A stretch of DNA of 64,000 nucleotides, taken from the IMG/VR virus record IMGVR_UViG_3300032086_003797, positions 1 to 64,000 of that record, one strand, 5' to 3'. Of this stretch, positions 1-64,000 are shown one piece after another. Position numbers and translations under genes: made by a program. This DNA comes from a virus. Position 1 is the first letter of the stretch, and the number at the start of each line of letters is the position of its first letter. The notes under the pieces are model-generated. The model did not search any database and had not been told where the DNA came from. It worked only from the letters and a program-made list of their open reading frames with translations.

Positions 1-120
1 ACGGCGAAAGGATTTATTCTTATCGTTGTGCGGTTTTACCAGGAGGTTCAAGATTACACGAAGGAGGATATAAAGAATGAACAACATTGAGCATCAAGAT
101 GGTTATGCTTATGTGAGCCA

Positions 121-576
121 ATGAAAATACTAATCAGTTCTTGTGTGTATGGAGATGATGTAAGGTGGAACGGCACCAACCGTCGTGAAGATGACATCAA
201 AACCTGGGCAGAAAACAACGGCTTTGAATTAGTTCCAGTGTGTCCAGAGAACGAATTGTTCGGTACACCCAGAAAGGCCATCCGCTTGCGAGCAGTTGAC
301 GGCGAGATAAAAGGCTTTGCGGGCAAAAATGAAGTCTACGGACAACTAAAAGATAAATGCCAAGAAATCTCCGAAAGACACAAAGATGCAGTTGGGTTCA
401 TAGGAATCTCCAACTCTCCTTCTTGCGGTTTATCTACGGGTGTAAAAGACTTAGGTTCAACAATTAAAGCGCCAATGCACCAAAGCCTTGACTGCCCAAC
501 CACAGAAATCAGTTCTATGCGGAATGAAAAGAACAGGGAAGTGTTTCTTCGGAGAATCCAGTCCTACTTAAGATGA
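121..576 (+). CDS. DUF523 / TudS-like thiouracil desulfidase ([4Fe-4S])
   Basis: ILISSC..G..VRWNG, VCPE..LFGTPR and SPSCG motifs; three conserved Cys. Confidence 0.8.
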   Translation: MKILISSCVYGDDVRWNGTNRREDDIKTWAENNGFELVPVCPENELFGTPRKAIRLRAVDGEIKGFAGKNEVYGQLKDKCQEISERHKDAVGFIGISNSPSCGLSTGVKDLGSTIKAPMHQSLDCPTTEISSMRNEKNREVFLRRIQSYLR

Positions 577-587
577 GGGGTTTTATT

Positions 588-2618
588 ATGAAAAACAATC
601 TATTATTAATCTTATTTGCCTTTGGCGCTTGCACTGACCCAGTTGCAAAGCCATTGCCCGCAACAATTGACGCTGGCACAGATGTGCGAGATGTTGGAAC
701 AGATGCAGGAGCCAGAGATACTGGACCAGTCATCACACCGCCCGACCATTGCGAGCCAGGCTCCCGTGCCCCTGGTTGTCCCTGTGCTCCCACCGAAGAA
801 GCGATTGACTGCTATGATGGTTCACGAGAGTCTATGGGTGTGGGTATCTGCCATGCAGGTTCCCGCTATTGTATAGAATACACAGAAGGCTCCCAGTATT
901 ATGTTTGGAGTCGCTGCGAGGAACAGCAACTACCCAGAGCCACCGAGCGTTGCAATGGTCTAGACGACAATTGCGACGGACGAGTAGATGAAGGTGTGTT
1001 GAGTTCCTGCGGCAATTGTAATCCTCACTGCTACAACACAGGACAAGGACCATCTAGTGGGCAACCCTTCGACGAACCCAACGACGACAACGGCTCAGGT
1101 GTTGGTCTGGATGAAGATGGTAATCTTATTCTCAACAGGAATGAGGTAAGGTTTGAATATCTTTGGGTAGCAAATGCTGGCGAAGGCACCATCTCAAAGG
1201 TGGACACCCGTGAACTACGAGAGGCAGCCCGTTTTGATTCTGTTGGACCGAACAATGACGGCATCGCACCAGGCAGTCAAAACAGCCCAAGCCGAACAGG
1301 CATTGACTTGAACGGCGATATGTTTGTAGCCAACCGAGCCTTTGGTCGCCAACCTTCGGTAACAAAAATATATAATAGAGATTGCGCAGACAGAAATGGA
1401 AATGGTCGTGTAGAGACATCACAAGACCTTAATGGAAATAATGTTATTGACCGAGGCAACCCAAATGAGTTCCTGGGTCAGAACGATGAGTGTTATGCTT
1501 GGACGGAAGCCGTAGGAAGAAACGGCGGCACAGCCAGAGCATTAGCAATTGATGCGGGTGATGCTCAGAACCCCTACGGAAATGTGTGGGTTGGAATGTA
1601 TACTCACAGAGAGTTTTATGGTATCCAGGGAACTGATGGAACATTGATTCGCAGACCAGGCTTGCAGAATCCTGTGAGCATTGGGCACTCCCCTTATGGT
1701 GCGGTGGTAGATTCTAACGGCTATGTTTGGTCAGGCACATTGAGTGGCGGTACCATTGCTGGTTTTGACTCCCGTACTGGTAGAGCCTCTGGTGTAATCC
1801 GACCCCAAGGGGTGCCAGCCCGTTCTTATGGTTTCACGATGGACGGAGAAAACCGCCTGTGGGTTGGTGCTCAGTCTGATGGCGTAAACCGCTATGACCC
1901 TTATCGTGATGCTAATGGCAATCCAATCCAAGACCCGCTTGTTGGCGGTGGTGCATGGCGTCATTCTTCTTGCGGTGGTAATCGCTGCTATATGCGAGGA
2001 GCAGGTGCTGATGCTGAAGGACGTATCTGGTTTGCCGACAACACAACAGGAATGATTGGTTACCGAGTTAACACGATGCAACTCATTGGTCAGTTCAGTA
2101 TCGGCGGAGGCACAACAGGTGCTGGCGTTGACTTCAATGGCTTCATTTGGGGTGTTGCTTCTGGCGGGTACACAGGAAGAATAGATCCAAATAATCCGAA
2201 CGATGTAAGGAGAGTAACCGTAGGCTCAGGTCCCTACACCTACTCAGACTTTACGGGCTTTGGATTAAGAAACTTCACGGCTCCTCGTGGCGGATATAAG
2301 ATGATTGTTGAAGGTTGTGAGAAGCTTGACACCGACTGGATGACACTAGACGCTTCTACAACTTTACCACCAGATACCAGAGTAGAGTTCAGAATCAAGG
2401 TAGCAGAGACTAGAGATGAACTGGCTGACCCAGCACTCGCTGTCTTTGGTCCGTGGGTAAGTTCGGCTGATGGGCAAAACGAATTGCCAGCAGACCTAAA
2501 TGCCCTACCTCCTCATCGCTTTGCGGAAATAGAAATCTTTTTAGTGTCTACTGACCGAGAAGCCACACCAATCCTGCGAGGAGTTGACCTTCGCTTCCAG
2601 TGCCAAATAGAAGAATAA
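588..2618 (+). CDS. Lipoprotein with MopE-like Cys-rich motif and Vgb-like beta-propeller, myxobacterial style
   Basis: Lipobox FGAC after MKNNLLLILF; DAG linker; ERCNGLDDNCDGRVDE; repeated D..G..W blades; GAGGGG RBS before ATG 588. Confidence 0.7.
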   Translation: MKNNLLLILFAFGACTDPVAKPLPATIDAGTDVRDVGTDAGARDTGPVITPPDHCEPGSRAPGCPCAPTEEAIDCYDGSRESMGVGICHAGSRYCIEYTEGSQYYVWSRCEEQQLPRATERCNGLDDNCDGRVDEGVLSSCGNCNPHCYNTGQGPSSGQPFDEPNDDNGSGVGLDEDGNLILNRNEVRFEYLWVANAGEGTISKVDTRELREAARFDSVGPNNDGIAPGSQNSPSRTGIDLNGDMFVANRAFGRQPSVTKIYNRDCADRNGNGRVETSQDLNGNNVIDRGNPNEFLGQNDECYAWTEAVGRNGGTARALAIDAGDAQNPYGNVWVGMYTHREFYGIQGTDGTLIRRPGLQNPVSIGHSPYGAVVDSNGYVWSGTLSGGTIAGFDSRTGRASGVIRPQGVPARSYGFTMDGENRLWVGAQSDGVNRYDPYRDANGNPIQDPLVGGGAWRHSSCGGNRCYMRGAGADAEGRIWFADNTTGMIGYRVNTMQLIGQFSIGGGTTGAGVDFNGFIWGVASGGYTGRIDPNNPNDVRRVTVGSGPYTYSDFTGFGLRNFTAPRGGYKMIVEGCEKLDTDWMTLDASTTLPPDTRVEFRIKVAETRDELADPALAVFGPWVSSADGQNELPADLNALPPHRFAEIEIFLVSTDREATPILRGVDLRFQCQIEE

Positions 2619-2643
2619 AATATATAGATCTTTGGGATGATCA

Positions 2644-2853
2644 ATGAAATATAAAGTAAAGCCAGGTGATTTAGTGCAGAGCAACATTTTCAACAAGAAG
2701 GGTTCTGGTTCATATGGACTTGTTATGGGTCCATACGGAATCCCAGGATACTGGAGTGTAAAGTGGTGTGATAGTGATTGGGAGCTTAGTGAACAAATAG
2801 TGGGAATCTATGAAGTTCACGAAAAAGACATCGTAGTGGTGTCTAGAGCATGA
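2644..2853 (+). CDS. Small GDLV-family (SH3/KOW-like) protein
   Basis: KPGDLV...GLV...VKW...DIVVV pattern. Confidence 0.65.
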   Translation: MKYKVKPGDLVQSNIFNKKGSGSYGLVMGPYGIPGYWSVKWCDSDWELSEQIVGIYEVHEKDIVVVSRA

Positions 2854-3059
2854 GAGATGGAGATCTGGTCAGATATAGAATATGTACTTGGCATGTTGAG
2901 CCTAAAAAATATACTGACTGGCAGATGGGTCTTCTCTTGAAATATGATAAGCTAATGAAGATTGCAGAAATAATAAGCCCTAATGGTGACCTAGTACGAG
3001 TTCGAGCCGCCGACGTTCAGCTTGTTCAGCGATCAAAAACAAAAAAGAAATTTACTTGA
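2850..3059 (+). CDS. Small GDLV-family protein
   Basis: MRDGDLV start; ATGA overlap with the previous gene. Confidence 0.65.
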   Translation: MRDGDLVRYRICTWHVEPKKYTDWQMGLLLKYDKLMKIAEIISPNGDLVRVRAADVQLVQRSKTKKKFT

Positions 3060-3096
3060 CATACAGCTTATCCGTGCTATTATAAATTGTAAGGAG
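3056..3096 (+). promoter_or_regulatory. Sigma70-like early promoter, copy 1 of a repeated element
   Basis: TTGACA-16-TATTAT with extended -10 TG, followed by AAATTGTAAGGAG. Confidence 0.75.
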
Positions 3097-3103
3097 ATAA
3101 GTT

Positions 3104-3355
3104 GTGTTGTCAGACATGCTTCGTAAAAAAATCAAACTGGTAGGTAAGTCACGTCACGGTAAAAACCGTGTTCGTGAGCAAGGCGCTCTGTGGCGTGTTG
3201 TTGGCGAATCTTTGAAGGTACACTTCAAGTCAAGCGCCCCAGGACCATTCCTTCTGCTTGAGTCGGAAGAGAATGAGGGACCACATGGTTTCCATGCTCG
3301 TTGGGTTAGCCTTCGAGATGACCCTGACTTTTCAGTAGAGGTTATTGGTGAATAA
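3104..3355 (+). CDS. Small hypothetical protein
   Basis: ORF after the promoter and AAGGAG RBS; exact start uncertain. Confidence 0.6.
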   Translation: MLSDMLRKKIKLVGKSRHGKNRVREQGALWRVVGESLKVHFKSSAPGPFLLLESEENEGPHGFHARWVSLRDDPDFSVEVIGE

Positions 3356-3557
3356 GAACGAGTGGCGTAAAAGCCTAAAGGCTGGCGACCTCGTGATGAT
3401 GAAGTCTGGGGGGATGGCTCTCCTTACAGAGGTGTTCTTTCGGTTTCCCGAGACGGACCCAGCCTATCCCCATATCAAGATGATCTATTGTGATGACAAC
3501 TCATTAGGCAGTTGCAGTGCATGGAGAGTAAAGGAGTTAGTCAATGCAGGTCGGTGA
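3345..3557 (+). CDS. Small GDLV-family protein
   Basis: LKAGDLVMMKSGG; ends ELVNAGR. Confidence 0.65.
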   Translation: MVNKNEWRKSLKAGDLVMMKSGGMALLTEVFFRFPETDPAYPHIKMIYCDDNSLGSCSAWRVKELVNAGR

Positions 3558-3708
3558 TTTAGTAAAACACAGGTTCACTAGAGAATTACATCTCGTAGTT
3601 GAGGTAAGGAAAATCAAAGGAAAGGTGGGATATGTTCACTTGTCCGATCATAATCCTCAACAAGTCTTCTACCCAAGCGATTTGGAGGTGCTCAGTGAAG
3701 CCAGGTGA
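3544..3708 (+). CDS. Small GDLV-family protein (54 aa, not in ORF track)
   Basis: Translated by hand: MQVGDLVKHRF...LEVLSEAR; AGGAG RBS. Confidence 0.7.
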   Translation: MQVGDLVKHRFTRELHLVVEVRKIKGKVGYVHLSDHNPQQVFYPSDLEVLSEAR

Positions 3709-3898
3709 TTTGGTTCAGCCTGATTTCCAATCAGAGGTTGTGGCAAAGTGGGGCTCAGCGCCCGACCAGCTTGGGTTGGTTTTGTCATATCCTGAAGTCA
3801 AGAACCACGGAACAACTTGTGTAAAGGTTAGCTGGCTCGGTTGGGATTTAGAAGAATACTATTCTGTTCATCATTTAGTGATGGTCAATGAATCCTAA
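3695..3898 (+). CDS. Small GDLV-family protein
   Basis: GTG start MKPGDLV after GGAGG. Confidence 0.7.
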   Translation: MKPGDLVQPDFQSEVVAKWGSAPDQLGLVLSYPEVKNHGTTCVKVSWLGWDLEEYYSVHHLVMVNES

Positions 3899-4103
3899 GT
3901 TTTGGTTTAATCTTGGCGACCTCGTATCATTTACATCTCGCCGCTTAACCGAGGATTATATTGATGATCATGTCCTGACTGGCATTGTAATCGCCCAGCG
4001 TTTTATGTTTACTGCCGATAATAAGTTCTTAGTTAAAACTCCAGAAAAAGATTACTGGGTTTCGAGACCTGCCCTAACTTTAATTTCCAGAGCAAATAAA
4101 TAA
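3888..4103 (+). CDS. Small GDLV-family protein
   Basis: FNLGDLV...GIVI. Confidence 0.65.
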   Translation: MNPKFWFNLGDLVSFTSRRLTEDYIDDHVLTGIVIAQRFMFTADNKFLVKTPEKDYWVSRPALTLISRANK

Positions 4104-4112
4104 TATATTTTA

Positions 4113-4153
4113 TTGACAAACACTCTATCCATGGTATTATAAATTGTAAGGAG
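4113..4153 (+). promoter_or_regulatory. Sigma70-like early promoter, copy 2
   Basis: TTGACA-16-TATTAT, TG extension, same AAATTGTAAGGAG leader as the copy at 3056. Confidence 0.75.
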
Positions 4154-4156
4154 AGA

Positions 4157-4351
4157 GTGATGAGTGGTGATTTCAATATGTTTCATGGTGAGCGTGTCAA
4201 ATACAAAGGGCAACACCCGCTTTTGCAAGACCAAAAAGGTAAAGTTGTTGGCGGCGATATGCACGAGTTCGTTATCAAATGGGATAACTTGGAAGTTCCA
4301 AGAGCACACAGCCCGTACAATATTGTGTGGCTAGTGGATAGTGGGGAATGA
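4157..4351 (+). CDS. Small SH3-like protein
   Basis: GERVKY..GKVV..VIKW. Confidence 0.6.
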   Translation: MMSGDFNMFHGERVKYKGQHPLLQDQKGKVVGGDMHEFVIKWDNLEVPRAHSPYNIVWLVDSGE

Positions 4352-4533
4352 TGATATCATCAGCGGGTCACGGCGTTGGCGCTCTAGTCAACTTTGAGTT
4401 CAAGATGAGCAAAGAGTTGGGTATGATTGTGCGTCAAAGCAAAGGATACTATTGGATGGTCAAGCGTCTCAGTGACGGTCAGAACCTACTAATCCTTGAG
4501 CGAGACATGGAGGTGGTCAGTGAAGCAAGGTGA
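4348..4533 (+). CDS. Small GDLV-like protein
   Basis: VGALV...GMIV...MEVVSEAR. Confidence 0.6.
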   Translation: MMISSAGHGVGALVNFEFKMSKELGMIVRQSKGYYWMVKRLSDGQNLLILERDMEVVSEAR

Positions 4534-4699
4534 TTTGGTAAAATATGACCACCCTTCCAACCCCATGCTCGGGCTGGTCAAGTCTGTGAAGCCCGACCGC
4601 ACATGGGGTAAAATTAGTGTGCTTGTCCAGTGGTGTAATAATAGCAACACTGAAGAATGTGTTTGGCAAGAAGATTTGAAAGTGGTGAGTGGTCAATGA
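4520..4699 (+). CDS. Small GDLV-family protein
   Basis: GTG start MKQGDLV after GGAGG. Confidence 0.7.
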   Translation: MKQGDLVKYDHPSNPMLGLVKSVKPDRTWGKISVLVQWCNNSNTEECVWQEDLKVVSGQ

Positions 4700-4854
4700 A
4701 AGAAGGTGATCTGGTTCGGCACCTTGAGGATAACCAACTGGGCGTTGTTGTTCTCGCTTGGGGTGTTATGGATGTTGTAGAGGTGCTCTGGGACGACGGG
4801 GAAACCAGGGGTCAGAACACCTGCGAGTTGGAGTTACTCAATGAAGCCAGGTGA
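4696..4854 (+). CDS. Small GDLV-family protein
   Basis: MKEGDLVRH...VEVLWDDG...LELLNEAR. Confidence 0.7.
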   Translation: MKEGDLVRHLEDNQLGVVVLAWGVMDVVEVLWDDGETRGQNTCELELLNEAR

Positions 4855-5002
4855 TTTGGTAAAACGACAACAAGGCTGGATGGGCTGGGAGAAACAGCAA
4901 CTTGGAGTTGTAGTCTGGGTAGACCGAGCAGTTGTCAAGGTTCTGTGGTCTGACGACTATGGTAGTTTTGCTCATCCTATTACCTCACTGGAAGTGATTT
5001 AA
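4841..5002 (+). CDS. Small GDLV-family protein (53 aa, not in ORF track)
   Basis: MKPGDLVKR...GVVV...VKVLWSD...LEVI. Confidence 0.7.
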   Translation: MKPGDLVKRQQGWMGWEKQQLGVVVWVDRAVVKVLWSDDYGSFAHPITSLEVI

Positions 5003-5178
5003 TGAAGGTCGGAACACTAGTTCAGTTCACAGCCTACAATGTAAGTCTGGGCATTGGCATTGTCCTTCGCCACGATGACGAAAAGCCAGATTATATGTGG
5101 GTCTCAAATGAAAAGTTGGGTCCCCAGTTCGTACCCAAGAATTGTACGATGTTGGAGGTGTTGAATGAAGCCAGGTGA
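5002..5178 (+). CDS. Small GDLV-like protein (58 aa, not in ORF track)
   Basis: MKVGTLVQF...GIV...LEVLNEAR; TAATG coupling. Confidence 0.7.
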   Translation: MKVGTLVQFTAYNVSLGIGIVLRHDDEKPDYMWVSNEKLGPQFVPKNCTMLEVLNEAR

Positions 5179-5362
5179 TTTAGTTCGGATCAGGAAGTCA
5201 GCGATCACTGCTTGGTCCACGCTATGGTTCATTGATCTTGCTGAACGCAAAGCGCCACTGCTTGTAATGGAAGAACTTAATAAGAGCCACTGGAAAGTAA
5301 TGAGACCCAATGGAACTACTTTCTTTGTTGAAGAACAAAACCTAACTAAGAGGATGTGGTAA
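5165..5362 (+). CDS. Small GDLV-family protein
   Basis: MKPGDLVRI after GGAGG. Confidence 0.7.
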   Translation: MKPGDLVRIRKSAITAWSTLWFIDLAERKAPLLVMEELNKSHWKVMRPNGTTFFVEEQNLTKRMW

Positions 5363-5559
5363 TGGAGCCGACTTATGTTAATTACAGAGTAGGTGATCTG
5401 GTAGTTAATCCTACAAGTGGAGTTATTGGCGTGATTACAAGTCATAATTATTGGGCGGAGGATGAATATCTTGGCACCGAAGAAGAAGTTGTTGACGTCA
5501 TGTTTGGCGGACACATCTCAAAACAATATCCAGTAAGATATATTAATAAAGTACGATGA
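5362..5559 (+). CDS. Small GDLV-family protein
   Basis: YRVGDLV...GVI; TAATG coupling. Confidence 0.65.
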   Translation: MEPTYVNYRVGDLVVNPTSGVIGVITSHNYWAEDEYLGTEEEVVDVMFGGHISKQYPVRYINKVR

Positions 5560-5792
5560 AAAAAGAAACCTACAATACTCGACTGAAAACAAACCCCGAG
5601 AACATTCCTATCGGTAGTTTGCTTCGGGTCAAAAAACATTGTCGGAATAATGTTACTATTCGCCAGAATGGCGAGTATGGTCTTTTGGCACCAAGCATTA
5701 ATGGGAAGTATATTACACATGATGTTGTATTTCCCAATGGAACCCGATGTATTTTTATGCCCTTGAACTGGGAGGTGATTAGTTATGCATAG
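5556..5792 (+). CDS. Small SH3-like protein
   Basis: IGSLLRV...WEVIS; ATGA overlap. Confidence 0.6.
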   Translation: MKKETYNTRLKTNPENIPIGSLLRVKKHCRNNVTIRQNGEYGLLAPSINGKYITHDVVFPNGTRCIFMPLNWEVISYA

Positions 5793-6009
5793 GATAGAAA
5801 AAATACAGCAGCCTGGAACCCTTTTGCGATCCCGTTGGGGCAGCAACTATGGTAAGTTAGCCTTAGTCCTTGCTGAATCTTACGCTGGTCCGAGACCAAG
5901 TAATGGATACCCACCTCGCCGCTGGGTGAAAATGCAGTGGTGCTCAACTGGCGAAGTGTTTGAAGAATCGTTAGTAAATGTGAATAATTGTTGGCGTATT
6001 GTAGAATAG
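5785..6009 (+). CDS. Small SH3-like protein
   Basis: PGTLL...VKMQW; GGAGG RBS. Confidence 0.6.
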   Translation: MHRIEKIQQPGTLLRSRWGSNYGKLALVLAESYAGPRPSNGYPPRRWVKMQWCSTGEVFEESLVNVNNCWRIVE

Positions 6010-6039
6010 TGTGTTATACTATTAGTGTGAGGAGGTTCT

Positions 6040-6243
6040 ATGGCGATCATGCCAAAGTTCAAGCCAGGTCAGTTAGTAGAGTATTATGTCAACGATGACT
6101 GTACTATGATGGGTCTAGTCAAGACCACTCGTGCAGCACCACGCCGTGGCACGCCAGCGTTTGTTCTGGTCGAGTGGTGTGGCGATCATGATCAAAAAGA
6201 AGAATATGTTCCACAGTCAAAACTAAGATTGGTAGAAGACTAA
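6040..6243 (+). CDS. Small GDLV-like protein
   Basis: FKPGQLV...GLV...VLVEW...LRLV; extended -10 (TGtTATACT at 6012-6020) and GGAGG upstream. Confidence 0.65.
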   Translation: MAIMPKFKPGQLVEYYVNDDCTMMGLVKTTRAAPRRGTPAFVLVEWCGDHDQKEEYVPQSKLRLVED

Positions 6244-6755
6244 TGAATATTTTTGCTATCGAAGGCGATGAAGAGACAGGACAGATTGACTGGGAGAAGT
6301 CAGCACAGTCGCAGGACAACTTGCGTGTGGTCAAGATGATCCTAGAGTCTTGTCAGATTATGTCCACCGTTATCAACGAGCAGGGTCTCAAGGCTCCTTA
6401 CCGCTCATTCAATCCCAAGCACCCGTCGTGCCTGTGGGCTGCGGAGTCAGCAAGTAACTATATGAATCTTGCTTTACACTGCCAGGCAATGATCGACGAG
6501 TACGAGCATCGGTTCAACAAGACTCACAAGTGTCAAGCAATTCTTCAGACACTTATCGAAATGTTTGACCCAGGGTTGTTCCCCACTACGGAGTGTACCC
6601 CGCTCCGCCTGGCAATGCCTGACGAGTTTCGATCCGACAATCCTGTCGTGTCTTACCGCAAGTTCTATGCTTCCAAGCCACGCTTACGATACCCAGCAGA
6701 CAAGATTCCATCTTGGGTATATGAATACCGCACAGAACCATTCGAGGTAGTCTAA
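6243..6755 (+). CDS. Pyrimidine-dimer DNA glycosylase / endonuclease V-like protein
   Basis: MNIF...VVKMILESCQIMST...KHPSCLWA...AMPDEF...YRKFY. Confidence 0.7.
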   Translation: MNIFAIEGDEETGQIDWEKSAQSQDNLRVVKMILESCQIMSTVINEQGLKAPYRSFNPKHPSCLWAAESASNYMNLALHCQAMIDEYEHRFNKTHKCQAILQTLIEMFDPGLFPTTECTPLRLAMPDEFRSDNPVVSYRKFYASKPRLRYPADKIPSWVYEYRTEPFEVV

Positions 6756-6769
6756 ACTTTTACTCTTGC

Positions 6770-6778
6770 ACTATTTAT
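6770..6778 (+). promoter_or_regulatory. Putative late promoter ACTATTTAT
   Basis: Recurrent motif at the start of virion operons. Confidence 0.6.
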
Positions 6779-6799
6779 TCCTACTGGAGGCATAATAAG

Positions 6800-6985
6800 A
6801 TGCAAGAAAAATTAGACAAAGTATTAGGTAAATGGGCTTCACGCAAATTGATTGTTTGGGGCACAGCAACTGCCTTTTTAGGATTTGGCATGTTAGCCAG
6901 CGATGATTGGGTTGCCGTATCGTTAGCTTACATTGGATTGCAAGGCGCTGCCGACATAGCGTCCAAATGGAAGCATGGTAAATAA
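6800..6985 (+). CDS. Small two-TM membrane protein, holin-like
   Basis: SRK motif followed by two hydrophobic segments; 61 aa. Confidence 0.45.
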   Translation: MQEKLDKVLGKWASRKLIVWGTATAFLGFGMLASDDWVAVSLAYIGLQGAADIASKWKHGK

Positions 6986-7292
6986 GCTAAAGTATTGGTT
7001 TCAGAAAACTGGGTGGAAAGTAGTTATAGCGGTTGTTACAGCCGCTGCTATTTGTTTGTACCTCTATAAGCTAGTTAAGCCAGCAAATAAAATGACACAA
7101 GCCGCTGATCAAATAATAGAAAAGGCGCAAGTTCAAGCTGAAATCGCAACGATCAAAGGCGAATTAGAAAAAGATAAGATTGGCGCAGTCAAAAAAATAT
7201 TCCAAACAAAGCTTAACAAAAATAAAGAAATAGTAGATACTAAGGAAAGACTAAGCGATTTGATTCGTTTAAGAGAAAGTTTAGATTTATGA
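6975..7292 (+). CDS. N-anchored coiled-coil membrane protein (i-spanin-like?)
   Basis: Single N-terminal TM and helical C-terminal region. Confidence 0.4.
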   Translation: MVNKLKYWFQKTGWKVVIAVVTAAAICLYLYKLVKPANKMTQAADQIIEKAQVQAEIATIKGELEKDKIGAVKKIFQTKLNKNKEIVDTKERLSDLIRLRESLDL

Positions 7293-7654
7293 TCGCACTA
7301 TTATTACTACTACCACTTTTGGCGGCACCAGTGTCAGAATTTAGAGACGTGCCAGTCATAACTGAAGTAGAAGGACAAGAGCACGTTGGCATCTTGGTTA
7401 GCGAAAACAATTATAGAAAGTTCCTACAACTCAAAATTGAAACTGACGCTAAGATTGCTGAATGCAGTATAGATAAGCGGGTATGCACGCAGGTTCGTGA
7501 TGGTTATTTAGTAGCTATCAAGGACCTTAAAAAGGTGCTCGACAAAAGGGATACTTGGTTTATGAGAAACCGAGGAGCCTTGGGCATGGTGACTGGTTTA
7601 CTAATAGGGACAGGACTATCTGTAGGAATAGTTCATGCAGTTTATCAGAAATGA
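7289..7654 (+). CDS. Signal peptide plus C-terminal TM protein
   Basis: Hydrophobic N-terminus; GxxxG-rich C-terminal TM. Confidence 0.5.
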   Translation: MIALLLLLPLLAAPVSEFRDVPVITEVEGQEHVGILVSENNYRKFLQLKIETDAKIAECSIDKRVCTQVRDGYLVAIKDLKKVLDKRDTWFMRNRGALGMVTGLLIGTGLSVGIVHAVYQK

Positions 7655-8058
7655 AAAAAGATTACGATCACATTGCTGCTGTTGAAAAAGCCATATCAGA
7701 AAAGTATGGTAAAGATACAGCCCAGGACATCCGTGGTGACTGGTCAGAGCAGAAAGAAAAAGAATACTTAGAGCAGATTAAGCTCATGACTAAAAAGTCA
7801 GACGCACACAAGAAGACTACTACTCAAATAGCGGAGAACACTTTTATATCTACAAAGGCGACACAACACAAGCAGAATAACATATGCCCAGTGTGCAAAA
7901 CATATTCGTTTTCCATAAAAGACGACCTATATATGAATAGATTTTCTTGTTGCCATGATTGCTATATTGATTTTGTGGTTGATCGAGAAGATCGATGGAA
8001 AGATGGCTGGCGTCCTGATGAGGACAGAATTGAACACGCTATGTATAGGAGAAAATAA
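7651..8058 (+). CDS. Hypothetical protein with Zn-binding CxxC motifs
   Basis: CPVC...CCHDC; ATGA overlap start at 7651. Confidence 0.55.
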   Translation: MKKDYDHIAAVEKAISEKYGKDTAQDIRGDWSEQKEKEYLEQIKLMTKKSDAHKKTTTQIAENTFISTKATQHKQNNICPVCKTYSFSIKDDLYMNRFSCCHDCYIDFVVDREDRWKDGWRPDEDRIEHAMYRRK

Positions 8059-8625
8059 ATGGCTGCTGAAAATTTAGAAATACTAAGAGGTTTGGCACAA
8101 GCTGCCGCTGATTCATATGATGGAGCCCTAGACGAGGATGGTAATCCAATTGAGATGGGTCTCAAAAGAGAAGACAAAGATCAATACAAGAAACATACAT
8201 CTGATGGCTTCGGCGTTCGCTTCGCCCACAATAAAGTTATTATCTCTTATCACAGTGAGATGATGCTCAAAGAGGTACACCCTAGAGCACAGTTTCAAAA
8301 TGAAATAGAGCAACGTCTTGGAGATATTGTCAAGCGCCTTAAGAAGCGTTATCGTGAGATCACTAAGAATACCGTGTCACTGACAGCAGAGGGCGAAACT
8401 GATATTGATGTCCAGAATCTATCACGTCAACGAACTTTCGTTGTAGCTAAAAAGGTCTACAAGATTGGATCGATTAAAGAAACTAACTCTGTCAACGCAG
8501 AAGAAAATGAATATTCAGGGAAGAGCGTTGAGGATAACATCAAGACCTTCATGGATCAATTTAAAAACCCCAAGAAGGCTGAAAACAATAAGGCACCCGC
8601 TAATCCAGATACGCCGAGTGCATAA
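8059..8625 (+). CDS. Hypothetical protein
   Basis: AGGAG RBS; coupled to the terminase gene. Confidence 0.6.
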   Translation: MAAENLEILRGLAQAAADSYDGALDEDGNPIEMGLKREDKDQYKKHTSDGFGVRFAHNKVIISYHSEMMLKEVHPRAQFQNEIEQRLGDIVKRLKKRYREITKNTVSLTAEGETDIDVQNLSRQRTFVVAKKVYKIGSIKETNSVNAEENEYSGKSVEDNIKTFMDQFKNPKKAENNKAPANPDTPSA

Positions 8626-10196
8626 TGTCTCTCACCAAAAGTGAGGTAATGAAGGAAGTCATACGGTGTGGTAAAGACCCCGTATACTTCCTTTGCAATT
8701 ATGCCAAGATAACCGAGCCCATGAGGGGCTTGATACCCTTCGACTTATACCCATTTCAGAAGGATACTATTAAAGAGTTCCAAGAAAACCGCTTTAATAT
8801 TATTCTAAAAGCACGACAGTTGGGGTTATCTACATCTGTGGCAGGCTATGTCTGTTGGCTAATATTGTTTCACAGAAGCAAGAATGTTTTGGTTGTAGCA
8901 ACTAAATTGCAGAGTGCAACCAACTTGGTAAAAAAGATAAAACAAATACACAGGAACTTACCAGACTGGCTAAAGATCGCAGATATATCTATCAATAACA
9001 GAACATCGTTTGAATTGTCCAATGCATCACAAGTTAAGGCATCCTCGACTTCAGGTGATGCAGGTCGTTCTGAAGCATTGTCTTTGTTGGTGGTTGATGA
9101 AGCCGCCCACGTTGAGGGACTAGAAGAACTGTGGGCTGGCTTATATCCTACTCTATCAACTGGTGGTGCAGCCATCACTTTATCCACGCCTAACGGTGTT
9201 GGGAACTGGTTTCATAAAACATATATGGAAGCTGTCGAGGGCAAGAATGATTTCAACTTTATTAATCTTCCGTGGTCAACACACCCAGATAGAGACATGC
9301 AGTGGTTTGAAAAAGAAACCAGGAACATGTCTCCGAGAGAAATTGCGCAAGAGCTTGAGTGTAGCTTTAACGCCTCAGGCGAAACAGTCGTTTCTGGACC
9401 TTCGTTAGAGGAGATGTTTAACAAGTGTAGTGACCCATTACACAGGGCTGGCTTTGATAGGAACTACTGGATTTGGGAAGAACCACTTGATGGAGAAGAA
9501 TACCTATGTGTGGGCGACGTGGCTCGTGGCGATGGTAAAGATTACAGTACAGTTCAAGTTATAAAAACTAGCGACATGCAGCAGGTAGCAGAATACCAAG
9601 GTAAACTTACTGGGGATATGTTTGCGCCCTTGATAACCGAAATCGCAAACGAATACAATAAGGCTCTTTTGGTCATTGAGAACAACAAGGATTATGGTGT
9701 GCTTTCAAGGATCGAAGATCTAGAATACGATAACATTTACTATTCACTAAAATCAACTCACGACTATGTGGATCAGCTTACAGCGCAAGCGAATAGCGGT
9801 ATAGCAGGGTTTACAATGTCAATGAAGACTCGACCATTGGTAGTATCAAAGCTGGAAGAATTTGTAAGAAATAATATACTTACTATTAACTCCGTTAGGA
9901 CAGCCTCAGAGCTAAAGACATTTATTTGGCATAATGGTAAAGCACAAGCAATGCGTGGCTATAATGATGATTTGGTAATGGCATTAGCGATTGGTTGTTG
10001 GGTTAGGGATGTTGCGATGGCTGTAAACAAAAGGGATATAGAGTATAACAGAGCGATGCTATCAGGTATTAGTACTGCAAACAGGCAAATTAGTACTGCT
10101 ATCCCAGGAATGACTAATTATAAACAAAGAGTAAAATCTACACAAACTACCAATAATGGTATAAAATATGATATTGGCTGGATATATAAAGGATAG
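8625..10196 (+). CDS. Terminase large subunit (T4 gp17-like)
   Basis: KARQLGLST Walker A, VVDEAAH Walker B, STPNG, DVARGDGKDYS, DDLVMA nuclease motifs. Confidence 0.95.
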   Translation: MSLTKSEVMKEVIRCGKDPVYFLCNYAKITEPMRGLIPFDLYPFQKDTIKEFQENRFNIILKARQLGLSTSVAGYVCWLILFHRSKNVLVVATKLQSATNLVKKIKQIHRNLPDWLKIADISINNRTSFELSNASQVKASSTSGDAGRSEALSLLVVDEAAHVEGLEELWAGLYPTLSTGGAAITLSTPNGVGNWFHKTYMEAVEGKNDFNFINLPWSTHPDRDMQWFEKETRNMSPREIAQELECSFNASGETVVSGPSLEEMFNKCSDPLHRAGFDRNYWIWEEPLDGEEYLCVGDVARGDGKDYSTVQVIKTSDMQQVAEYQGKLTGDMFAPLITEIANEYNKALLVIENNKDYGVLSRIEDLEYDNIYYSLKSTHDYVDQLTAQANSGIAGFTMSMKTRPLVVSKLEEFVRNNILTINSVRTASELKTFIWHNGKAQAMRGYNDDLVMALAIGCWVRDVAMAVNKRDIEYNRAMLSGISTANRQISTAIPGMTNYKQRVKSTQTTNNGIKYDIGWIYKG

Positions 10197-10198
10197 AC

Positions 10199-12142
10199 AT
10201 GGCTGAAAATAATCCAAGAAATAGGCAATCGCCGCTTTTTAAACGTTTGACCCGACTCTTTAGTGGTCCAATCGTGACGTACAGGACTGGGCAGGTCAAG
10301 AAAAACCGTGCTCCAAATTATGAAAAATACACCTTCACCACATCGACAGGTAGGGAATTTAAGAAAAAGGAATATTACAATCCTTTTGAGGGTATTTACA
10401 GCAAGGTACTCAATTCTCAACAGCGAGACTTTAGGTATAATGATTTTGAGCAGATGGAGTACACTCCAGAGATTGCATCAACTTTAGATGTTTATGCAGA
10501 CGAGATAAGCACTTCATCAGATATTTCTCCCATCGTTCAAGTAGATTGCATGAACGAAGAAATAAAAATGATCATTAATACTCTGTTGTATAATGTTCTT
10601 AATGTAGAGTTCAATATGTTTGGTTGGGCTCGCAATCTATGCAAGTATGGCGATTATTATCTTTATCTTGATATAGATGATCAACTTGGTATTACAAATG
10701 TTATTCCACTGCCTGTTAAAGAGCTAGAGAGAATTGAAGGCACTGATCCAACCAATCCAAACTATGTTCAATACTTCTGGCCTGGTGCAGGTGCAGATGC
10801 TGTCACTTTCGAGAACTGGCAGGTTGCCCACTTTCGTGTTTTGGGTAATGATAAATACGTTCCTTATGGAACATCTGTTCTAGAGCCTGCACGCCGAATA
10901 TGGAGACAACTTAGCTTGCTTGAGGATGCTATGATCGCATACCGTGTTGTCCGCTCACCAGAGCGACGTGTATTTTATATTGATATTGGCAACATGCCTC
11001 CTAATGAGGTAGAGCAATATATTGAGTCGGTGAAGACTCAGATGAAGAGGGCACAGATTGTTGACGAAGACACAGGGCGTGTAGACTTACGCTATAATGC
11101 TATGAGCATTGATGAAGATTATTATATCCCAAGTCGTGGTGGTCAATCATCAAGAATCGAAACGCTACCAGGTGGTCAGTTCACTAGTGCTATTGAGGAT
11201 GTCCAATATCTTAGGGACAAGTTATTCTCTGCACTCAAGATCCCTAAGGCTTACCTAGCACAATCAGATAGCATGGAAGATAAGACCACGCTAGCACAGA
11301 AAGATATTCGATTTGCTAGAACCATACAAAGGCTCCAGAGAGTTATTATTTCTGAGCTAGAAAAAATGATTGTTGTTCACTTGTACACTCTTGGGTACCG
11401 AGGCGACGATCTAACATCATTTAAATTGTTCCTCAATAACCCATCTAGAATTGCTGAGTTGCAAGAGCTAGAACATATGAGAACTAAGTTTGACATTGCG
11501 GGTAACGCTACAGACAGTTATTTCTCTAGACGATGGGTATATAAAAACATTTTTAAACTAGATGACCATGAAATTGGTAGAGTCCAAGAAGAACAGTTCC
11601 AAGATGCTAAGCAAAAGGCTATAGTTGAAAAAGCTGCTGAATTGGCTGTCGGCGAGTATGAGGCTGCCGTTGGCGGCACAGCAGGAGAAACTGGTGATCT
11701 CGGTGGAGGCGACGACCTTGGCGGCGGAGACCTCGGAGGTGACCTTGGTGGTGATGACGCCGACACTGGTGATGACGCAGCAGCAGAAGAAGAAGAACCA
11801 GAAACTGGGGACCTTCTTTCAGAGCCAGGCATGAGGGATGATGGTTATCTAACTCCAGGCTCTAAAGGCAAGGTTTACTACCCTGTCAAAAATGCTGGGA
11901 AGGACAGAAGATCTAATAGCGGTCCCCGCAAAAGATCGTACAAGTCAAAGGCACGAGGGAAGGAAACAAATACTAAAAGAACTAACTTCCCAGGGGCACA
12001 AGGTTTAACTACTTTGGGCATCGGAGTAACTGAGAGACTAAATAAAGATGAGGTGTTGTTGAGCGAGAGCAAGAAGACAACTCTTGAAATAGATCGTTTA
12101 ATAAAGCAGATGGAGATCAAAGATGGCGACAAAAATCAATAA
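10199..12142 (+). CDS. Portal protein (T4 gp20-like)
   Basis: EDAMIAYRVVRSPERRVFYIDIGNMP; EDYYIPSR; IETLPGG. Confidence 0.95.
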   Translation: MAENNPRNRQSPLFKRLTRLFSGPIVTYRTGQVKKNRAPNYEKYTFTTSTGREFKKKEYYNPFEGIYSKVLNSQQRDFRYNDFEQMEYTPEIASTLDVYADEISTSSDISPIVQVDCMNEEIKMIINTLLYNVLNVEFNMFGWARNLCKYGDYYLYLDIDDQLGITNVIPLPVKELERIEGTDPTNPNYVQYFWPGAGADAVTFENWQVAHFRVLGNDKYVPYGTSVLEPARRIWRQLSLLEDAMIAYRVVRSPERRVFYIDIGNMPPNEVEQYIESVKTQMKRAQIVDEDTGRVDLRYNAMSIDEDYYIPSRGGQSSRIETLPGGQFTSAIEDVQYLRDKLFSALKIPKAYLAQSDSMEDKTTLAQKDIRFARTIQRLQRVIISELEKMIVVHLYTLGYRGDDLTSFKLFLNNPSRIAELQELEHMRTKFDIAGNATDSYFSRRWVYKNIFKLDDHEIGRVQEEQFQDAKQKAIVEKAAELAVGEYEAAVGGTAGETGDLGGGDDLGGGDLGGDLGGDDADTGDDAAAEEEEPETGDLLSEPGMRDDGYLTPGSKGKVYYPVKNAGKDRRSNSGPRKRSYKSKARGKETNTKRTNFPGAQGLTTLGIGVTERLNKDEVLLSESKKTTLEIDRLIKQMEIKDGDKNQ

Positions 12143-12950
12143 GAAAAGAAATACAGGGTTTGTGTTTGAGGCTTTGATCCGTGAAGCAACAAAAGCTATC
12201 TTAGCTAAGGACGAGCCTAAAAGAAACAAAGTTGTTAATACGATAAAAGAATCATTTGCTCCTGGTACTGAGCTAAGAAAAGAATTAGATTGCTTCAAGG
12301 CACTTTCCAGCAAAGAGGCTCTCGATAAGCCAACTGCTGAAAAGCTGGTATTTGAAGTTAAGAGGGATCGCACAAACATCGACACTACCAAACTTGTAAA
12401 AGAAAAAAATGCCTTGGTAGCTACAATAAACAAACATATTTCTAAAGACGTCTTTAATAACTTTGTACCCAACTATAAAGACTTATCTACGATAGCAAGA
12501 GTGTTCAGTATCAAAACACCAACTAAAGAGCGTGTTCTTATGGAGTCTGCCCTGGTAGACAGCCTCACGAAAGATCTTGTGGTCGAATCAAGAGATGGTT
12601 TTAAGCATATTGATTCACTAGTTGTAAAATCTTTTGTTAAGAATTTCAATGACCAGTATGATGATTTATTAAAAGAACAAAGAAGCCTATTGCAACTTTA
12701 TGTTACTTCTATCAATGATGGGCAGACATCCTTCAAATATTTTATTAATGAAGAACTTCACCGCATAAAGGAAGTTGTAGAAAAGTCTTTGTCTATGGAA
12801 GAGGTTACGCAGGATGAGCAAATGGTCGCTGGCACAAGAAAAGTTCTTTCTCTTATAGAGGGGATGCGTAACCTAGAAATAAATGGCGAATACCTTATGA
12901 AGCTTATGAAGCTACAAAAACTAGCGAGTGAATGTGAAAATGACGATTAA
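12123..12950 (+). CDS. Hypothetical helical protein (head module)
   Basis: Long ORF between portal and protease. Confidence 0.65.
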   Translation: MATKINKKRNTGFVFEALIREATKAILAKDEPKRNKVVNTIKESFAPGTELRKELDCFKALSSKEALDKPTAEKLVFEVKRDRTNIDTTKLVKEKNALVATINKHISKDVFNNFVPNYKDLSTIARVFSIKTPTKERVLMESALVDSLTKDLVVESRDGFKHIDSLVVKSFVKNFNDQYDDLLKEQRSLLQLYVTSINDGQTSFKYFINEELHRIKEVVEKSLSMEEVTQDEQMVAGTRKVLSLIEGMRNLEINGEYLMKLMKLQKLASECENDD

Positions 12951-13533
12951 AGTTAAGGTAAGTAATGCTCCAGCAGGAGAAGAGGATATAAAGGAAGAAC
13001 CAGAAATAAAGGTATCCTATAATCCTACAGCACCCGCCGAGCCAGACGCTGTGGTGTCCTTGAAGATGTCAAAGAGTGTTGATGGCAGCCTTGTCATAAA
13101 AGATCATGACTACTTTGATATTTTCCTAACACCAGAAAAAAACAAGATTGTTACCATCCCTAAAATGGGAATGGGTGAAGGTGTATACCAACACCAGAAA
13201 AGCTATCTTGATGCACTTATGCGACGAGGAGCTTTGGTAGCAAATTCGATAGAAGGCGGCATGGTGTATGGAACCCTCCAGTCTAGGCTCGGTGAAAGTG
13301 AAAAAGTTAGCCCTGTACAGGTGGTCCTTTTTGAGACAGAGCGATATATGAAGGAATACCGTGTAGAAAATCAATTGGCAAAAGAATACGAAGAAGCTGT
13401 TGAGGACAGGTTTGTTAATCCAACCGATGAAGACAGTACTGAATCTGGGGAAATAGATCCTGAAGAGGAACGTCGCAAGCACGATATTCAGACACCGTAC
13501 TACTCATATGCTGGCTACGGCTACATTTATTAG
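12940..13533 (+). CDS. Hypothetical protein
   Basis: ORF in the late operon; ATG at 12940. Confidence 0.6.
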   Translation: MTIKVKVSNAPAGEEDIKEEPEIKVSYNPTAPAEPDAVVSLKMSKSVDGSLVIKDHDYFDIFLTPEKNKIVTIPKMGMGEGVYQHQKSYLDALMRRGALVANSIEGGMVYGTLQSRLGESEKVSPVQVVLFETERYMKEYRVENQLAKEYEEAVEDRFVNPTDEDSTESGEIDPEEERRKHDIQTPYYSYAGYGYIY

Positions 13534-13541
13534 GGGGAGCG

Positions 13542-13886
13542 TTGCAGCTTTTATATTTTATTCTAGTCGCCTATGGGCTTACACAGATATTAGTTTATTC
13601 AACAATCTTCACAACCCTTCGACCTAAGCATCACTTTTTTCACTGTCCAATGTGCGTTGGCTTTTGGGTAGGAGCCTTCTTGGTTAGTATAAACGGATTC
13701 ACAGAACTATTTACATTTGATGTAACAGCAGTAAACGCATTTCTTATGGGGTGCGTATCTTCTGGTACTTCGTATGCGTTATGTATGCTGATATCAGATG
13801 GAGGATTTCAATATGAACACCGAACGAAAAGGGACGTGGACGCAAAAATGGATGTTAAGACCAGTAACCAATTGTTGCAGGGGTAG
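13542..13886 (+). CDS. Membrane protein, DUF1360-like
   Basis: CPMCVGFW motif with TM segments. Confidence 0.55.
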   Translation: MQLLYFILVAYGLTQILVYSTIFTTLRPKHHFFHCPMCVGFWVGAFLVSINGFTELFTFDVTAVNAFLMGCVSSGTSYALCMLISDGGFQYEHRTKRDVDAKMDVKTSNQLLQG

Positions 13887-13917
13887 TTGTACCGTGCGGG
13901 TAGCGCCCGCACTTTAA
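13813..13917 (+). CDS. Putative 34-aa Cys-containing peptide
   Basis: GGAGGA RBS; MNTERKGTWTQKWMLRPVTNCCRGSCTVRVAPAL. Confidence 0.4.
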   Translation: MNTERKGTWTQKWMLRPVTNCCRGSCTVRVAPAL

Positions 13918-13927
13918 GGAGAAAACG

Positions 13928-14524
13928 ATGACAAAGAAATACGTCTTACAAGAGTTTATGAATCTGGATTATAGCGATAGTCTTCTCACGGAAGAAGAGC
14001 GTGAGGGCAACAAGGATGGCACTCATCTTATCTTGGCAGGCAGAATTCAATCTGCTAATAAGCCAAATGGAAACATGAGGGTTTATTCGGAGAAACTCCT
14101 AAAAAGAGAGATGAAAAACTATGAAAAGTTGGTCCGTGAGCGCAGAGCAACTGGAGAATTGGACCACCCAGATCACTCAGTAGTGGAACTTAAGAATGTC
14201 AGCCACCTTGTTACTGATGTTTGGTGGGATGGTGACGATGTAATGGGTAAAATAAAGATCTTAGACACTCCCGCAGGTCAAATTGCCAAACAATTGGTCC
14301 AAGGTGGCGTTTGTTTGGGAATTTCAAGCCGTGGATTGGGTTCAACTCGCCAAGAAGGCAAATATACGATGGTAGAAGACGATTTTCAGCTTCTTTGCTT
14401 CGATTTAGTGTCTGAACCAAGCACAAGTGGCGCTTATATGGTGGCAGAAAGCAAAATTAAGACAAATTTAACCAAATCAGACCGAATTAACCGAGCATTG
14501 AACGATATTTTGGGGGATGAATGA
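13928..14524 (+). CDS. Prohead core protease (T4 gp21-like)
   Basis: GELDHP, GISSRGLGS, FDLVSEPS. Confidence 0.93.
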   Translation: MTKKYVLQEFMNLDYSDSLLTEEEREGNKDGTHLILAGRIQSANKPNGNMRVYSEKLLKREMKNYEKLVRERRATGELDHPDHSVVELKNVSHLVTDVWWDGDDVMGKIKILDTPAGQIAKQLVQGGVCLGISSRGLGSTRQEGKYTMVEDDFQLLCFDLVSEPSTSGAYMVAESKIKTNLTKSDRINRALNDILGDE

Positions 14525-14892
14525 AAAAATCGCAATTAAAAGAGCTTATTAAGGAATGTGTAAGAGAAGTAGTCTTTGAAGAGGGGGCTCTTACTAAAAT
14601 TGTGGCAGAAGTAGCCCAAGGATTCACTCAAGCAGCCCCAATTGTAGAACAGGCGCCTGCTAGACAAGTAGATCCTAAAATTAGGGAACGAATCATGCGA
14701 GAAGTGGGACCTAAGCCTGCACGGCAGCCTACAAAGGCTGAAGTCAGTCTTAAGGAGATGCCATTCTTTACAAATACAGAGCCACTAACCGAAAACAACA
14801 ACCCAGCGGGCGAAGCAGGTTTGGATATCAGCAATATCCCAGGCATGTCCCAATGGGGTAACGTATTATCTAAAATAGAGAAAGGTAGATAA
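14521..14892 (+). CDS. Head-associated protein with tag-like N-terminus
   Basis: MKKSQLKELIKECVREVVFEE. Confidence 0.65.
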   Translation: MKKSQLKELIKECVREVVFEEGALTKIVAEVAQGFTQAAPIVEQAPARQVDPKIRERIMREVGPKPARQPTKAEVSLKEMPFFTNTEPLTENNNPAGEAGLDISNIPGMSQWGNVLSKIEKGR

Positions 14893-15186
14893 ATGAGACA
14901 TCGACAAAGACGCCCACGCAAAATAAGTGGAAGAATAGAAATTTCTATAACAGACCATGGAGTTAAGAGCATTGATTCCATGGTTCGTAAGTTTAATAAG
15001 AAAGTTCGCAAAGAGGGGATCATTGAAGAGGTTAGAGAGCGTAAGCGTTTTACACCTAATAGTGTTAAGACTGCCGAGCGCAAACGAGCCAAGAGAAGGA
15101 TCGTACAGAAAATAAATCGGAAAAGAGAAGAGCTTTTTAACCCTAAAGGGAATACTTATGAAGTAAGGCGCAGGAGGAAGAAGTAA
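14893..15186 (+). CDS. rpsU: Ribosomal protein bS21 homologue
   Basis: SIDSMVRKFNKKVRKEGIIEEVRERKRFTPNSVK.AERKR matches the bS21 pattern. Confidence 0.8.
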   Translation: MRHRQRRPRKISGRIEISITDHGVKSIDSMVRKFNKKVRKEGIIEEVRERKRFTPNSVKTAERKRAKRRIVQKINRKREELFNPKGNTYEVRRRRKK

Positions 15187-15584
15187 TGGCTGACCAAAGA
15201 AGACCAGGCATAGGTAATGTAGGTTCATACCAAGTAGCAGGGCTACCTCACTTGACTGGGGCTCTGATGGAGCAAGGTGATCAACTACAGGTTAACTTCC
15301 CCTCAGTTACTAAAAACATTCAGATATTTGTAACTGGCTCCTCAGCAATCCGAGTAGCATTTGATGCTTTTACCGATGGTTCTGTAAATAGCTTCGGCAA
15401 CTTCCTCACCCTAGATCCGCTCGGCAACGCTGCAAGCGGTTCAGTTAGCTTAGATGTGAAGTGCAAAGAGATTCACTTTGCTTGCCCAAGTGCTCAATCA
15501 GGATTTCAGATGGTGTCATCACTTACAGGTATTGAACCTGCGATGATGTTTACCCTCTCGGGATCAGGCATTAACCTACCATAA
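15186..15584 (+). CDS. Hypothetical beta-rich protein (possible virion protein)
   Basis: Located in the head module; TAATG coupling. Confidence 0.6.
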   Translation: MADQRRPGIGNVGSYQVAGLPHLTGALMEQGDQLQVNFPSVTKNIQIFVTGSSAIRVAFDAFTDGSVNSFGNFLTLDPLGNAASGSVSLDVKCKEIHFACPSAQSGFQMVSSLTGIEPAMMFTLSGSGINLP

Positions 15585-15615
15585 ACATATAAAAATAGCG
15601 TTTACTGATTTAGCA

Positions 15616-15624
15616 ACTATTTAT
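15616..15624 (+). promoter_or_regulatory. Putative late promoter ACTATTTAT
   Basis: Upstream of scaffold and MCP. Confidence 0.65.
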
Positions 15625-15670
15625 TATTGATGCGCTTTCGCCGTGTCAAAATGTTTAATGGAGTAAAAAC

Positions 15671-16687
15671 ATGTCAAACCATATGTTAGAACAAGCTATT
15701 GTTGATGCAGAACAGCTAAGAGAAGCTGCCCTTAAGAGTGCTCAACAAGAAATAGTAGAGAAGTATTCAGAAGAAGTTAGGACCGCTGTGCAGCAGATCT
15801 TAGAAGAGCCCGAAGACATGGGTTTGGATATGGGTATGGAGCCAGAGGCTGAAGAAGAGTTTGCAGACGTAGAAATGTCACATATGGCAGATGATGATGC
15901 AATGATCGAAATACCGCTAGATCAACTAATCGCCCAAGCAGAGATGGAACCATCCGATGCAGATGATATGGTTGACAGAGAAGATCTGGATGTTGGTATA
16001 CCAGAGTTGGCAGACGAAGAAGAAGTTTCTACCGAGCCTGCTCCTGCCAACAGAAAAGATGATGAAGCAGAGGAACTAGACGAAGAGGTTGAGTTGAATG
16101 AAGAAGAGCTTCTTTCCACCCTCATGAATATAGTGAAGCAGGAATCTCTCGAAGTATCCGCCCCAGACTTCGCCATGGAAGAGATTACAAAAGATGAGCA
16201 AGAATCTGATGAGGAAGAAGCCGCAGAAATCAAAACGGCTGATAACTCCAGAGACGGGCAAGAAGAAGTTAAGGAAGAACTAGCTAAAAAGGATGCAGAG
16301 ATTCTAGACCTTAACGAATCAATTAACAAATTAAAGAATATATTAGCAGAGGCTAAAGAAGGGTTACAAAAACTTAATCTTTCAAATGCACGACTGCTTT
16401 ATACAAACAAGGTGCTTGGTGATACCTCCCTGAATGAGCGGCAAAAGAACAAAATTGCTGAAATGATCTCTGAGTCACGCACGGTTGATGAAGCGAAGAC
16501 GGTCTATGAGACCCTTCAAAAGACAATGGAGACGGGTCGTAAGGCTCCAAGCTCACAGTCATTGTCTGAGGCAGTTACAAGACGGTCATCTACAATAATC
16601 AGTTCTCGTAGAGAAGAAGTTTCGTCACCAAAACAAAATCCAGCGTTAAATCGTTGGGCGGTTTTAGCAGGTCTCAACAGAGACTAA
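15671..16687 (+). CDS. Prohead scaffolding protein (gp22-like)
   Basis: Acidic coiled coil directly upstream of MCP; C-terminal RWAVLAGL. Confidence 0.8.
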   Translation: MSNHMLEQAIVDAEQLREAALKSAQQEIVEKYSEEVRTAVQQILEEPEDMGLDMGMEPEAEEEFADVEMSHMADDDAMIEIPLDQLIAQAEMEPSDADDMVDREDLDVGIPELADEEEVSTEPAPANRKDDEAEELDEEVELNEEELLSTLMNIVKQESLEVSAPDFAMEEITKDEQESDEEEAAEIKTADNSRDGQEEVKEELAKKDAEILDLNESINKLKNILAEAKEGLQKLNLSNARLLYTNKVLGDTSLNERQKNKIAEMISESRTVDEAKTVYETLQKTMETGRKAPSSQSLSEAVTRRSSTIISSRREEVSSPKQNPALNRWAVLAGLNRD

Positions 16688-16711
16688 TTAACTTATTTAG
16701 GAGATAATAAA

Positions 16712-18523
16712 ATGAGCGTAATAGAAAAGCTTACAGAAGGCATTCGAGCACGTTCCTTAGCATCAGAAGGCGAAGCTCTTCTCACCAAGTGGGAAAAGAC
16801 TGGTCTTCTAGAAGGTCTAGCAGACGACACTGCCCGTAACGGCATGGCACGTTTGTTGGAGAACCAAGCTGCACAGCTACTTAAAGAAGCAAGCAGCATG
16901 GGCAACCAAGATGTTGAGGGATTTGCCGCAGTTGCATTCCCAATTGTACGTCGTGTATTCGGCGGGTTACTTGCACAGGACCTAGTTTCAGTGCAACCAA
17001 TGAGTCTACCAAGTGGTCTCATATTCTTCATGGACTTCGTATACAGCGGAGACCGTGGTGGTATCAGTGATAGCCAAGGCAAAGCAGCAGCAGGTGCTGT
17101 TGATGGCCAGTCCATCTACGGCGGTGGTCGTGTTGGTTCGGACCTCCGTCTAGGCGTTCAGCTTGCAGACGGTGCCACATCAGCAGGCGCTAACGACCCA
17201 TTGCTCGCAGAGCGTGGTCTTTATAACTTGAACAGTGGCTACTCAGCACCTACAGCATCACTCGCATCAGTCGATTGTGCCCTCATTGCTGTTGGTACCG
17301 CATCGAGTGATACCGTTGCAGCTACAGATATTGTATTCGTAGATTCCGCATACGGTTCCACCGCAGAGGACTTTAATAAGCTCCTCCGCTTTGATCCTGA
17401 TCTTTCAGGTTCGGTTGTTACAGTTTCATCGATTCTTGTCTCTGACTTGACTAACTTTGACACAAACAACCTCACAGCACTTGATCTTGCATTTGATCAT
17501 GGTACTCAGGTCCGACGCTTGACCCAGCTTGACCCACTAAGTGGTTCGACAGGTCTTATCGTCGTCGCTCGTACTACGGGTTCCGCAGATGGCGATGACG
17601 CTGCTGGCTTCCACGCCGAAGTTGACAGCATGGATCGTGGTGTTGCTGAAAACCGTGTTCCAGCCGCTACCTTTGCTGTCGTTGACAACATTGGTCAAGG
17701 CAGCGAAGCAGGTTCAGTCCTTGCTGCTAGCAGCGGATTGCCCTTTGAAAATGAAGCTGACATCCCAGAAATCGATCTTAAGATTGATTCCACGGCTGTT
17801 ACGGCTCAGACTCGTAAGCTCAAAGCCAAGTGGAGCCCAGAGCTTGCACAGGACTTGAATGCTTATCATAACCTCGACGCTGAAGTCGAGCTTACAAGTG
17901 TTCTTTCTGAGCACATTGGTTTGGAAATTGACCAAGAGATCCTTAAGGACCTCATCAACGGCGCAACTGCTGGTACTCGTTACTGGAGCCGCCGCCCAGG
18001 TCAATTCTTGAATCGTGAGACAGGCAAAGACATTACAACAAGTCTTGCCCCTGACTTTACAGGTACTGTTTCAGAATGGTATGAAACCCTCCTTGAGAAT
18101 ATCAATGATGTTTCATCTCTCATTCATCGTAAGACCCTCCGTGGTGGCGCTAACTTCATCGTTACATCACCAGAGGTTGCTGCTATTCTTGAGTTCACCA
18201 GTGGGTTCCGTGCGGACGTCGCTGGCGATTCAGAAGCTAACAGTGGTAACTGGGGTGCTTCCAAGGCTGGAACCATCAGTCGCAAGATGGACGTTATGGT
18301 AGATCCATACTTCCCACGCAACGTGGTTCTCGTTGGTCGCAAGGGCAATAGCTTCCTCGAAAGTGGCTATGTTTATGCTCCTTACGTCCCACTACAAGTC
18401 ACGCCTACCATCTTTGGTACCGAAGACTTCGTGCCCCGCAAGGGCGTGATGACTCGCTATGCTAAGAAGATGGTTCGCCCAGACATGTATGGTCTAGTTG
18501 TCTGCTTGCACCTAACTGACTGA
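16712..18523 (+). CDS. Major capsid protein (T4 gp23-like)
   Basis: LLENQ, VQPMSLPSGLIF, TRKLKAKWSPELAQDLNAYH, YAPYVPL, GVMTRYA. Confidence 0.97.
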   Translation: MSVIEKLTEGIRARSLASEGEALLTKWEKTGLLEGLADDTARNGMARLLENQAAQLLKEASSMGNQDVEGFAAVAFPIVRRVFGGLLAQDLVSVQPMSLPSGLIFFMDFVYSGDRGGISDSQGKAAAGAVDGQSIYGGGRVGSDLRLGVQLADGATSAGANDPLLAERGLYNLNSGYSAPTASLASVDCALIAVGTASSDTVAATDIVFVDSAYGSTAEDFNKLLRFDPDLSGSVVTVSSILVSDLTNFDTNNLTALDLAFDHGTQVRRLTQLDPLSGSTGLIVVARTTGSADGDDAAGFHAEVDSMDRGVAENRVPAATFAVVDNIGQGSEAGSVLAASSGLPFENEADIPEIDLKIDSTAVTAQTRKLKAKWSPELAQDLNAYHNLDAEVELTSVLSEHIGLEIDQEILKDLINGATAGTRYWSRRPGQFLNRETGKDITTSLAPDFTGTVSEWYETLLENINDVSSLIHRKTLRGGANFIVTSPEVAAILEFTSGFRADVAGDSEANSGNWGASKAGTISRKMDVMVDPYFPRNVVLVGRKGNSFLESGYVYAPYVPLQVTPTIFGTEDFVPRKGVMTRYAKKMVRPDMYGLVVCLHLTD

Positions 18524-18554
18524 TAGTCATTTAGTGCATAGCTAATACGGCATT

Positions 18555-18582
18555 AGCCGCCCTTCGGGGCGGCTTTTGTTTT
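18555..18582 (+). terminator. Rho-independent terminator
   Basis: AGCCGCCC-TTCG-GGGCGGCT stem-loop plus T-tract after MCP. Confidence 0.9.
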
Positions 18583-18607
18583 ATCTGGGCAAAGACAAAA
18601 GTAACAA

Positions 18608-18616
18608 ACTATTTAC
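18608..18616 (+). promoter_or_regulatory. Putative late promoter ACTATTTAC
   Basis: Just downstream of the MCP terminator, upstream of the neck genes. Confidence 0.65.
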
Positions 18617-18652
18617 TAACGGTTACTCCTGTCTTATTTGGAGGATTTGCGA

Positions 18653-19906
18653 ATGCCAACAGACCTTAGCCCGTCCAGCACTACTAGTGCTTTAGTATTG
18701 CCAGCTACTGGGACACATTCAGATGTTGCCAGTTCTTTGGCTTTTGGTATATACAGCACTGCGCCCTTTGTTAGCGGCGCTGTAGATCAAGTTTCCTATG
18801 TATATGGAAAGCTTGGTGGTAATGTTTTAGATATCGAGTTAGAGACAACAAATGTATATAAAGCTTATGAAGAAGCGTGCCTAGAATATTCTTACATTGT
18901 TAACACGCATCAGGCAAAAAATGTTCTATCTGATATGATGGGCGGCGCAACAGGATCATTCAATCAGGATGGTGAATTTTCTGCTTACAGGTCTGATACG
19001 GAATTGAAACCAAACTTAAGATTTACTAAACTAACTTTAGAATATGCTCGCCATGTGGCGTCATCAGTGGCTTCACAGATTGGTCTAGGGCAAAATGAAA
19101 GAATATATTCGGCATCTTTTGCTAGAGTCAACGACCAGCAAGATTATGATTTACAGGCTATTATATACAGCGCCTCGCTAGAAGCAGGCTCTCCGTTTTC
19201 AGGAGCGATCGGCAACGATAGAATACTAATAGAGAAAGTGTATTATAAAACACCAGCATCATCATGGCGCTTCTTCGGCGGCGGAACTCATGGTATGGTT
19301 GGTAATCTATCATCTTATGGCATGTATGCAGATGATAGTACCTTCGAGCTAATACCAGTATGGCAACATGAGCTACAAGCTAGTGCTTATGAAAATAATA
19401 TAAAGATGAGATCATCGCACTATTCTTATGAGTTAGTGAATAATAGACTAAGAGTGTTTCCCATCCCTTCATCAGATGCACCGCTTAACTTTTATGTTAA
19501 GTTTAGAGTTTCTAATAAAGAAGCCTACGATGAAGAAAGTGATCGCAAGTATGGCTCGGAAGGCATCAATAATATGAATACCCTTCCGTTTCCAAATGTG
19601 CCGTATATAAACATCAACAGTATCGGCAAGCAGTGGATTAGGCGTTTTGCATTAGCTCTCTGCAAGGAGACGCTAGGTCAAATACGTTCCAAGCTCGGAT
19701 CGATTCCAATTCCAGGCAATGATGTTCAGTTGAATGGTAGCGCCCTAATCTCTGAGGGTAAAGAAGAACAAACTGCTTTACGAGATGAACTCAAGGCTGT
19801 GCTGGATGAGTTGACTTACGGTAAGTTAGCCGAAGGCGATACTGCCCTTATGGATAACGTCAACACAACACTTCAGAAGGTCCCCTATGGGATCTATGTA
19901 GGGTGA
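18653..19906 (+). CDS. Neck/head-completion protein (gp13-like)
   Basis: LGG.VLDIEL; WIRRFALALCKETLGQIRSK..IPIPG..VQLNG. Confidence 0.8.
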   Translation: MPTDLSPSSTTSALVLPATGTHSDVASSLAFGIYSTAPFVSGAVDQVSYVYGKLGGNVLDIELETTNVYKAYEEACLEYSYIVNTHQAKNVLSDMMGGATGSFNQDGEFSAYRSDTELKPNLRFTKLTLEYARHVASSVASQIGLGQNERIYSASFARVNDQQDYDLQAIIYSASLEAGSPFSGAIGNDRILIEKVYYKTPASSWRFFGGGTHGMVGNLSSYGMYADDSTFELIPVWQHELQASAYENNIKMRSSHYSYELVNNRLRVFPIPSSDAPLNFYVKFRVSNKEAYDEESDRKYGSEGINNMNTLPFPNVPYININSIGKQWIRRFALALCKETLGQIRSKLGSIPIPGNDVQLNGSALISEGKEEQTALRDELKAVLDELTYGKLAEGDTALMDNVNTTLQKVPYGIYVG

Positions 19907-19911
19907 TATAG

Positions 19912-20412
19912 ATGGCAAATGAATGGAGCCAGCCAGGAGCGCCCCCAGGACCACTGTTTGTTGGTAAGAAGGAAAGGGACTTTGCTAAGCAAATAACGGA
20001 TGAGATAGTCGAAAAGATTGTCGGGCAGAGAATATTATATTTTTCTATCGATATGGAAACCACCAACTTTCATCCTTTGTATGGCGAGGCAATTAGCAAA
20101 GTGTTCCTCCCGCCAGTACATGTACATGTTTTGGTTGAGTATGAAGGTTCCACCACAACGTCAGAACAATTCGGTGTTGACAAACTTGACACAGCTAAGA
20201 TACACTTTCATAACAGGCGACTGACAGAAGATCAAGATTTGTTTGTGCGTGTTGGGGATTATATCCAGTATGACAATAAAAACTATGAAATAGTAGAACT
20301 TGCTTCGCCAAGATATATTTACGGACAAGATGCTGGCTTAGACGGGCACAAGGTTGAGGTTATTGCATCCGTAAGAAAAGCAAGAGCAGGACTATTTGAG
20401 GGTATGCCATAA
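19912..20412 (+). CDS. Neck protein (gp14-like)
   Basis: Position; HPLYGE; VGDYIQY...YEI. Confidence 0.65.
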   Translation: MANEWSQPGAPPGPLFVGKKERDFAKQITDEIVEKIVGQRILYFSIDMETTNFHPLYGEAISKVFLPPVHVHVLVEYEGSTTTSEQFGVDKLDTAKIHFHNRRLTEDQDLFVRVGDYIQYDNKNYEIVELASPRYIYGQDAGLDGHKVEVIASVRKARAGLFEGMP

Positions 20413-21293
20413 TGCCGAAAAGAACTAAGACAAATGAAATAACTGAAACTTCAATACCTATTCGTCCGTCAACGCTAGAGACAATAGACTTTGCTATTTT
20501 CAATTATATAAAAGAAAATCTAAATATACACGTTGATACTAACGATGGCTACAAGAGAGTACCAGTCATCTTTCAGACTCAAGAGAGACCAGTGATGGTC
20601 AAGAAGAGTCCAGATCTTCGTGAAGCAGGCTTTGGTGCCCATGATTCACTGATATATCCTCTTATATCAATTCAGAGAACTTCTGTCAACAAGGATGTGA
20701 CAAGAAGAGGGAAATATTATTCTCCTTTGCCGCAAAATGCAGACGGCTCGATGGGTAGAATAGAGATAGCAAGAACGGTCAACCAACTCAAGACTAGAGA
20801 TAGGGCTAACGCAGACTCCGTAAGGCGCTCTGCGAGCGGAACCGATGCAAATAAAAAGACATTCCCCAGGGAAAGCACAAGGGTAGTGTACGATGTCTAC
20901 ACCATACCAGCACCAGTTTATCTCGACATAGGATATCAGATCAGCATGAGGTCAGAATATATTCAACAGATGAATGAAATGTCTACTCACTTCATGCTCT
21001 CAGGCGGAGCTAGAAATTATTTTATTCTAGAACATGAAGGTCACCGCTATGAGGCTTTTGTGCAGTCTGATTTTACGCAAGAGAACAACGCAGCTTCTTT
21101 AGGGACAGACGAAAGAATGTTTACAAGCAACATTACTATCCAAGTGTTGGGCTATATCCTAGACCAAGAGAAAATAGAGTCAGCTATCAAAGTTACACAA
21201 AGCCCCGCAGAGATTATCATTGGTCGTGAGCGAGCAGTATTATCAGACGAAATACCATTTCATCTTGACATCGATAATAAAATCAGAAGATAA
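20412..21293 (+). CDS. Tail terminator/sheath stabiliser (gp15-like)
   Basis: VPVIF...ER; P.ISIQR; PVYLDIGYQI; directly upstream of the sheath gene. Confidence 0.65.
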   Translation: MPKRTKTNEITETSIPIRPSTLETIDFAIFNYIKENLNIHVDTNDGYKRVPVIFQTQERPVMVKKSPDLREAGFGAHDSLIYPLISIQRTSVNKDVTRRGKYYSPLPQNADGSMGRIEIARTVNQLKTRDRANADSVRRSASGTDANKKTFPRESTRVVYDVYTIPAPVYLDIGYQISMRSEYIQQMNEMSTHFMLSGGARNYFILEHEGHRYEAFVQSDFTQENNAASLGTDERMFTSNITIQVLGYILDQEKIESAIKVTQSPAEIIIGRERAVLSDEIPFHLDIDNKIRR

Positions 21294-21328
21294 AAAATCC
21301 TACCCTGAGCATTTTGCCATATCGCCAC

Positions 21329-21337
21329 ACTATTTAC
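21329..21337 (+). promoter_or_regulatory. Putative late promoter ACTATTTAC
   Basis: Upstream of the tail sheath gene. Confidence 0.65.
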
Positions 21338-21400
21338 ATTGTATTGTAATGCATTTACAATTACTGCATATACGTTGAAACTACGAGGAGAATGATATAA

Positions 21401-24400
21401 ATGTCAGAACGCAAATTCAAGTTTATTTCACCAGGAGTCTTTACTAGTGAAATAGATAACAGCCAACTCCCTAAGGTACCCGATCCAATCGGTCCAGTTA
21501 TTATAGGTCGAACCCGCAAAGGTCCTGCTTTTAGACCAACTACAGTTAACTCTTTTGAAGAATTCATCCAAGTCTTTGGTGATCCTGTAGCAGGTGGCAA
21601 AGGCGGAGATGTTTGGCGAGACGGTAATGAACTTGCCCCAACTTATGCTAGCTTTGCAGCACAGGCTTGGTTAAAGAACAGTAACGCTGTAACAGTCGTC
21701 CGCCTTTTGGGACAACAACACCCAGACGTCAGCGATGGCGCTGCTAACGCAGGTGCTGCTGGTTATGAATTTGATGGCATTGATGATAGCAACTCCTCGC
21801 AAGGCGCATACGGTCTCTTTGTATGGCCATCAGGAAGTGCTGCATCAAACGGCTACACTATCTCTGGTACTCTAGCAGCCGTCTTCTATGTTGAAGAGGG
21901 TAGAGTTATTCTCAGTGGTACGAATGCTCGTGGCGCAATGACCGCTTCTGGTTGCCAATTGTTTAAGTCAGACGCTAATGGTGAGTTCGTAGCTCAGATC
22001 CATGGTGCTTCTAACTTGAATGAGCACAATCCATCAGAGCGAGTAACATTCAACTTCGATCCAGCAAGTGATCGATTCATCAGAAAAGTATTCAACACGA
22101 ATCCAACCTTGGTTAATGATGACGTTTCTACTGCTACACTAGCAGATGGAACCAATCGTGTCAACTATGTTCTTGGTGAATCATTTGAAAGAAAGGTCTT
22201 GAAAGGCAGCGCCTTCCGAGAGTTATTTGTTGACGGTGCGGCATATACAGGCGACGTAATGTTCGGTGCTATTATGCCCTTGCAAAACCCACAAACTCCC
22301 GCTGAAGAGCACGGCGACTTCAAGTTCTCTGCTACTAAGGCTACTACGGGTTGGTTCATATCTCAGGATATGACAGACTCCTCAGGCTCTTATGCAGCCG
22401 AGAACCAGCAACGGTTGTTCCGCTTGGAAGCCCGTGACGTTGGTGAACAAGTACAAAAAAGTATTAAGCTATCGATTCAAAATGTCAAAGCTTCGACCAC
22501 AAACGCTGATCCATACGGAACGTTTGATGTTGTAGTTCGTGACATTCGTGATACCGATAATAGGCAAAGAGTCCTAGAAAGATTCACCGCTTGTAATCTA
22601 AACCCAGCATCACCAGATTATATTGCTAATCGAATTGGTGATCAACATGATGTTTATGATTCGGCTGAGAAGCGCAACCGCCGATATGGTGAGTATGCTA
22701 ACCGCTCTGATTATGTTAGAGTAGTGATGAACGGTGATGTAGAACGTGGCGCAACTGATCCACGCCTATTGCCATTCGGCTTCTTCGGTCCAACCAAGTA
22801 TCGTGATGTTGACATCGTTAGTGGCTCAACTTCGCTTCATGCTTATGGTAAGGGTCAAGGCGGCACCGCAGGCGGCGGCAGCGTCCATAGTATGCTTGAC
22901 GGCGGTGGCGCTGGCTTCGGTACATTGGTGAGTCATGCTACAGCGGGCATTATGCCCACAGACACCCAAATCTTGGATATGGGTAAGGCTAACATGACTG
23001 CCAGTATCCGATTCCCAGAGCTTCCATTGGTTGTTAGTTCATCCTATGGTTCACCTAACTCTAAAGAAGTAACACACTTTGGTGTGTACACAGGGCAGTC
23101 GATTGCAAACAATCGTTACAACCCAGAGCTTGCAGACATCGTTCGCAGCTTGAGTGTTAACTTCAAGGACTACACTGCGGAGGCATCGTTGGATTTGGCA
23201 CAAGTCAATGCCGACACAGCAGCAACCCCCGATGTCCCAGTTCGCCAGGCAGACACAAGTACAGCAGGATCATCTGCTAGACAACACTCATTCGTGTTCT
23301 CACTTGATAATGTCGGACCAGTTCCAGGCAAAGCCAGCGAAGCCAAGCACTACTATGGTCTAAGAAAGGCTGGTTTCTCATACACCGCAGGTGCCGCTCA
23401 TGGCGCTACAGGTGCTCGTGAAGCTTCCTTTACAACAGGTTCATACCAAAAGATTTTGGACGCAGGTTATAATAACTTTACAACCGTGCTGCATGGTGGG
23501 CATGACGGTCTAAACATCAAAGAGTCAGAACCTTTCAATAACACCAGACTTGGTACTGATGAGACGGCAGCCTATGCTCTACACTCAGTGGTCAGAGCAC
23601 TTGATCTTGTTCGAGATCCTGAAGATGTTCAGTCTAACTTGTTGTCTGTCCCAGGCATTACCTCAACCATAGTCACCGATAAGATGCTAGAAGTAGCAGA
23701 AGATCGTGGGGATATGCTTGCAGTTATTGACTTGGGGAGCGTGTTCACACCTTCAACAGAGAATACAAGCAACTACCAGACTCGTGCTGGTAACACCGTG
23801 AAAACTGCTGTTGATGCTCTTACAAACCGTGAGATCAACACTAGCTACGGTGCTGCATACTACCCATGGGTTCGTGCCCGTGACACCCTAACTGGCAAGC
23901 TACTATGGCTACCACCTTCGATTCCTGCACTGGGCGCAATGTCCTTTACAGACCGAGTTGGTGCCCCATGGTTCGCCCCAGCAGGTCTAGCTCGTGGCGG
24001 TCTTTCTGACGGCGCAGGTGGTCTACCAATCATCGACGTTACCAAGAAGCTCACCTCGAAAGATCGTGATGATCTATACGCAGCAGGCATTAACCCAATC
24101 GCCAAGTTCCCAGCAGAGGGTATTGTGATCTTCGGGCAGAAGACACTACAGACTACCCCATCGGCACTTGATCGTGTTAACGTCCGTCGCCTAATGATCT
24201 TCATCAAACGTGAAATAAGCCGTGTAGCTGCTAGAGTAGTCTTTGCACAAAACACCAGAGAAACTTGGAATAGATTCTTGGGTGAAGCAGAGCCTATCCT
24301 CAGAAACGTCAAGGCACAGTTTGGTCTAGAAGACTTCAGACTTATTTTGGATGAATCAACAACAACTCCAGATCTGATTGACAGAAACATCATTTATGCT

Positions 24401-24487
24401 AAGGTGCTTCTCAAACCAACCAGGACTGCCGAGTTCTTCGCAATCGACTTCAGTATCGCAAGATCTGGCGCATCGTTTGCAGATTAA
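21401..24487 (+). CDS. Tail sheath protein (gp18-like)
   Basis: SPGVFTSEID, KGPAF, PWFAPAGL.RG, INPI..F, GQKTL, RVNVRRL. Confidence 0.95.
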   Translation: MSERKFKFISPGVFTSEIDNSQLPKVPDPIGPVIIGRTRKGPAFRPTTVNSFEEFIQVFGDPVAGGKGGDVWRDGNELAPTYASFAAQAWLKNSNAVTVVRLLGQQHPDVSDGAANAGAAGYEFDGIDDSNSSQGAYGLFVWPSGSAASNGYTISGTLAAVFYVEEGRVILSGTNARGAMTASGCQLFKSDANGEFVAQIHGASNLNEHNPSERVTFNFDPASDRFIRKVFNTNPTLVNDDVSTATLADGTNRVNYVLGESFERKVLKGSAFRELFVDGAAYTGDVMFGAIMPLQNPQTPAEEHGDFKFSATKATTGWFISQDMTDSSGSYAAENQQRLFRLEARDVGEQVQKSIKLSIQNVKASTTNADPYGTFDVVVRDIRDTDNRQRVLERFTACNLNPASPDYIANRIGDQHDVYDSAEKRNRRYGEYANRSDYVRVVMNGDVERGATDPRLLPFGFFGPTKYRDVDIVSGSTSLHAYGKGQGGTAGGGSVHSMLDGGGAGFGTLVSHATAGIMPTDTQILDMGKANMTASIRFPELPLVVSSSYGSPNSKEVTHFGVYTGQSIANNRYNPELADIVRSLSVNFKDYTAEASLDLAQVNADTAATPDVPVRQADTSTAGSSARQHSFVFSLDNVGPVPGKASEAKHYYGLRKAGFSYTAGAAHGATGAREASFTTGSYQKILDAGYNNFTTVLHGGHDGLNIKESEPFNNTRLGTDETAAYALHSVVRALDLVRDPEDVQSNLLSVPGITSTIVTDKMLEVAEDRGDMLAVIDLGSVFTPSTENTSNYQTRAGNTVKTAVDALTNREINTSYGAAYYPWVRARDTLTGKLLWLPPSIPALGAMSFTDRVGAPWFAPAGLARGGLSDGAGGLPIIDVTKKLTSKDRDDLYAAGINPIAKFPAEGIVIFGQKTLQTTPSALDRVNVRRLMIFIKREISRVAARVVFAQNTRETWNRFLGEAEPILRNVKAQFGLEDFRLILDESTTTPDLIDRNIIYAKVLLKPTRTAEFFAIDFSIARSGASFAD

Positions 24488-24526
24488 TCTAAGGTGAGTT
24501 CTATATATTACGAGGAGAAAATATAA

Positions 24527-25108
24527 ATGGCTGAGATATTCTGGAGTGCTCAAAACTCTGATCCAAAAAGAAAGTTTAGATTTCAATTGCTGGTTGATAA
24601 TATCCCTGTATGGGTTGTCAAAACTGTACAGAAACCAGCAGTGACTGTGAACCCAGTTGTTCACCAGTACCTTAATCATGAGTTCAGGTACCCAGGACGT
24701 GTGACGTGGGATTCCCCAATCAATGTTACCTTGGTTGATCCTCTTGATCCAGATCTTGCCAGAACGACTTTGAACATGATTCGCAATGCTGGCTATCGTT
24801 ATCCTCTAGATCCTAACCAGGCTAAGACAACGATGACCAAGGCAGATGCCACTAAGGCATTGGGTCGTGTTGCCATTCAGCAGATTGATGGTGAAGGCAA
24901 TCCAGTCGAAGAATGGGTCCTTAGAAATGCATTTGTATCTAAGGTCACATATGGCGACTTGGATTACACCTCTGATGATATGAGTGAGATCACTCTAGAG
25001 ATCACTTATGATTGGGCAGAGCTTCAGGTCTCACACGCCCCAGCTAATGGTTACAGCATAGACTCAGATCTACAGCAAGCCGACGCTGATGGTGTTGTCA
25101 AAAGCTAA
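24527..25108 (+). CDS. Tail tube protein (gp19-like)
   Basis: Follows sheath; PGRVTW; GDLDY...EITLEITYDWA. Confidence 0.88.
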   Translation: MAEIFWSAQNSDPKRKFRFQLLVDNIPVWVVKTVQKPAVTVNPVVHQYLNHEFRYPGRVTWDSPINVTLVDPLDPDLARTTLNMIRNAGYRYPLDPNQAKTTMTKADATKALGRVAIQQIDGEGNPVEEWVLRNAFVSKVTYGDLDYTSDDMSEITLEITYDWAELQVSHAPANGYSIDSDLQQADADGVVKS

Positions 25109-25183
25109 GTCTAGTATTATAAAGAGCTAAACAAAAATAAAATGTTGTGGTAATCTATTTACTACAGGAAAGGTTTCGATAAT

Positions 25184-26038
25184 ATGGCACGCAATAAAAG
25201 TCGCACTAGTGCGCCCAAGGTAGAACAGGACGCAACGCCTCCTGCCCCAGCAGCAGCAACTTCACAGACACAAGAATTCAGTTGGTCAAACCCAACTGAG
25301 TTTGTGGATTTGCCATCTGGTGGAAAGTATTATCCTGAAGGACACCCACTTCACGGACAGGACGCAGTAGAGATTCGTTTCATGACTGCAAAGGAAGAAG
25401 ATATTCTCACCTCACAAGCACTTATTCGCAAGGGTATTGTCCTAGATCGTCTAGTAGACAGCGTAATCGTAGATAAGCGCATTACATCAAATGCTTTGCT
25501 AATCGGCGATAAAAACGCTATTCTAATAGCAGCAAGAGTTACGGGCTATGGAGAAGAATATAATGTAAAGATTACATGTCCTGCCTGTGGTGAAGACTCA
25601 GAAGAAGAATACATGGTTAGTGACATTATGACAGTCAAGACTGCTGACGCATCTGAAATTGTTTGGAATGACGATGGCACCTTTGATATTCAGCTACCAA
25701 TGACGAAGGCTACAGTAAGCTGTCGTTTGATGACAGGCGCCGACGAAACTGCTAATGCTCAGAGAAGAAAGCAGATGAAGAAACATCGCATGGCTAACAA
25801 TGAGCTAACGACTATGCTTCGCACGATGGTTGTAAAGATCAACGGCAATTCGGATAGAGCTATGATCAATAGCTTTGTCGAGAACATGCCAGCAAGAGAT
25901 GCAAGACATCTAAGAATTACTTATACCAAGGCTGTTCCAAACGTGGAACTGAGCACAGACTTTGACTGTGGCAACTGTGGTCACTCCGCAGATATGGAGG
26001 TCCCGCTCAATGCGGGGTTCTTTTGGCCTGACGCCTGA
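25184..26038 (+). CDS. Baseplate hub assembly / tail assembly chaperone (gp26-like)
   Basis: LPSGG..Y, MTAKEEDILT, two CxxC pairs, ends FFWP. Confidence 0.8.
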   Translation: MARNKSRTSAPKVEQDATPPAPAAATSQTQEFSWSNPTEFVDLPSGGKYYPEGHPLHGQDAVEIRFMTAKEEDILTSQALIRKGIVLDRLVDSVIVDKRITSNALLIGDKNAILIAARVTGYGEEYNVKITCPACGEDSEEEYMVSDIMTVKTADASEIVWNDDGTFDIQLPMTKATVSCRLMTGADETANAQRRKQMKKHRMANNELTTMLRTMVVKINGNSDRAMINSFVENMPARDARHLRITYTKAVPNVELSTDFDCGNCGHSADMEVPLNAGFFWPDA

Positions 26039-26219
26039 GCACGCTACACAGCTTTATGAGCAGTTCTTCTTGATGAAGTACCATGGCGGATGGAGCTTTA
26101 CTGAAGCATACAATCTGCCAGTCAAATTGAGAAGGTGGTTTTTAGAGAGGTTAGCGGAAGAAATAAAGAAAGAGAATGAAGCGCATAGGGCAGCGATGCG
26201 CAAAGCAAAGAGGGGCTAA
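26022..26219 (+). CDS. gp51-like / chaperone C-terminal extension, possibly reached by +1 frameshift
   Basis: YHGGWSFTEAYNLPVKLRRWF; no convincing RBS or start codon. Confidence 0.55.
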   Translation, partial: FGLTPEHATQLYEQFFLMKYHGGWSFTEAYNLPVKLRRWFLERLAEEIKKENEAHRAAMRKAKRG

Positions 26220-26278
26220 CACCCCTCTTTTATTTTACTTTCGCAAACTATTTACTAAGTATAAGTGAGGTTCTGCAC

Positions 26279-26617
26279 ATGAAAGAAGATCAAGATAAAG
26301 ATTTATCCTCAGTAGTGATGGATTTGGGCGCTAACAGAAGAGGAACTTTAAACGAAAGCGTGCTTAGTATATTCGCCGCTTGGGTTCAGTATCTTTTAGA
26401 GAAGATGTTTATGGGTGCCAAGGTCCCAGTCAAGGTAAGGGGCAATAGACTTGAGGTCATGCGCTTTACGGATACCTTGGTAGCAGAGAAGCGTTTTATG
26501 ACTGCTATAAAGAAATATGGCTTAGACAGTCCGCTTACATTTAAGAACCGTGCAAAACTTGAGAAGTCAATCAGACTATTCGAGAAGGAGACTGGCATGA
26601 AATGGCCAGTGCGATAG
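26279..26617 (+). CDS. Hypothetical protein
   Basis: After late motif at 26247; GAGG RBS. Confidence 0.65.
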   Translation: MKEDQDKDLSSVVMDLGANRRGTLNESVLSIFAAWVQYLLEKMFMGAKVPVKVRGNRLEVMRFTDTLVAEKRFMTAIKKYGLDSPLTFKNRAKLEKSIRLFEKETGMKWPVR

Positions 26618-26628
26618 AGGGTTAGTCG

Positions 26629-28779
26629 ATGGCTATGTTCCCCACAGAAGAAGAATTAGCTCGCAATGAAAAGCTGATACAGCAAAATAAGCAAATACTT
26701 GAGCAGAATAAGCAAAGTGCGCAAGCCATGCAAGATATGGCGACAGCGAAGCAGATGCTTAGTAATCTTGACGACGCAGATATACAGTCAGCACAAGAGG
26801 CACTCTTATTACAGCAAGAGGCTTTTGAAATTGAGGAGAAGAAAAGAGAACTAGCGAAACAGGGTCTGACGATAAGTACCGCCGAAGAAATATCATATCA
26901 AAATAAATTGGAGGGTATCCGAGTAGCCAGAGATATGCATGGAGACATAGCCAATTTACTTGATAAGACCCGACGAGAGCACGAAGATGTAACAGAAGAG
27001 ATCAGAAAACAAAATCATGAACTTGAACAAGGCAAAAAAGAAATAGAAGCCTTTAAGAAAAAAATGGATAAGGTCCAAGGGGGTTTCAATAAAGCTCAGG
27101 GTATCGCTTCTTCACTTGGTTCAGAAATGGGCGGCATGGTTTCAGGCGCTGCCGACTTTGCCATGGGTCTTGGTAAGGCTGTACTCACTGGAAACTACCT
27201 TGAATTTGCACTTGATCTGGCGCTTGATGCAATGGCGGCACTAATCGGCGCATCCATGAAGTTGTCAAGTATACTTGCAGAGGGTATAAGATCCTCAGGC
27301 TTGCAAGACTTCGAGCAATTGTTATATGCCAACGTGGCTGCGACAAATCAGTTTGGACTAGACGCCGAAGCCACAGCCAGATTACTATCTGGACTCAACG
27401 ATGGCTTTGGGCAGTTCGCTCTTGTATCGGACGATATGAAAGGGAAGCTAATAGAACAAGCAGCAGCCCTTAGTAATCTTGGTGTTTCTGCCGCCGAATC
27501 AGGAAAGCTATTTGATACACTGGTTGTAGGTATGGGGATGTCAGCATCCGAAGTCGATCAGGTTGGCGATCAATTTACACAACTAGGTCAGATCGTCGGT
27601 AAGTCAACAGCAACAATGGTTTCAGATTTCAATAGAATGTCGGGTAGTCTGGCTCAGTTCGGGTCAGGTGCTTTGGATGTATTCCAGGATGTGCAGGAAG
27701 CTGCCGCTCGAACAGGGATCAGTGCAGATACAATGATGGGCGTATTTGAGAAAACCACAACATTTTCAGGCGCTGCTGATATGGCTGGAAAATTGAATGG
27801 CGTTCTTGGCACAACTGTTGATGCCATGGAACTTATAAATTCAGAAAACCCTGCTGAAACTATGGACATACTAAGAAATTCTTTATTGGATGCAGGAAAA
27901 TCTTTTGAAGAAATGACTATGCAAGAGCGCCGCTTTTTGGCAGAAACATCAGGTATTAATATGGCAGAGCTACAAAAGGGACTCTCAGGCGGCGAGCTTG
28001 ATACAAAATCCCCAGGGGAGACAGCATTAGAAAGCCTCTCCAAGAAAGCTATGGAAGTTGGTAAGCAAATATCAGCTACCTTTGATAAAGTATTTAATGC
28101 TTTAGCTACTTCAGGCGTGCTAAAAGACCTTGAAGAAACATTGGGAAGTTTGTTTGGAGAAGGCAGTTCGACCGATTCGTTTGCTAACTCAGTGATCCCA
28201 GGCATGGTCGGTGGAGCCAAGATTCTTGTGGGGCTGTTTAAAAGCCTAGCTAATGCCTTCAAGATCGCAATGGCAATTATCAGCCCCATATTATCTGTCT
28301 TTACTTTCGCAACTCAGCTTGTAGGCGAGTTGGTGATGGCTATCGGCAAACTATCTGAATATATTACCAGCTTCCTTATCGAGCCAATGGAGAAGTTAGC
28401 CGCCACGATCACGGGTGGTATATCAGGGTTCTTAGGAAGTGTCTTCGGCGCAGACGATTATGTATCAAAGGGCGGCAGCACTTCAAGTTCTTATGGTGAT
28501 AGGATGCTATTTGACAAGGGAGACCTTGTTGCCCTTAACGACGGAGACACAATCATAGCAGGAACCAATGTTCAGTTTGCAAATGATATGGTGTCTCAGG
28601 CGGCGAATCAGAGAACAGGGATAGCTGCAAACAATGCAGCAGGTAGCCAGCAAAGAGCACCAGCCCCAGCAGCCCAGGTTGCTAGCGGACCTTCAACTGT
28701 GAATTTGATGTTAGATAGAATAAATCTTGGTAAGGTCGTTGGCGACTTGGTAGAAGAAAAGATGAGTGTTGCTACTTAA
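26629..28779 (+). CDS. Tape measure protein
   Basis: Coiled-coil N-terminus, long Ala/Gly-rich helical protein, position after tube and chaperone. Confidence 0.8.
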   Translation: MAMFPTEEELARNEKLIQQNKQILEQNKQSAQAMQDMATAKQMLSNLDDADIQSAQEALLLQQEAFEIEEKKRELAKQGLTISTAEEISYQNKLEGIRVARDMHGDIANLLDKTRREHEDVTEEIRKQNHELEQGKKEIEAFKKKMDKVQGGFNKAQGIASSLGSEMGGMVSGAADFAMGLGKAVLTGNYLEFALDLALDAMAALIGASMKLSSILAEGIRSSGLQDFEQLLYANVAATNQFGLDAEATARLLSGLNDGFGQFALVSDDMKGKLIEQAAALSNLGVSAAESGKLFDTLVVGMGMSASEVDQVGDQFTQLGQIVGKSTATMVSDFNRMSGSLAQFGSGALDVFQDVQEAAARTGISADTMMGVFEKTTTFSGAADMAGKLNGVLGTTVDAMELINSENPAETMDILRNSLLDAGKSFEEMTMQERRFLAETSGINMAELQKGLSGGELDTKSPGETALESLSKKAMEVGKQISATFDKVFNALATSGVLKDLEETLGSLFGEGSSTDSFANSVIPGMVGGAKILVGLFKSLANAFKIAMAIISPILSVFTFATQLVGELVMAIGKLSEYITSFLIEPMEKLAATITGGISGFLGSVFGADDYVSKGGSTSSSYGDRMLFDKGDLVALNDGDTIIAGTNVQFANDMVSQAANQRTGIAANNAAGSQQRAPAPAAQVASGPSTVNLMLDRINLGKVVGDLVEEKMSVAT

Positions 28780-28801
28780 TATGGAGACACAATAAACTAC
28801 T

Positions 28802-29725
28802 ATGACTAAGCCTATAAAACCACAAGACCTACCCAAGCCAGATTCTCAATCGGATAAACAACAAAAATCCCTCCAGGGCTTGATGGATCAGCCAGTCGAT
28901 CCAGGCGGCGCAATTTCGGCTTTATATGGTCAGGGTTTGACATTAACATTTACACATGTACCAACTGGCTATCATGTTACATTCGCAGCTATGCTAACCT
29001 CATTTGACGACAGTTTCAATGCAGAGTTCCAGGGCACAAAAGTTTATGGGCGAATGGATCAGATTGCTGTCTATACAGGAACTACCAGGCTAATTAACTT
29101 TTCATTTGATATAGTAGCAAACTCGCAAGAAGATGCATATTTCAACCTTGGGAAGATAAGTCGCCTTGAGAGCTTTATGTACCCAGCCTATGATGGCAGC
29201 GGTGAGACTGGAACGAGCACAATCTCAGCAGCGCCTTTGATGAGGATAAAGTTTGGCAATCTTATACAGGGCTCGAATAACGAGGGTTTGTTGGGATATA
29301 TAAATGTTGTCAATACTGCTCCGAATTTTGAGCACGGTTTTTTGATAGAGGAAGATGGGTCTATATATCCAAAAGCCTACACCATGAATGCAACATTCAA
29401 TGTTCTTCACGAGCATGAGCTTGGATGGTATAAGGACGGACCAAATTGGAAATGGCGTGGTGATAAGAACGGACAATACCCATACACAAACAATTTACCA
29501 GATGGCGCTTACTTTCAAAGACCCGCAGGCTCTGCCCCGACCATGGCTGAATTGAATGCTACCAACAACCAGACAGCTACCCCAAGCACGGATGCCACCG
29601 CCGATGGCGCTTCGCCTGATAGTAAAAATAGAAAAGCTGATAAGATTAAGGCAGCCAAAAAGAATAAGGTTACAAGCTCAGCACTAACCCCAGGTGGTCG
29701 TGTTGGCCTAACTCGACCAGAGTAA
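28802..29725 (+). CDS. Baseplate tube-initiator-like protein (gp48/gp54-like)
   Basis: YGRMD...Y.GTTR.INFSF; PLMRIKFG. Confidence 0.65.
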   Translation: MTKPIKPQDLPKPDSQSDKQQKSLQGLMDQPVDPGGAISALYGQGLTLTFTHVPTGYHVTFAAMLTSFDDSFNAEFQGTKVYGRMDQIAVYTGTTRLINFSFDIVANSQEDAYFNLGKISRLESFMYPAYDGSGETGTSTISAAPLMRIKFGNLIQGSNNEGLLGYINVVNTAPNFEHGFLIEEDGSIYPKAYTMNATFNVLHEHELGWYKDGPNWKWRGDKNGQYPYTNNLPDGAYFQRPAGSAPTMAELNATNNQTATPSTDATADGASPDSKNRKADKIKAAKKNKVTSSALTPGGRVGLTRPE

Positions 29726-29741
29726 GATATAGGAGGCAGTA

Positions 29742-30086
29742 ATGAAGAATAGATATTTCCAGAGAGAAGTCATTATCAACGATGATGAAAACTATAAAAG
29801 AGAATTTCTAGATAACAAGCGTGACGCTAAAGTAATCAATCATTACGACACTCCTGTATTCAGATATCCAGATACTGATGAGATAGCCCAGCTTCAGATA
29901 ATAGAGGTTATCTGGGACTCAAGGTCCAGACTATTCAATCTAGCTAATAAATATTATAATGATCCCACACTGTGGTGGGTCATCGCTTTGTTTAATCAAA
30001 AACCAACAGAGGCTCATTTTGTGTTGGGTGAGACAGTTTATATACCCTTACCATTGGAACAAGTCTTAAGAATTATGAGGGCATGA
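29742..30086 (+). CDS. Baseplate wedge gp53/LysM-like protein
   Basis: RL.NLA.KYY.DP.LWWVIA..N. Confidence 0.8.
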   Translation: MKNRYFQREVIINDDENYKREFLDNKRDAKVINHYDTPVFRYPDTDEIAQLQIIEVIWDSRSRLFNLANKYYNDPTLWWVIALFNQKPTEAHFVLGETVYIPLPLEQVLRIMRA

Positions 30087-30087
30087 G

Positions 30088-32748
30088 ATGGCCAGCAACG
30101 ATAAACAAGATAGTGCGATACTGAGAGGTAATATCCAGGCTTACTTAATAAACAGCCTGAAGGTTTTAGAGCCAGCGATGCATAAGACTCGTGGCACTAA
30201 ATTTACTAGACATCTTGTCCATACGAAATTTGATCCTTGCGAGCTTGTATCACAATTTAATAAAACTACGGGCATTGAGGCTTACATGAGAGCTTTGCCA
30301 GCACAGTTGAGTGGTCTGATGCCAAAAATAAGAATATACTTGAGACAGGGTGAGGGCACTGATGGAAAGCCAAAACCTGATATACCTGTTCATTTTAGTG
30401 GGCATACGTCAGCCACATATAGCCAAGCAACTCAGGGCGGAAATCTAGATATATTTGCTAGTCAAGCCAAAGGTCGGGATGTGGGCATCACTAGATTCCA
30501 TGTGTCGATTGACAATAAATTTAAGTTTAAGTCAGTACAAGCTAGCATGGAGCTATACTTCAAGAATATGGCAGACCTTTCACAGGGTCCTTATTTGCAT
30601 TTGATAAAGTTGATGAAGAAGAACCAGCCCTATAATAAAGGTGGTCAGGACAACCCTAAGACAAAAATGCAAGCTCTGGCTCAAGAGCGCAAAGCAATGG
30701 CAGCCAGACTCAAGGTAGACAAGGCGGGGAGAGTACAGTTAGGACCAGCGGAGAAAGTAAGACCCGTCGCTAAGCGCCTCGACCCAGCACCACTTAAAGC
30801 TGTAATCGGCTGGGCAACAAACAAAGGTGAAGATTTACCACAAGATCGTACTGGTAATGTGCCAACTAGAAACTTATATAATTTCTTAGAAAGATCAGCC
30901 TTGACACTGTTGCTTAATGTTAATAAGTATAGTATTGACTTTGGCGATCAGGGTGAGATAAAATTATCTATAGAGATGACTGGTTATGCAGACGATAGTA
31001 TGTCTGCAAACGATGCCAATATATTTATGAATCCGTGGAAAGTTCAGCGATCAACACCGCACCCTAATGTTAGAAACCGCACAGGCAATCCAATTGGTGT
31101 AACTAACACAAAAACAAAAAACATGCTACGGATTACGGAAATATTTGGTAAACCAATTCATGAGCTTGATCTCAATGCTTTGCCAAGGCTTAGAGGAGCG
31201 AAACTAAAAGATGGATATTTTTACAGCCTCCTACAGCAAAAAAAGGTAGCCTTGCAGAGTGCAACAGTGCTGTCGAAAAATAAAGCCAGAATAAGATTAG
31301 ACCCTGAGATTACTAAGCACTTAATCGCTATCACTCAGAAGGACATTGAAATAGTTAAATTACAATCATCAGCAGACGGCGGCAAAGAACTCAACAAGCT
31401 TCGTGAAAATCTGAGCAAGCTTAAAAAGATACACAAACTAATTGGTGATGCTATTAAAGGGAACGTTTACAGGAATTTTCTAGAACGCCTCGAAGCAACT
31501 AAAGGAGTAATGTCATTCCAGGTCCCTGCCACGGAGCTTGGGATTACTGCTGAACTTAGCGATGAAAATACAGATAAGGAGTCAGTATCTACTTCTGTTG
31601 ATGCGTCGGCATCAAGAGGGCGTGGGTTATCTAGCCCGCCAAATTTTGTAGCGGCACAGATCAGTTCGGCGACTTTCGACGCTGCTGGTGCGTCAAGCAA
31701 GGAAGCGAGAAAAGACCAAAGAGGCGGCTTGGCTTCCTCACAGCCATTTACTGTGTCACCCGCAGCAGCCAAGAATAAGGATAAAGATGGAAATAGTAAT
31801 TTCCTGGTACCGATTACATTTGTACGAGTTGGGGACATAATAGACACAGCATTTCACAGTTCAGGATTCTTTACTCATAATATCAACAAAAAGGAGGGTA
31901 CATTTAGGGTTGTCCTAGATAGCGTTCTCATCGACCTACCAAAAGAGGGGGTTACCTCGTTTAGCTTAGCAGACATTCCGATCCAACTGTCTGCATTTGA
32001 ATACTTCTTTTTTGAAAAATATGTAAAGAGAAACGTAACCAATGTGCCTCTTCGTGGATTCTTGGATGACTTTATGAAGTTCGTTGCCGCTGAGATGTCA
32101 AATGCGGGACTCACTGGAGAGGGTACTTCTCAATTTGAGCCATTCATTGTCCCATTCACAGCGCCTAATATTAATGGCAAACCGCTGAAGCCAGGAAAAG
32201 AATATACAAAAACATCAGTAGAATTCAATACCAGCACATCAAGCCCAAGAGGCTTTTCGGTTAAGAGAGAAGCTGAGAGTAGTATCAACATGGAAGATTT
32301 GAACAACTACATAATTTTATCAATGGTTCAAAATCCGTCACTCCCAGGAGAAGCGAAGGTAGATAACGGCAGGGGTATTTATCACCTGGTGCTTGCGGCA
32401 GGCAGAGGACCCGTTAAATCGATCAAGTTCAGCGAGATGGATGTGTCGGAGCATATCAGGACAATGAATATCCGTGATGGTTCAGCAGACTTTCCAACAG
32501 TGCCACAAAATGCCACGGTCGATCTAGTCGGTGCTCCACATTTTTGGCAGGGTCAGATGGTATATATCGATGCCGACTACGCTATGGAAAACGCATCCAT
32601 AAATATTGGCATTGGTGGGTATTATTTTATTACAAAAGTAACTCATGATCTCAATGAGGGTGATTTCAAAACAACGCTCGATTGCCGATGGCAGGCATAT
32701 AAAGAGGTTGCTCCAAAAAGCGCCAGCAAGAGGAGTAGTAATAAATGA
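30088..32748 (+). CDS. Baseplate hub protein (gp27-like)
   Basis: C-terminal G.P.F..GQMVYI...GGYYFITKVTH......FKTTL. Confidence 0.55.
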   Translation: MASNDKQDSAILRGNIQAYLINSLKVLEPAMHKTRGTKFTRHLVHTKFDPCELVSQFNKTTGIEAYMRALPAQLSGLMPKIRIYLRQGEGTDGKPKPDIPVHFSGHTSATYSQATQGGNLDIFASQAKGRDVGITRFHVSIDNKFKFKSVQASMELYFKNMADLSQGPYLHLIKLMKKNQPYNKGGQDNPKTKMQALAQERKAMAARLKVDKAGRVQLGPAEKVRPVAKRLDPAPLKAVIGWATNKGEDLPQDRTGNVPTRNLYNFLERSALTLLLNVNKYSIDFGDQGEIKLSIEMTGYADDSMSANDANIFMNPWKVQRSTPHPNVRNRTGNPIGVTNTKTKNMLRITEIFGKPIHELDLNALPRLRGAKLKDGYFYSLLQQKKVALQSATVLSKNKARIRLDPEITKHLIAITQKDIEIVKLQSSADGGKELNKLRENLSKLKKIHKLIGDAIKGNVYRNFLERLEATKGVMSFQVPATELGITAELSDENTDKESVSTSVDASASRGRGLSSPPNFVAAQISSATFDAAGASSKEARKDQRGGLASSQPFTVSPAAAKNKDKDGNSNFLVPITFVRVGDIIDTAFHSSGFFTHNINKKEGTFRVVLDSVLIDLPKEGVTSFSLADIPIQLSAFEYFFFEKYVKRNVTNVPLRGFLDDFMKFVAAEMSNAGLTGEGTSQFEPFIVPFTAPNINGKPLKPGKEYTKTSVEFNTSTSSPRGFSVKREAESSINMEDLNNYIILSMVQNPSLPGEAKVDNGRGIYHLVLAAGRGPVKSIKFSEMDVSEHIRTMNIRDGSADFPTVPQNATVDLVGAPHFWQGQMVYIDADYAMENASINIGIGGYYFITKVTHDLNEGDFKTTLDCRWQAYKEVAPKSASKRSSNK

Positions 32749-34028
32749 CCAGACCAGTATCTTTTGGAAACAATTCGCTTGGCTCATCAGATAGCTTCAG
32801 GGAGAAAAAGGTTTACTATGAACAGGTTTTCCCTGAGGACCTCATTCCAAATCACATATCTCTATGGGATGACAACAGGTTATATGGTAGAGTAAATATG
32901 GATAATGAGATTATAACACTTAGAGAAAGTACTCTTTCACCACTAAAGGCAACTAAAAACAACGCTGCTATGTTCGCACCAAACTTTATAGCCGATGCTT
33001 TCGGTGATTTAGTTGATAAACTGGATGCTTGCATGAAAGAAGGCAAAATAGTACCTAGAGGTCCATTTGCTAACTTGGAAGTGGTCCGTGGGTGGAGCAG
33101 TGTCAACCAAGAGTACGATAGATTCATGAAAGATCAAATTTTTAGCGTATTTGTAGAGCAATTCCTTATTTTTAGCAAACAAAACGAAAGAATAAAAGGC
33201 TTTTCTGGATTTTTAGAGGTTTTTGGCGGATTTTCAAAGCATTTAGGTAAACTATTGCCGCTTACGAGAACTGGATTTGTTGAGAGCACTTATTGTACTC
33301 CATATACTACAGGATTGGTGATTGATATAGGTAGGGGAGACTATTCGGATGATTTTGAGAAATCTGCAACCTACATCAATGATCCAAACTTTTTATTTTT
33401 CGCTGATACGGCAAAACAATTTGGATTTTTTGTTGATAGGAACGCCCCTTGGCGTTTGATTGCTAATTTGGGCTCCGCTGCTATGCAACGCTATGCAGCA
33501 AAAAGCGGTATTGTGCTGACAGACAATATACTAGAAAACATTGCAATAATTCAGGATTCGATGTATAAGATAACTAGCCCTGTTGATATGAACATCCTAG
33601 CAGCCTATCTAAAGGATATGTATAATGCGTATGTCGAGAGAAATCCATACTTGTTTGAGCAGATTATGAAAGAAGACCACAAGTGTGGTTCAGTTAGTAG
33701 AGTATACGAAAGAGATCAGATTGGCGATGCAGTGATGGATGAGTCGTTTGTGACTGGTGAATACAAATACCGCTGGGCAGTGAGAAGTCACTATTATATG
33801 AGAATGTTTGAACGGGGCATTAAAATAGATCTTCATAAGGATAAGAAAAGGCTTCGCCACTTATACAACATCATGGATGCAATGACGCCCAGTCAGGCAC
33901 CAAGCATTGAGGGATATAGGGAAGCTGTTAGAACTATAGAAAATGAGATAATTGGACCCTTTGCTCCATTGCCCAGGGGTATGCAGGATGAAGATGATGA
34001 CCTATTTTCACCGATTCCGAACTATTAA
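32745..34028 (+). CDS. Hypothetical protein (end of baseplate operon)
   Basis: 427-aa ORF with ATGA overlap. Confidence 0.65.
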   Translation: MTRPVSFGNNSLGSSDSFREKKVYYEQVFPEDLIPNHISLWDDNRLYGRVNMDNEIITLRESTLSPLKATKNNAAMFAPNFIADAFGDLVDKLDACMKEGKIVPRGPFANLEVVRGWSSVNQEYDRFMKDQIFSVFVEQFLIFSKQNERIKGFSGFLEVFGGFSKHLGKLLPLTRTGFVESTYCTPYTTGLVIDIGRGDYSDDFEKSATYINDPNFLFFADTAKQFGFFVDRNAPWRLIANLGSAAMQRYAAKSGIVLTDNILENIAIIQDSMYKITSPVDMNILAAYLKDMYNAYVERNPYLFEQIMKEDHKCGSVSRVYERDQIGDAVMDESFVTGEYKYRWAVRSHYYMRMFERGIKIDLHKDKKRLRHLYNIMDAMTPSQAPSIEGYREAVRTIENEIIGPFAPLPRGMQDEDDDLFSPIPNY

Positions 34029-34066
34029 TATTGAACAAAACATATTTTATGTGGTAGAAAGGGATT

Positions 34067-35284
34067 ATGTTATTCCAAACCATAGACGATAAAAAAGAAT
34101 GTTCTGGCATCTTTCACGGTGGCAGTATGACCTACAACCCAGAAGAGTTCCCTGATGACCTGACCAGAACATGGAAGTATACAGCATCCATGGAAGGTTA
34201 CAGAGGGGTTGACTATGCGGAGATATATGCTCTAGGTAAGACACTCGATGAGATATGCCCAGAGCACTTACAGGATGAGTGGAAGATTGTTAAAGAAAGA
34301 ATGCAGGCTTTCTTTAAGGCAAATGCCACTGCCAAGATCAGCACATCGCAACATTGTTTGTTTGAATTGATCCCAGAGAAGTTTCTAAAAGACCTGTGTA
34401 ATATGAAAAACCTGATCAGTGACTGGGTTATCGAGAACACAAAACGACCACCAAATTATAAACACTTGCTATCTACTTTGGAAATGCTTCGTGATGTTGA
34501 AGCTTACGATATTAATATTGATCCCCTAAAGGTTCGTGCCATTAAAAATGAGCCAACTGCTAGATTGGTACTTGATAGACTCAGCAGAGGTTACACAAAA
34601 ATTAAATACAACCTGTTTTCCACCAGAACAGGTAGGCTAACTTGCACACAAAGATCCTTCCCAATATTCACCTTAAAGAAGCAGCATCGTGAAATCATCG
34701 TGCCTTCAAATGATATGTTTGTTGAATTGGATTTTAACGGTGCTGAGTTGAGGACTCTGCTAGCTCTTAGCGGACAGGAGCAACCAACTGGTGATGTGCA
34801 TGATTGGAATGTAAAAAACGTTTTTGATAGCCAGGTTTCACGAGAAGAATCAAAAGTATTATTCTTTTCGTGGCTGTATGGGTCTGGCTCGGAAGAATTG
34901 AAAAAGTGGAGAAGTTCACTGTCGAAGGTTTATAACACTAGGACGCTAAAATCCAAACATCTGGATGTTGATATGATTATGACCCCATATCATAGAGAGA
35001 TCGCAGCCAGCGAGCGTTTGTTTATCAACTATCTAATCCAATCGACGACGGCTGATTTGTGCTATGAGCAGTTTAGGAAAGTTTGGGATATCATCAGGGG
35101 CACCAACAGCGAGGTGGCTTTTGTTCTGCATGATGCGATTGTTGTTGATTTATCCCTGAGTGACAGACCGTTGCTAGAAAAAATGATGAATGTCATGGCG
35201 CAAACTAGGTATGGTCAGTACGGCGTCAATGTTAGCATTGGTAAGAACTATGGCGATATGAGGAAGACGAAACTTGGCTTATAG
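34067..35284 (+). CDS. Family A DNA polymerase, polymerase domain only
   Basis: TRTGRL, motif A DFNGAELR, motif B R...K...F...YG, NYLIQST.AD, motif C HD. Confidence 0.8.
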   Translation: MLFQTIDDKKECSGIFHGGSMTYNPEEFPDDLTRTWKYTASMEGYRGVDYAEIYALGKTLDEICPEHLQDEWKIVKERMQAFFKANATAKISTSQHCLFELIPEKFLKDLCNMKNLISDWVIENTKRPPNYKHLLSTLEMLRDVEAYDINIDPLKVRAIKNEPTARLVLDRLSRGYTKIKYNLFSTRTGRLTCTQRSFPIFTLKKQHREIIVPSNDMFVELDFNGAELRTLLALSGQEQPTGDVHDWNVKNVFDSQVSREESKVLFFSWLYGSGSEELKKWRSSLSKVYNTRTLKSKHLDVDMIMTPYHREIAASERLFINYLIQSTTADLCYEQFRKVWDIIRGTNSEVAFVLHDAIVVDLSLSDRPLLEKMMNVMAQTRYGQYGVNVSIGKNYGDMRKTKLGL

Positions 35285-36104
35285 AATATTGGGTATCGGT
35301 ACCGCAGCGTGCAAAACAGCAGAAGCCTTCAAGAGGGAAAAGAATTATCTAGTTGACGTGATTGACGATGAGACCCTTGGTGCTCATGCAGATATGGAGA
35401 CGTATGAAAAGAAGTTCGACTCTAAAAGTCTAGCCAAGGTATTCAAGAAGTATAGGAAGAACGACGAGGTACTAATAATAGTCAGCGGCTCGTCGGCATC
35501 TAACGGCAGCTTGTTGCGAATCGCTGAAATGATAAAACGTTGTTCATGTTCAATTCTTTACTTATACCCAAGCATAACTTGGTGCAGCCCAACAGAAAAA
35601 ATTAATAATAAGATAACTTTTGGTGTTCTGCAAGAAATGACTAGATCTGGTCAATTTGAGCGTTTCTACATTATTTCAATGGAAGAAATGGAAAAGCATA
35701 TAGATAAAGTAACTCTCAAGGAGGTGGAGTCGGAACTAAACAACAAGATATACTCCTTGGTCAGTATGCTGATATACATGGATCATGTAACCCCAGACCG
35801 AACAAATTATGAAGCTACTCGACAGTCCACTAGAATTGTTAGTCTAGGGTACTTCTCAGACTCTGGAGAAGACCACCTTCTTTATCCCATTGACGAAGAA
35901 GATGTAAAAGAGAGAATTTATTATTTTGGGATTCCAGAGGATGAATTTACAACCACAGCCCTAATGGAGATAAAGAACCATCAAACGCTCAAGCTCGCTC
36001 AAAATTCAAGTACATATTTTAAGGCTTACTCAATGAAGGGAGAGATCAGCGTTAGATATTCTTTGTACTTAACGGACATTCCACAATCCACACCCTATTT
36101 ATAA
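35274..36104 (+). CDS. Divergent tubulin/FtsZ-like protein
   Basis: ILGIGTAACK T1-like loop; degenerate SGSSASNG at the signature position. Confidence 0.4.
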   Translation: MAYRILGIGTAACKTAEAFKREKNYLVDVIDDETLGAHADMETYEKKFDSKSLAKVFKKYRKNDEVLIIVSGSSASNGSLLRIAEMIKRCSCSILYLYPSITWCSPTEKINNKITFGVLQEMTRSGQFERFYIISMEEMEKHIDKVTLKEVESELNNKIYSLVSMLIYMDHVTPDRTNYEATRQSTRIVSLGYFSDSGEDHLLYPIDEEDVKERIYYFGIPEDEFTTTALMEIKNHQTLKLAQNSSTYFKAYSMKGEISVRYSLYLTDIPQSTPYL

Positions 36105-36144
36105 AAGAACGAGAAGTTTCAATATATAAGGGGGTGAAGTAATA

Positions 36145-36558
36145 ATGGAAAGAGGAGTTTTACTGGCTACATTTGTTCGTGGCGAAGAAGAAGAAATAGA
36201 GAAAGCAATAAATAAAATACTAGACACAGTAACTCTAACTAATAAATTCATTTTTGTACTATCACAGAAGTCCGACCCAAAGAAAAAAATTATAACATAT
36301 AACTCATCCCTACAAGGGCAGGCAATTATAAAGAACGAGTATTACACCATTAGGGTGCACCGCAAAAAGAAAACCAATACTCTTTATACAATCAACGGAC
36401 TCAATCTAGCAATTGAAGCAGAGCATGACGGTCAGCGTGGCAAACACCTAAAACTTGACTGGGAAAAATACAGAAGTCATGTTATAGTATCGCACGGGAA
36501 CACCCTAAAGGCGATACCAGTAATACTTGAGAAGATCCTCGAAATCAAATTCGACTAA
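36145..36558 (+). CDS. Hypothetical protein
   Basis: VHRKKKTNTLYTINGLN; CTATTTAT motif upstream at 36095. Confidence 0.65.
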   Translation: MERGVLLATFVRGEEEEIEKAINKILDTVTLTNKFIFVLSQKSDPKKKIITYNSSLQGQAIIKNEYYTIRVHRKKKTNTLYTINGLNLAIEAEHDGQRGKHLKLDWEKYRSHVIVSHGNTLKAIPVILEKILEIKFD

Positions 36559-36566
36559 AATATTTC

Positions 36567-36595
36567 TTTACAAAGAGAATAACCTGAAGTATACT
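36567..36595 (+). promoter_or_regulatory. Sigma70-like promoter
   Basis: TTTACA-17-TATACT. Confidence 0.6.
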
Positions 36596-36601
36596 TACTG
36601 T

Positions 36602-36811
36602 ATGGAAAATGGTAAACTGACAAATCGAGCCATGGCATTTCTTAGTGGGTATTATTTTATACTTATTTTCTTGACAGCCTGCATTTTTTATGACATAGTA
36701 GTAACTGAAGTCACAGGATTCACTTTTGGATATATCTTTGCCATATTCTATTTTATATACAGGCTCAAGGCTGTGCGTCAGCTTCTTGAAGACAACGATC
36801 ACTACAACTAA
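36602..36811 (+). CDS. Small two-TM membrane protein
   Basis: ATG separated from the -10 box by 6 nt; two hydrophobic segments. Confidence 0.5.
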   Translation: MENGKLTNRAMAFLSGYYFILIFLTACIFYDIVVTEVTGFTFGYIFAIFYFIYRLKAVRQLLEDNDHYN

Positions 36812-36914
36812 CTGCATTGCCAGTAAAAACAAAAAAGATTTTAAAAGCATTACACACCGTAAAAAGTGTGCTAATATGGTCTCAAGGTCAACTAACCAGT
36901 AAAGGAGAAATACA

Positions 36915-37664
36915 ATGGGTATTGACTTAAGTAAGATGCGGCAGAAGCACTCTGCCTTGACTAATAAGGGTGGCGGCTCAAACGACACCTTTTGGAAACC
37001 AGAAGAGGGGACACAGACTATTCGTATCGTTTGTCCGAAGGATGGCGATCCATTCCGTGACTACCTCTTCCATTACCGCATGGGCGCTGATAACAACACC
37101 AGCATGATTAGCCCACGCACCTTTGGTCGGGTCGATCCGATCGCTGAGTTCGGCAATCAGTTGTGGAACGAAGGCACGGAAGCTTCCAAGCAAGAGGCTC
37201 GGAACTTCTTCCCTCGTATGCGAGTATTTGCACCCGTCGTCGTTCGTGGCGAAGAGGACAAAGGCGTTCGCATCTGGGGCTTCTCGAAGACCACTTATGA
37301 GTCTTTGCTAAACATCGTTCTCGATCCTGAGTACGGTGATATCACTGACCCACACACGGGCACTGATATTCGTTTGGAGTACGGTAAAAAGGCTGGACAG
37401 ATGTATCCAACCACCGAGCTTCGCCCAATGCGTAAGGCATCTAAGCTTTCTAAGACCGATAAGGAAATCGATACGATCTTAGAAACTATGCCCGTCTTCA
37501 GCGAAGTATTCCCTGAGACCACGACCGAGGATGCACAAAAGCTACTCGATCAGACTCTTGAGGGCGGCTCCACCGATGTTTCAGAAGGTACAGCCAAGTA
37601 TGGCGGTAAAGCTGAAGCAGAAACCAATGACATCGACAAAGCGTTTGATGATCTACTGGCGTAG
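36915..37664 (+). CDS. Single-stranded DNA-binding protein (gp32-like)
   Basis: FWKP..G...IRI, DITDP..GTDI, acidic tail IDKAFDDLLA. Confidence 0.8.
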   Translation: MGIDLSKMRQKHSALTNKGGGSNDTFWKPEEGTQTIRIVCPKDGDPFRDYLFHYRMGADNNTSMISPRTFGRVDPIAEFGNQLWNEGTEASKQEARNFFPRMRVFAPVVVRGEEDKGVRIWGFSKTTYESLLNIVLDPEYGDITDPHTGTDIRLEYGKKAGQMYPTTELRPMRKASKLSKTDKEIDTILETMPVFSEVFPETTTEDAQKLLDQTLEGGSTDVSEGTAKYGGKAEAETNDIDKAFDDLLA

Positions 37665-37749
37665 TTGACCTTCGCTAATCCGCAGGGAGGCACGGGATTA
37701 CAGGTGCCTCACCCTTCGGGGATAATATTTTATAAAGGAGAGTAGCATA

Positions 37750-38169
37750 ATGACTACCAACAAAACACTTAGCGTCCATTATGTGGGCACATTCGATGAC
37801 GGCACTGTATTTGATGATTCCAAGAGCCGTGGCGATGCCTTGCAAGTTCAAGTAGGCGCTGGACAACTAATCCCTGGCTTCGAGCAGGCTGTATCGGAGA
37901 TGGAGGTTGGACAAACTAAAAAGATCCGCCTACGTCCAGAAGACGCCTATGGACCAACTAACCCCACGCTCATTCAGGAGGTTGGCAAAGAGGCATTTGA
38001 TGAAGGCTTCAACTTTCAGGTTGGTGAGTATGTTTCTGGTCAAGGAGAGAATGGAGAGCCTGTAACTGCACAGATTGTCAACGTTGAAGATACTAAGATA
38101 ACTCTTGACTTCAACCACCCAATGGCGGGCAAGAATCTTAACTTTGAAATTACAGCAGTAGAATCTTAG
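37750..38169 (+). CDS. FKBP-type peptidyl-prolyl isomerase (SlyD/FkpB-like, no His tail)
   Basis: VHYVGTFDDGTVFD, LIPGFE, PEDAYG, DFNHPMAGKNLNFEI. Confidence 0.92.
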   Translation: MTTNKTLSVHYVGTFDDGTVFDDSKSRGDALQVQVGAGQLIPGFEQAVSEMEVGQTKKIRLRPEDAYGPTNPTLIQEVGKEAFDEGFNFQVGEYVSGQGENGEPVTAQIVNVEDTKITLDFNHPMAGKNLNFEITAVES

Positions 38170-38193
38170 TGTATAATATCAGTACTAGGAGGA

Positions 38194-39294
38194 ATGATGG
38201 CAAAAACTAATGCACTTGTAAGTGACTTGAGGAACTCCCTCAACAAGCAAGCAAAACACACAATCGCTTATGACTTGCACGGTGAAAACCCTACAGAAGT
38301 CAAGACTTGGATCTCAACTGGCTCTACTGTGTTGGACCTAGTGATTTCAAACCGACAAGATGGCGGTATCCCTGTAGGGAAAATCACCACTATTGCAGGT
38401 GAGTCACAAAGTGGCAAGAGTTTGATCGCTACGCATATCTTGGCTAACACACAGAAGAAAGGCGGGATTGCTATCTATATTGATACTGAGAACGCCAGCG
38501 ACCCTGGGTGGATGGTTAATCTAGGACTCAGCACTGATGAAGATTTCTTGTACTTGCAAACGCAAACCCTGGAGGATACCTTCCAAGCAATCGAGAATGT
38601 TATTGCCAATGTAAGGCAGAAAGCACCAGATCGTTTGGTGTGTATCGTTTGGGATAGCGTTGCGGCAACCCCAGCACGGGCAGAGGTCGAAGGTAGTTAT
38701 GATCCTAACTCACAGATCGGCGTGTCGGCACGAGTTATCGCTCGTGGTCTACGCAAGATCACAGAGATGATTGGGCAACAAAAGATCGCTCTTGTACTAA
38801 CTAACCAACTCAAAACAAACATTGGTCAGATGTTTGGAGACACAAGAGTTGAGCCAGGCGGCAAGGGACTACCTTATCAGGCTTCTGCCCGTGTATGGTT
38901 GACACGGCACACAGGTAAAGCCAATGGGGTTATTACTAACGACCAGGGTCAGCTTATTGGCTACAGGACCTCAGCCCAGATTGTGAAGAATCGCTTCGGA
39001 CCACCTAACAGGACTTGTGAGTTCGATGTGTTATTCGACCTGGCAAATAACAAGGTTGGCGTCGATGATGAAGGTTCGTGGCTTAAGGTTATTGCAGGGT
39101 CAGATAACTGCCCCAGAGCAGGCGCATGGTATACTCTAAAATATGATGACGGGGAAGAAAAGAAGTTTCAAAAAGCAGACTATCCTCGTCTGATTCAAAA
39201 TGAGAAATTTCGCAGTAGAGTCCTTGACATTCTACACAATGAGCTTATTATAGGATATGATCAAAGTGTAGATGGCGATGTGTCGGCAGAATAA
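38194..39294 (+). CDS. RecA/UvsX recombinase
   Basis: STGS..LD, GESQSGKS, YIDTENA, WDSVA, TNQ, PGG, KNRFGPP. Confidence 0.93.
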   Translation: MMAKTNALVSDLRNSLNKQAKHTIAYDLHGENPTEVKTWISTGSTVLDLVISNRQDGGIPVGKITTIAGESQSGKSLIATHILANTQKKGGIAIYIDTENASDPGWMVNLGLSTDEDFLYLQTQTLEDTFQAIENVIANVRQKAPDRLVCIVWDSVAATPARAEVEGSYDPNSQIGVSARVIARGLRKITEMIGQQKIALVLTNQLKTNIGQMFGDTRVEPGGKGLPYQASARVWLTRHTGKANGVITNDQGQLIGYRTSAQIVKNRFGPPNRTCEFDVLFDLANNKVGVDDEGSWLKVIAGSDNCPRAGAWYTLKYDDGEEKKFQKADYPRLIQNEKFRSRVLDILHNELIIGYDQSVDGDVSAE

Positions 39295-39688
39295 GTTCCT
39301 TAGCGCAGCTATCAGAAAGATAGACTCTTCCAACTCTGACTATAGCGTCCAGCATAGACACGCTGCCGTTATTGTCAAAGGGGGAAGAGTTTTATCTTCT
39401 GGGGTGAATAGGATCAAAACACACCCTAAAGCTGTTGTCGAGGATGAAGACGGTGAAATGATTTGTAAATCAATTCATGCAGAGATGGATGCTATCTCAA
39501 GAGTTAAGAATAAAGAGCAACTTAAAGGGGCTACTATCTATGTTGCCAGAAAAGGCAGAAGTGATCAAGTTGGAATGTCTTTGCCATGTACAATGTGTCA
39601 GCGAGCACTAAGAGAGCATGGCTTAAATAAAGCTATATTTACAACAGAGCATGATCATGGGGTGATATATTTTGGAGGGGAAGAATGA
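39272..39688 (+). CDS. Zn-dependent nucleotide/nucleoside deaminase
   Basis: HAE...PCxxC. Confidence 0.8.
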   Translation: MAMCRQNKFLSAAIRKIDSSNSDYSVQHRHAAVIVKGGRVLSSGVNRIKTHPKAVVEDEDGEMICKSIHAEMDAISRVKNKEQLKGATIYVARKGRSDQVGMSLPCTMCQRALREHGLNKAIFTTEHDHGVIYFGGEE

Positions 39689-39846
39689 AAGGTTTTATTA
39701 TGATGGAAATGCCAAAGAGAATTAAGATAGCTGTTCCAATTGAGGATGACGGCGGAATCTGTGCATTCACTTTGAAGAACATGAGAGATCGAGCCTGGGG
39801 CATAGTGGCAGATATGGAATACGAAGATGACCGACGTGACGCATAA
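39685..39846 (+). CDS. Small hypothetical protein (53 aa, not in track)
   Basis: GGAGG RBS, ATGA overlap, fills the gap between neighbours. Confidence 0.45.
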   Translation: MKGFIMMEMPKRIKIAVPIEDDGGICAFTLKNMRDRAWGIVADMEYEDDRRDA

Positions 39847-40807
39847 AAGACTTTTACTGATTGACGGTATGAATAACTTCCTCAGGTCCTATGTGGTAAA
39901 CCCTAGCCTAGACGCTAATGGTTCCCATATTGGCGGCATGGTAGGGTTTATTAATTCACTAAAAAAAGCTATGACAGAGACCAAGCCCGATGCTGTAATC
40001 ATAGCATGGGAAGGCACTAATGGCTCTCGCAAGCGGAAAGAGATAAACAAAAATTATAAGGCAGGACGCAAACCGCCACGTCTCAACCGAGAGTATGAGT
40101 TTACTGCTGAGGAAGAAGCAGAGAATAAATTACAGCAACTCATTATGCTGATTGACCATCTAGAGAAGCTACCTGTGTTGCAGTTGTCGTTAGATGAAGT
40201 GGAGGCAGATGATGTTATTGCTTGGGCTACAAAGTCCAATCATTATGCAGATTATCAAAAAATTATCTATTCTAATGACAAAGACTTCCTTCAGTTGTGT
40301 GACGACAAGACTATCCTGTATCGTCCTACAGCTAAACAGGTTCACAACAAAAATTCTATTATAGAAGAATTTAAAATCCATCCTCGAAACTTCGCTATTG
40401 CTAAAGCAATCGCTGGTGATAAATCAGATAATATTATTGGCGCACCACGAGTTGGTTTGACCACGGTGGCTAAAAGGTTCCCGTTTCTATGTGAGGATAA
40501 AGATTATATTTTACAGCAAGTCTTCGACTTTTGCGAGGAGAAGGTAAAACAAACTAAGAAACCACCACAGGTTTATAATTCTGTGCTAGAGTGCTCAGGG
40601 ACACTAAAAGATAATTATGATATCGTTCAGTTGTACGAGCCCATGATCTCCTTGCAGGGTCAGCAAAGACTGTCTGAAGCAGTGAACGGCTTTACGCCAC
40701 AACTACAGAAGAATGATTTTAGGATGTCTTTAATGAAGCACGGTATCAGCGGCATCAGCGTAGATAATTTATTCCAATCTTGTATGCAAATTGTAGTAAA
40801 CAAATAA
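39827..40807 (+). CDS. 5'-3' exonuclease / flap endonuclease (T4 RNase H-like)
   Basis: LIDG.N, YKAGR, EADDVI, SNDKDFLQL, GDKSDNI.G. Confidence 0.92.
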   Translation: MTDVTHKRLLLIDGMNNFLRSYVVNPSLDANGSHIGGMVGFINSLKKAMTETKPDAVIIAWEGTNGSRKRKEINKNYKAGRKPPRLNREYEFTAEEEAENKLQQLIMLIDHLEKLPVLQLSLDEVEADDVIAWATKSNHYADYQKIIYSNDKDFLQLCDDKTILYRPTAKQVHNKNSIIEEFKIHPRNFAIAKAIAGDKSDNIIGAPRVGLTTVAKRFPFLCEDKDYILQQVFDFCEEKVKQTKKPPQVYNSVLECSGTLKDNYDIVQLYEPMISLQGQQRLSEAVNGFTPQLQKNDFRMSLMKHGISGISVDNLFQSCMQIVVNK

Positions 40808-40845
40808 TAGTGTTTAGGGTATTGTAGCATACCCAGGAGAATAGC

Positions 40846-42369
40846 ATGACCGATCAAAGGTTGACAGAAGAAGATAGCTTTTCTAAGTTTGGCAAAAGCT
40901 TTCAAGAGAAATTGGGTAAGTTGATCTTACTTGATCGCTCATTCGCTAATCAGATGACTGAAGTGCTGGATATCAAGTTTCTAGAACTTCGATATTTGCA
41001 GGCATTTGTAGAACTCATTTTTCAGTACAAAGAGAAGTACAGTGTCCACCCAACATTTGAAACAATGGTTTCGGTTATTAGAACTGAGATGGATGACTAT
41101 CCCGATGTAGTACGCAAGCAGGTGATCGAATACCTTTCTAAGCTGAAAACTAATCAAATAAGTGATGAAGATTCTGATTTTGTCAAGGAGAAGTCGTTAG
41201 ACTTCTGCAAGAAGCAAAAACTCAAAGAAGCCATCCTTAAATCCGTGGGCTTGTTGCAGACGTCATCCTTTGACGAGATCCATAAGGTTATTGATACAGC
41301 CCTCAAGCTTGGTCTGGATGATAGTCATGGTCATGATTTTGTCCAAGACTTTGAACAAAGATATATTATGAAGGCTAGAGATCCTGTGATTACAGCATGG
41401 CAAGAGGTTGACAAGATTACACGAGGTGGTCTTGGCAAGCGAGAGCTTGGTGTAGTTATTGCTCCAACTGGAGCGGGCAAATCAATGGCTCTGGTACACC
41501 TTGGCGCTATGGCAGTTGCTATGGGTAAGACTGTCATGCACTATACTTTGGAGCTAGCAGAAGGAGTGGTGGGAATGCGTTACGATTCTTGTCTCACTAC
41601 GATCCCTCTGTCGAACCTACACGACCATAAAGATAAGATCAAAGAAAAAATTACTACCCTAGATGGGCAGCTAATTATTAAAGAATATCCTACAAAGTCT
41701 GCAACTACAAAGACTTTGGAGTCGTCGCTAGAGAGGCTTCGACAAAGAGGCATTGAGCCCGACATGGTTATTGTCGATTATGCTGATCTGTTGCGCCCTG
41801 TAGCTACTAATTACAGGAGCGAGCATCGCCACAATCTTGAGTCAATTTATGAAGAGTTGCGAGGCATTGGACAGAAATTTGACCTACCAGTTTGGACAGC
41901 CAGCCAAACTAATAGAAGTGGGTTGAATGCGGAGGTTATTACTATGGAATCAATCAGCGAGGCTTTCAACAAATGCTTTGTAGCTGATTTCATTTGCACA
42001 ATCTCCAGAACAGCAGAAGATAAAGTTGAAGGCGGTGGTCGCATGTTTATCGCTAAGAATAGAAACGGACCCGATGGCATCGTCTTTCCAATGGAGATCG
42101 ACACTAGTAGAGTCAAGTTGAGGGTTTTGCAACCAGAGGCTGGCTCGGACCTAAACTCGGTAGTCTCTAGAACCCAGCAGGAACAGAAAGAACACTTGCA
42201 GCAAAAGTATCAAAAGTACAAGAATAAGAAACAGAAGATGCAGGACACAAACAACAACCAGAAGGCAGCAAGTTCGCAGCTTAGTGGATTAAACAAAGAA
42301 GAATTTAGAAAGCTCGCCCAAAAGCAAGCTAACCAACAAGAACAAAAGGAGACTAACGTCAATGTCTGA
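40846..42369 (+). CDS. Replicative helicase (DnaB/gp41-like)
   Basis: APTGAGKS, YTLE, IIKEYPT, VDYADL, WTASQTNRSG, KNRNG. Confidence 0.93.
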   Translation: MTDQRLTEEDSFSKFGKSFQEKLGKLILLDRSFANQMTEVLDIKFLELRYLQAFVELIFQYKEKYSVHPTFETMVSVIRTEMDDYPDVVRKQVIEYLSKLKTNQISDEDSDFVKEKSLDFCKKQKLKEAILKSVGLLQTSSFDEIHKVIDTALKLGLDDSHGHDFVQDFEQRYIMKARDPVITAWQEVDKITRGGLGKRELGVVIAPTGAGKSMALVHLGAMAVAMGKTVMHYTLELAEGVVGMRYDSCLTTIPLSNLHDHKDKIKEKITTLDGQLIIKEYPTKSATTKTLESSLERLRQRGIEPDMVIVDYADLLRPVATNYRSEHRHNLESIYEELRGIGQKFDLPVWTASQTNRSGLNAEVITMESISEAFNKCFVADFICTISRTAEDKVEGGGRMFIAKNRNGPDGIVFPMEIDTSRVKLRVLQPEAGSDLNSVVSRTQQEQKEHLQQKYQKYKNKKQKMQDTNNNQKAASSQLSGLNKEEFRKLAQKQANQQEQKETNVNV

Positions 42370-44233
42370 GCCAGAACTATCAAACAAGATCCTATCTGAT
42401 ATAACAGTTTATATGAAATATGCCAGGTTTTTACCTGAAGAGCAGCGCAGGGAAACGTGGTCAGAATTAGTAACTCGTAATATGAACATGCACATCAAAA
42501 AATACCCCAAGCTGGAAACGGAAATCCGTGAGAAATATCAGCTTGTTTATGATAAGAAGGTACTCCCTTCGATGCGCTCCATGCAGTTCGGCGGAAGACC
42601 GATTGAAATCGCCCCCAATAGAATTTTTAATTGCGCCTATCAACCTATCAACGATTGGCGTGCATTTGGTGAAACCATGTTTCTTCTTTTGGGCGGAACT
42701 GGCGTCGGCTTCTCCGTCCAGAATCATCACATCGAAGAACTACCAGAAATTCGTAAACCTAATCAGAAAAGAACTCGGAGGTACTTAATCAATGATAGTA
42801 TTGAAGGATGGGCTGATGCCGTTAAATATCTTATGCGTAGCTACTTCTATGGCGGCTCGAAGCTACGATTTGATTTTAGTGATATTCGCCCTAAAGGTGC
42901 TCGCCTTGTAACCTCTGGTGGCAAAGCCCCAGGACCTCAGCCCTTGCGTGAGTGCCTGGTGAAGATCGAGGGCTTACTAAGCGAAAAAAGCGATGGTGAC
43001 AAGCTAAGCTCAATTGAGGTGCATGATATTATTTGCCATGTGGCTGATGCTGTCTTGGCTGGCGGCATCCGAAGAGCCGCTTTGATTTCCCTGTTTTCAG
43101 CCGACGATGATGAAATGATTGCAGCCAAGTCGGGCAACTGGTGGGAAACCAGCCCGCAGAGAGGCAGAGCAAACAACTCAGTCGTCTTGTTACGACACAA
43201 GGTTGATGAAGAGTATTTCATGAATCTTTGGGAGAGAATTAAGGCATCGGGAGCAGGCGAGCCAGGCTTTTATCTGTCGAATGATAAGGACTGGGGTACG
43301 AACCCATGCTGTGAAATTGCCCTTCGCCCACACCAATTCTGTAACCTGACTGAGGTCAATGCTAGCAACATTACTAGTCAAGAGGATTTGAATGAAAGAG
43401 TTGAAGCGGCTTCCTTCATCGGTACCCTACAAGCGGGCTACACAGACTTCCATTATCTGCGCCCAGTTTGGCAGCGAACAACTGAAAGAGACGCACTTGT
43501 TGGAGTTTCTCTAACTGGTATCGCATCTGGTCGTGTGCTGGCAGATGGAATTTCCTTGAAAGAAGCATCCCAGAACGTAAAGAAGGAAAATGTTAGAGTG
43601 TCTGAGCTTATTGGGATTCGCCCAGCATCTCGGACTACCTGTGTTAAGCCAGCGGGCACAACGTCCCTTACCCTTGGGACGTCAAGCGGTATTCACGCCT
43701 GGCACAATGATTATTATATTCGACGTCTGCGTGTAGGTAAGAACGAGGCAATTTACACACACCTATCGATTCATCATCCCGAACTTGTAGAAGATGATTA
43801 CTTTAGACCTCATGATACAGCCGTGATCGGGATTCCCCAGAAAGCCCCTGACGGCTCGATCCTAAGAACAGAGTCGGCTTTAGACTTGCTGAAAAGGGTT
43901 AAGAAGGTCACGAAGGAGTGGATTCGCCCAGGTCATCGAACGGGGCAAAACACCCACAACGTCTCAGCCACTATCTCGATCAAGGATGATGAGTGGGAAG
44001 AGGTTGGAAAGTGGATGTGGAAGAACAATGTTAGCTACAATGGACTTAGCGTGCTTCCTGACGATGGTGGCACTTATGTTCAGGCACCGTTTGAGAATTG
44101 CACCAAGGAGCAATACGAAGAGATGGTCAAGTCCCTGTCCTCTTTGGATCTTAGCACCATTGTGGAATTTGATGATAACACTGACCTCAAGGGTGAAGCT
44201 GCTTGTGCTGGCGGAGCTTGTGAAATAACTTAA
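42362..44233 (+). CDS. nrdJ: Class II (B12-dependent) ribonucleoside-triphosphate reductase
   Basis: FNCA, GGIRRAA, TNPCCEI, FCNLTE, TCVKPAGT, C-terminal CAGGAC. Confidence 0.9.
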   Translation: MSEPELSNKILSDITVYMKYARFLPEEQRRETWSELVTRNMNMHIKKYPKLETEIREKYQLVYDKKVLPSMRSMQFGGRPIEIAPNRIFNCAYQPINDWRAFGETMFLLLGGTGVGFSVQNHHIEELPEIRKPNQKRTRRYLINDSIEGWADAVKYLMRSYFYGGSKLRFDFSDIRPKGARLVTSGGKAPGPQPLRECLVKIEGLLSEKSDGDKLSSIEVHDIICHVADAVLAGGIRRAALISLFSADDDEMIAAKSGNWWETSPQRGRANNSVVLLRHKVDEEYFMNLWERIKASGAGEPGFYLSNDKDWGTNPCCEIALRPHQFCNLTEVNASNITSQEDLNERVEAASFIGTLQAGYTDFHYLRPVWQRTTERDALVGVSLTGIASGRVLADGISLKEASQNVKKENVRVSELIGIRPASRTTCVKPAGTTSLTLGTSSGIHAWHNDYYIRRLRVGKNEAIYTHLSIHHPELVEDDYFRPHDTAVIGIPQKAPDGSILRTESALDLLKRVKKVTKEWIRPGHRTGQNTHNVSATISIKDDEWEEVGKWMWKNNVSYNGLSVLPDDGGTYVQAPFENCTKEQYEEMVKSLSSLDLSTIVEFDDNTDLKGEAACAGGACEIT

Positions 44234-44282
44234 CGATCTAATCAGAGTAAAGTAATATATAAAATATAGAAAGGAGCCCATC

Positions 44283-44513
44283 ATGGCTACCCTAAATTTT
44301 ATTATGCCTAAAAGCCTGAAAGACGGCTTTTGCGCACGTCAACCTAAACAGAATAAGGTCAAGCATAGCTGGTTACCCTCAGGACAGACCCGTGCCCTCC
44401 CAGGAGGTAGTGTTGCCATAGAGTGCTACTGTAGGCATTGCAACGAGCGTGAGTGGAGCACAGTAACAAAAGTAGAGTTCGTAAAACTTACAAAACAATG
44501 GAGCGAGTTATAA
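44283..44513 (+). CDS. Small Zn-ribbon protein
   Basis: AAGGAG RBS; C..H...CxxC. Confidence 0.55.
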   Translation: MATLNFIMPKSLKDGFCARQPKQNKVKHSWLPSGQTRALPGGSVAIECYCRHCNEREWSTVTKVEFVKLTKQWSEL

Positions 44514-44770
44514 TGAAGCCAGTAAACAGAAGACTAATGGTCGAGCCCTATGAAGAGGAGCAGGACAAAAGCTCTTTCATCATTCCAGAGGAGTACCAAG
44601 AAAAGTCACACATAGCTTATAAGATTACAGCCACTTCTAATGATTGCAGCTTGGGTTTAGACGTAGGCGATATAGTGGTTGCACACAGCACAGACCCAGA
44701 GATTATCCACTATGAGGGTAGGCAGTATCATCTGTTGTTAGAAAATCGTGTGGTTTGTGTGGCTAGCTAG
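44513..44770 (+). CDS. GroES-like co-chaperonin
   Basis: MKPVNRRLMVEP...IIPE...VGDIV...Y.LLLE..V. Confidence 0.75.
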   Translation: MKPVNRRLMVEPYEEEQDKSSFIIPEEYQEKSHIAYKITATSNDCSLGLDVGDIVVAHSTDPEIIHYEGRQYHLLLENRVVCVAS

Positions 44771-46020
44771 CCGCCTATACACAGGTCCTCAAATATTTGC
44801 CTGATTTGCAAAAACACTGTTTCTGAATTGGCGGTTGGGGTGAATAGCCTTCTTTGTTCTGCATGTACGCACATGAGGAATGTATTGTGGTGTTCTTGAA
44901 GGGCGAAGACAAAAAGTTCATATCCTCCTGTGATAGCAAAGTTGCTTAACTCATTGCAGGACATCCCGATTTCTGTCTGAGCTTGTTCGTCGGTCATGGT
45001 AATGATAACCTTTTGTGCTCCTGACCTCCAAGAGAAAGGGTACTGATTCATGGTCCAATACATAGCATCTATCGTAGGCTCAAGCCCTGCGCTGGGGGCG
45101 TGCCGAGCATCCTCTAGAATTTGTAAAAACTCATCAGCCCCTACAAAGTTGCTAATAAATTGAGCGTGTCTATGGTGAACTACAATATCCTCATCTCCAC
45201 GGGTGCCCACGATAACTAGTCCAAATCGGAATGTACTAGTGATGGGATCACTCAGCAGTGGCTCAATGCCTCTTATCATTGACTCTATTTCATCATCAAA
45301 CGAACCAGAAATATCGAGAACAAAAACTAAATCTACACCCCGAGAATCAAAACCCTCATCAACTTCCCCATCACAATCATTGTCTAGATTATCGCACACT
45401 TCTTCTTGGGGGATAATTTGCCTATCACAGGGTCCATCAAAGCCACCGTTAGTGCAGTATCGGACACCAGCACGACACTCCCCAACACCCATTGTTCCAG
45501 CGGGTCCTTCATAGCAAACGATAGCAGTAGAATTTGCTATTCCCTCATCTATTGACCCATCGCAGTTGTTGTCTAGTCCATCGCATATCTCATCAGACGG
45601 ACCAATGTGTCCGCTACAGTACACAGCGCCGTTATCGCAGGTCATAACTCCTGGGGTGCAGACCCCAACCCCATAAGAAGTACCCTCTACAAATCCACAC
45701 AACTGATGCTTTTCTGGGTATGATTCGTCTATCTCGCCATCGCAGTCATTATCAATTCCATCGCATATTTCTTCGGAGGGACCTTTGGCACCCGTACACT
45801 CTGACCAGCCTTGAAAGTCGCAGGTTCTTAGTCCATAAGAGCACTGCCCTGGTCTTGCGGGTGGTGGATCTGTGACACCGTTAGGAAAATCTAATCCCTC
45901 GTGGTTGCACAATATTTGCTCACCTGGACGGCACTCAAGCGGCACAAGCTCCTCATCATCAGTACACGACTGACAAAAGACTAGTAAAACAATTATTAAT
46001 AGCTTGGTTATCTTGTCCAT
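44767..46020 (-). CDS. Lipoprotein with MopE-like Cys repeats and C-terminal vWA domain
   Basis: Signal peptide plus Cys; three CD.xDNxCDG.xDE repeats; MIDAS DISGS and TD. Confidence 0.8.
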   Translation of the reverse strand: MDKITKLLIIVLLVFCQSCTDDEELVPLECRPGEQILCNHEGLDFPNGVTDPPPARPGQCSYGLRTCDFQGWSECTGAKGPSEEICDGIDNDCDGEIDESYPEKHQLCGFVEGTSYGVGVCTPGVMTCDNGAVYCSGHIGPSDEICDGLDNNCDGSIDEGIANSTAIVCYEGPAGTMGVGECRAGVRYCTNGGFDGPCDRQIIPQEEVCDNLDNDCDGEVDEGFDSRGVDLVFVLDISGSFDDEIESMIRGIEPLLSDPITSTFRFGLVIVGTRGDEDIVVHHRHAQFISNFVGADEFLQILEDARHAPSAGLEPTIDAMYWTMNQYPFSWRSGAQKVIITMTDEQAQTEIGMSCNELSNFAITGGYELFVFALQEHHNTFLMCVHAEQRRLFTPTANSETVFLQIRQIFEDLCIGG

Positions 46021-46475
46021 TCGGCTACGCTCTCTAAGCAAGCCTTCTGATCATGAAAAAGTTTCATCTTAAACATCTCGCTACCAAGCCAGCTAAAAGA
46101 TAATTGTTTTGCTGGTAGGTCATCGGGAATGTCTGCACTTAATATAATGGGAGGGTTCGCCTCCCTGCCTGGCATTGCGAATGCTAAAAGTAATTGATTT
46201 CCTTTTGAGGTCTGAATCACGCCTCTGATCACGCCAACTCTATTAGCTGCGGGTATGCCTATGGCAATACGAGTCATAGAGTTAGGATTATTATCTAAGG
46301 TGTCTAACGTTTGGATAACCCACAAGCAATTACGTTTTTGACCTTGTAGGTAGTAGGTTGTTTGCTTGGGTATTATGATTTGCGGCGAAGGCTCGGCAAA
46401 AGCAAAAAAAGATATTATAGCAACAAGAGAGACTAATGAAAGTACAGAAGCTAAGACTATAGTTCTTTTGCGCAT
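46008..46475 (-). CDS. Secreted or membrane-anchored hypothetical protein
   Basis: Basic then hydrophobic N-terminus. Confidence 0.55.
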   Translation of the reverse strand: MRKRTIVLASVLSLVSLVAIISFFAFAEPSPQIIIPKQTTYYLQGQKRNCLWVIQTLDTLDNNPNSMTRIAIGIPAANRVGVIRGVIQTSKGNQLLLAFAMPGREANPPIILSADIPDDLPAKQLSFSWLGSEMFKMKLFHDQKACLESVAEWTR

Positions 46476-46484
46476 CCTTGCATA

Positions 46485-46781
46485 TTACTTTGCTTCCCCA
46501 GCATAGGTCACGAAAGGAAGCTTAGTTATCTCCTTGTATAGGGGCTTTTGAGTTTCCATGTCCATGAACTTTACGCCCTTTACAAGAGTAACTAGGACTT
46601 GCTTGGTAATATTTACGTCGTCTTTGGTATATTTCCATCGACCCTCAGTAGCTTCTTTCCAAGCCTGCTGTATAACAATTGAGGCTTGCTTCTGGCTCTC
46701 ATTATTGACCTCGCCCCCAAAAGAAGCTGAAGGAGATAGTAGTAAAAACGATATTGTTGCGATGATTGTTAGAATTTTCAT
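46485..46781 (-). CDS. Secreted hypothetical protein
   Basis: Signal peptide MKILTIIATISFLLLSPSA. Confidence 0.55.
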   Translation of the reverse strand: MKILTIIATISFLLLSPSASFGGEVNNESQKQASIVIQQAWKEATEGRWKYTKDDVNITKQVLVTLVKGVKFMDMETQKPLYKEITKLPFVTYAGEAK

Positions 46782-46869
46782 AACTTATTAGAATCCCACC
46801 TTTGACAATGAAGTGTCATAAACATTCGTAACTAGTCAACAAAACACCAAAATGCCTCATATTTACTAC

Positions 46870-47748
46870 ATGAGAGTAAAATTACCGATCCTAAGATTAG
46901 CCACTCTGCTGGTGTTATTACAAATGGGCTGCATGGGTGGATGTTATTCCACCAAGCAAGTGGTCAAGAAAGATGACAAGCCACACGAAAGGATGCCCTT
47001 CGCATCTTTTGTACGAATTGAGGCAACTCATGCTATCCAGGCATGTCAAACTATAACTGACAAAGATGGCAAAGAGGGCGAGCGATGCACAGTAGGTGCC
47101 GTTAGGTATACTTCGTCAGGAGCCATCATCGGTCATAGCGAAGTAGACCCTACAATCGCATACGCTTTGACTGCGGGACATTCTTGCCAAAAGAAGATAA
47201 AGAATAAGAAAATGGCAGGGTTCTCCTTGAACACGGTGGCTAGCACTTATGTCACTTTGTCCTATCGAGGCGTGTTGAAGGCAGCAGAGATAGTTGCATA
47301 TGAGATGACTTCGGATGTGTGCATACTCAGAGTGACTGGCTACAAGGCTAAGAAGCGCCCCAAAGTAATTCCAATTTCTAAAAAGATGCCAAAGATGGGC
47401 GAGAAGGTATACAACCCCGCCGCACCCAGAGGTATTTTTGGTCCAGGGATGTTGCTTATGTTTGACGGTTATTATGCAGGTGTTGGATATAAAAACTATA
47501 TGTTCTTCACGTTACCAACAAAGCCAGGCTCAAGCGGCTCGCCTATTTTGAATGAGAAGGGAGAGCTAGTATCGATGATATTTGCAGGATTCCCAGCCAT
47601 GGAAAACATCGGGCTAGGCTCAAATCTAAACGCAGTTCGTACATTTGTAGCCGAGACAATTGTGATATCAGAGATGGACCTGTGGGCGAAAAAGAATATG
47701 AACTTAGATTCTACTGAATCGAATACCATAGAGCCACCGAAACCGTGA
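46870..47748 (+). CDS. Exported trypsin-like (S1) serine protease, probable lipoprotein
   Basis: LTAGH, DVCIL and PGSSGSP triad motifs; signal peptide plus Cys. Confidence 0.85.
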   Translation: MRVKLPILRLATLLVLLQMGCMGGCYSTKQVVKKDDKPHERMPFASFVRIEATHAIQACQTITDKDGKEGERCTVGAVRYTSSGAIIGHSEVDPTIAYALTAGHSCQKKIKNKKMAGFSLNTVASTYVTLSYRGVLKAAEIVAYEMTSDVCILRVTGYKAKKRPKVIPISKKMPKMGEKVYNPAAPRGIFGPGMLLMFDGYYAGVGYKNYMFFTLPTKPGSSGSPILNEKGELVSMIFAGFPAMENIGLGSNLNAVRTFVAETIVISEMDLWAKKNMNLDSTESNTIEPPKP

Positions 47749-48221
47749 TGCCTCCAGCAAATCAGCGGGAGCGTGAAGCATATCAGAGAATTAAAGAGAA
47801 CGCATATAACGCCATGCACGAGCCGCAGGTCTACGACGTAACACCAGAGGCTATGCCTAAGACGAATTATCTGTCTGGCTTGGTGTGGACTTCTATGGTG
47901 GCAACATTAGTTTGTGCTATTTTCATGGGCTTTTTATTATATCTTTATAATCAGATAGATTTAGAGGGAAGCCTACAGAAAGCTACCAATCATGCAGTGG
48001 TCAACCTTGAGCGGGTTATCTCTAAGCAGAGCGAAGAAATAAACAATCTAAAAGAAGAAAACAAAAAGATTCATAATCATATAAAGTTTTGGACGCCCAT
48101 AGATTGCAAGCCTAAAGAAAAATGGGTGATACCAGGCATCGGCTTGCCAGAGATACCAATCCAGCGCCAAAGCAGAAATAAAATACAAAGGTATGGTGAC
48201 TTCCAATGCTTCTCTTATTAG
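47745..48221 (+). CDS. Bitopic membrane protein with coiled coil
   Basis: Single TM (about aa 45-68) followed by heptad region. Confidence 0.6.
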   Translation: MMPPANQREREAYQRIKENAYNAMHEPQVYDVTPEAMPKTNYLSGLVWTSMVATLVCAIFMGFLLYLYNQIDLEGSLQKATNHAVVNLERVISKQSEEINNLKEENKKIHNHIKFWTPIDCKPKEKWVIPGIGLPEIPIQRQSRNKIQRYGDFQCFSY

Positions 48222-49006
48222 TAATAATATTATCATTAGTTTTTATTCATGAGCTTGGGCATTATGTCGTCGGTCGTTTGTGCGGCGTCGGCATCCAAGA
48301 ATTCTCAGTGGGCTTTGGACCGAAAATTTTTTCATTCAACGCATTTGGCAACAAGTGGTCTCTCGGTCTACTGCCTCTCGGCGGCTATGTAAAGTTCGAG
48401 GGTGAAGAAGATTATAATAATACAACACGAAATCCTAAGTCTTTTTGGGCAGCACATCCACTAAGGAGAATGATAATAGCCCTAGCAGGACCAGCTACAA
48501 ACCTAGCTCTACCTTATGCTATATTTTTCTTTTACTTGTGGGGTATGCCTTGGTCAGATGTTAAAGCACCCGATGGTTCAAATGTTGGCACGGTTAGTGC
48601 CCCATGGGCTTGGAAGGGAAGTGTTGACACAACACATAAAATGTATTATAATATATACAAATCAATAGACATCATAAAAGACAGGGGAGTATCAGTAAAG
48701 GACGTCGGCGGACCCGTAGCTATCTACGAGATCACAGAACAGGCACAGGCAAGATCAACCCAAACTAAAGACAACGGCTTTATTTATCAGTGGATAGCTT
48801 TCTTGAGTATCAACTTGGGAATAATTAATTTACTACCAATCCCTTTACTAGATGGCGGACATGTGGTATTCTCTATAGCAGAGACAATAATGGGACGTAA
48901 AGTTAAGTACAGGACTCGTGCTTGGCTATCCTATGTTGGTTTGGCATTTGTGGTAGGAATAATGGCGTTAGCAATCACTTCAGATATAGGAAGGTTGATA
49001 GGATAA
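48206..49006 (+). CDS. Site-2 intramembrane metalloprotease (RseP/M50), PDZ-less
   Basis: HELGH, FSVGFGP, PLGGYV, AGP..N, GGPV, NLLPIPLLDGGH. Confidence 0.92.
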   Translation: MLLLLVIILSLVFIHELGHYVVGRLCGVGIQEFSVGFGPKIFSFNAFGNKWSLGLLPLGGYVKFEGEEDYNNTTRNPKSFWAAHPLRRMIIALAGPATNLALPYAIFFFYLWGMPWSDVKAPDGSNVGTVSAPWAWKGSVDTTHKMYYNIYKSIDIIKDRGVSVKDVGGPVAIYEITEQAQARSTQTKDNGFIYQWIAFLSINLGIINLLPIPLLDGGHVVFSIAETIMGRKVKYRTRAWLSYVGLAFVVGIMALAITSDIGRLIG

Positions 49007-49007
49007 C

Positions 49008-49244
49008 ATGGACATCGGAGATGTTGTTTGGCAGGACCATAACGGTTTATTGAGACTCGGCATAATTAAAAGTATTGCAGAGGGCGATGACTCATGGTCT
49101 AGCCTTAGGATAGATTGGGTGGAAGACGATATGTATGAGTATTGGAATCAGCCCGAACACAGGAAAGAAATTTACCGAGGAGATGAGGTCAGAACAGTTT
49201 GCAAGAACAGATTAAACAAAATCGTTACCGCTGCTTTGATCTAG
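49008..49244 (+). CDS. Small SH3-like protein
   Basis: MDIGDVVW...GII...IDW. Confidence 0.55.
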   Translation: MDIGDVVWQDHNGLLRLGIIKSIAEGDDSWSSLRIDWVEDDMYEYWNQPEHRKEIYRGDEVRTVCKNRLNKIVTAALI

Positions 49245-49248
49245 ACCC

Positions 49249-49626
49249 ATGGAGGAAATAAAAATGTCAGATGAAGAAAATAAAGTATCAGACGAAGAAT
49301 TGCCAGATGACTTAATTCCTAAGCCACCTTCAAAATTGGCACCTAGAGGGATTACTAGTTTCACGGTATATCGCCAGGCAGATGAAACAGGAGTCTCAGG
49401 CGAAGGCGTTGTGATCGAAGGTGTGAAGATGGCAACGGGTCAGTGTGTGGTGCATTGGCTCTACCCACCACCTCGTGGTGGTATCGCTATCTTTGATAGT
49501 ATGAGTGACTTTGTAAAGGTACACATCGAGCCACACCCAGCCAATCAGACGATCATCACATATCAGGATGGCACCAAAGAAGTCTTCGGTAAAAAAGAAG
49601 AGCTTGACAAATCCGAAGAAGAATAG
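49249..49626 (+). CDS. Hypothetical phage protein
   Basis: DETGVSGEGVV.EGV motif. Confidence 0.6.
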   Translation: MEEIKMSDEENKVSDEELPDDLIPKPPSKLAPRGITSFTVYRQADETGVSGEGVVIEGVKMATGQCVVHWLYPPPRGGIAIFDSMSDFVKVHIEPHPANQTIITYQDGTKEVFGKKEELDKSEEE

Positions 49627-49632
49627 TATAAT
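49604..49632 (+). promoter_or_regulatory. Consensus sigma70 promoter for dnaE
   Basis: TTGACA-17-TATAAT. Confidence 0.85.
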
Positions 49633-49658
49633 ATAAAAAAGCAAAGTAAAGGTTGCAC

Positions 49659-52600
49659 ATGACAAAACGAATCGAGAGCAAGATTCCTTTTGTGGGACTC
49701 CACGCCCACTCAGGACTTTCCCCGTTTGATGGCTTAGGTATGCCAGGCGAACATATGGACTTCGCCTTTGAGAATGGGATGAATGCCCACTCGCTTACCG
49801 ACCACGGACACATGAATGGCTTATCCTTCCAGGTTGAGCACCTAAAGAAGATGAGGGCAGATGGAAAAGACTTCAAAGCAATCTATGGTTGTGAAGCTTA
49901 CTTTATCAAGTCACACAAGAAGTGGCGTCAACAGTACGAAGAACACAAAGCCAGTAGCAAGCGGCAAAAGAAAGAAGAGTTTGCTATGGTTGTTGAGGAT
50001 GAGAACCGCCAGAAGAAGTTCAACCCTCTAAACATCCGCAGGCATTTGGTTCTATTGGTTCAGAATCAGGTTGGATTGAGCAACCTCTTCAAGCTTGTAT
50101 CGGACAGTTACCGTCCCGAGAATTTTTATCGCTACCCCCGTATCGACTTTGAGATGTTGGACAAATACAACGAGGGCTTGCTTGTTAGCAGTGCTTGTAT
50201 GTCAGGTCCGCTCTTTGGGGACTTTTGGAAGCACCGTGATCCAGTCACTCACGAGTACGACGCAGACATGGTTTTAGCATCGATGCGGCAGACGATCGGG
50301 GAGTTCCAGGATATCTTTGGCGACAGGTTCTACGGGGAGATCCAGTGGAACGACATTCCAGAGCAGCACATTGTCAATGACCTAATCATCCAAGCCTGTA
50401 CCGAGATGGGCGCAGAGGTTATCAGTACATCCGACAGCCATTACCCACGACCAGAATTGTGGAAGGACCGTGAGATGTACCGCCGTATTGGGTGGGCGGG
50501 CAAAGCTCCTTATGAAGATCAGGACGCTCATAGGCTGCCAGAGTCGGTAGAAGAGATCGGCTATGAGTTATATCCTCGCAACGGGGATCAGATGTGGGAT
50601 GCCTACAAGAAGTACGCAGGTCGATCTAAGGTAGAGTATGATGATGACTTTGTGTTGGCTAGCATTGAGCGCACACATCAGATCGCCTTTGATCGTATCG
50701 AGGACTTCCTACCAGACAGCGAAGTTCGCCTACCAGATTTTGTTGTGCCAGAGGGTAGCACGGCAATGCAGACCCTAACAAAGCAGGCACTCAAGGGGCT
50801 AAAAGATAAAGACCTTAAAGACCAAGAGTATATCGATCGCCTCAAGTATGAGTTGTCGGTTATTAAAGATCGAGGCTTCGCTCAATACTTCTTGACGATG
50901 AAGGCTATTAGCGACAGGGCGCAAGAGGAGATGCTTGTGGGTCTCGGTCGAGGCTCGGCAGCAGGATCATTATTATCCTACGTCCTAGACATTACGCAGG
51001 TCGACCCAATCAAGTATGCTCTCCAGTTTGAGAGGTTCCTAACCAAGGGCGGCAAAGGCTACCCCGACATCGACTTTGATGTTGAGGAGCCAATGCAACT
51101 CAAGGAGCAACTCGCAGAGGAGTGGGGGAAGATCGGCGTCAATGTTGTCCCCATCAGCAACTTCAACACGCTCCAGTTGCGCTCACTCATCAAAGACATT
51201 GGGAAGTTCTATGGCGTCCCGTTTGCAGAGGTGAACAAAGTCACAGGCGTCATGATGAGCGAAGCTACCCCTAAAGCCAAAGCAGCCCACGGTCAGACTG
51301 CGGGCGTTTACGTCCCGACATTTGAGGAAGTGAAGAAGTACAGCGAAACACTCCAGGCGTTCTTCGACAAGTACCCCGAGATCGCAACGCATGTTGACAA
51401 TCTTTTTGGCAATGTTCGTAGTGTGAGTAGGCACGCTGGTGGCATCGTTGTGGCAGAGAACTTGGATAAGCACATGCCATTGATCAACTCAGGTGGTGTG
51501 ATGCAAACCCCGTGGAGCGAGGGGCAGAACGTCAGGCACCTTGAGCCGCTCGGTTTTATTAAGTTTGACCTTCTCGGACTCTCAACTCTCCGTATGATTT
51601 CGGGAGCAATTCGACATGTGCTCAAGCGCCATCACGGCATTGAAGAGCCGACCTTTGAACAGGTCCGTGCCTTTTATGATGAGAAATTACACCCCGATGT
51701 AATCGACTTCGATGACCAAGAAGTCTGGAAAAATATTTTCCATAAAGGTAAGTGGGCGGGCGTTTTCCAGATGACCAGCGGACCAGCCCAGGCTTTCTGC
51801 CAAGAGGCAAAACCAGAGTCGCTTATGGACTTTGCAGCCATCACGGCAATCTTTAGACCAGGACCTTTGTCGGCAAAAGCGGATAAGATGTATATTGCCA
51901 ATAAGAGCAATCCAGATCAGGTAGAGTATAAGCACCCGCTTATCGAGGAGGTGCTAGGGGATACATACGGGTTACTGGTGTTCCAAGAGCAGTTGGCTAT
52001 GCTGGCTCACAAGCTGGGAGATAACATCTCGCTAGACGAAGGGAATCTCCTCCGCAAGGTTCTTACCAAGCGTGGCACAGGCAAAGACAGCGTAAGAGAT
52101 AAGATCTACGCTAAGTTTGTCAAAGGCTGCAATGACAAGGGGCTATCGGAGCAGGTTGCTAAAGACCTTTGGGCAAAGATGGTATTCTTCTCAGGCTACG
52201 GCTTCAACTTGTCACATGCAGTATCTTACGGAGCGGTGTCGTTTCAGTGCGCTTGGTTGGCACACTATTATCCGACCGAATGGATCGCAGCGTTCTTGGA
52301 CAAGGAGCCAGAGAAGCGCAAGATGGCAGCAATCAACACAGCCAAGAAGTTTGGCTTCAACATCGTACCAGCCAGCATCAACAAGTCAGGAATGGTTTGG
52401 GAGATCTCCGAGGATGGGCAAAACCTCATCCAGCCGTTGACTGCGATCAAGGGGTTGGGATCAACAGCTATCCAGCAAATCTTGGACCACCGACCTTTCA
52501 ATACGATTGAGGAGTTTATTTTCAATGAAAACATTACTTACTCCAAACTAAACAAGAAGGCACTGGACGTCCTGGTCCGAAGCCAGGCATTGAATGAGTT

Positions 52601-53087
52601 GATGGATGATCGCTTCACAGGGATGAAACACTTTTGGTCTTCTGTGGCAGTCGATCGCCCACGCAAGGAGAAGAACCTAATTGAGAATATTGACGCATAC
52701 AAAGAAGAAGGTAGCTTTACAAAGGAAGAAAAGATAGAACATCTAACAACCTTGACGGGAATCTATCCTATCGATCTAATCATGGATGATTTTACAAAGC
52801 AAGCTCTCATGAATAAGGGTTGCCCTCCCATCTCCGAGTTCGACCCCGAGCTTATCCTTTGTTGGTTCATTCCAAGAGAGATCAAGGTCAAGAAGACGAA
52901 GCACGGCAAGAAATATTATATTGTGTCAGTGACAGATCACAACGGAGCAGATGAGCAGATCAAATGCTGGGGTGTAAAAGACACAGACATTATTAAAACT
53001 AATCGTATTTACGTTGGCAAGCTTAAACATGAACCACGATGGGGATTTAGTACTTACAGCGTCAAGCATAATCTTAGGCTTTTATAA
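49659..53087 (+). CDS. dnaE: DNA polymerase III alpha subunit (family C)
   Basis: PHP motifs HAHS/TDHG/SDSHY; GRGSAAGS; PDIDFD; HAGG; KFDLLGL; YGFNLSHA. Confidence 0.96.
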   Translation: MTKRIESKIPFVGLHAHSGLSPFDGLGMPGEHMDFAFENGMNAHSLTDHGHMNGLSFQVEHLKKMRADGKDFKAIYGCEAYFIKSHKKWRQQYEEHKASSKRQKKEEFAMVVEDENRQKKFNPLNIRRHLVLLVQNQVGLSNLFKLVSDSYRPENFYRYPRIDFEMLDKYNEGLLVSSACMSGPLFGDFWKHRDPVTHEYDADMVLASMRQTIGEFQDIFGDRFYGEIQWNDIPEQHIVNDLIIQACTEMGAEVISTSDSHYPRPELWKDREMYRRIGWAGKAPYEDQDAHRLPESVEEIGYELYPRNGDQMWDAYKKYAGRSKVEYDDDFVLASIERTHQIAFDRIEDFLPDSEVRLPDFVVPEGSTAMQTLTKQALKGLKDKDLKDQEYIDRLKYELSVIKDRGFAQYFLTMKAISDRAQEEMLVGLGRGSAAGSLLSYVLDITQVDPIKYALQFERFLTKGGKGYPDIDFDVEEPMQLKEQLAEEWGKIGVNVVPISNFNTLQLRSLIKDIGKFYGVPFAEVNKVTGVMMSEATPKAKAAHGQTAGVYVPTFEEVKKYSETLQAFFDKYPEIATHVDNLFGNVRSVSRHAGGIVVAENLDKHMPLINSGGVMQTPWSEGQNVRHLEPLGFIKFDLLGLSTLRMISGAIRHVLKRHHGIEEPTFEQVRAFYDEKLHPDVIDFDDQEVWKNIFHKGKWAGVFQMTSGPAQAFCQEAKPESLMDFAAITAIFRPGPLSAKADKMYIANKSNPDQVEYKHPLIEEVLGDTYGLLVFQEQLAMLAHKLGDNISLDEGNLLRKVLTKRGTGKDSVRDKIYAKFVKGCNDKGLSEQVAKDLWAKMVFFSGYGFNLSHAVSYGAVSFQCAWLAHYYPTEWIAAFLDKEPEKRKMAAINTAKKFGFNIVPASINKSGMVWEISEDGQNLIQPLTAIKGLGSTAIQQILDHRPFNTIEEFIFNENITYSKLNKKALDVLVRSQALNELMDDRFTGMKHFWSSVAVDRPRKEKNLIENIDAYKEEGSFTKEEKIEHLTTLTGIYPIDLIMDDFTKQALMNKGCPPISEFDPELILCWFIPREIKVKKTKHGKKYYIVSVTDHNGADEQIKCWGVKDTDIIKTNRIYVGKLKHEPRWGFSTYSVKHNLRLL

Positions 53088-53096
53088 CATATAGTA

Positions 53097-53105
53097 ACTA
53101 TTTAT
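53097..53105 (+). promoter_or_regulatory. Putative late promoter ACTATTTAT
   Basis: Heads the MKITK-tag cluster. Confidence 0.65.
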
Positions 53106-53149
53106 ATTGTATTACCGCACCCGCAAGGTGCCCAAAGGGGATTTATCAA

Positions 53150-53389
53150 ATGAAGATTACTAAAGAACAACTCAAACAAATCATTAAAGAAGAAGTTGCT
53201 AGAGAGATGAACGAAGAGTACAGCACACAAATGGAAGTACTGTTCCAAGAGCTTATGCGAGTAGCCCAAGAGATGGGTGGAACACCAGAGATTATGGATG
53301 ATCTTCTAGCTATGCAGAATCGCCATGGTGGAACAAAGCCAAGCGAAACTGGTGCTGGCGATATAGACATGAGCAAGATGGACATCTAA
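53150..53389 (+). CDS. MKITK-tag protein (putative internal head protein)
   Basis: MKITKEQLKQIIKEE. Confidence 0.75.
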   Translation: MKITKEQLKQIIKEEVAREMNEEYSTQMEVLFQELMRVAQEMGGTPEIMDDLLAMQNRHGGTKPSETGAGDIDMSKMDI

Positions 53390-53390
53390 G

Positions 53391-53660
53391 ATGAAGATTA
53401 CAAAGCAGCAACTAAAACAAATTATTAAAGAAGAGGTTGGTCGCTACGCAGACCTTGGTAAAAACCCTCACGCAGACCAGCCACACGTTGCGGCTTTAAT
53501 GGAGATGCGTCAAAAGATCGGTTCACTTTCAAACGACATTGTTGATAAGTTGGGCGGCAGCGTTCCGATTCAAGATGCACAGAGTTATCTTGATGATGCT
53601 GCTAGGAACATCTCTAAGGCAATGGACGAGATCATGTTAGCATTGGAGATGGACTCATGA
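53391..53660 (+). CDS. MKITK-tag protein
   Basis: MKITKQQLKQIIKEE. Confidence 0.75.
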   Translation: MKITKQQLKQIIKEEVGRYADLGKNPHADQPHVAALMEMRQKIGSLSNDIVDKLGGSVPIQDAQSYLDDAARNISKAMDEIMLALEMDS

Positions 53661-53758
53661 AAAACTTTTTACACAAATTAGTTAACTTATTCAATAGCAG
53701 CCACTGTTGCTGCTGCTGTGGCTGTTGCGCTTGCACTAGCTGCGAAGGGGCATGTTAG
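53657..53758 (+). CDS. 33-aa Cys-rich peptide (metallothionein-like?)
   Basis: MKNFLHKLVNLFNSSHCCCCCGCCACTSCEGAC; ATGA overlap upstream, TAG-ATG abutting downstream. Confidence 0.65.
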   Translation: MKNFLHKLVNLFNSSHCCCCCGCCACTSCEGAC

Positions 53759-54130
53759 ATGAAAGAACTATTATCAGAGTGGCGCAAGTATATTACAGAA
53801 GTCAGGTATTCTGGCAACCAGGGCGATCGACAAAAAGAAGTTGTCGAAGCAATGCTCAAAGAGCTTGGTTTGGTCGGTGACGAAAACACAGACAAAGCAA
53901 CATACGCATACACCTACACGCTCAGGTCTGTAGCAAAAAATCAGAACCTTAACGACAAGCAGAGAGCGGCGCTAGAAGACCCTCGCTTCAAGAAAGCTAC
54001 TGGCATGTTCATGGAGTTCAAGAAGGAACTAGAGGGACAAGATGCGGACCCAGAGATAATTTTTGAAACTGCAACAATGCTAACCAAAGAGGCAGGTAAT
54101 CGTCTATCTGACGAAGATGATTTAGGCTGA
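53759..54130 (+). CDS. Hypothetical protein with alternative N-terminal helix tag
   Basis: MKELLSEWRKYITE. Confidence 0.65.
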   Translation: MKELLSEWRKYITEVRYSGNQGDRQKEVVEAMLKELGLVGDENTDKATYAYTYTLRSVAKNQNLNDKQRAALEDPRFKKATGMFMEFKKELEGQDADPEIIFETATMLTKEAGNRLSDEDDLG

Positions 54131-54140
54131 GGGATAACAA

Positions 54141-54380
54141 ATGAAAATTACAAAACAACAATTACAACAAATAATCAAAGAGGAACTCCTCAAGGAACGG
54201 CTGGACGAAGAACTTGAGGTTGTTATGCAACACCTAGAGAAGGCACAGGAACTTCTTGGAGATTATATTAGAGAACAGGGGGGTGACTACCATCCGCTTA
54301 TGGACGCAGAAGATCAACTTAGGACCGTAATTGGTGACGTTGGTAGAAGCGGCAGCGAAGGCGCTGGATTCGGATTTTAA
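54141..54380 (+). CDS. MKITK-tag protein
   Basis: MKITKQQLQQIIKEE. Confidence 0.75.
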   Translation: MKITKQQLQQIIKEELLKERLDEELEVVMQHLEKAQELLGDYIREQGGDYHPLMDAEDQLRTVIGDVGRSGSEGAGFGF

Positions 54381-54381
54381 A

Positions 54382-54558
54382 ATGAAAATCACCAAAGACC
54401 AACTGCGAAATATTATTAAAGAAGAAATCTCAGATCGTGACAAAGATACGATGAATGATGTTATAGCAGAGCTTAAGAAAGCCGTGCAGGCACATAAGTC
54501 CCAGCATGAAAGACTACAAGCTATCCTAGACAGACTAGTAGATAGCGAGGGAGATTAA
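54382..54558 (+). CDS. MKITK-tag protein
   Basis: MKITKDQLRNIIKEE. Confidence 0.75.
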   Translation: MKITKDQLRNIIKEEISDRDKDTMNDVIAELKKAVQAHKSQHERLQAILDRLVDSEGD

Positions 54559-54559
54559 A

Positions 54560-55210
54560 GTGAAAATCACAAAAACTCAACTACGAAATATTATTAGACA
54601 AGAGTTAGCAGAAGAAACCCAAGGCGAGATGAACCTGGCGGGGATCAATAAGACGATCCATGCTGGCTTGTTAGATCGTGGCAGAGACAACGACCTTTAT
54701 GATGCACTGGTCAAAGCCGCTGTAGAATATGAAGAACACTTAACTAAAGTGCTGGCGAGTATTATTCCAGATATGAAGAGCAAGCCAATTGCTCACATAG
54801 AGTCAATCACCACAGGTGTTTTGAGGTATGATATATATTACCCAGAGCATATTGAGATAGAACTCAAGGCTATTCCAAACCGAGGCGACACATCTAAAAC
54901 CGTATTCAACCTTAGTGTACAGTTCCCCTTTGGTGATGATAAGCTCGAAGACGAGAAATATGATGCCCTCAAGAAACTAAGAGGCGGTCATGGAAACATC
55001 GGCAGCGTAAAGGGCGTGTTGAATCTATTGGCACAAGGCGGCAGCCTTTATAAGAGCCAGACCAAAGGCTTGGCAGCCGAGCCAGAAGGTCAAGGCGAAC
55101 TGCCATTCGGCGAAAGCAAAAAACGCCATATTAAAATCTCAAATAACACACTGAATAAAATTATTCAGGAAGAGCTTAGAAATGTTTTATTGGAGAAGGG
55201 GAGCAAGTAG
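54560..55210 (+). CDS. MKITK-tag protein with tags at both termini
   Basis: N-terminal MKITKTQLRNIIRQE; C-terminal IKISNNTLNKIIQEE. Confidence 0.75.
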   Translation: MKITKTQLRNIIRQELAEETQGEMNLAGINKTIHAGLLDRGRDNDLYDALVKAAVEYEEHLTKVLASIIPDMKSKPIAHIESITTGVLRYDIYYPEHIEIELKAIPNRGDTSKTVFNLSVQFPFGDDKLEDEKYDALKKLRGGHGNIGSVKGVLNLLAQGGSLYKSQTKGLAAEPEGQGELPFGESKKRHIKISNNTLNKIIQEELRNVLLEKGSK

Positions 55211-55213
55211 AAC

Positions 55214-56131
55214 ATGAACATCAAACAACTCAGAGAGTTAATTATAGAAACACAAAGAGAGATGCTACAGGAGCGTCAAAGCTTTTTGCTTGATCAGCCT
55301 GGCGTAGTCAATGAAGAACTACTGGATGAGGGTGTTTATGATAAGGGCATTCTCAAAGCAGTCTTCACAGCGGGCGGACCAGGCAGTGGTAAATCTTATG
55401 TGGCTGACGTAATGTTTGATGCCAGAGAAGCTGGCAAGGATAAGCAGTTTGATGCTGCCTCGTTTGTTGGTCGCTATGGGCTTAAATATGTTAATAGCGA
55501 CAACTTGTTTGAGATAGGCCTCAAGAAGATGGGTATCCCACTCGCTGATCTTGGTGCCATCTCGCAAGCTGCCAAAGAAGGCGGCGAGTATAAAGGACAA
55601 GATGCAAAAGAACTAGCACAACAGATTGGTCTGCTGGGTAAGCGAGCCGACTCTACCCGAGCCATCGCCAAGGGTAAGCTAGCAAAGCTTCAGGGCTATT
55701 ATGCCGCTGGTCGCCTGGGGATGCTGATTGATGGTACTGGCAAAGATTATAATAAGATGGTGCAAAAAAGGCAACGCTTGATTGACCTTGGGTACGACAC
55801 CTACATGATCTTTGTGGACACCTCCCTAGATCGTGCTCTAAAGCAAAACGCAAAGAGAGAAAGAAAGTTAGACCCTGAAGAAGTACAGAAGATGTGGCAG
55901 CAAGTTCAGGACAATAAGGAAAACTATCAAGAGCTATTTGGCGCTAATAATTTTACAATCGTTGTCAACAATGAGCCAGTGCCACCAACCAAGGAAGCAA
56001 CAAGATCGGTGCAGAGATTCGCCGAGGCTCCAGTTGAAAACCCTCTGGGTCAATCTTGGATGAACGTACAGCTTGCCGCCAAGGATACTTCGGGTGACGC
56101 ACCCTCAGAAGAACCTTCCGAAGAAGAATAA
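55214..56131 (+). CDS. Zeta-toxin/AAA_33-like P-loop kinase with N-terminal tag
   Basis: AGGPGSGKS, VNSD, LIDGTG, N..RER. Confidence 0.75.
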   Translation: MNIKQLRELIIETQREMLQERQSFLLDQPGVVNEELLDEGVYDKGILKAVFTAGGPGSGKSYVADVMFDAREAGKDKQFDAASFVGRYGLKYVNSDNLFEIGLKKMGIPLADLGAISQAAKEGGEYKGQDAKELAQQIGLLGKRADSTRAIAKGKLAKLQGYYAAGRLGMLIDGTGKDYNKMVQKRQRLIDLGYDTYMIFVDTSLDRALKQNAKRERKLDPEEVQKMWQQVQDNKENYQELFGANNFTIVVNNEPVPPTKEATRSVQRFAEAPVENPLGQSWMNVQLAAKDTSGDAPSEEPSEEE

Positions 56132-56185
56132 ATAAATCCTTTACAAATAGTATAGGTGTGGTATCCTTATAAAGAAAGGGGTACA

Positions 56186-56464
56186 GTGGATAAGAAACAA
56201 AAGAAAAGCCTCAAGCGCAAGGCTAAGAATAAAAAGCAGAAGCAAGCGTCTGAGGAAGCCCAACGGCGGATGCAGAAGCAGATTAATTTGTTTGACAAAC
56301 TACCAAAAACATGTTCTACTTGTAGTATGGAATTCCCAAAGACAAGAGAAGCACACATGAGTTGGAAAGTAGTAGTTAGAGCTAAGAACGAGATGGTTAG
56401 GTTATTCTGCCCAGCCTGTCAAAACAAAGTCACTGAACTTGTAGGAGAACAAAGTGAAGTTTAA
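56186..56464 (+). CDS. Basic Zn-ribbon protein
   Basis: CSTC...CPAC; TTTACA-16-TATCCT promoter-like element at 56140-56167. Confidence 0.55.
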   Translation: MDKKQKKSLKRKAKNKKQKQASEEAQRRMQKQINLFDKLPKTCSTCSMEFPKTREAHMSWKVVVRAKNEMVRLFCPACQNKVTELVGEQSEV

Positions 56465-57500
56465 AGAAGCAGTCACTTATGATGATATGCTTTTGGTGCC
56501 GCAGTACAGCGATATCGAAAGTAGGAGCGAGGTAGACATTACAAACTACCTTGGGCACAGAGAGTTTACTTTACCTATCATTGCTTCACCGATGGACACC
56601 GTGTCTGAAACAGAGATGGCAGTCACCATGATTAACGCTGGCGGGCTTGCTGTACTCCACCGTTACAACTCTATCACAGAGCAACAAGCTATGGCAGTCG
56701 AAGTAGACAAGGCTACTAACTTGGTTGAGAAAAAGCTCGCCGCTGCTATCGGCGTGACGGGTGATTACCTAGAGCGTACCGAGGCGCTTATCAGTGCTGG
56801 TGTTGATATCCTCTGTGTGGATGTTGCCCATGGACATCATGCCTTGATGAAGAAAGCACTTACGACTTTGCGGCAAGAATATGGAAATAATATTTATATT
56901 ATGGCAGGCAACGTCTGCACGTTAGAAGGTATCAACGATCTTGCTGATTGGGGTGCCAACGCAGTGCGCTGTAATATTGGTGGCGGCTCCATTTGTAGCA
57001 CTCGTATAGTCACGGGTCATGGATTGCCAGGCTTGCAAACAATCTTTGATTGTGCTAAAACAGACAGAGATGTTGCAATCATCGCAGATGGCGGAATCAA
57101 AACCTCTGGAGATATTGTCAAAGCCCTAGCCGCAGGAGCCGACTTTGTGATGTGTGGGTCTCTTCTGGCAGGCACAACTGAGAGTCCTGGCAGGGTGATC
57201 AGTCTACCCGATAATAGCAGGGTCAAAGAATATCGAGGCATGGCCTCTAAAGATGCACAAATGAACTGGCGCAACAAGTCTTCTACCCCAGAGGGCGTTG
57301 CCTCATATATTCCATTTAAGGGCAGTGCTATTGATATCTTGAGGGATCTTGATGGCGGTATTCGCAGTGGATTATCTTACACTGGTGCTCGTAGTATTGA
57401 CGAGCTACAACATAAAGTAGAGTGGGCCCGACAAACCTCAGCAGGCTTGATCGAGAGTGGTACACATATCCTAACAACCCAAAGCGGTCGGAGAAAATAA
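56454..57500 (+). CDS. IMP dehydrogenase / GMP reductase family (no CBS domains)
   Basis: [39 protein letters not shown]. Confidence 0.9.
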
Positions 57501-57501
57501 A

Positions 57502-57768
57502 TTGTATAAGTTAGAAAATGGTAGCATTTGTTTTGATTTCTTTGACAGGCTCAGTAAGTCATGCAGCAAGCAAGAATGTAGACACTGGATCGACTACGAG
57601 GGAGATAGTAACTGTTCAGTAGTTTGTGCAAATAAAAACCCAGGCGGTCTAAGCCTGCGAGACGTCGCCGATCGATTACAGATTAGCTTCCCGAGAGTCA
57701 AGCAAATTCAAGATAAAGCAATGGAAAAAGCAGGCAAAAGAGGACTTTTTGATTTCATGGAGGAATAA
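57502..57768 (+). CDS. Stand-alone sigma70 region-4-like HTH protein
   Basis: LSLRDVADRLQISFPRVKQIQDKA; Cys-rich N-terminus. Confidence 0.65.
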   Translation: MYKLENGSICFDFFDRLSKSCSKQECRHWIDYEGDSNCSVVCANKNPGGLSLRDVADRLQISFPRVKQIQDKAMEKAGKRGLFDFMEE

Positions 57769-57781
57769 TACTTTTTACCCA

Positions 57782-57790
57782 ACTATTTAC
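57782..57790 (+). promoter_or_regulatory. Putative late promoter ACTATTTAC
   Basis: Upstream of the acidic protein at 57847. Confidence 0.6.
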
Positions 57791-57846
57791 TAACAGTTGA
57801 CGAAGACGTCATCTAAGTATATCTGATTTATTAAGGAGTTGAATAA

Positions 57847-58389
57847 ATGACAAAGCAAGATAAACTACTAAACGAACAGACCATCCGCAGATGGGCTAAG
57901 TTAGCTGACGTTAACGTCATCAGCGAAACATTCTTCGCAGACGAAGAAGAAGTTACAGAGAATACCGAGACAGAAGAAACTGACGAAGAAGAAACGGTAA
58001 CCGAAGACGGTGCCGCTACTGAGGAAAACACCATCGAAGAAGAGGCTCACGAAGAGGGCGAGGAAGAAGGTGATATGGATGTAGAGATGGACATGGGCGA
58101 CGCAGACGATGCCGAAGGCATGGATGTTGTTCAAGCTGTCCTAAAAGCTCTTGAGCCATTTGGTGTTGAGACTGAAGAAGATGATGAAGCAGAAGAGGCA
58201 GCACCAGAAATGGAAGCTGGCGAAGCTGAAGATGCCGCAATGGCAGCCGAAGATCCAGCAATGGATCATGGTATGGGAGATCGCTATAACCGCAAAGACG
58301 AGCAGATCGATCTAGAGGTTGTTGATGAAGAGGCTTTAACTGAAGCAGTGCTCAAGCGAGTTCTTGAGCGAATCCTTACTAAGAAGTAA
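57847..58389 (+). CDS. Highly acidic protein (prohead core/internal protein-like)
   Basis: E/D-rich; RRWAKLAD resembles scaffold RWAVLAG. Confidence 0.7.
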   Translation: MTKQDKLLNEQTIRRWAKLADVNVISETFFADEEEVTENTETEETDEEETVTEDGAATEENTIEEEAHEEGEEEGDMDVEMDMGDADDAEGMDVVQAVLKALEPFGVETEEDDEAEEAAPEMEAGEAEDAAMAAEDPAMDHGMGDRYNRKDEQIDLEVVDEEALTEAVLKRVLERILTKK

Positions 58390-58421
58390 AGAAAGCCTTT
58401 ACACTTTGTCATTTATAAAGT

Positions 58422-58460
58422 AAGATGTAGGCCAGGGCAACTTGGTCTACATCTTTTTTT
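58422..58460 (+). terminator. Rho-independent terminator
   Basis: AAGATGTAGGCCAGG-GCAA-CTTGGTCTACATCTT plus T-tract. Confidence 0.8.
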
Positions 58461-58481
58461 ATTTTATTGAAAGTTTAACTT

Positions 58482-58859
58482 ATGAGAGCAAGTGTAAGAG
58501 ATATTTTGAACCTGCTAAAGTTTGTAGGAGCTAGTGACGATGATAAGGTTGTCACCGCTGAAAAGCTTTTTGTAGCCAACAGGGTTCTTAATATAGCATA
58601 TGAGAAAATCGATAAAGGGCACATGGAGGTGGCAGACTTATCCCAGTATATCCAAGCCCTGATAGAGTACCGAGATGGGACGCTAGAATTTAATTTTGAA
58701 ATCGATGAACAGACAGGCGAAGATAAGGTATACTTTACACGCCAAGAGCAATCTATATACAGTAAGTACGCTGGTCAATTCAGGAACAGCAATCTTTATA
58801 ACGACTTGAAGTCAAGCAAAGGAAAATCTACACATGCCGAAGAAGACGAAGAAGAATAA
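58482..58859 (+). CDS. Hypothetical protein
   Basis: ORF directly upstream of the clpP-like gene. Confidence 0.55.
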   Translation: MRASVRDILNLLKFVGASDDDKVVTAEKLFVANRVLNIAYEKIDKGHMEVADLSQYIQALIEYRDGTLEFNFEIDEQTGEDKVYFTRQEQSIYSKYAGQFRNSNLYNDLKSSKGKSTHAEEDEEE

Positions 58860-59577
58860 GGAAGAGGTCGAAGTACTAATTCCAGAATCCGATGCAGAAC
58901 TTGATGCTGCTTTGGAAATTGTTTCAATTGAGGACATGACTGAGGAAGAGATCAGGGAGGTAGTCCCTACATTAGTAGAGGTGGCTACTGAGAAGAGGAC
59001 CCCACGAGCTATTAACTTCTGTGGTAGTCTTGACGAAGAGGCAGCCTCCGCTATCATTTCAGCTATGATCTATCACAACTATAACAATAGTCTTGTTATG
59101 ATCAACACCGAGAAGACAAAGCAATACATGGCTGTAAAGCCTATGCAATTCTATATCTCAACATTTGGTGGCAACGCCGCAGACATGTTTGGCATCCACG
59201 ACTTGATGTTGTCAATGAGGTCGTCAACACCTATTGAAACAGTAGGACTCGGAAAGGTTATGTCTGCTGGTGTTCTGCTGCTGGCTTCAGGTGCTGAAGG
59301 CTGTAGGTTCATTGGTAGGAACACAAGAGTCATGATCCACTCGCTTCGTGCAGGACATCACGGTGCCATGCACGAACTGGAGACTGAGTACGAAGAAACC
59401 AGGTGGCTACAGGATCAATACATTCAGGCTCTAGCTAGCGTAACTAACATGAATAAGAGAATGATCAAGAAGATGATGGAAAGGAAGACAAATGTTTATA
59501 TCAATGCTAAGCAGGCTATTGAATTTGGTATTGCCGATCGAATCCTCGATCAGTCCTACTGGGATGTCCCAGAGTAA
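58834..59577 (+). CDS. clpP: ClpP-like S14 protease
   Basis: YISTFGG, GKVMSAGVLLL, MIH, A..A.EFG.AD. Confidence 0.85.
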   Translation: MPKKTKKNKEEVEVLIPESDAELDAALEIVSIEDMTEEEIREVVPTLVEVATEKRTPRAINFCGSLDEEAASAIISAMIYHNYNNSLVMINTEKTKQYMAVKPMQFYISTFGGNAADMFGIHDLMLSMRSSTPIETVGLGKVMSAGVLLLASGAEGCRFIGRNTRVMIHSLRAGHHGAMHELETEYEETRWLQDQYIQALASVTNMNKRMIKKMMERKTNVYINAKQAIEFGIADRILDQSYWDVPE

Positions 59578-59593
59578 GGAAGAGGTAGAAACA

Positions 59594-60205
59594 ATGAGTT
59601 TGCGGGAAATTATAGCTGATAGAGAAGCCGTCATTGCAGCCTATGAGAAAAAGGGCTACATGTTTTTTGACGGCAATAAAGATTATAATGTTAACATCTT
59701 CGGCGTCAGGGTAGACAACCCAGACAGCAATCGCTTTGACGACTACCTGTGTGCTGTATACAGAGAAGGCGGAGAGTGGAAACACCACGTTTGGAATGCT
59801 ACCACGGACCCAGGAAAACACTGGCTAGAAAACCCACTAAGCCCTAAGGGCACGGCTATCCTTATTCCAGGGCAGTATCGCTCAACCTGGAAGCTTGCCA
59901 AGCACCAAGGCAAGTACGAGGCACTGTGCCAGAGGAAGCCAGTTAGAGTTTGGCGTGACAACAACAAGGATGATATCCTAGATTACGGCTGTGAAGAAAC
60001 CCAAGAGGGTCTATTTGGCATCAACATCCACAGAAGCAATCCAAGGACACAATCTTATCTAGTAGAGAAATGGTCAGCAGGCTGTCAAGTGTTCCAGAAG
60101 GTTGACGACTATAATCTCTTCATGGAGATATGTAATAAGTCTGCAAAGGCTTTTGGCAATTCATTTACATATACTCTGTTTGAAGAGCGGGATTTTGCTA
60201 GTTAG
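59594..60205 (+). CDS. Putative endolysin, L,D-transpeptidase (YkuD)-like
   Basis: NRFDD, TTDPG, GINIH...WSAGCQV His/Cys motif; GAGG RBS before ATG 59594. Confidence 0.5.
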   Translation: MSLREIIADREAVIAAYEKKGYMFFDGNKDYNVNIFGVRVDNPDSNRFDDYLCAVYREGGEWKHHVWNATTDPGKHWLENPLSPKGTAILIPGQYRSTWKLAKHQGKYEALCQRKPVRVWRDNNKDDILDYGCEETQEGLFGINIHRSNPRTQSYLVEKWSAGCQVFQKVDDYNLFMEICNKSAKAFGNSFTYTLFEERDFAS

Positions 60206-60239
60206 AAAACTATTTATACATTGAGGAGTACTTTTTACC

Positions 60240-60524
60240 ATGAACACATTTCAAATTACTAAAGCTAGGCTCAAGCAAATTATTAAGGAAGAGCAGCAAA
60301 AGCTCGATGAGGAGAGCCAGAGCTTGGAAGAAAAGTCAACTAAGAAGTATGACGACAACCCTAAGCTTAAAGGTGATCAAGATGAATTGCCCGACGGGCT
60401 CCAGAAAGCTATCATTGATAAAGAAGGCGGTGACGCCGATGAGGAAGAAGAAGAGAAGAACGAAAGTTTGGAACTTGAAGCTATGATCCGACAGGAAATA
60501 TTAGCAGCCTTAAACGGAGAATAA
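60240..60524 (+). CDS. MKITK-tag protein
   Basis: FQITKARLKQIIKEE; late motif ACTATTTAT at 60209-60217. Confidence 0.7.
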   Translation: MNTFQITKARLKQIIKEEQQKLDEESQSLEEKSTKKYDDNPKLKGDQDELPDGLQKAIIDKEGGDADEEEEEKNESLELEAMIRQEILAALNGE

Positions 60525-60525
60525 C

Positions 60526-62517
60526 ATGCCAGGGCACAATCCCTATCAATCTCTAGCGTCAGATCCTAACGTGGCGATGGAATACAAGAACAAGATCAAC
60601 CAATTGAACCAGCGACTAAACGTCAATGGATACAATTACGATCGTGACTTTGACGGCATGAACGATAAGCAGCGTTATATATTTACTATGGGGCTGTTTG
60701 TTAGCCCTGAGCAAGCCGACAGTATCGATGATTATGTTGAGTTTGGTCATGATAATTGTGACTGCCCTGATGTGGTAGACGACCTACGTCAAACTTGCCC
60801 CACCCTGATGGCTGGGATAAAAGATACCCAGCATAGTATGAGAGAGACGCAAACAAGAACCATAGAGATGGGGCTAGAATTTCTCATAGAGCAATGTATT
60901 GACGAGATTATTCAAGAAGGCAGGGGTGTGATGCACCCAGACACCGTTGGACTTAAGCTTACCAACAAGGAAGGTCAAGCGATTGAGACAGTCGGGCAAC
61001 AGTTTATTAAGATAGGCGAGCCCGAAACAATAACAAATCAAGCGCAACTCGCTCTAGCTGTTTATCAACTTATAGCCAAGCAAAATAAAATTCCTACTCC
61101 CAACGACTTGAAGTCAGCCCTGTCTAACAATAAGCTCAGTAAGCTTGTCCTGTATAGCAGCGCCGAGGGGCAAGAGGATAAATTGCCTACTAGGGTCAAG
61201 TCAGCCCAGATTCTCCTTGCGAAGGCAGACAAAGGGAAGGCTCTAGGAAAAGAGGTGTACGCTTTTATAAAATATGGCAGCGGGCAGACAAGCCCAGGAC
61301 CACCATGGCAGCAAACACAATTCCGACAGCAGACAGGCTTCGGCTCTAAAACCACACAGGCTGGGAAAGAGATTCAAGAAGTAGGTCCTAGTTTACTGGG
61401 CGGCAGTCGTGACCAGAAGATGGCTCTCAACTCTGTCCCAGGCTCACTTGACAAGTCCATATTGGACAAAATAGACACTGCTCTAGCAAGAAGCCTCCCT
61501 GCTTATCTCAAGGCAGCCGTGGCGGGGCAAGCCTTACCTGTTCTACAGTTCGAGTCAGAGGAAAACAGGGATCAATACTTGCCATCAATCTTTAAATACC
61601 TAAGCGAAGTCACGGGTCCAATATTCTTAGCCACAGGCAACAAGACATATTTGGGTAACGACGCCGTACTTGACAGCGCCCTAGAGAATCTACTCAAACC
61701 ACGAGGTGTCAACAACTGGACTGAAAGCGATGGCGTGTCATGGCCTATGTCTAAAAACGAAAAGCTAAAAGACAGCTATGTTCATTTTGGTGATAAGCAA
61801 GATATCATGGTTAGTTCAAAAGCTGGGAAAGGTGCTAACCCAAGTGTGGCAGAACTCTATGCAGAGTTGGCGGATATAGAACAGGAAGAGAAGCAACAAC
61901 TAATAGACCTGTACGGACCAGGCAACCCTTCAGGGATAAACTTGTATACTGGCAATATGGAAGACCCAGGCATTGTGGACATGATGGCTGACAAAAGATA
62001 TAGTTGGTGGGATTTAGTTATACGGATGCACGTTGAAATAGCAGGCGACTACAATCTGACAGGGGATCAATACAATCAGATTAGAGAGATGATGAAAGCT
62101 GAGAAAGCTAAAAGATGGCCTAGAGAGATGGCACCAGTAGCGGACAAAAATATAAAAGCCAAACTTGATAAGTTCAAGGCACTCTTCAAGCCCAACACAG
62201 ACAAGTCCGATTATAGCGAGGCGCTCCATATTATTGCTGGCATGGCAAAACTAGCACAGCAGGCGGTCAACAATGCGCAGGGTAAAGACGGAGAAAAGAT
62301 CTTTACAAACTTTGCTAAAGCGATGTATAATAGATTACCTTTAGTACAGATCTACGCAAAGAGGGGAGCTTATGTGGCAGATGGCGATACAGGCGTAAAG
62401 TCGGGACCATTAGATATCATCTACCCAGCTAAGTTTGATGGCGAGATCCGAGTTGACGGCGGCAAGAACTACTTTGCTACTGGCAACAAAGGCAAGATGA
62501 CCATTAAGATCCCATAG
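60526..62517 (+). CDS. Large hypothetical protein, possible PD-(D/E)XK-like nuclease domain
   Basis: 663-aa ORF; KD...VSSK motif. Confidence 0.55.
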   Translation: MPGHNPYQSLASDPNVAMEYKNKINQLNQRLNVNGYNYDRDFDGMNDKQRYIFTMGLFVSPEQADSIDDYVEFGHDNCDCPDVVDDLRQTCPTLMAGIKDTQHSMRETQTRTIEMGLEFLIEQCIDEIIQEGRGVMHPDTVGLKLTNKEGQAIETVGQQFIKIGEPETITNQAQLALAVYQLIAKQNKIPTPNDLKSALSNNKLSKLVLYSSAEGQEDKLPTRVKSAQILLAKADKGKALGKEVYAFIKYGSGQTSPGPPWQQTQFRQQTGFGSKTTQAGKEIQEVGPSLLGGSRDQKMALNSVPGSLDKSILDKIDTALARSLPAYLKAAVAGQALPVLQFESEENRDQYLPSIFKYLSEVTGPIFLATGNKTYLGNDAVLDSALENLLKPRGVNNWTESDGVSWPMSKNEKLKDSYVHFGDKQDIMVSSKAGKGANPSVAELYAELADIEQEEKQQLIDLYGPGNPSGINLYTGNMEDPGIVDMMADKRYSWWDLVIRMHVEIAGDYNLTGDQYNQIREMMKAEKAKRWPREMAPVADKNIKAKLDKFKALFKPNTDKSDYSEALHIIAGMAKLAQQAVNNAQGKDGEKIFTNFAKAMYNRLPLVQIYAKRGAYVADGDTGVKSGPLDIIYPAKFDGEIRVDGGKNYFATGNKGKMTIKIP

Positions 62518-62530
62518 AAAGTGAGGCTCG

Positions 62531-64000
<1,470 letters not shown>

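Follow-up and report, generated by a model that had tools for sequence, protein, structure and literature searches.

The window analysed here is a stretch of 64,000 nt (IMGVR_UViG_3300032086_003797:1-64000) that forms the start of the 174.6-kb genome of an uncultured marine T4-like phage (a single contig of 174,625 bp, 95% complete). The TerL matches of this genome are T4-like phages. A RecA/UvsX-like recombinase gene is located at 38194-39294 of the same genome. The region 2644-6243 is tiled by 18 plus-strand ORFs of 52-83 aa each; they had been noticed in a sequence-only reading and were found again in our ORF calls. Neighbouring genes overlap by 1-14 nt at 15 of the 17 internal junctions, and two genes, g6 and g10, have GTG starts within longer ORFs (3695 and 4520). 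The genes are as follows.

2644-2853, plus strand: g1, 69 aa, KOW-like family, KPGDLV internal (leave-one-out HMM E 9.5e-8; hhalign 56%)
2850-3059, plus strand: g2, 69 aa, family member, MRDGDLV (leave-one-out HMM)
3104-3355, plus strand: g3, 83 aa, first gene past P1, outside the family (hhalign probability 0.1-0.2%)
3345-3557, plus strand: g4, 70 aa, family member (HMM, hhalign)
3544-3708, plus strand: g5, 54 aa, family member (hhalign probability 97%)
3695-3898, plus strand: g6, 67 aa, GTG start, family member (hhalign probability 98%)
3888-4103, plus strand: g7, 71 aa, weak family member (hhalign probability 76%, E 2e-5)
4157-4351, plus strand: g8, 64 aa, first gene past P2, outside the family by sequence (hhalign probability 0.2-0.3%)
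4348-4533, plus strand: g9, 61 aa, family member (HMM, hhalign)
4520-4699, plus strand: g10, 59 aa, GTG start, mobile cassette
4696-4854, plus strand: g11, 52 aa, family member (HMM, hhalign)
4841-5002, plus strand: g12, 53 aa, modelled family member (AF2 pLDDT 91.5)
5002-5178, plus strand: g13, 58 aa, family member (hhalign probability 97%)
5165-5362, plus strand: g14, 65 aa, family N-terminus only (11 N-terminal hhalign columns)
5356-5559, plus strand: g15, 67 aa, weak family member (hhalign probability 58%)
5556-5792, plus strand: g16, 78 aa, family member (hhalign probability 96%)
5785-6009, plus strand: g17, 74 aa, family member, allele swapped in natural variants
6040-6243, plus strand: g18, 67 aa, family member, closest paralogue of g10 (hhalign probability 98%)

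The motif K.GDLV...G.V...V.V.W that the sequence-only reading saw in most of these proteins is real. The family consensus is MxKxGDLV...LGxV...VxVxW...L, and the one glycine of the first strand is invariant across 47 family sequences. The paralogues are highly divergent (mean column identity 20%). Leave-one-out HMM searches detected 13/18 genes as family, and leave-group-out hhalign placed 16/18 in one family, with probabilities above 90% for 10 genes, 46-76% for g1, g2, g4, g7, g9 and g15, and below 1% for the unrelated g3 and g8; in g14 the alignment covers 11 N-terminal columns only. None of the 18 proteins has a Pfam match at E <= 0.01, and none reaches a Pfam KOW or SH3 model, the best of these being KOWx_SPT5 (E 0.077). 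Searched against PDB sequences, the family profile matched the Spt5 KOW (E 2.5e-4) and uL24 (E 1e-3). The g12 model, the one member modelled with confidence, is a five-strand barrel. Its best structural match is Spt5 KOW2-3 (Z 8.9, rmsd 1.3 Å, 50/53 residues), and it matches the NusG KOW at Z 7.6-7.7. The AF2 model of g3 was unusable (pLDDT 47). Database orthologues of g12 are mostly 57 aa, with tails derived from the junction described below. The description of the array as mostly SH3/KOW-like holds for the fold of g12, and 16/18 genes fit the family profile; g3 and g8 do not. Judged by sequence, most of the array (16/18 genes) appears to be one family, with KOW/SH3-type barrel proteins. With the array, a hitherto unannotated family of stand-alone KOW-fold mini-proteins is defined, which comprises 395 clusters at 50% identity.

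Five junctions (g4/g5, g5/g6, g9/g10, g11/g12 and g13/g14) overlap by exactly 14 nt. One stretch at each of them encodes the upstream tail L-E-V-x-[SN]-E-A-R-stop, a GGAGG Shine-Dalgarno, an ATG or GTG start and, for the downstream gene, M-K-P-G-D-L-V; the TGA that ends the upstream gene sits within the GGT GAT (Gly-Asp) codons of the downstream one. This dual-coding arrangement had been noted in the sequence-only reading, and it is exact in all five. The copies of the repeat are:

3532-3563, plus strand: diverged junction copy, g4/g5 (22/32 matches)
3683-3714, plus strand: junction repeat copy, g5/g6 (32-mer comparison)
4508-4539, plus strand: junction repeat copy, g9/g10 (30/32 matches), left arm of the g10 deletion in L001
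4684-4715, plus strand: diverged junction copy, g10/g11 (22/32 matches), right arm of the g10 deletion
4829-4860, plus strand: junction repeat copy, g11/g12 (29/32 matches)
5153-5184, plus strand: junction repeat copy, g13/g14 (28/32 matches)

The four 32-mers at 3683, 4508, 4829 and 5153 had been called near-identical, which is slightly generous but fair, as they have 27-30/32 positions in common; the diverged copy at 3532 was also correctly noted. Random 32-mer pairs drawn from the array share 8.2 +/- 2.5 matches (maximum 21). A search of the whole 174.6-kb genome on both strands found no further junction copy with at least 23 matches. The junction has no predicted structure (z +0.7 and +1.5). 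Preferred codons and dual coding largely explain the nucleotide identity of the repeat (CCA 0.49, GGT 0.39, GAT 0.65).

The array also carries two copies of a promoter-leader module.

3037-3097, plus strand: P1 promoter-leader module, AT-rich, TTGACA-16-TGcTATTAT, AAATTGTAAGGAGA
4094-4154, plus strand: P2 promoter-leader module, 61-nt repeat, 80% identical to P1

Both are predicted sigma-70 promoters that match 11/12 positions (TTGACA-16-TATTAT with the TG of an extended -10), and about 10 copies of the module are present in the phage genome. Early expression of the array is probable, the two sigma-70-type promoters being what points to it. P1 and P2 fold no better than shuffled sequences as stem-loops (z -0.67 and -0.78). 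The two non-family genes, g3 and g8, are those directly behind the two promoters. The gene behind P2 varies among relatives (g8, n1, n3, n4 or n5) and differs in 4/4 contigs that have g7. At the g7/P2 border g7 is 55% identical in nucleotides to the L001 allele, vs 97-100% for the promoter. The P1 and P2 joints are as variable as the 14-nt junctions.

In relatives with a TerL identity of 63-68% the locus holds g1- and g2-like genes only, while those at 81-95% have 10-18 genes. With 1-2 copies in distant relatives, the array is a lineage-specific expansion. The g2 gene is the ancestral copy, a g2-like gene being present in the TerL 63-68% relatives; g1 is restricted to arrangement types A and B, plus a 42-58% relative in distant phages. 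Many gene orders were found across 13 contigs, and arrangements repeat in independent samples (type B in L001/L055/L057, type C in L003/L114, type D in L006/L067/L066/L005). It is very improbable that these orders are artefacts which the repeats introduced during metagenome assembly. Every relative is a metagenomic contig and repeats can mislead assemblers, but the identical stretches are about 20 nt at most, a length that usual assembly k-mers exceed. Samples and sources that are independent of one another (JGI, ENA, Tara) yielded the same orders for types A, B, C and D, and the differences in order come with sequence divergence.

The right neighbour varies widely for genes ahead of a 14-nt junction or a promoter module: g12 has eight in 11 contigs and g11 has four in 6 contigs. 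Right-neighbour conservation is 0.32 at 14-nt junctions vs 0.61 at other tight junctions (Mann-Whitney p = 0.005), a comparison in which the contigs are phylogenetically non-independent and which is partly confounded, as this type of junction occurs mainly between recent paralogues. The genes g14 to g18, joined by other tight junctions, keep their right neighbours in 7/7-8 contigs, with the block order conserved, and g4 always comes next after g3 (5/5 contigs). In types C and F, g3 is replaced by X57 (group n2). The g10 gene is missing between g9 and g11 in L001/L055/L057, and its body (80.5% identical) is found after g18 in these contigs and after g11 in L131. An L001-type g17 allele is all that sets L059 and L061 apart from the window (100%-identical background), with swap breakpoints at 5785-5790 and about 6039-6046. 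The g15 gene is 58% identical in nucleotides to that of L001 and is flanked by neighbours at 86% and 93%. The sequence-only reading had proposed that cassettes are gained, lost or re-ordered with breakpoints in the junction, and the comparison of relatives bears this out: loss, translocation, re-ordering, allele swaps and joints inside the junction all occur. Its further claim that each gene is a self-contained cassette stands in that the genes are shuffled with joints at the junction; it needs amending in that the moving unit sometimes holds several genes (g3-g4, g8/n4-g9, g6-g7 and the block g14-g18) and the promoter modules are joints as well.

The new joints are seamless, and the crossovers can be placed in tracts of 4-20 identical bases inside the junction. 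The g9-g11 joint of L001 is the g9/g10 junction of the window through GATTTGGT, followed by the body of g11. The g9 junction (GTGAAGCAAGGTGAT, VKQGDLV) stands ahead of three bodies, those of g10 (window), g11 (L001) and n14 (L131), and the downstream junction of g4 keeps M[QR][VA]GDLV ahead of g5, Y55/n17 or g12 alike. The g12 body is prefixed by MKP-, MQA-, MRV-, VRV- or VKV-GDLV depending on the upstream gene. The crossover windows of g4|g12 and g11|g6 are 15-20 identical bases inside the junction. Overall, N-terminal codons track the downstream gene more often than the upstream gene (identity 0.67 vs 0.52).

Between orthologous cassettes dN/dS is 0.0-0.35 (0.03 for g1 vs L001), and dS ranges from 0.13 to saturated across cassettes (1.3 for TerL). 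Each cassette is under purifying selection, so that assortment and replacement, rather than hypermutation, are the source of the diversity. A dedicated diversifier, either DGR-like reverse-transcriptase mutagenesis or cassette capture by an integron-like integrase, would suit the high divergence of the paralogues and their cassette-like behaviour, but it is very improbable given these dN/dS values and the unfolded junction. The 95%-complete genome has no match to PF00078 (reverse transcriptase) or to PF00589 (tyrosine integrase), and a DGR or integron origin is largely refuted.

We conclude, with a probability of roughly 0.65, that the locus is a hyperplastic, probably early-transcribed region of tandem-expanded KOW/SH3 mini-genes, in which cassettes recombine at an in-phase junction. 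The gene for a KOW/SH3-type beta-barrel protein of roughly 55-70 aa has undergone a lineage-specific tandem expansion. Its conserved last strand L-E-V, written TTGGAGGTG, doubles as the Shine-Dalgarno of the next gene, and its conserved first strand M-K-x-G-D-L-V holds the GGTGAT whose TGA is the stop of the previous gene. Abutting members form the same 30-35-nt overlapping junction, which would couple their translation. A crossover between any two copies, in either the LEV/SD or the GDLV block, could delete, duplicate, insert or re-order whole cassettes, and because the phase is the same in every copy neither reading frame would be broken, nor would the ribosome site or the stop be lost. The phage-encoded UvsX/RecA-type recombinase would be available for the exchange. 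For recombination of the UvsX type, homologies of 4-20 nt are short, so that microhomology may account for some of the events. The two promoter-leader modules would provide a second kind of joint, and exchange among co-occurring related phages would assort and replace cassettes.

The junction repeat could instead be a by-product, with random illegitimate recombination followed by selection that keeps joints at gene boundaries (phage mosaicism of the Hendrix type). The repeat would then persist because both termini are conserved among tandem paralogues and their overlap constrains the nucleotides. Sharp mosaic steps are also found at non-repeat boundaries (g14/g15, g15/g16, g16/g17 and g7/P2), so breakpoints at gene boundaries do not need the repeat. 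In L003 and L006 even an unrelated gene upstream, u151, has its end in the GGTGA of g2, and on this reading the 14-nt overlap arises passively; internal GDLV motifs use other codons (GGC GAC CTC in g4 and g7), GGT GAT being needed only for the TGA stop. We nevertheless consider the by-product reading unlikely. The 14-nt phase is exactly the same in all 30 such junctions, which include at least 14 different gene pairings, and none contains a scar, a spacer or a partial duplication. The chimeric junctions put the crossovers inside identical bases, and within the variable part the pairs on other junctions (g3-g4, n4-g9 and g8-g9) remain joined. We infer that the homology of the in-phase junction causes the re-arrangements rather than merely outliving them.

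KOW domains serve as binding modules for proteins and nucleic acids, and by analogy the array proteins may be small binders of host or phage macromolecules. The anti-defence or host-takeover role suggested in the sequence-only reading is speculative. The amplification to about 16 copies suggests a dosage- or specificity-driven role in infection. A bolder version, which we regard as doubtful, is that the junction is a self-perpetuating in-phase coding "linker" by which KOW mini-genes are freely exchanged across co-infecting marine T4-like phages, perhaps via one-junction circles like PeSL mini-circles, giving each phage its own assortment of host-directed binders.

Whether phage mosaics arise from homology-guided exchange at short boundary sequences or from random joining and selection is a long-standing question. 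The array is a natural test bed for it, with one phase-locked junction, at least a dozen natural arrangements in public metagenomes, and adjoining junctions of another type as internal controls. In lambdoid phages, short conserved boundary sequences have been proposed as guides of homologous module exchange that leave the genes intact (the modular theory of Susskind and Botstein; Clark et al., 2001), and the evidence has reportedly stayed disputed. That proposal concerns temperate phages and unrelated modules, whereas the linker described here lies in an array of paralogues and overlaps two frames.

Among known proteins, the KOW domains of NusG/Spt5 and uL24, as well as NdhS, PsaE and R67 DHFR, share the five-strand barrel with a glycine-containing first strand. 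The g12 model matches small SH3-like barrels at Z 7.3-8.9, and the profile match to Spt5 and uL24 is weak. Unlike KOW proteins of the NusG/Spt5 type, the array proteins stand alone at 52-78 aa and have neither an NGN nor any other domain. T4 MotB binds DNA, is an early protein and has a KOW domain predicted at its N-terminus (PMC7827196). By description it is alike: it belongs to a T4-type phage, has a KOW-like domain and is encoded in the early, "non-essential" region; it differs in being single copy with two domains (KOW and OB). The closest known mechanism is the PeSL-mediated shuffling of modules that takes place in the hyperplastic regions of T4-type phages (Arbiol et al., 2010, PMC2839356; Comeau et al., 2014, PMC4122927). 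Both cases involve a T4-like phage, a region crowded with small non-essential genes and a short repeated boundary motif, to which deletions, insertions and replacements between close relatives map and at whose repeats recombination is proposed. P1 and P2 resemble the promoter half of a PeSL (AT-rich tract, sigma-70 promoter and Shine-Dalgarno) but, unlike a PeSL, have no predicted stem-loop. PeSLs are intergenic promoter-terminator units of roughly 100 bp that shuffle unrelated ORFans, whereas the main repeat of the array is about 32 nt, coding on both sides, and the genes shuffled are paralogues of one family. The linker here is coding, and the case widens the PeSL idea, framed for promoter-terminator units, to a junction that lies in coding sequence and keeps translational coupling.

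We found 18 plus-strand mini-genes of 52-83 aa between 2644 and 6243 (g1 to g18). Adjacent genes overlap by 1-14 nt at 15 of the 17 internal junctions, and the overlap is exactly 14 nt at five of them. At each 14-nt junction, one stretch encodes the tail of the upstream gene (L-E-V-x-[S/N]-E-A-R-stop), a GGAGG ribosome site, an ATG or GTG start and the N-terminus of the downstream gene (M-K-P-G-D-L-V). The TGA stop of the upstream gene is embedded in the GGT GAT codons of the downstream gene. The four 32-mers containing such junctions (at 3683, 4508, 4829 and 5153) have 27-30 of 32 bases in common, compared with 8.2 ± 2.5 in random pairs, and no similar sequence was found elsewhere in the 174,625-bp genome. 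The mini-gene array and its dual-coding junction, both proposed from the sequence-only reading, are thus confirmed. The exact 14-nt phase is kept in 30/30 junctions of this type among the window and its relatives. The junction RNA has, if anything, weaker structure than shuffled sequence. Both the overlap of 14 nt and the "EAR" tail are passive results of GGTGAT providing the stop, because an unrelated gene upstream of the array (u151) also ends this way in two related contigs, L003 and L006.

Two 61-nt repeats (3037-3097 and 4094-4154) stop just short of g3 and g8, respectively. Each combines an AT-rich tract with TTGACA-16-TGnTATTAT and an invariant leader, AAATTGTAAGGAGA. This promoter-leader module has about 10 copies genome-wide, chiefly between 66 and 93 kb, where small genes form a second region. 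Copies of the form TTGACA-N14-TGGTATTAT-AAATTGTAAGGGAGA lie at the following genome positions:
3056, plus strand, promoter-plus-leader module
4113, plus strand, promoter-plus-leader module
66545, plus strand, promoter-plus-leader module
77649, plus strand, promoter-plus-leader module
82974, plus strand, promoter-plus-leader module
84180, plus strand, promoter-plus-leader module
91755, plus strand, promoter-plus-leader module
92545, plus strand, promoter-plus-leader module
The module is probably the early promoter class of this phage, and the set would fit an early class driven by host sigma-70.

The genome is a single virus contig of 174,625 bp, estimated to be 95% complete, and the window is its first 64 kb. 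Two of its genes are relevant here:
8625-10196, large terminase (TerL), T4-like type
38194-39294, RecA/UvsX-like recombinase (PF00154, E 4.7e-46)
By TerL, the closest cultured relatives (Microcystis phage Mel-JY01 and Flavobacterium phages) are only ~42% identical, and a megablast of the array region against GenBank phages gave no match. Contigs covering the locus were gathered by TerL-anchored searches and identity look-ups; they are of metagenomic origin, from marine data sets that include Tara Oceans. Relatives with 63-68% TerL identity have only one g1-like and one g2-like gene between the flanking genes, whereas those with 81-95% identity have 10-18 family members, which argues for a recent, lineage-specific expansion.

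Gene order differs in many ways across thirteen contigs. The g14-g15-g16-g17-g18 block is constant and g4 to g13 are re-assorted. Eight different right neighbours of g12 were found in 11 contigs, four of g9 in four contigs and four of g11 in six. The fixed neighbours are g14 to g15 (7/8), g15 to g16, g16 to g17 and g17 to g18 (7/7 each), g3 to g4 (5/5), and n4, a gene absent from the window, to g9 (3/3). Joints vary where they are 14-nt junctions or promoter modules, and the fixed ones have overlaps of other kinds. The same right neighbour is kept in a share of 0.32 of the other contigs at 14-nt junctions vs. 0.61 at other tight junctions (p = 0.005), a contrast that is indicative only, the contigs not being independent. 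Differences in gene order could be produced by faulty assembly, but the main arrangements were recovered in independent samples and sources. One sample, 3300029319, contains two arrangement types (L003 and L123). The g12 body bears five different N-terminal tripeptides, and the C-terminal tails of its database entries (NEAR, SEAR, NERG, NERR, SESR and others) are out-of-frame readings of the next gene. The only sizeable gap in the conserved block (g17-g18, 30 nt; window 5991-6039) holds a TGTTATACT...GTGAGGAGG motif, conserved across every arrangement type, which may represent an internal promoter of a different class.

In L001, L055 and L057, g10 is missing between g9 and g11. The joint there consists of the window's g9/g10 junction (GTGAAGCAAGGTGATTTGGT) joined to the g11 body (TCGGCACC); elsewhere g11 starts with [AG]TGAA[AG]GA[AG]GGTGAT[CT]TGGT. 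To judge from these sequences, the joint is the expected product of a crossover between two flanking junction copies, in the last few common bases. The g10 body is found again after g18 in L001 (80.5% identical, with a g18-like N-terminus) and after g11 in L131. The g9 junction (VKQGDLV) is found upstream of three different bodies, and the g4 junction (M-[QR]-[VA]-GDLV) is followed by g5, g12 or n17, another gene absent from the window. The crossover windows of g4|g12 and g11|g6 are 15-20 identical bases long and lie inside the junction. A pooled test of the N-terminal 18 nt was ambiguous (identity of 0.52 to the upstream gene and 0.67 to the downstream gene, background 0.36), and we therefore gave up the idea of a junction that invariably moves with its upstream gene, retaining only single chimeric cases.

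The junction is an in-phase joint, inside which a crossover would delete, move or re-order whole cassettes; the promoter modules are a second class of joint. The earlier proposal of cassette shuffling at the junction holds for natural variants, in which whole-cassette deletion, movement and re-ordering occur with crossovers inside the junction. It has to be amended in that the unit of movement is sometimes a gene pair or block. We put the odds at roughly 3 to 1 that homology at the junction drives these events rather than only marking the survivors.

The array is also mosaic. Identity between the window and L001 steps at gene boundaries: 55% in g7, 94-100% in P2/g8 (P2 being the module before g8), 86% in g14, 58% in g15, 93% in g16 and 71% in g17. 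Values of dS range from 0.13 (g13) to saturated (g7, g15, g17) against a TerL dS of 1.3, so some cassettes were recently exchanged and others replaced by distant alleles. L059 and L061 differ from the window only in having an L001-type g17 allele, with breakpoints at the starts of g17 and g18. Mosaic steps are also present at junctions other than the repeat; thus, not every exchange needs the repeat. The dN/dS of array genes (0.0-0.35) indicates real genes under purifying selection. Neither a reverse transcriptase nor an integrase was found in the genome, which led us to reject DGR and integron readings and points to assortment and replacement, not hypermutation, as the source of array diversity.

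Scanning all 18 proteins against Pfam and PHROGs produced no match with a useful E-value. A profile built from other members recovered 13 of the 18 genes, and profile-profile comparison of orthologue alignments linked 16 (ten at >90% probability, six at 46-76%). An AlphaFold model of g12 (pLDDT 91.5) is a five-strand barrel. Its best matches among solved structures are the Spt5 and NusG KOW domains (Z 8.9, rmsd 1.3 Å over 50/53 residues); NdhS, R67 DHFR and Tudor domains come next. By sequence, the family profile matches Spt5 KOW (E 2.5e-4) and uL24 (E 1e-3). The SH3/KOW-like fold initially suggested for the micro-genes is upheld for g12, the one member modelled with confidence, and family membership extends to most of the array, with the exception of g3 and g8. 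These are the first genes after each promoter, and hhalign found no relation between them and the family; the AF2 model of g3 (three orthologues) was unusable (pLDDT 47). A family search of 1.84 billion representatives gave 395 clusters at E ≤ 0.001, almost all of them unnamed stand-alone proteins of 50-70 aa. A protein atlas search gave unnamed viral clusters only, plus one R67-DHFR-named cluster at 0.91, a resemblance at fold level only. At least six further small genes with GDLV/GSLV-type N-termini and weak to moderate family-profile matches (E 4e-6 to 0.02) are located at genome 86217-92784, scattered among other small ORFs and without the 14-nt junction repeat. Given the KOW fold, and with T4 MotB, an early protein with a predicted KOW domain (PMC7827196), as a precedent, the most likely reading, held with low confidence, is that the array proteins bind nucleic acid or the transcription/translation machinery.

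The genes around the array vary as well. Immediately after it (window 6243-6755), arrangement types A (that of the window), B, C and F have a DenV-like pyrimidine-dimer glycosylase (Pyr_excise, phrog_624). Types D and E have an unrelated UV endonuclease, UvdE (E 2.9e-55), at this position (L006:4044-4976; L031:2734-3666), a non-orthologous swap of UV-repair enzymes. Upstream (window 573-2618) is a 681-aa lipoprotein-like protein with a MopE-type metal-binding motif and propeller-like repeats. It resembles inserted DNA of bacterial type, because it and g1 are found only in types A and B, and a 2-thiouracil-desulfurase-like gene (window 121-576) directly abuts g2 in L003 and L006. In a related phage group (L123, L124, L131), the whole array and the DenV-like gene are in another genomic context, not upstream of the terminase. 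Their neighbours there are a dUTPase (homologue at 77 kb here) and an IMPDH-like gene (homologue at window 56454-57497). Two relatives have ~300-aa genes inserted in the array:
L124:3965-4924, inserted gene, 319 aa
L130:2247-3158, inserted gene, 303 aa
Both are flanked by unusually long non-coding gaps. A check for homing-endonuclease domains gave no Pfam match for L124 and only a zinc knuckle for L130. These may be mobile genes.

The closest described mechanism to this array is the PeSL-mediated modular shuffling of T4-type hyperplastic regions (PMC2839356, PMC4122927). Each promoter module resembles a PeSL in its promoter half but lacks the stem-loop: we looked for a PeSL-type stem-loop in both modules and none was predicted. 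The main repeat, in contrast to PeSLs, is a coding junction, and is new as a kind of sequence, though not in principle.

What the first reader, a model, noticed from the sequence alone, without database searches (positions are those of the whole stretch)
46870..49006. Phage-encoded regulated intramembrane proteolysis (RIP) cassette
Seen: three overlapping genes encode an exported trypsin-like protease, a single-TM protein with N-terminal and coiled-coil C-terminal domains, and a PDZ-less RseP-type site-2 protease with intact HExxH and LDG. A ClpP (58834) and a sigma-4 HTH protein (57502) lie elsewhere in the window. Known: DegS, RseP and ClpXP sequentially degrade the bitopic anti-sigma RseA. 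Inference: this is a self-contained site-1/substrate/site-2 relay. It may sense envelope status or superinfection (lysis timing), or hijack host ECF or developmental signalling.
Basis: partly seen in the sequence, partly recalled or inferred. Interest (0 to 1): 0.72.

Follow-up and report, generated by a model that had tools for sequence, protein, structure and literature searches.

The report
Phage RseP-type protease with membrane partner
An uncultured marine T4-type phage carries a stripped-down copy of the bacterial membrane-cutting protease RseP, always paired in its relatives with a small phage-only membrane protein. The neighbouring DegS-like protease belongs to a separate gene set, so the proposed three-step relay is only partly supported.

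Summary
The three genes are real and intact.
- 46852/46870-47748: a lipoprotein HtrA/DegS-fold serine protease with no PDZ domain ("S1").
- 47748-48221: a type-II single-pass leucine-zipper protein ("TM").
- 48206-49006: an RseP-type M50 protease whose PDZ tandem is cleanly missing.

Comparative genomics splits the trio into two modules.
- TM and M50 overlap and travel together in about 25 viral contigs, across at least three genomic contexts.
- S1 is instead tied to a divergent VWA/MopE lipoprotein plus a small exported protein in 45 of 51 loci (a second small exported gene is syntenic but usually too diverged to detect). In two near-complete relatives it lies 60-75 kb from TM-M50.
- S1 abuts TM-M50 only in this phage's subclade. 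A second arrangement (DnaJ-M50 | VWA block | S1, without TM) also exists.
- TM also occurs without M50, and M50 without TM.

I found no anti-sigma domain in TM and no ECF sigma in the genome. TM's cytoplasmic head is missing in distant family members.

Best reading (about 0.4): a filter-less intramembrane protease recruited to process a pre-existing phage membrane protein. It is not a DegS-RseA-RseP-type sigma relay. Other first-stage notes in this scan flagged the same pair on other DNA. No paper on phage-encoded site-2 proteases turned up.

The parts
46852..47748 (+). S1: exported lipoprotein with an HtrA/DegS-fold serine protease and no PDZ domain. The likely start is the ATG at 46870.
   Evidence: Trypsin_2 E 3e-11. 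The catalytic His, Asp and Ser and the lipobox Cys are invariant. The AF2 model has pLDDT 86, and its best PDB matches are DegS-deltaPDZ, HtrA1 and DegP/Q with TMt 0.74-0.82.
47748..48221 (+). TM: a 157-aa type-II bitopic protein. It has a roughly 40-aa cytoplasmic head, a highly conserved TM segment, a periplasmic leucine zipper (Asn105 at an 'a' position) and the LWTPxxC and W.IPGYGLPE motifs.
   Evidence: Alignment A1 and conservation by region. The family has no named cellular member: 15 hits among 5.8e9 proteins and 23 HMM representatives. Nothing significant in Pfam or PDB.
48206..49006 (+). M50: a 266-aa group-I (RseP/RasP-type) site-2 metalloprotease lacking the PDZ tandem.
   Evidence: Peptidase_M50 E 6.5e-57. 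It aligns to 7W6Y, 7W6X and 9J82 on both sides of the PDZ gap. The AF2 model has pLDDT 90, with TMq 0.78-0.80 to RasP and RseP. The viral clade is monophyletic at 100/99 support.
44767..46041 (-). Cys-rich lipoprotein with MopE-type repeats and a VWA domain. It is the constant partner of S1.
   Evidence: Pfam Cu-binding_MopE 3.8e-15 and VWA 9e-8. It lies upstream and divergent from S1 in 45 of 51 S1 loci.
46008..46475 (-). 155-aa protein with a signal anchor; part of the S1/VWA module.
   Evidence: The N-terminal hydrophobic segment is visible. A homologue is present in 45 of 51 S1 loci.
46485..46781 (-). 98-aa secreted protein; part of the S1/VWA module.
   Evidence: A signal-peptide-like N-terminus is visible. 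A syntenic gene of similar size is seen in types A, D and F. Sequence matches are weak (11 of 51 loci).
46782..46851 (.). Divergent intergenic region between the two halves of the S1/VWA module. It carries a conserved GTAACTAGT motif.
   Evidence: Alignment A5. No convincing sigma-70 -10 element was found.
49604..49632 (+). Perfect TTGACA-N17-TATAAT promoter in front of the PolIII-alpha gene. It marks the downstream limit of the unit.
   Evidence: It is one of only two perfect matches in 64 kb, against 0.05 expected. It is conserved at the same place in relatives.

Best explanation
The locus is two conserved phage modules placed side by side.

Module 1 is TM plus M50. M50 is an RseP-type intramembrane metalloprotease that entered this group of marine T4-type phages once and has no PDZ size filter. 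I infer that it can take full-length type-II membrane proteins without prior trimming. Its gene was recruited next to an older phage gene for a dimeric, leucine-zipper, type-II membrane protein (TM). I propose that M50 cuts TM inside the membrane and so sets the amount or lifetime of TM. TM's own job is envelope-directed and still unknown: its architecture resembles FtsL, i-spanins and class-III holins.

Module 2 is the PDZ-less HtrA/DegS-fold lipoprotein S1, together with a Cys-rich VWA/MopE lipoprotein and two small exported proteins. It acts in the periplasm.

Module 2 lies next to M50 in two different gene orders. The two modules may therefore work in the same compartment or pathway, but S1 is not an obligatory site-1 step.

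Shown: the gene identities, the motifs, the loss of PDZ and the synteny patterns. Inferred: that M50 cleaves TM, and every downstream consequence.
For: - TM and M50 overlap by 16-22 nt and stay adjacent in about 25 distinct viral contigs down to 44-47% M50 identity.
- They stay adjacent in at least three contexts: after S1 (type A), between an Acb5-like gene and PolIII (L020), and among capsid-cargo or SbcCD genes (type D).
- Near-complete genomes G005 and G006 each hold a single TM gene and a single M50 gene, as one adjacent pair.
- Positive charges on the N-side of the TM segment throughout the family point to an N-in, C-out topology. That is the topology of known RseP substrates (PMC10470546).
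- The TM segment is the best conserved region of the protein: 0.77 mean column identity against 0.56 for the N-domain.
- M50 keeps every catalytic and gating element: HExxH, NxxPxxxLDG, the MRE beta-hairpin, GGPV and the TM4 Asp.
- M50 lacks the PDZ tandem, which acts as a size-exclusion filter in RseP (PMC9401612).
- TM exists in related phages without M50. TM therefore has a function of its own, which fits 'client of M50' better than 'dedicated inhibitor of M50'.
Against: - No cleavage or binding has been measured.
- M50 exists without TM in types E and F, so TM cannot be its only substrate or an obligate partner.
- Gene overlap is common in this dense genome. The PhyH gene that replaces M50 also overlaps TM.
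- The TM segment is just as conserved in lineages without M50, so its conservation is not explained by recognition by M50.
- Co-operonic single-pass proteins next to an S2P can be regulators, as with SpoIVFA (from memory).
Confidence: 0.4

Rival explanations
1. M50 mainly works on other membrane substrates, and TM is only a neighbour, adaptor or regulator. Candidate substrates are host anti-sigma factors (forcing an envelope-stress or ECF response), leftover signal peptides or mislocalised precursors of the phage's own exported proteins, or small membrane toxins.
For: - M50 occurs without TM.
- In type F it follows a full-length DnaJ and abuts the exported S1/VWA module. In the window a GroES-like gene flanks the island.
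- M50 lies within 3 kb of the S1 module in two different gene orders, in 13 of 51 S1 loci.
- RseP clears signal peptides and small membrane proteins such as HokB (PMC10470546).
- Extra RasP improves secretion in Bacillus (PMC5381017).
- Without PDZ domains, the filter that keeps RseP off intact substrates is gone (PMC9401612).
Against: - This does not explain why TM-M50 stays an overlapping pair after moving to new genomic contexts.
- The host is unknown, so no target anti-sigma factor can be named.
- The chaperone neighbours differ between lineages and may be coincidental.
Confidence: 0.3
2. It is a self-contained three-step relay: S1 trims the periplasmic domain of TM, M50 then cuts the TM segment, and a cytoplasmic signalling domain is released, possibly finished off by ClpP.
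For: - In type A the three genes are contiguous and coupled: TGATG at S1/TM and a 16-nt overlap at TM/M50.
- S1 has a DegS/HtrA fold.
- S1, TM and M50 co-occur in all three near-complete genomes of the clade: G000, G005 and G006.
- A ClpP-like gene exists at 58834.
Against: - S1 is adjacent to TM in only 9 of 51 S1 loci and is otherwise linked to VWA/o46008.
- S1 lies 60-75 kb from TM-M50 in G005 and G006.
- The S1 family (318 clusters) is far larger than the TM family (15) or the PDZ-less M50 clade (about 32).
- A PDZ-less S2P should not need site-1 trimming.
- The N-domain is short, least conserved and nearly absent in distant TM homologues.
- I found no anti-sigma family and no ECF sigma.
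Confidence: 0.12
3. TM is a lysis protein: an i-spanin, or a class-III holin like T4 gpT. Its link to M50 is either incidental or a lysis-timing device.
For: - The architecture fits: N-in, one TM segment, a periplasmic coiled coil and conserved periplasmic Cys residues.
- 18 of 20 family members match phrog_739 'Rz-like spanin' at about 1e-4 to 1e-5.
- It is the only such match in the genome.
- A strongly conserved TM segment would be consistent with a membrane-active protein.
Against: - phrog_739 also matches all 14 cellular control genomes, so the hit reflects a generic TM plus coiled coil.
- hhalign against T4 i-spanin PseT.3 gives probability 1%.
- No small outer-membrane lipoprotein gene is embedded in TM, overlaps it or follows it in any lineage.
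- A 40-aa cytoplasmic head is atypical for i-spanins (from memory).
Confidence: 0.1

Closest known systems
E. coli RseP / B. subtilis RasP (group I site-2 proteases; PDB 7W6X, 7W6Y, 9J82, 9A6W)
   Same: The four-TM core is the same: HExxH in TM1, a membrane-reentrant beta-hairpin, the PCT region with GGPV, NxxPxxxLDG in TM3 and a conserved Asp in TM4. Sequence E-values are 1e-42 to 1e-46, and fold TMq is 0.78-0.80.
   Different: The whole PDZ tandem is replaced by about 14 residues. The gene is phage-encoded, in a monophyletic viral clade of 266-269-aa proteins. In most members it is paired with a protein that has no named cellular homologue.
DegS-RseA-RseP sigma-E cascade
   Same: Both have an HtrA-fold exported protease, a type-II single-pass protein and an RseP-type protease.
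   Different: I found no anti-sigma domain, no ECF sigma in the phage and no PDZ sensor or filter on either protease. S1 is anchored by a lipid rather than a TM helix. The three genes are linked only in one subclade.
B. subtilis FtsL, a RasP substrate (Bramkamp et al. 2006, cited in PMC5381017)
   Same: Both are small type-II proteins with a cytoplasmic head, one TM segment and a periplasmic leucine zipper. FtsL levels rise when RasP is deleted.
   Different: Homology is not demonstrable. The Atlas feature score to an FtsL cluster is 0.81, below the useful range. Pfam DivIC matches only 5 of 20 members, at best E 0.011.
SpoIVFA/BofA-SpoIVFB with the SpoIVB signalling protease
   Same: In both, a single-pass membrane protein is encoded directly upstream of an M50 protease, and an exported serine protease acts on the system (from memory).
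   Different: M50 here is RseP-type, not SpoIVFB-type: TMq to 8VJL is only 0.40. No CBS or LytM domain was detected. TM exists without M50, so it is not a dedicated inhibitor.

Membership tests
Peptidase M50, group I (RseP/RasP type) | HExxH in TM1 and NxxPxxxLDG in TM3 (the zinc ligands) | tested here: met
   H15, E16, H19, N208, P211 and D216 are invariant in 32 sequences. Pfam E 6.5e-57.
Peptidase M50, group I (RseP/RasP type) | Membrane-reentrant beta-hairpin, PCT region and TM4 Asp | tested here: met
   AF2 strands at 30-46 and 49-64. It aligns to RseP on both sides of the PDZ gap. G168, G169, P170 and D260 are invariant.
Peptidase M50, group I (RseP/RasP type) | One or two periplasmic PDZ domains between TM2 and TM3 | tested here: not met
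   There is no PDZ Pfam hit. The profile skips residues of about 122-310 of 7W6Y. Cellular relatives carry PF17820, PF00595 and PF13180; the viral clade does not.
DegS-RseA-RseP type anti-sigma RIP cascade | The substrate carries an anti-sigma domain, and a cognate ECF sigma exists | tested here: not met
   No anti-sigma family appears among the Pfam matches listed for the 20 TM proteins at E up to 1 (25 of 43 families shown). The 95%-complete genome has no Sigma70_r2 or r4_2 match.
DegS-RseA-RseP type anti-sigma RIP cascade | The site-1, substrate and site-2 genes are functionally linked (here: conserved together) | tested here: not met
   The trio is contiguous only in type A, about 10 contigs. 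S1 is adjacent to TM in 9 of 51 S1 loci.
HtrA/DegS (S1C) proteases | Chymotrypsin fold with a His-Asp-Ser triad | tested here: met
   The triad is invariant. The top Foldseek hits are DegS-deltaPDZ, HtrA1 and DegP/Q.
HtrA/DegS (S1C) proteases | C-terminal PDZ domain(s) | tested here: not met
   There is no PDZ hit. The model ends in a single long helix at 253-277.
Rz-type i-spanin | Partner o-spanin lipoprotein gene that is embedded, overlapping or adjacent | tested here: not met
   No such ORF exists in the window or in type B, C or D loci.
Rz-type i-spanin | Sequence membership | tested here: inconclusive
   phrog_739 matches at about 1e-5 in 18 of 20 members, but that family also matches all 14 cellular control genomes. 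hhalign against T4 PseT.3 gives probability 1%.
FtsL/FtsB/DivIC | Pfam DivIC or FtsL match above threshold | tested here: not met
   DivIC matches 5 of 20 members, at best E 0.011. The Atlas score of 0.81 is only a lead.

The most novel reading that the evidence does not exclude
The phage carries sensor-less versions of both proteases of the bacterial envelope-stress relay: a DegS-fold enzyme without its PDZ switch and an RseP without its PDZ filter. It uses them to cut membrane proteins on its own schedule. One possibility is that they destroy host anti-sigma factors, forcing or rewiring an ECF or envelope response. Another is that they process its own leucine-zipper membrane protein, setting the timing of an envelope event such as lysis, a block to division or exclusion of other phages. 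Either would be the first virus-encoded intramembrane proteolysis system.
Probability: 0.2. Interest if true: 0.85.

Novelty: new variant of a known kind. Interest (0 to 1): 0.6.

Why it matters
Site-2 proteases are known as cellular signalling and membrane-housekeeping enzymes. I found no report of a virus-encoded one in three full-text searches. This is a monophyletic clade of phage RseP homologues that has naturally lost the PDZ filter, so it offers a natural experiment on what that filter does. It also comes with a small, conserved, phage-only candidate client that can be tested directly in E. coli. If M50 acts on host proteins, it would be a new route of host takeover through the envelope-stress machinery. 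The work also corrects the gene-cassette picture: the DegS-like protease belongs to a separate four-gene exported module that is widespread in marine T4-type phages and has no assigned function.

Tried and rejected
- Spanin reading. The PHROG hit is non-specific. There is no similarity to T4 PseT.3 and no o-spanin partner gene.
- A PHROG scan of ten other membrane or lipoprotein ORFs of the genome, looking for a separate lysis set, found nothing useful.
- Anti-sigma or ECF reading. No such domains or sigma factors were found.
- TM against PDB sequences gave only coiled-coil noise such as geminin, with E above 0.4.
- The Atlas structure search for TM rests on a poor model (pTM 0.27) and gave nothing usable.
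- M50 against GenBank phages gave only partial hits below 41% identity. The two annotated ones are labelled RseP on long records, which I judge to be bacterial DNA filed as phage.
- Four type-C records were searched for an M50 elsewhere. None was found, but those records are only 4-18% complete, so absence is not shown.
- The sigma-70 promoter scan of the locus gave no more hits than shuffled sequence, so expression timing stays unknown.
- Host identity stays unknown. The nearest isolates by portal protein are Microcystis phage Mel-JY01 at 46% and Flavobacterium phage immuto at 38%.
Full report
**Setting.** The window is the first 64 kb of a 174.6-kb IMG/VR virus record that is 95% complete. 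Nearly all genes are on the + strand. It encodes a terminase, portal, major head protein and a 1028-aa tail sheath, so it is a myovirus. The nearest isolates by portal protein are distant: Microcystis phage Mel-JY01 at 46%, Flavobacterium phage immuto at 38% and Rhodothermus phage RM378. Homologues come largely from marine metagenomes, including Tara.

- S1 (46852-47748; likely start at 46870) matches Trypsin_2 at E 3e-11.
  - Its N-terminus has a signal peptide ending in a lipobox Cys that is invariant in close orthologues and nearly so across the family. His104, Asp149 and Ser222 are invariant across 31 orthologues.
  - An AF2 model (pLDDT 86) finds DegS-deltaPDZ, HtrA1, DegP and DegQ as best PDB matches, with TMt 0.74-0.82.
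  - It has no PDZ domain.
- TM starts at the ATG at 47748, which shares its A with the S1 TGA stop.
  - It has a cytoplasmic head of about 40 aa and one TM segment.
  - The periplasmic helix has a clean a/d heptad with an invariant Asn at an 'a' position.
  - The conserved motifs LWTPxxC and W.IPGYGLPE follow the helix.
  - Positive charges flank the N-side of the TM segment throughout the family, which indicates a type-II topology.
- M50 (48206-49006) overlaps TM by 16 nt and matches Peptidase_M50 at E 6.5e-57.
  - A profile of the clade aligns to the solved RseP structures at residues 4-112 and 127-264, skipping the tandem PDZ region.
  - The AF2 model (pLDDT 90) superposes on RasP and RseP at TMq 0.78-0.80, and on SpoIVFB or MjS2P only at about 0.4.
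  - HExxH, NxxPxxxLDG, GGPV and the TM4 Asp are invariant.

**Who has these genes.**

- TM has 15 relatives among 5.8 billion proteins and 23 representatives in an exhaustive HMM search. None carries a cellular name.
- The 266-269-aa PDZ-less M50 proteins form a distinct set of about 32 clusters. The next hits are cellular RseP proteins with PDZ domains, matching only over the TM core.
- In a maximum-likelihood tree the viral M50 proteins are monophyletic (100/99). This fits a single capture and PDZ loss.
- S1 belongs to a much larger family of 318 clusters of proteins of about 296 aa from metagenomes, none carrying an organism name.

**Synteny splits the trio.**

| Type | Gene order | Where seen |
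|---|---|---|
| A | RNR - GroES-like - [VWA/MopE, o46008, o46485 on the minus strand] - S1 - TM - M50 - Acb5-like - PolIII | about 10 contigs, including the window |
| B | Acb5-like - TM - M50 - PolIII, without S1 | L020 |
| C | TM kept, M50 replaced by a PhyH-type dioxygenase | 4 contigs plus P0140 |
| Deeper branch | Acb5-like - TM - PolIII directly | P0145 |
| D | TM-M50 as an overlapping pair among capsid-cargo or SbcCD genes | about 17 contigs |
| E | M50 at 39% identity, without TM | L010-L012 |
| F | DnaJ - M50 \| VWA, o46008, o46485 \| S1, with no TM detected | 5 contigs |

- In near-complete type-D genomes (G005 at 98%, G006 at 100%) there is one TM-M50 pair. The S1 orthologue lies 60-75 kb away.
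- That distant S1 is again divergent from VWA, o46008 and o46485 homologues.
- Of 51 S1 loci, 45 have VWA and o46008 upstream. Only 9 have TM next door, and 13 have M50 within 3 kb.
- The conserved units are therefore [VWA <- o46008 <- o46485][-> S1] and [TM -> M50]. The window's subclade joins them.

**What this means for mechanism.**

- In E. coli RseP the PDZ tandem is a size-exclusion filter that keeps intact substrates out until a site-1 cut. PCT-H2, TM4 (D446) and the MRE beta-sheet then gate and unwind the substrate (PMC9401612).
- The phage enzyme keeps the gate and the catalytic core but not the filter. A prior site-1 cut should therefore be unnecessary.
- RseP substrates are type-II single-pass proteins. 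They include small membrane proteins and signal peptides (PMC10470546).
- TM has the right topology. It stays fused to M50 through at least two relocations. It predates M50 in the phage lineage.
- This favours 'M50 was recruited to process TM' over 'TM is a dedicated inhibitor of M50'.
- Against an exclusive relationship, M50 survives without TM in types E and F. The TM helix is equally conserved where M50 is absent.

**The sigma-relay picture fails its defining tests.**

- No anti-sigma family is among the Pfam matches listed for the 20 TM proteins at E up to 1.
- The genome has no Sigma70_r2 or r4_2 match.
- The 88-aa protein at 57502 scores just under the Sigma70_r4 cut-off.
- The cytoplasmic head is the least conserved folded part of TM (0.56 against 0.77 for the TM segment). 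It shrinks to 7-12 residues in distant members.

**Residual support for a link between S1 and M50.**

- The modules co-occur in all three near-complete genomes of the clade: G000, G005 and G006.
- They are neighbours in two different gene orders (A and F).
- Because the M50 subclades form a polytomy, this could be one ancestral adjacency or two events.
- Type F adds a DnaJ, and the window adds a GroES-like gene. This hints at an envelope or proteostasis theme and at the rival in which M50 clears signal peptides or precursors, as extra RasP does in Bacillus (PMC5381017).

**TM's own function is unresolved.**

- The spanin match (phrog_739) is generic, since it hits all 14 cellular control genomes.
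- T4 PseT.3 is unrelated by hhalign.
- FtsL/DivIC similarity is sub-threshold.
- FtsL is nevertheless a useful analogue. It is a leucine-zipper type-II protein whose level is controlled by RasP.

**Limits.**

- The complex predictor was unavailable.
- No transcription timing could be inferred.
- The host is unknown.
- Most related records are fragments.

**Earlier notes and literature.**

- Other first-stage notes in this scan reported the same PDZ-less RseP plus overlapping single-pass protein on other DNA. These are unchecked notes and are not independent evidence.
- No paper on phage-encoded S2Ps was found in the held library.

Noticed in passing
window 48624-48652 and 49604-49632: These are the only two perfect TTGACA-N17-TATAAT matches in 64 kb (0.05 expected), and they lie 1 kb apart. 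The one before PolIII-alpha is conserved in relatives. The one inside the M50 ORF is specific to this phage, so it may be an internal early promoter for the two small downstream genes or a chance match.
   Followed up: partly
window 44453-44770 (+): A 105-aa GroES/Cpn10-like protein (Pfam E 6.5e-6), like T4 gp31, sits between the class II RNR gene and the VWA lipoprotein gene.
   Followed up: no
L026 4404-5348; L021 767-1663; L056 615-1112: In some relatives a PhyH-type 2OG-Fe(II) dioxygenase occupies exactly the slot that M50 holds elsewhere, between TM and PolIII. This slot appears to be a hot spot for accessory genes.
   Followed up: partly
L110 3610-6084 (record G010): Upstream of the type-F M50 lie three genes: a 214-aa lipoprotein-like protein with a WCPAC thioredoxin-type motif, a 141-aa signal-anchored protein and a full-length DnaJ (J domain, Zn finger and C-domain). 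Together they form a phage envelope or proteostasis cluster.
   Followed up: partly
window 44767-46781 (-) plus 46852-47748 (+): This is a four-gene exported module: a Cys-rich MopE-repeat/VWA lipoprotein, two small exported proteins and the HtrA-like lipoprotein. It is conserved in at least 45 marine viral contigs and has no assigned function. It deserves its own study.
   Followed up: partly
L007 4697-5521; L008 2436-3260; L054 1860-2612: These roughly 250-274-aa proteins carry the capsid-cargo-type N-terminal tag (MKLIMENWRGFLQE) and a conserved HE(I/L)xH motif. They may be a packaged metalloprotease. They have no Pfam hit.
   Followed up: no
window 49249-49626 (+): This 125-aa protein is conserved next to TM or PolIII in all relatives. 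Its homologue in L054 carries a precomputed Pfam label PF26761 (Acb5). The local Pfam copy gave no hit for it.
   Followed up: no
genome G000 88385-89157 (outside the window): Two adjacent small ORFs have N-terminal hydrophobic segments. One begins ..KGFTLVLAV.., which is reminiscent of a prepilin or pseudopilin leader.
   Followed up: no

What the first reader, a model, noticed from the sequence alone, without database searches (positions are those of the whole stretch)
53097..56131. Modular capsid-targeting tag (MKITKxQLxxIIKEE) fused to unrelated cargo: a putative packaged-protein delivery system
Seen: five genes (53150, 53391, 54141, 54382, 54560) share a 15-aa amphipathic N-terminal helix followed by unrelated sequence. 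Variants occur at 55214 (MNIKQLRELIIE), 60240 (FQITKARLKQIIKEE), 14521 (MKKSQLKELIKE, next to the prohead protease) and at the C-terminus of 54560. The DNA copies differ at many synonymous positions, so the peptide itself is under selection. The cluster follows the same ACTATTTA motif as the capsid operon. Each tag ends in, or is followed by, (I/L)-x-E. Known: T4 internal proteins carry a short N-terminal capsid-targeting sequence that gp21 removes by cutting after (L/I)-x-E. Inference: this is a portable address label that loads varied proteins into the prohead for injection at infection, possibly counter-defence or host-takeover effectors.
Basis: partly seen in the sequence, partly recalled or inferred. 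Interest (0 to 1): 0.85.

Follow-up and report, generated by a model that had tools for sequence, protein, structure and literature searches.

The report
Head-loading leader tags on phage cargo
An uncultured marine T4-like phage puts one of two short leader peptides, each ending in the cutting motif of its own head protease, on many unrelated small proteins. This is most likely an expanded version of phage T4's way of loading proteins into the capsid for delivery with the DNA, but nothing has been measured.

Summary
The five genes at 53150-55210 share a 14-16-residue N-terminal leader (tag A) on unalignable bodies.

The 174.6-kb genome has about 23 tagged genes. Tag A heads about 15,000 protein clusters in public data, almost all from phage contigs.

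My best reading (about 0.65) is a T4-style capsid-targeting sequence that the phage's gp21-type (S77) prohead protease removes. The support is indirect:
- Both tags end in [I/L]-x-E at residues 12-14.
- The predicted capsid-protein cut site has the same local pattern.
- Tag-like N-termini sit on conserved head-module proteins next to the protease, also in a cultured Flavobacterium phage.
- Four tagged loci follow the promoter-like motif that precedes scaffold, adaptor, sheath and baseplate genes.
- In other phages, tagged genes cluster beside terminase and portal genes.
- Cargo includes an ADP-ribosyltransferase and protamine-like basic proteins.

Two rivals were tested and weakened: a ClpP degron and a radical-SAM leader. 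Packaging, cutting and injection have not been observed.

This scan has reached the same reading before, on this genome's second array and on other marine phages. I class it as a new variant of a known kind.

The parts
53097..53104 (+). ACTATTTA promoter-like motif in front of the tagged cluster, followed by a hairpin
   Evidence: 9 copies in the window, all on the + strand, against 2.5 expected. Conserved before the cluster in L001-L004 despite diverged flanks. The same motif precedes scaffold, adaptor, sheath, baseplate hub and baseplate wedge genes.
53150..53389 (+). Tag A gene 1, 79 aa, acidic helical cargo
   Evidence: orthologues in L001-L005
53391..53660 (+). Tag A gene 2, 89 aa
   Evidence: The cargo is 77-93% conserved in orthologues. 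The AF2 model gives three helices at low confidence.
53657..53758 (+). Untagged 33-aa Cys-rich ORF embedded in the array
   Evidence: Conserved in all five related loci
53759..54130 (+).
   Evidence: N-terminal clustering; tag B profile
54141..54380 (+). Tag A gene 3, 79 aa
54382..54558 (+). Tag A gene 4, 58 aa
54560..55210 (+). Tag A gene 5, 216 aa, with a conserved tag-like helix near its C-terminus (about 55130-55174)
   Evidence: In relatives P0030-P0034 a further domain of about 130 aa follows this internal tag. The AF2 model is low confidence.
55214..56131 (+). Zeta-toxin/AAA_33-type P-loop kinase with a degenerate tag A at its N-terminus
   Evidence: Pfam and PHROGs; ESM Atlas. In L003-L005 it is fused behind a canonical tag A plus an extra domain.
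60209..60524 (+). Second ACTATTTA motif and a 94-aa gene whose tag A starts at residue 5
   Evidence: motif and gene conserved in L001-L005
13928..14524 (+). gp21-type prohead protease (Peptidase_S77), the presumed cutter
   Evidence: PF03420 at 2e-27. Matches T4 gp21 structure 5JBL; His and Ser are present at the catalytic positions. [I/L]-x-E ends at residue 9, as in T4 gp21.
14521..14892 (+). Conserved 123-aa head-module protein with a tag-A-like N-terminus
   Evidence: Orthologues with similar N-termini lie near the protease in L125, L127, L129, L130, L132 and Mel-JY01. [I/L]-x-E density is 4 times background.
15671..16687 (+). Acidic gp22-like scaffold, preceded by ACTATTTA at 15616
   Evidence: Position and composition; 13 [I/L]-x-E sites, 3 times background
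16712..18523 (+). gp23-type major capsid protein; predicted maturation cut after Glu59
   Evidence: PF07068. The alignment to T4 gp23 places the T4 Glu65/Ala66 site on L57-K58-E59/A60, conserved in five relatives.

Best explanation
The cluster is one of several arrays of cargo genes. Each gene begins with one of two interchangeable 14-residue leaders. Tag A is MKITKxQLxxIIKEE; tag B is MKKLLxEWRKFLxE.

The most likely mechanism runs as follows:
1. The genes are transcribed together with the structural genes.
2. The leader docks the new protein onto the scaffolding core while the prohead is built.
3. The phage's gp21-type S77 protease cuts after the [I/L]-x-E that ends the leader.
4. The freed cargo stays in the head and probably enters the next host with the DNA.

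Shown here:
- the leader is modular and under selection at the peptide level;
- it is restricted to phages with an S77 protease;
- its end matches the predicted capsid cut site;
- it is linked to head and packaging genes and to a structural-gene promoter motif.

Inferred: docking, cutting, retention, ejection and what the cargo does.
For: 1. Modularity. In 124 loci plus this genome there are 452 tag hits, 415 starting at Met. The 399 distinct cargoes fall into 265 BLAST clusters, 210 of them singletons. A profile search finds 15,333 cluster representatives at E<=0.001, and 147 of the top 150 hold the tag.
2. Peptide-level selection.
3. Cutting motif. [ILVM]-x-E sits at residues 12-14 in 215 of 222 tag A copies not forced by my search pattern, and in 34 of 37 tag B copies. 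The background rate is 0.012 per residue. In tag B, conservation stops right after Glu14.
4. Capsid cut site. T4's gp23 cut site aligns to QLLKE|A in this capsid protein. The tag ends QIIKE|E.
5. Protease. An S77 protease is present in 12 of 14 tag-bearing contigs. The two without it are 11-24% complete fragments.
6. Head-module proteins. Tag-like N-termini sit on conserved head-module proteins next to the protease here and in distant relatives. These include cultured Flavobacterium phage immuto, for both leader types.
7. Promoter motif. The ACTATTTA-type motif precedes four tagged loci as well as scaffold, adaptor, sheath and baseplate hub and wedge genes.
8. Neighbours. A census of 119 tag loci finds TerL in 55, portal in 49 and protease in 21, against DNA polymerase III alpha in 4 and ClpP in 3. 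In the 20 loci from contigs of 98 kb or more, TerL is in 6 against about 1 expected.
9. Cargo. It includes an ART-PolyVal ADP-ribosyltransferase above the Pfam cut-off and two hyper-basic Lys/Arg proteins. It also includes YkuD, GNAT and Zeta-type kinase domains.
10. Turnover. The slot holds different cargo sets in L001-L005.
11. Precedent. The T4 mechanism is reviewed in PMC9026906 and PMC3012670.
Against: - There are no proteomic, expression or biochemical data. The tools for expression evidence were closed.
- The tag A helix continues past Glu14 (Glu15 and a hydrophobic residue at 16), so it is less sharply bounded than tag B or the T4 sequence.
- About 80% of cargoes are acidic (median pI 4.7, proteome 6.1), unlike T4's basic internal proteins.
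- The tags have no sequence similarity to the T4 capsid targeting sequence.
- A phage ClpP co-occurs in 5 of 5 marine tag genomes tested.
- The promoter motif is called late only because of the genes it precedes.
- IMG/VR favours contigs with hallmark genes, which inflates the TerL and portal linkage in short contigs.
- Both AlphaFold models were too weak to show whether the tag packs against the cargo.
Confidence: 0.65

Rival explanations
1. The tags do target proteins to the prohead core, but the cargo is not delivered. These would be accessory core, scaffold or DNA-condensing components that are degraded, expelled or act only inside the head.
For: - Most cargoes are small, acidic and helical, like scaffold proteins.
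- The conserved head-module protein at 14521 carries a similar N-terminus and many [I/L]-x-E sites.
- T4 core proteins gp22, gp67 and gp68 are cut up and mostly leave the head.
Against: - Hundreds of unrelated, rapidly exchanged cargo families fit conflict effectors better than assembly parts.
- The enzyme cargoes (ADP-ribosyltransferase, kinase, YkuD, GNAT) have no obvious role inside a capsid.
Confidence: 0.15
2. The leader is a generic amphipathic interaction helix that binds some common partner outside the capsid, from phage or host. It is neither cleaved nor involved in packaging.
For: - The tag is a predicted helix that runs on into the body of tag A proteins.
- A similar helix occurs once, at chance level (E=3), in an early-region gene of Pectobacterium phage PM2.
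Against: This reading does not explain:
- why two unrelated leaders both end in [I/L]-x-E at residues 12-14;
- why the tag end mirrors the predicted capsid cut site;
- why head-module proteins carry it;
- why the arrays sit beside terminase and portal genes and behind the structural-gene motif.

The neighbour census found no recurrent non-structural partner.
Confidence: 0.12
3. The repeat is mainly a DNA-level recombination junction that lets gene cassettes be swapped, and the peptide is incidental.
For: - Relatives differ by whole-gene gains, losses and re-orderings at tag boundaries.
- In-frame fusions retain internal tags.
Against: - Third-codon positions are only 51% identical while the peptide is conserved: 52 synonymous against 4 non-synonymous codon pairs.
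- Selection therefore acts on the peptide.
- Recombination at the repeat may well occur in addition; the two readings are compatible.
Confidence: 0.04
4. The leader is a recognition sequence for another enzyme: either a degron for the phage ClpP-type protease, or a RiPP-like leader for a modifying enzyme such as a radical-SAM maturase.
For: - ClpP is encoded at 58834-59577 and in 5 of 5 marine tag genomes tested.
- A Cys-rich mini-ORF sits in the array.
Against: - There is no radical-SAM gene in this 95%-complete genome.
- Cultured phage immuto has the tags but no ClpP. Mel-JY01 has ClpP but no tag A.
- ClpP lies near only 3 of 119 tag loci and the kinase near only 1.
Confidence: 0.04

Closest known systems
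[quoted passage not shown]
   Same: - A short N-terminal leader is shared by otherwise unrelated proteins.
- The leader ends in L/I-x-E.
- The phage has a T4-type S77 protease, portal and capsid protein.
- The cargo loci are hypervariable between relatives.
   Different: - The leaders are 14 residues, not 10, with no sequence similarity to MKTYQEFIAE.
- Two leader types occur in one genome.
- There are about 23 cargo genes per genome instead of 3 or 4, and thousands of cargo families overall.
- Most cargo is acidic rather than basic.
- Internal tags occur in fused proteins.
- No experimental evidence exists here.
T4 Alt, the packaged and injected ADP-ribosyltransferase processed by gp21
   Same: A tag B gene in the second array (L148:5010-5543) has an ADP-ribosyltransferase domain (PF18760). 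This matches the idea of an enzyme effector carrying a clip-off propeptide.
   Different: - It belongs to a different ART clade (ART-PolyVal, not Alt/VIP2).
- It lies outside the reported cluster.
- Its activity and packaging are untested.
Inner-body and ejection proteins of phiKZ, 201phi2-1 and SPN3US, processed by gp21-like proteases (PMC9026906, PMC5694885)
   Same: Many head proteins are cut after Glu at a short motif by a diverged S77-type protease, and large protein loads travel in the capsid.
   Different: Those phages cut at S/A/G-x-E, and no single portable N-terminal leader is described for them. Here the motif is I/L-x-E, as in T4, and the leader is modular.
Polyvalent proteins of phages and conjugative elements (Iyer et al. 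2017, PMC5512222)
   Same: They are predicted virion-delivered early effectors that combine disparate enzyme domains, including ART-PolyVal.
   Different: Here the domains are mostly separate small genes, each with its own leader, rather than one giant polypeptide. Some relatives do fuse two to four tagged units.

Membership tests
T4-type capsid-targeting / internal-protein system | A gp21-type (Peptidase_S77) prohead protease with catalytic His and Ser in the same genome | tested here: met
   PF03420 at 2e-27. The alignment to 5JBL and to T4 gp21 shows His and Ser in place. S77 is present in 12 of 14 tag-bearing contigs.
T4-type capsid-targeting / internal-protein system | A short N-terminal propeptide shared by otherwise unrelated proteins | tested here: met
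T4-type capsid-targeting / internal-protein system | The propeptide ends in the protease motif L/I-x-E | tested here: met
   The same local pattern occurs at the predicted capsid-protein cut site.
T4-type capsid-targeting / internal-protein system | Sequence homology to the T4 targeting sequence | tested here: not met
   The T4 sequence finds only T-even-type phages. Tag A finds nothing in T-evens beyond one chance-level hit. This is an analogue, not a homologue.
T4-type capsid-targeting / internal-protein system | Late expression together with head genes | tested here: inconclusive
T4-type capsid-targeting / internal-protein system | Cleavage of the leader by the protease, presence of cargo in virions, ejection into the host | not testable with these tools
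   This needs virion proteomics and biochemistry.
T4-type capsid-targeting / internal-protein system | Hypervariable cargo loci between close relatives | tested here: met
   The slot holds 5-9 tagged genes of differing families in L001-L005.
RiPP-like leader served by a radical-SAM maturase | A co-encoded radical-SAM/SPASM enzyme | tested here: not met
   No PF04055 match in the 95%-complete genome. The neighbour census found no such enzyme.
ClpXP/ClpAP N-terminal degron | Obligate co-occurrence with the phage ClpP | tested here: not met
   Immuto has the tags without ClpP, and Mel-JY01 has ClpP without tag A. ClpP lies near 3 of 119 tag loci. It is present in 5 of 5 marine genomes, so it is not fully excluded.
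PeSL-type mobile regulatory cassettes of T4-type phages (PMC2839356) | Conservation at the DNA level of a non-coding promoter and stem-loop repeat | tested here: not met
   The repeat is coding, and its third positions are only 51% identical.

The most novel reading that the evidence does not exclude
Marine T4-like phages use a small set of interchangeable clip-off leaders as a general protein-delivery system. The thousands of tagged, mostly unannotated cargo families would then be a large untapped catalogue of proteins injected with phage DNA, such as anti-defence factors, DNA mimics and host-takeover enzymes. The two leaders might sort cargo into different fates or copy numbers.
Probability: 0.3. 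Interest if true: 0.85.

Novelty: new variant of a known kind. Interest (0 to 1): 0.72.

Why it matters
If the reading is right, a 14-residue leader marks which proteins ocean phages carry into their hosts. About 15,000 mostly dark-matter protein clusters would become candidate first-strike effectors, found by a simple sequence rule.

It would also show that T4's capsid-targeting trick is not a T-even curiosity. It would be a widespread, expanded and modular strategy.

The tags could also serve as portable packaging signals for engineering. A cultured phage with related tags, Flavobacterium phage vB_FspM_immuto, makes the idea directly testable.

Tried and rejected
- **Pfam and PHROGs on the cluster's proteins.** No family matched apart from the kinase.
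- **blastn and tblastn against cultured phages.** No close relative exists. The best capsid-protein matches are below 46% identity.
- **AlphaFold2 of the 216-aa and 89-aa cargoes.** Mean pLDDT was 50 and 63, too weak for fold searches or to judge whether the tag packs on the cargo. I therefore ran no fold search.
- **ESM Atlas.** It gave nothing for the 216-aa protein.
- **Full-text search for the motif letters.** No paper matched, and I found no description of such tags in marine phages.
- **Radical-SAM leader rival.** Rejected.
- **ClpP degron rival.** Weakened by a double dissociation.
- **P-loop kinase as an obligate partner.** Rejected: it lies near 1 of 119 loci.
- **Multi-tag fused proteins.** They are not strong evidence for polyprotein cleavage. 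The internal tags keep the Shine-Dalgarno-derived residues and Met of a former gene start, so they may still be translated separately.
Full report
**What the window is.** The window is the first 64 kb of a 174,625-bp uncultured phage genome that is 95% complete. Almost all genes lie on the + strand.

It has a T4-type head module:
- large terminase at 8625-10196;
- gp20 portal at 10199-12142 (PF07230);
- Peptidase_S77 prohead protease at 13928-14524 (PF03420, 2e-27);
- a 123-aa protein at 14521-14892;
- ribosomal protein S21;
- an acidic scaffold-like protein at 15671-16687;
- a gp23 capsid protein at 16712-18523.

The protease aligns to T4 gp21 (PDB 5JBL), with His and Ser at the catalytic positions. 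No cultured phage is close. The best capsid-protein matches are below 46% identity: Microcystis phage Mel-JY01, Flavobacterium phage immuto and Rhodothermus RM378.

**The observation.** The genes at 53150, 53391, 54141, 54382 and 54560 all start with tag A, MKITKxQLxxIIKEE, followed by bodies that do not align.
- A profile of the five copies scores them at E 3e-10 to 5e-8 against every six-frame ORF of the genome. It also finds copies at 60255, 164885, 165247, 173449 and 163847, while the unrelated background starts above E 3.
- At the ten conserved codons, the five copies give 44 identical, 52 synonymous and only 4 non-synonymous codon pairs. Third positions are 51% identical against 83% for positions 1 and 2. 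Selection therefore acts on the peptide.
- An unbiased comparison of all N-termini found a second leader, tag B, MKKLLxEWRKFLxE. It occurs on 53759, inside the reported cluster, and on about nine genes at 164-170 kb.
- In total about 23 genes carry one of the two tags.

**Modularity and spread.**
- *Local turnover.* In five related contigs, the slot between DNA polymerase III alpha and the P-loop kinase holds 5-9 tagged genes of partly different families and order.
- *Viral contigs.* A degenerate DNA pattern for tag A hit more than 119 stretches of IMG/VR.
- *Cellular genomes.* The same pattern hit only 8 stretches, on 5 metagenome-bin contigs, among 185,579 prokaryote species.
- *Cargo diversity.* In the fetched loci there are 452 tag hits, 415 starting at Met. 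The 399 distinct cargoes fall into 265 BLAST clusters, 210 of them singletons.
- *Global census.* A profile search of 1.84 billion cluster representatives gave 15,333 hits at E<=0.001. Of the top 150, 147 hold the tag and 105 hold two to four copies. Only the top 150 were inspected, so the total is an upper estimate.
- *Cargo annotation.* Pfam recognises almost none of the cargo. Of 117 representatives it found one YkuD, one FliG_C and one GNAT domain.

**Evidence that ties the tags to the head protease.**
- *Cutting motif.* T4 gp21 cuts after L/I-x-E. In the 10-residue T4 targeting sequence MKTYQEFIAE, residues 8 and 10 are needed for processing (PMC9026906). Here both tags, unrelated to each other, carry [ILVM]-x-E at residues 12-14. 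This holds in 215 of 222 tag A copies not forced by my pattern and in 34 of 37 tag B copies. The background is 0.012 per residue. In tag B, conservation ends abruptly after Glu14.
- *Capsid cut site.* Aligning the capsid protein and five relatives with T4 gp23 puts the T4 Glu65/Ala66 site on QLLKE|A (Glu59). Tag A ends QIIKE|E.
- *Core proteins.* [I/L]-x-E density is 3 times background in the scaffold and 4 times background in the 14521 protein. The protease itself has the motif ending at residue 9, as T4 gp21 does.

**Evidence that ties the tags to head assembly.**
- *Head-module proteins.* The 14521 protein, next to the protease, has a tag-A-like N-terminus. So do its counterparts near the protease in jumbo and other relatives and in Mel-JY01.
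- *Cultured phage.* Flavobacterium phage immuto has a tag-A-like leader on three dispersed genes and on a 73-aa gene between portal and protease. A second, tag-B-like leader sits on three genes and, in a looser form, on the 75-aa gene right after the protease.
- *Protease co-occurrence.* All nine tag-bearing contigs of 146-293 kb have an S77 protease, as do three of five smaller fragments.
- *Neighbour census.* An unbiased census of 119 tag loci (1.0 Mb) found these most frequent companions: large terminase (55 loci), portal (49), two head-module families (33 and 23), SbcCD (26) and the protease (21). DNA polymerase III alpha appeared in 4, ClpP in 3 and the kinase in 1.
- *Bias check.* IMG/VR favours contigs with hallmark genes, so I repeated the census on 20 loci from contigs of 98 kb or more. 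Terminase and portal were each in 6, against about 1 expected, while sheath was in 0 and polymerase in 1.

**Expression signal.**
- ACTATTTA occurs 9 times in the window, all on the + strand, against 2.5 expected.
- With one degenerate position on each side, it occurs 21 times on the + strand and 7 on the - strand genome-wide.
- It lies 20-70 bases before these genes: scaffold, head-tail adaptor, tail sheath, baseplate hub, a baseplate wedge subunit, a 3,706-aa ORF and PhoH.
- It also precedes four tagged loci: the 53150 cluster, 60240, the 163847 array and 173449.
- It is conserved before the cluster in L001-L004 although the flanks differ.
- This points to co-expression with structural genes. 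The timing itself is inferred.

**Cargo.**
- *This cluster.* Bodies are small, acidic and predicted to be helical. The 216-aa protein has a conserved tag-like helix near its C-terminus that is followed by another domain in some relatives. The kinase is of the Zeta-toxin/AAA_33 type.
- *Second array.* One tag B protein matches ART-PolyVal (PF18760, 1.3e-7, above the cut-off). Two tag A proteins are protamine-like Lys/Arg-rich. These recall T4 Alt and the basic internal proteins (PMC5512222).
- *Overall charge.* Cargo is nonetheless acidic overall, with median pI 4.7 against 6.1 for the proteome. This differs from T4.

**Rivals tested.**
It is excluded here because the genome has no radical-SAM gene.
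- *ClpP degron.* ClpP is in 5 of 5 marine tag genomes. However, immuto has tags without ClpP and Mel-JY01 has ClpP without tag A, and ClpP is rarely nearby.
- *Pure DNA recombination junction.* This does not fit the synonymous divergence, although cassette exchange at the repeat probably happens too.
- *Generic interaction helix.* This cannot be excluded, but it leaves the protease-motif, capsid-site and head-module links unexplained.

**Verdict.** The capsid-targeting reading is the best supported, at about 0.65. Docking, cutting, packaging and injection are all still inferred.

The mechanism is known from T4. What is new is the unrelated pair of leaders, their presence on conserved core proteins, the number of cargoes per genome and the thousands of cargo families.

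Earlier notes of this scan reached the same reading for this genome's second array and for other marine phages. I treated those notes as leads, not as evidence.

Two tools (look-up of encoding contigs, the look-up of sequencing runs) were closed, and both structure models were too weak to use.

Noticed in passing
window 53657-53758: A 33-residue ORF with ten Cys in its last 17 residues, translationally coupled within the array. It is conserved in all five related loci, sometimes as the first gene after the promoter motif. It carries no tag. It could be a metal or redox peptide or a small precursor peptide.
   Followed up: partly
window 53110-53135 and 57797-57815; L001-L004 equivalents: Short hairpins lie directly downstream of the ACTATTTA motifs. 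Their stems differ between relatives but stay complementary, which suggests a 5' stem-loop on the transcripts.
   Followed up: no
window 14893-15186: A ribosomal protein S21 homologue (PF01165) lies inside the head module, between the protease-adjacent protein and the scaffold. Microcystis phage Mel-JY01 has the same arrangement.
   Followed up: no
window 58834-59577: A ClpP-family protease with an extra N-terminal stretch of about 85 residues. ClpP homologues are present in 5 of 5 related marine genomes tested and in Mel-JY01, but not in Flavobacterium phage immuto.
   Followed up: partly
L148:2247-2948 (genome 165247-165948) and proteins P0027, P0029-P0031: A basic module of about 36 residues with two Cys follows the tag in an array-2 protein. 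The same module is inserted between the tag and the body in relatives of the 54560 family, so cargo bodies are themselves mosaics.
   Followed up: no
L148:1610-1888 and 1885-2250 (genome 164610-165250): Two tag A proteins are dominated by runs of Lys and Arg (protamine-like). One shares a short Cys-containing motif with immuto gp084 (record 111184-111654).
   Followed up: no
L166:2498-2680 (Pectobacterium phage PM2 gp097): A 60-aa protein in the early nrdC region of a T-even-type phage starts with a helix resembling tag A. The match is at chance level (E=3) and is a single copy.
   Followed up: partly
window 49653-53087 and 62531-63472: The phage encodes a full-length DNA polymerase III alpha subunit just upstream of the cluster, and a Mom-like DNA modification protein downstream.
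   Followed up: no
L148:7248-8324 (genome 170248-171324): A 358-aa protein behind another ACTATTTA motif has a tag-like start shifted by three residues. It may be a further leader variant.
   Followed up: no
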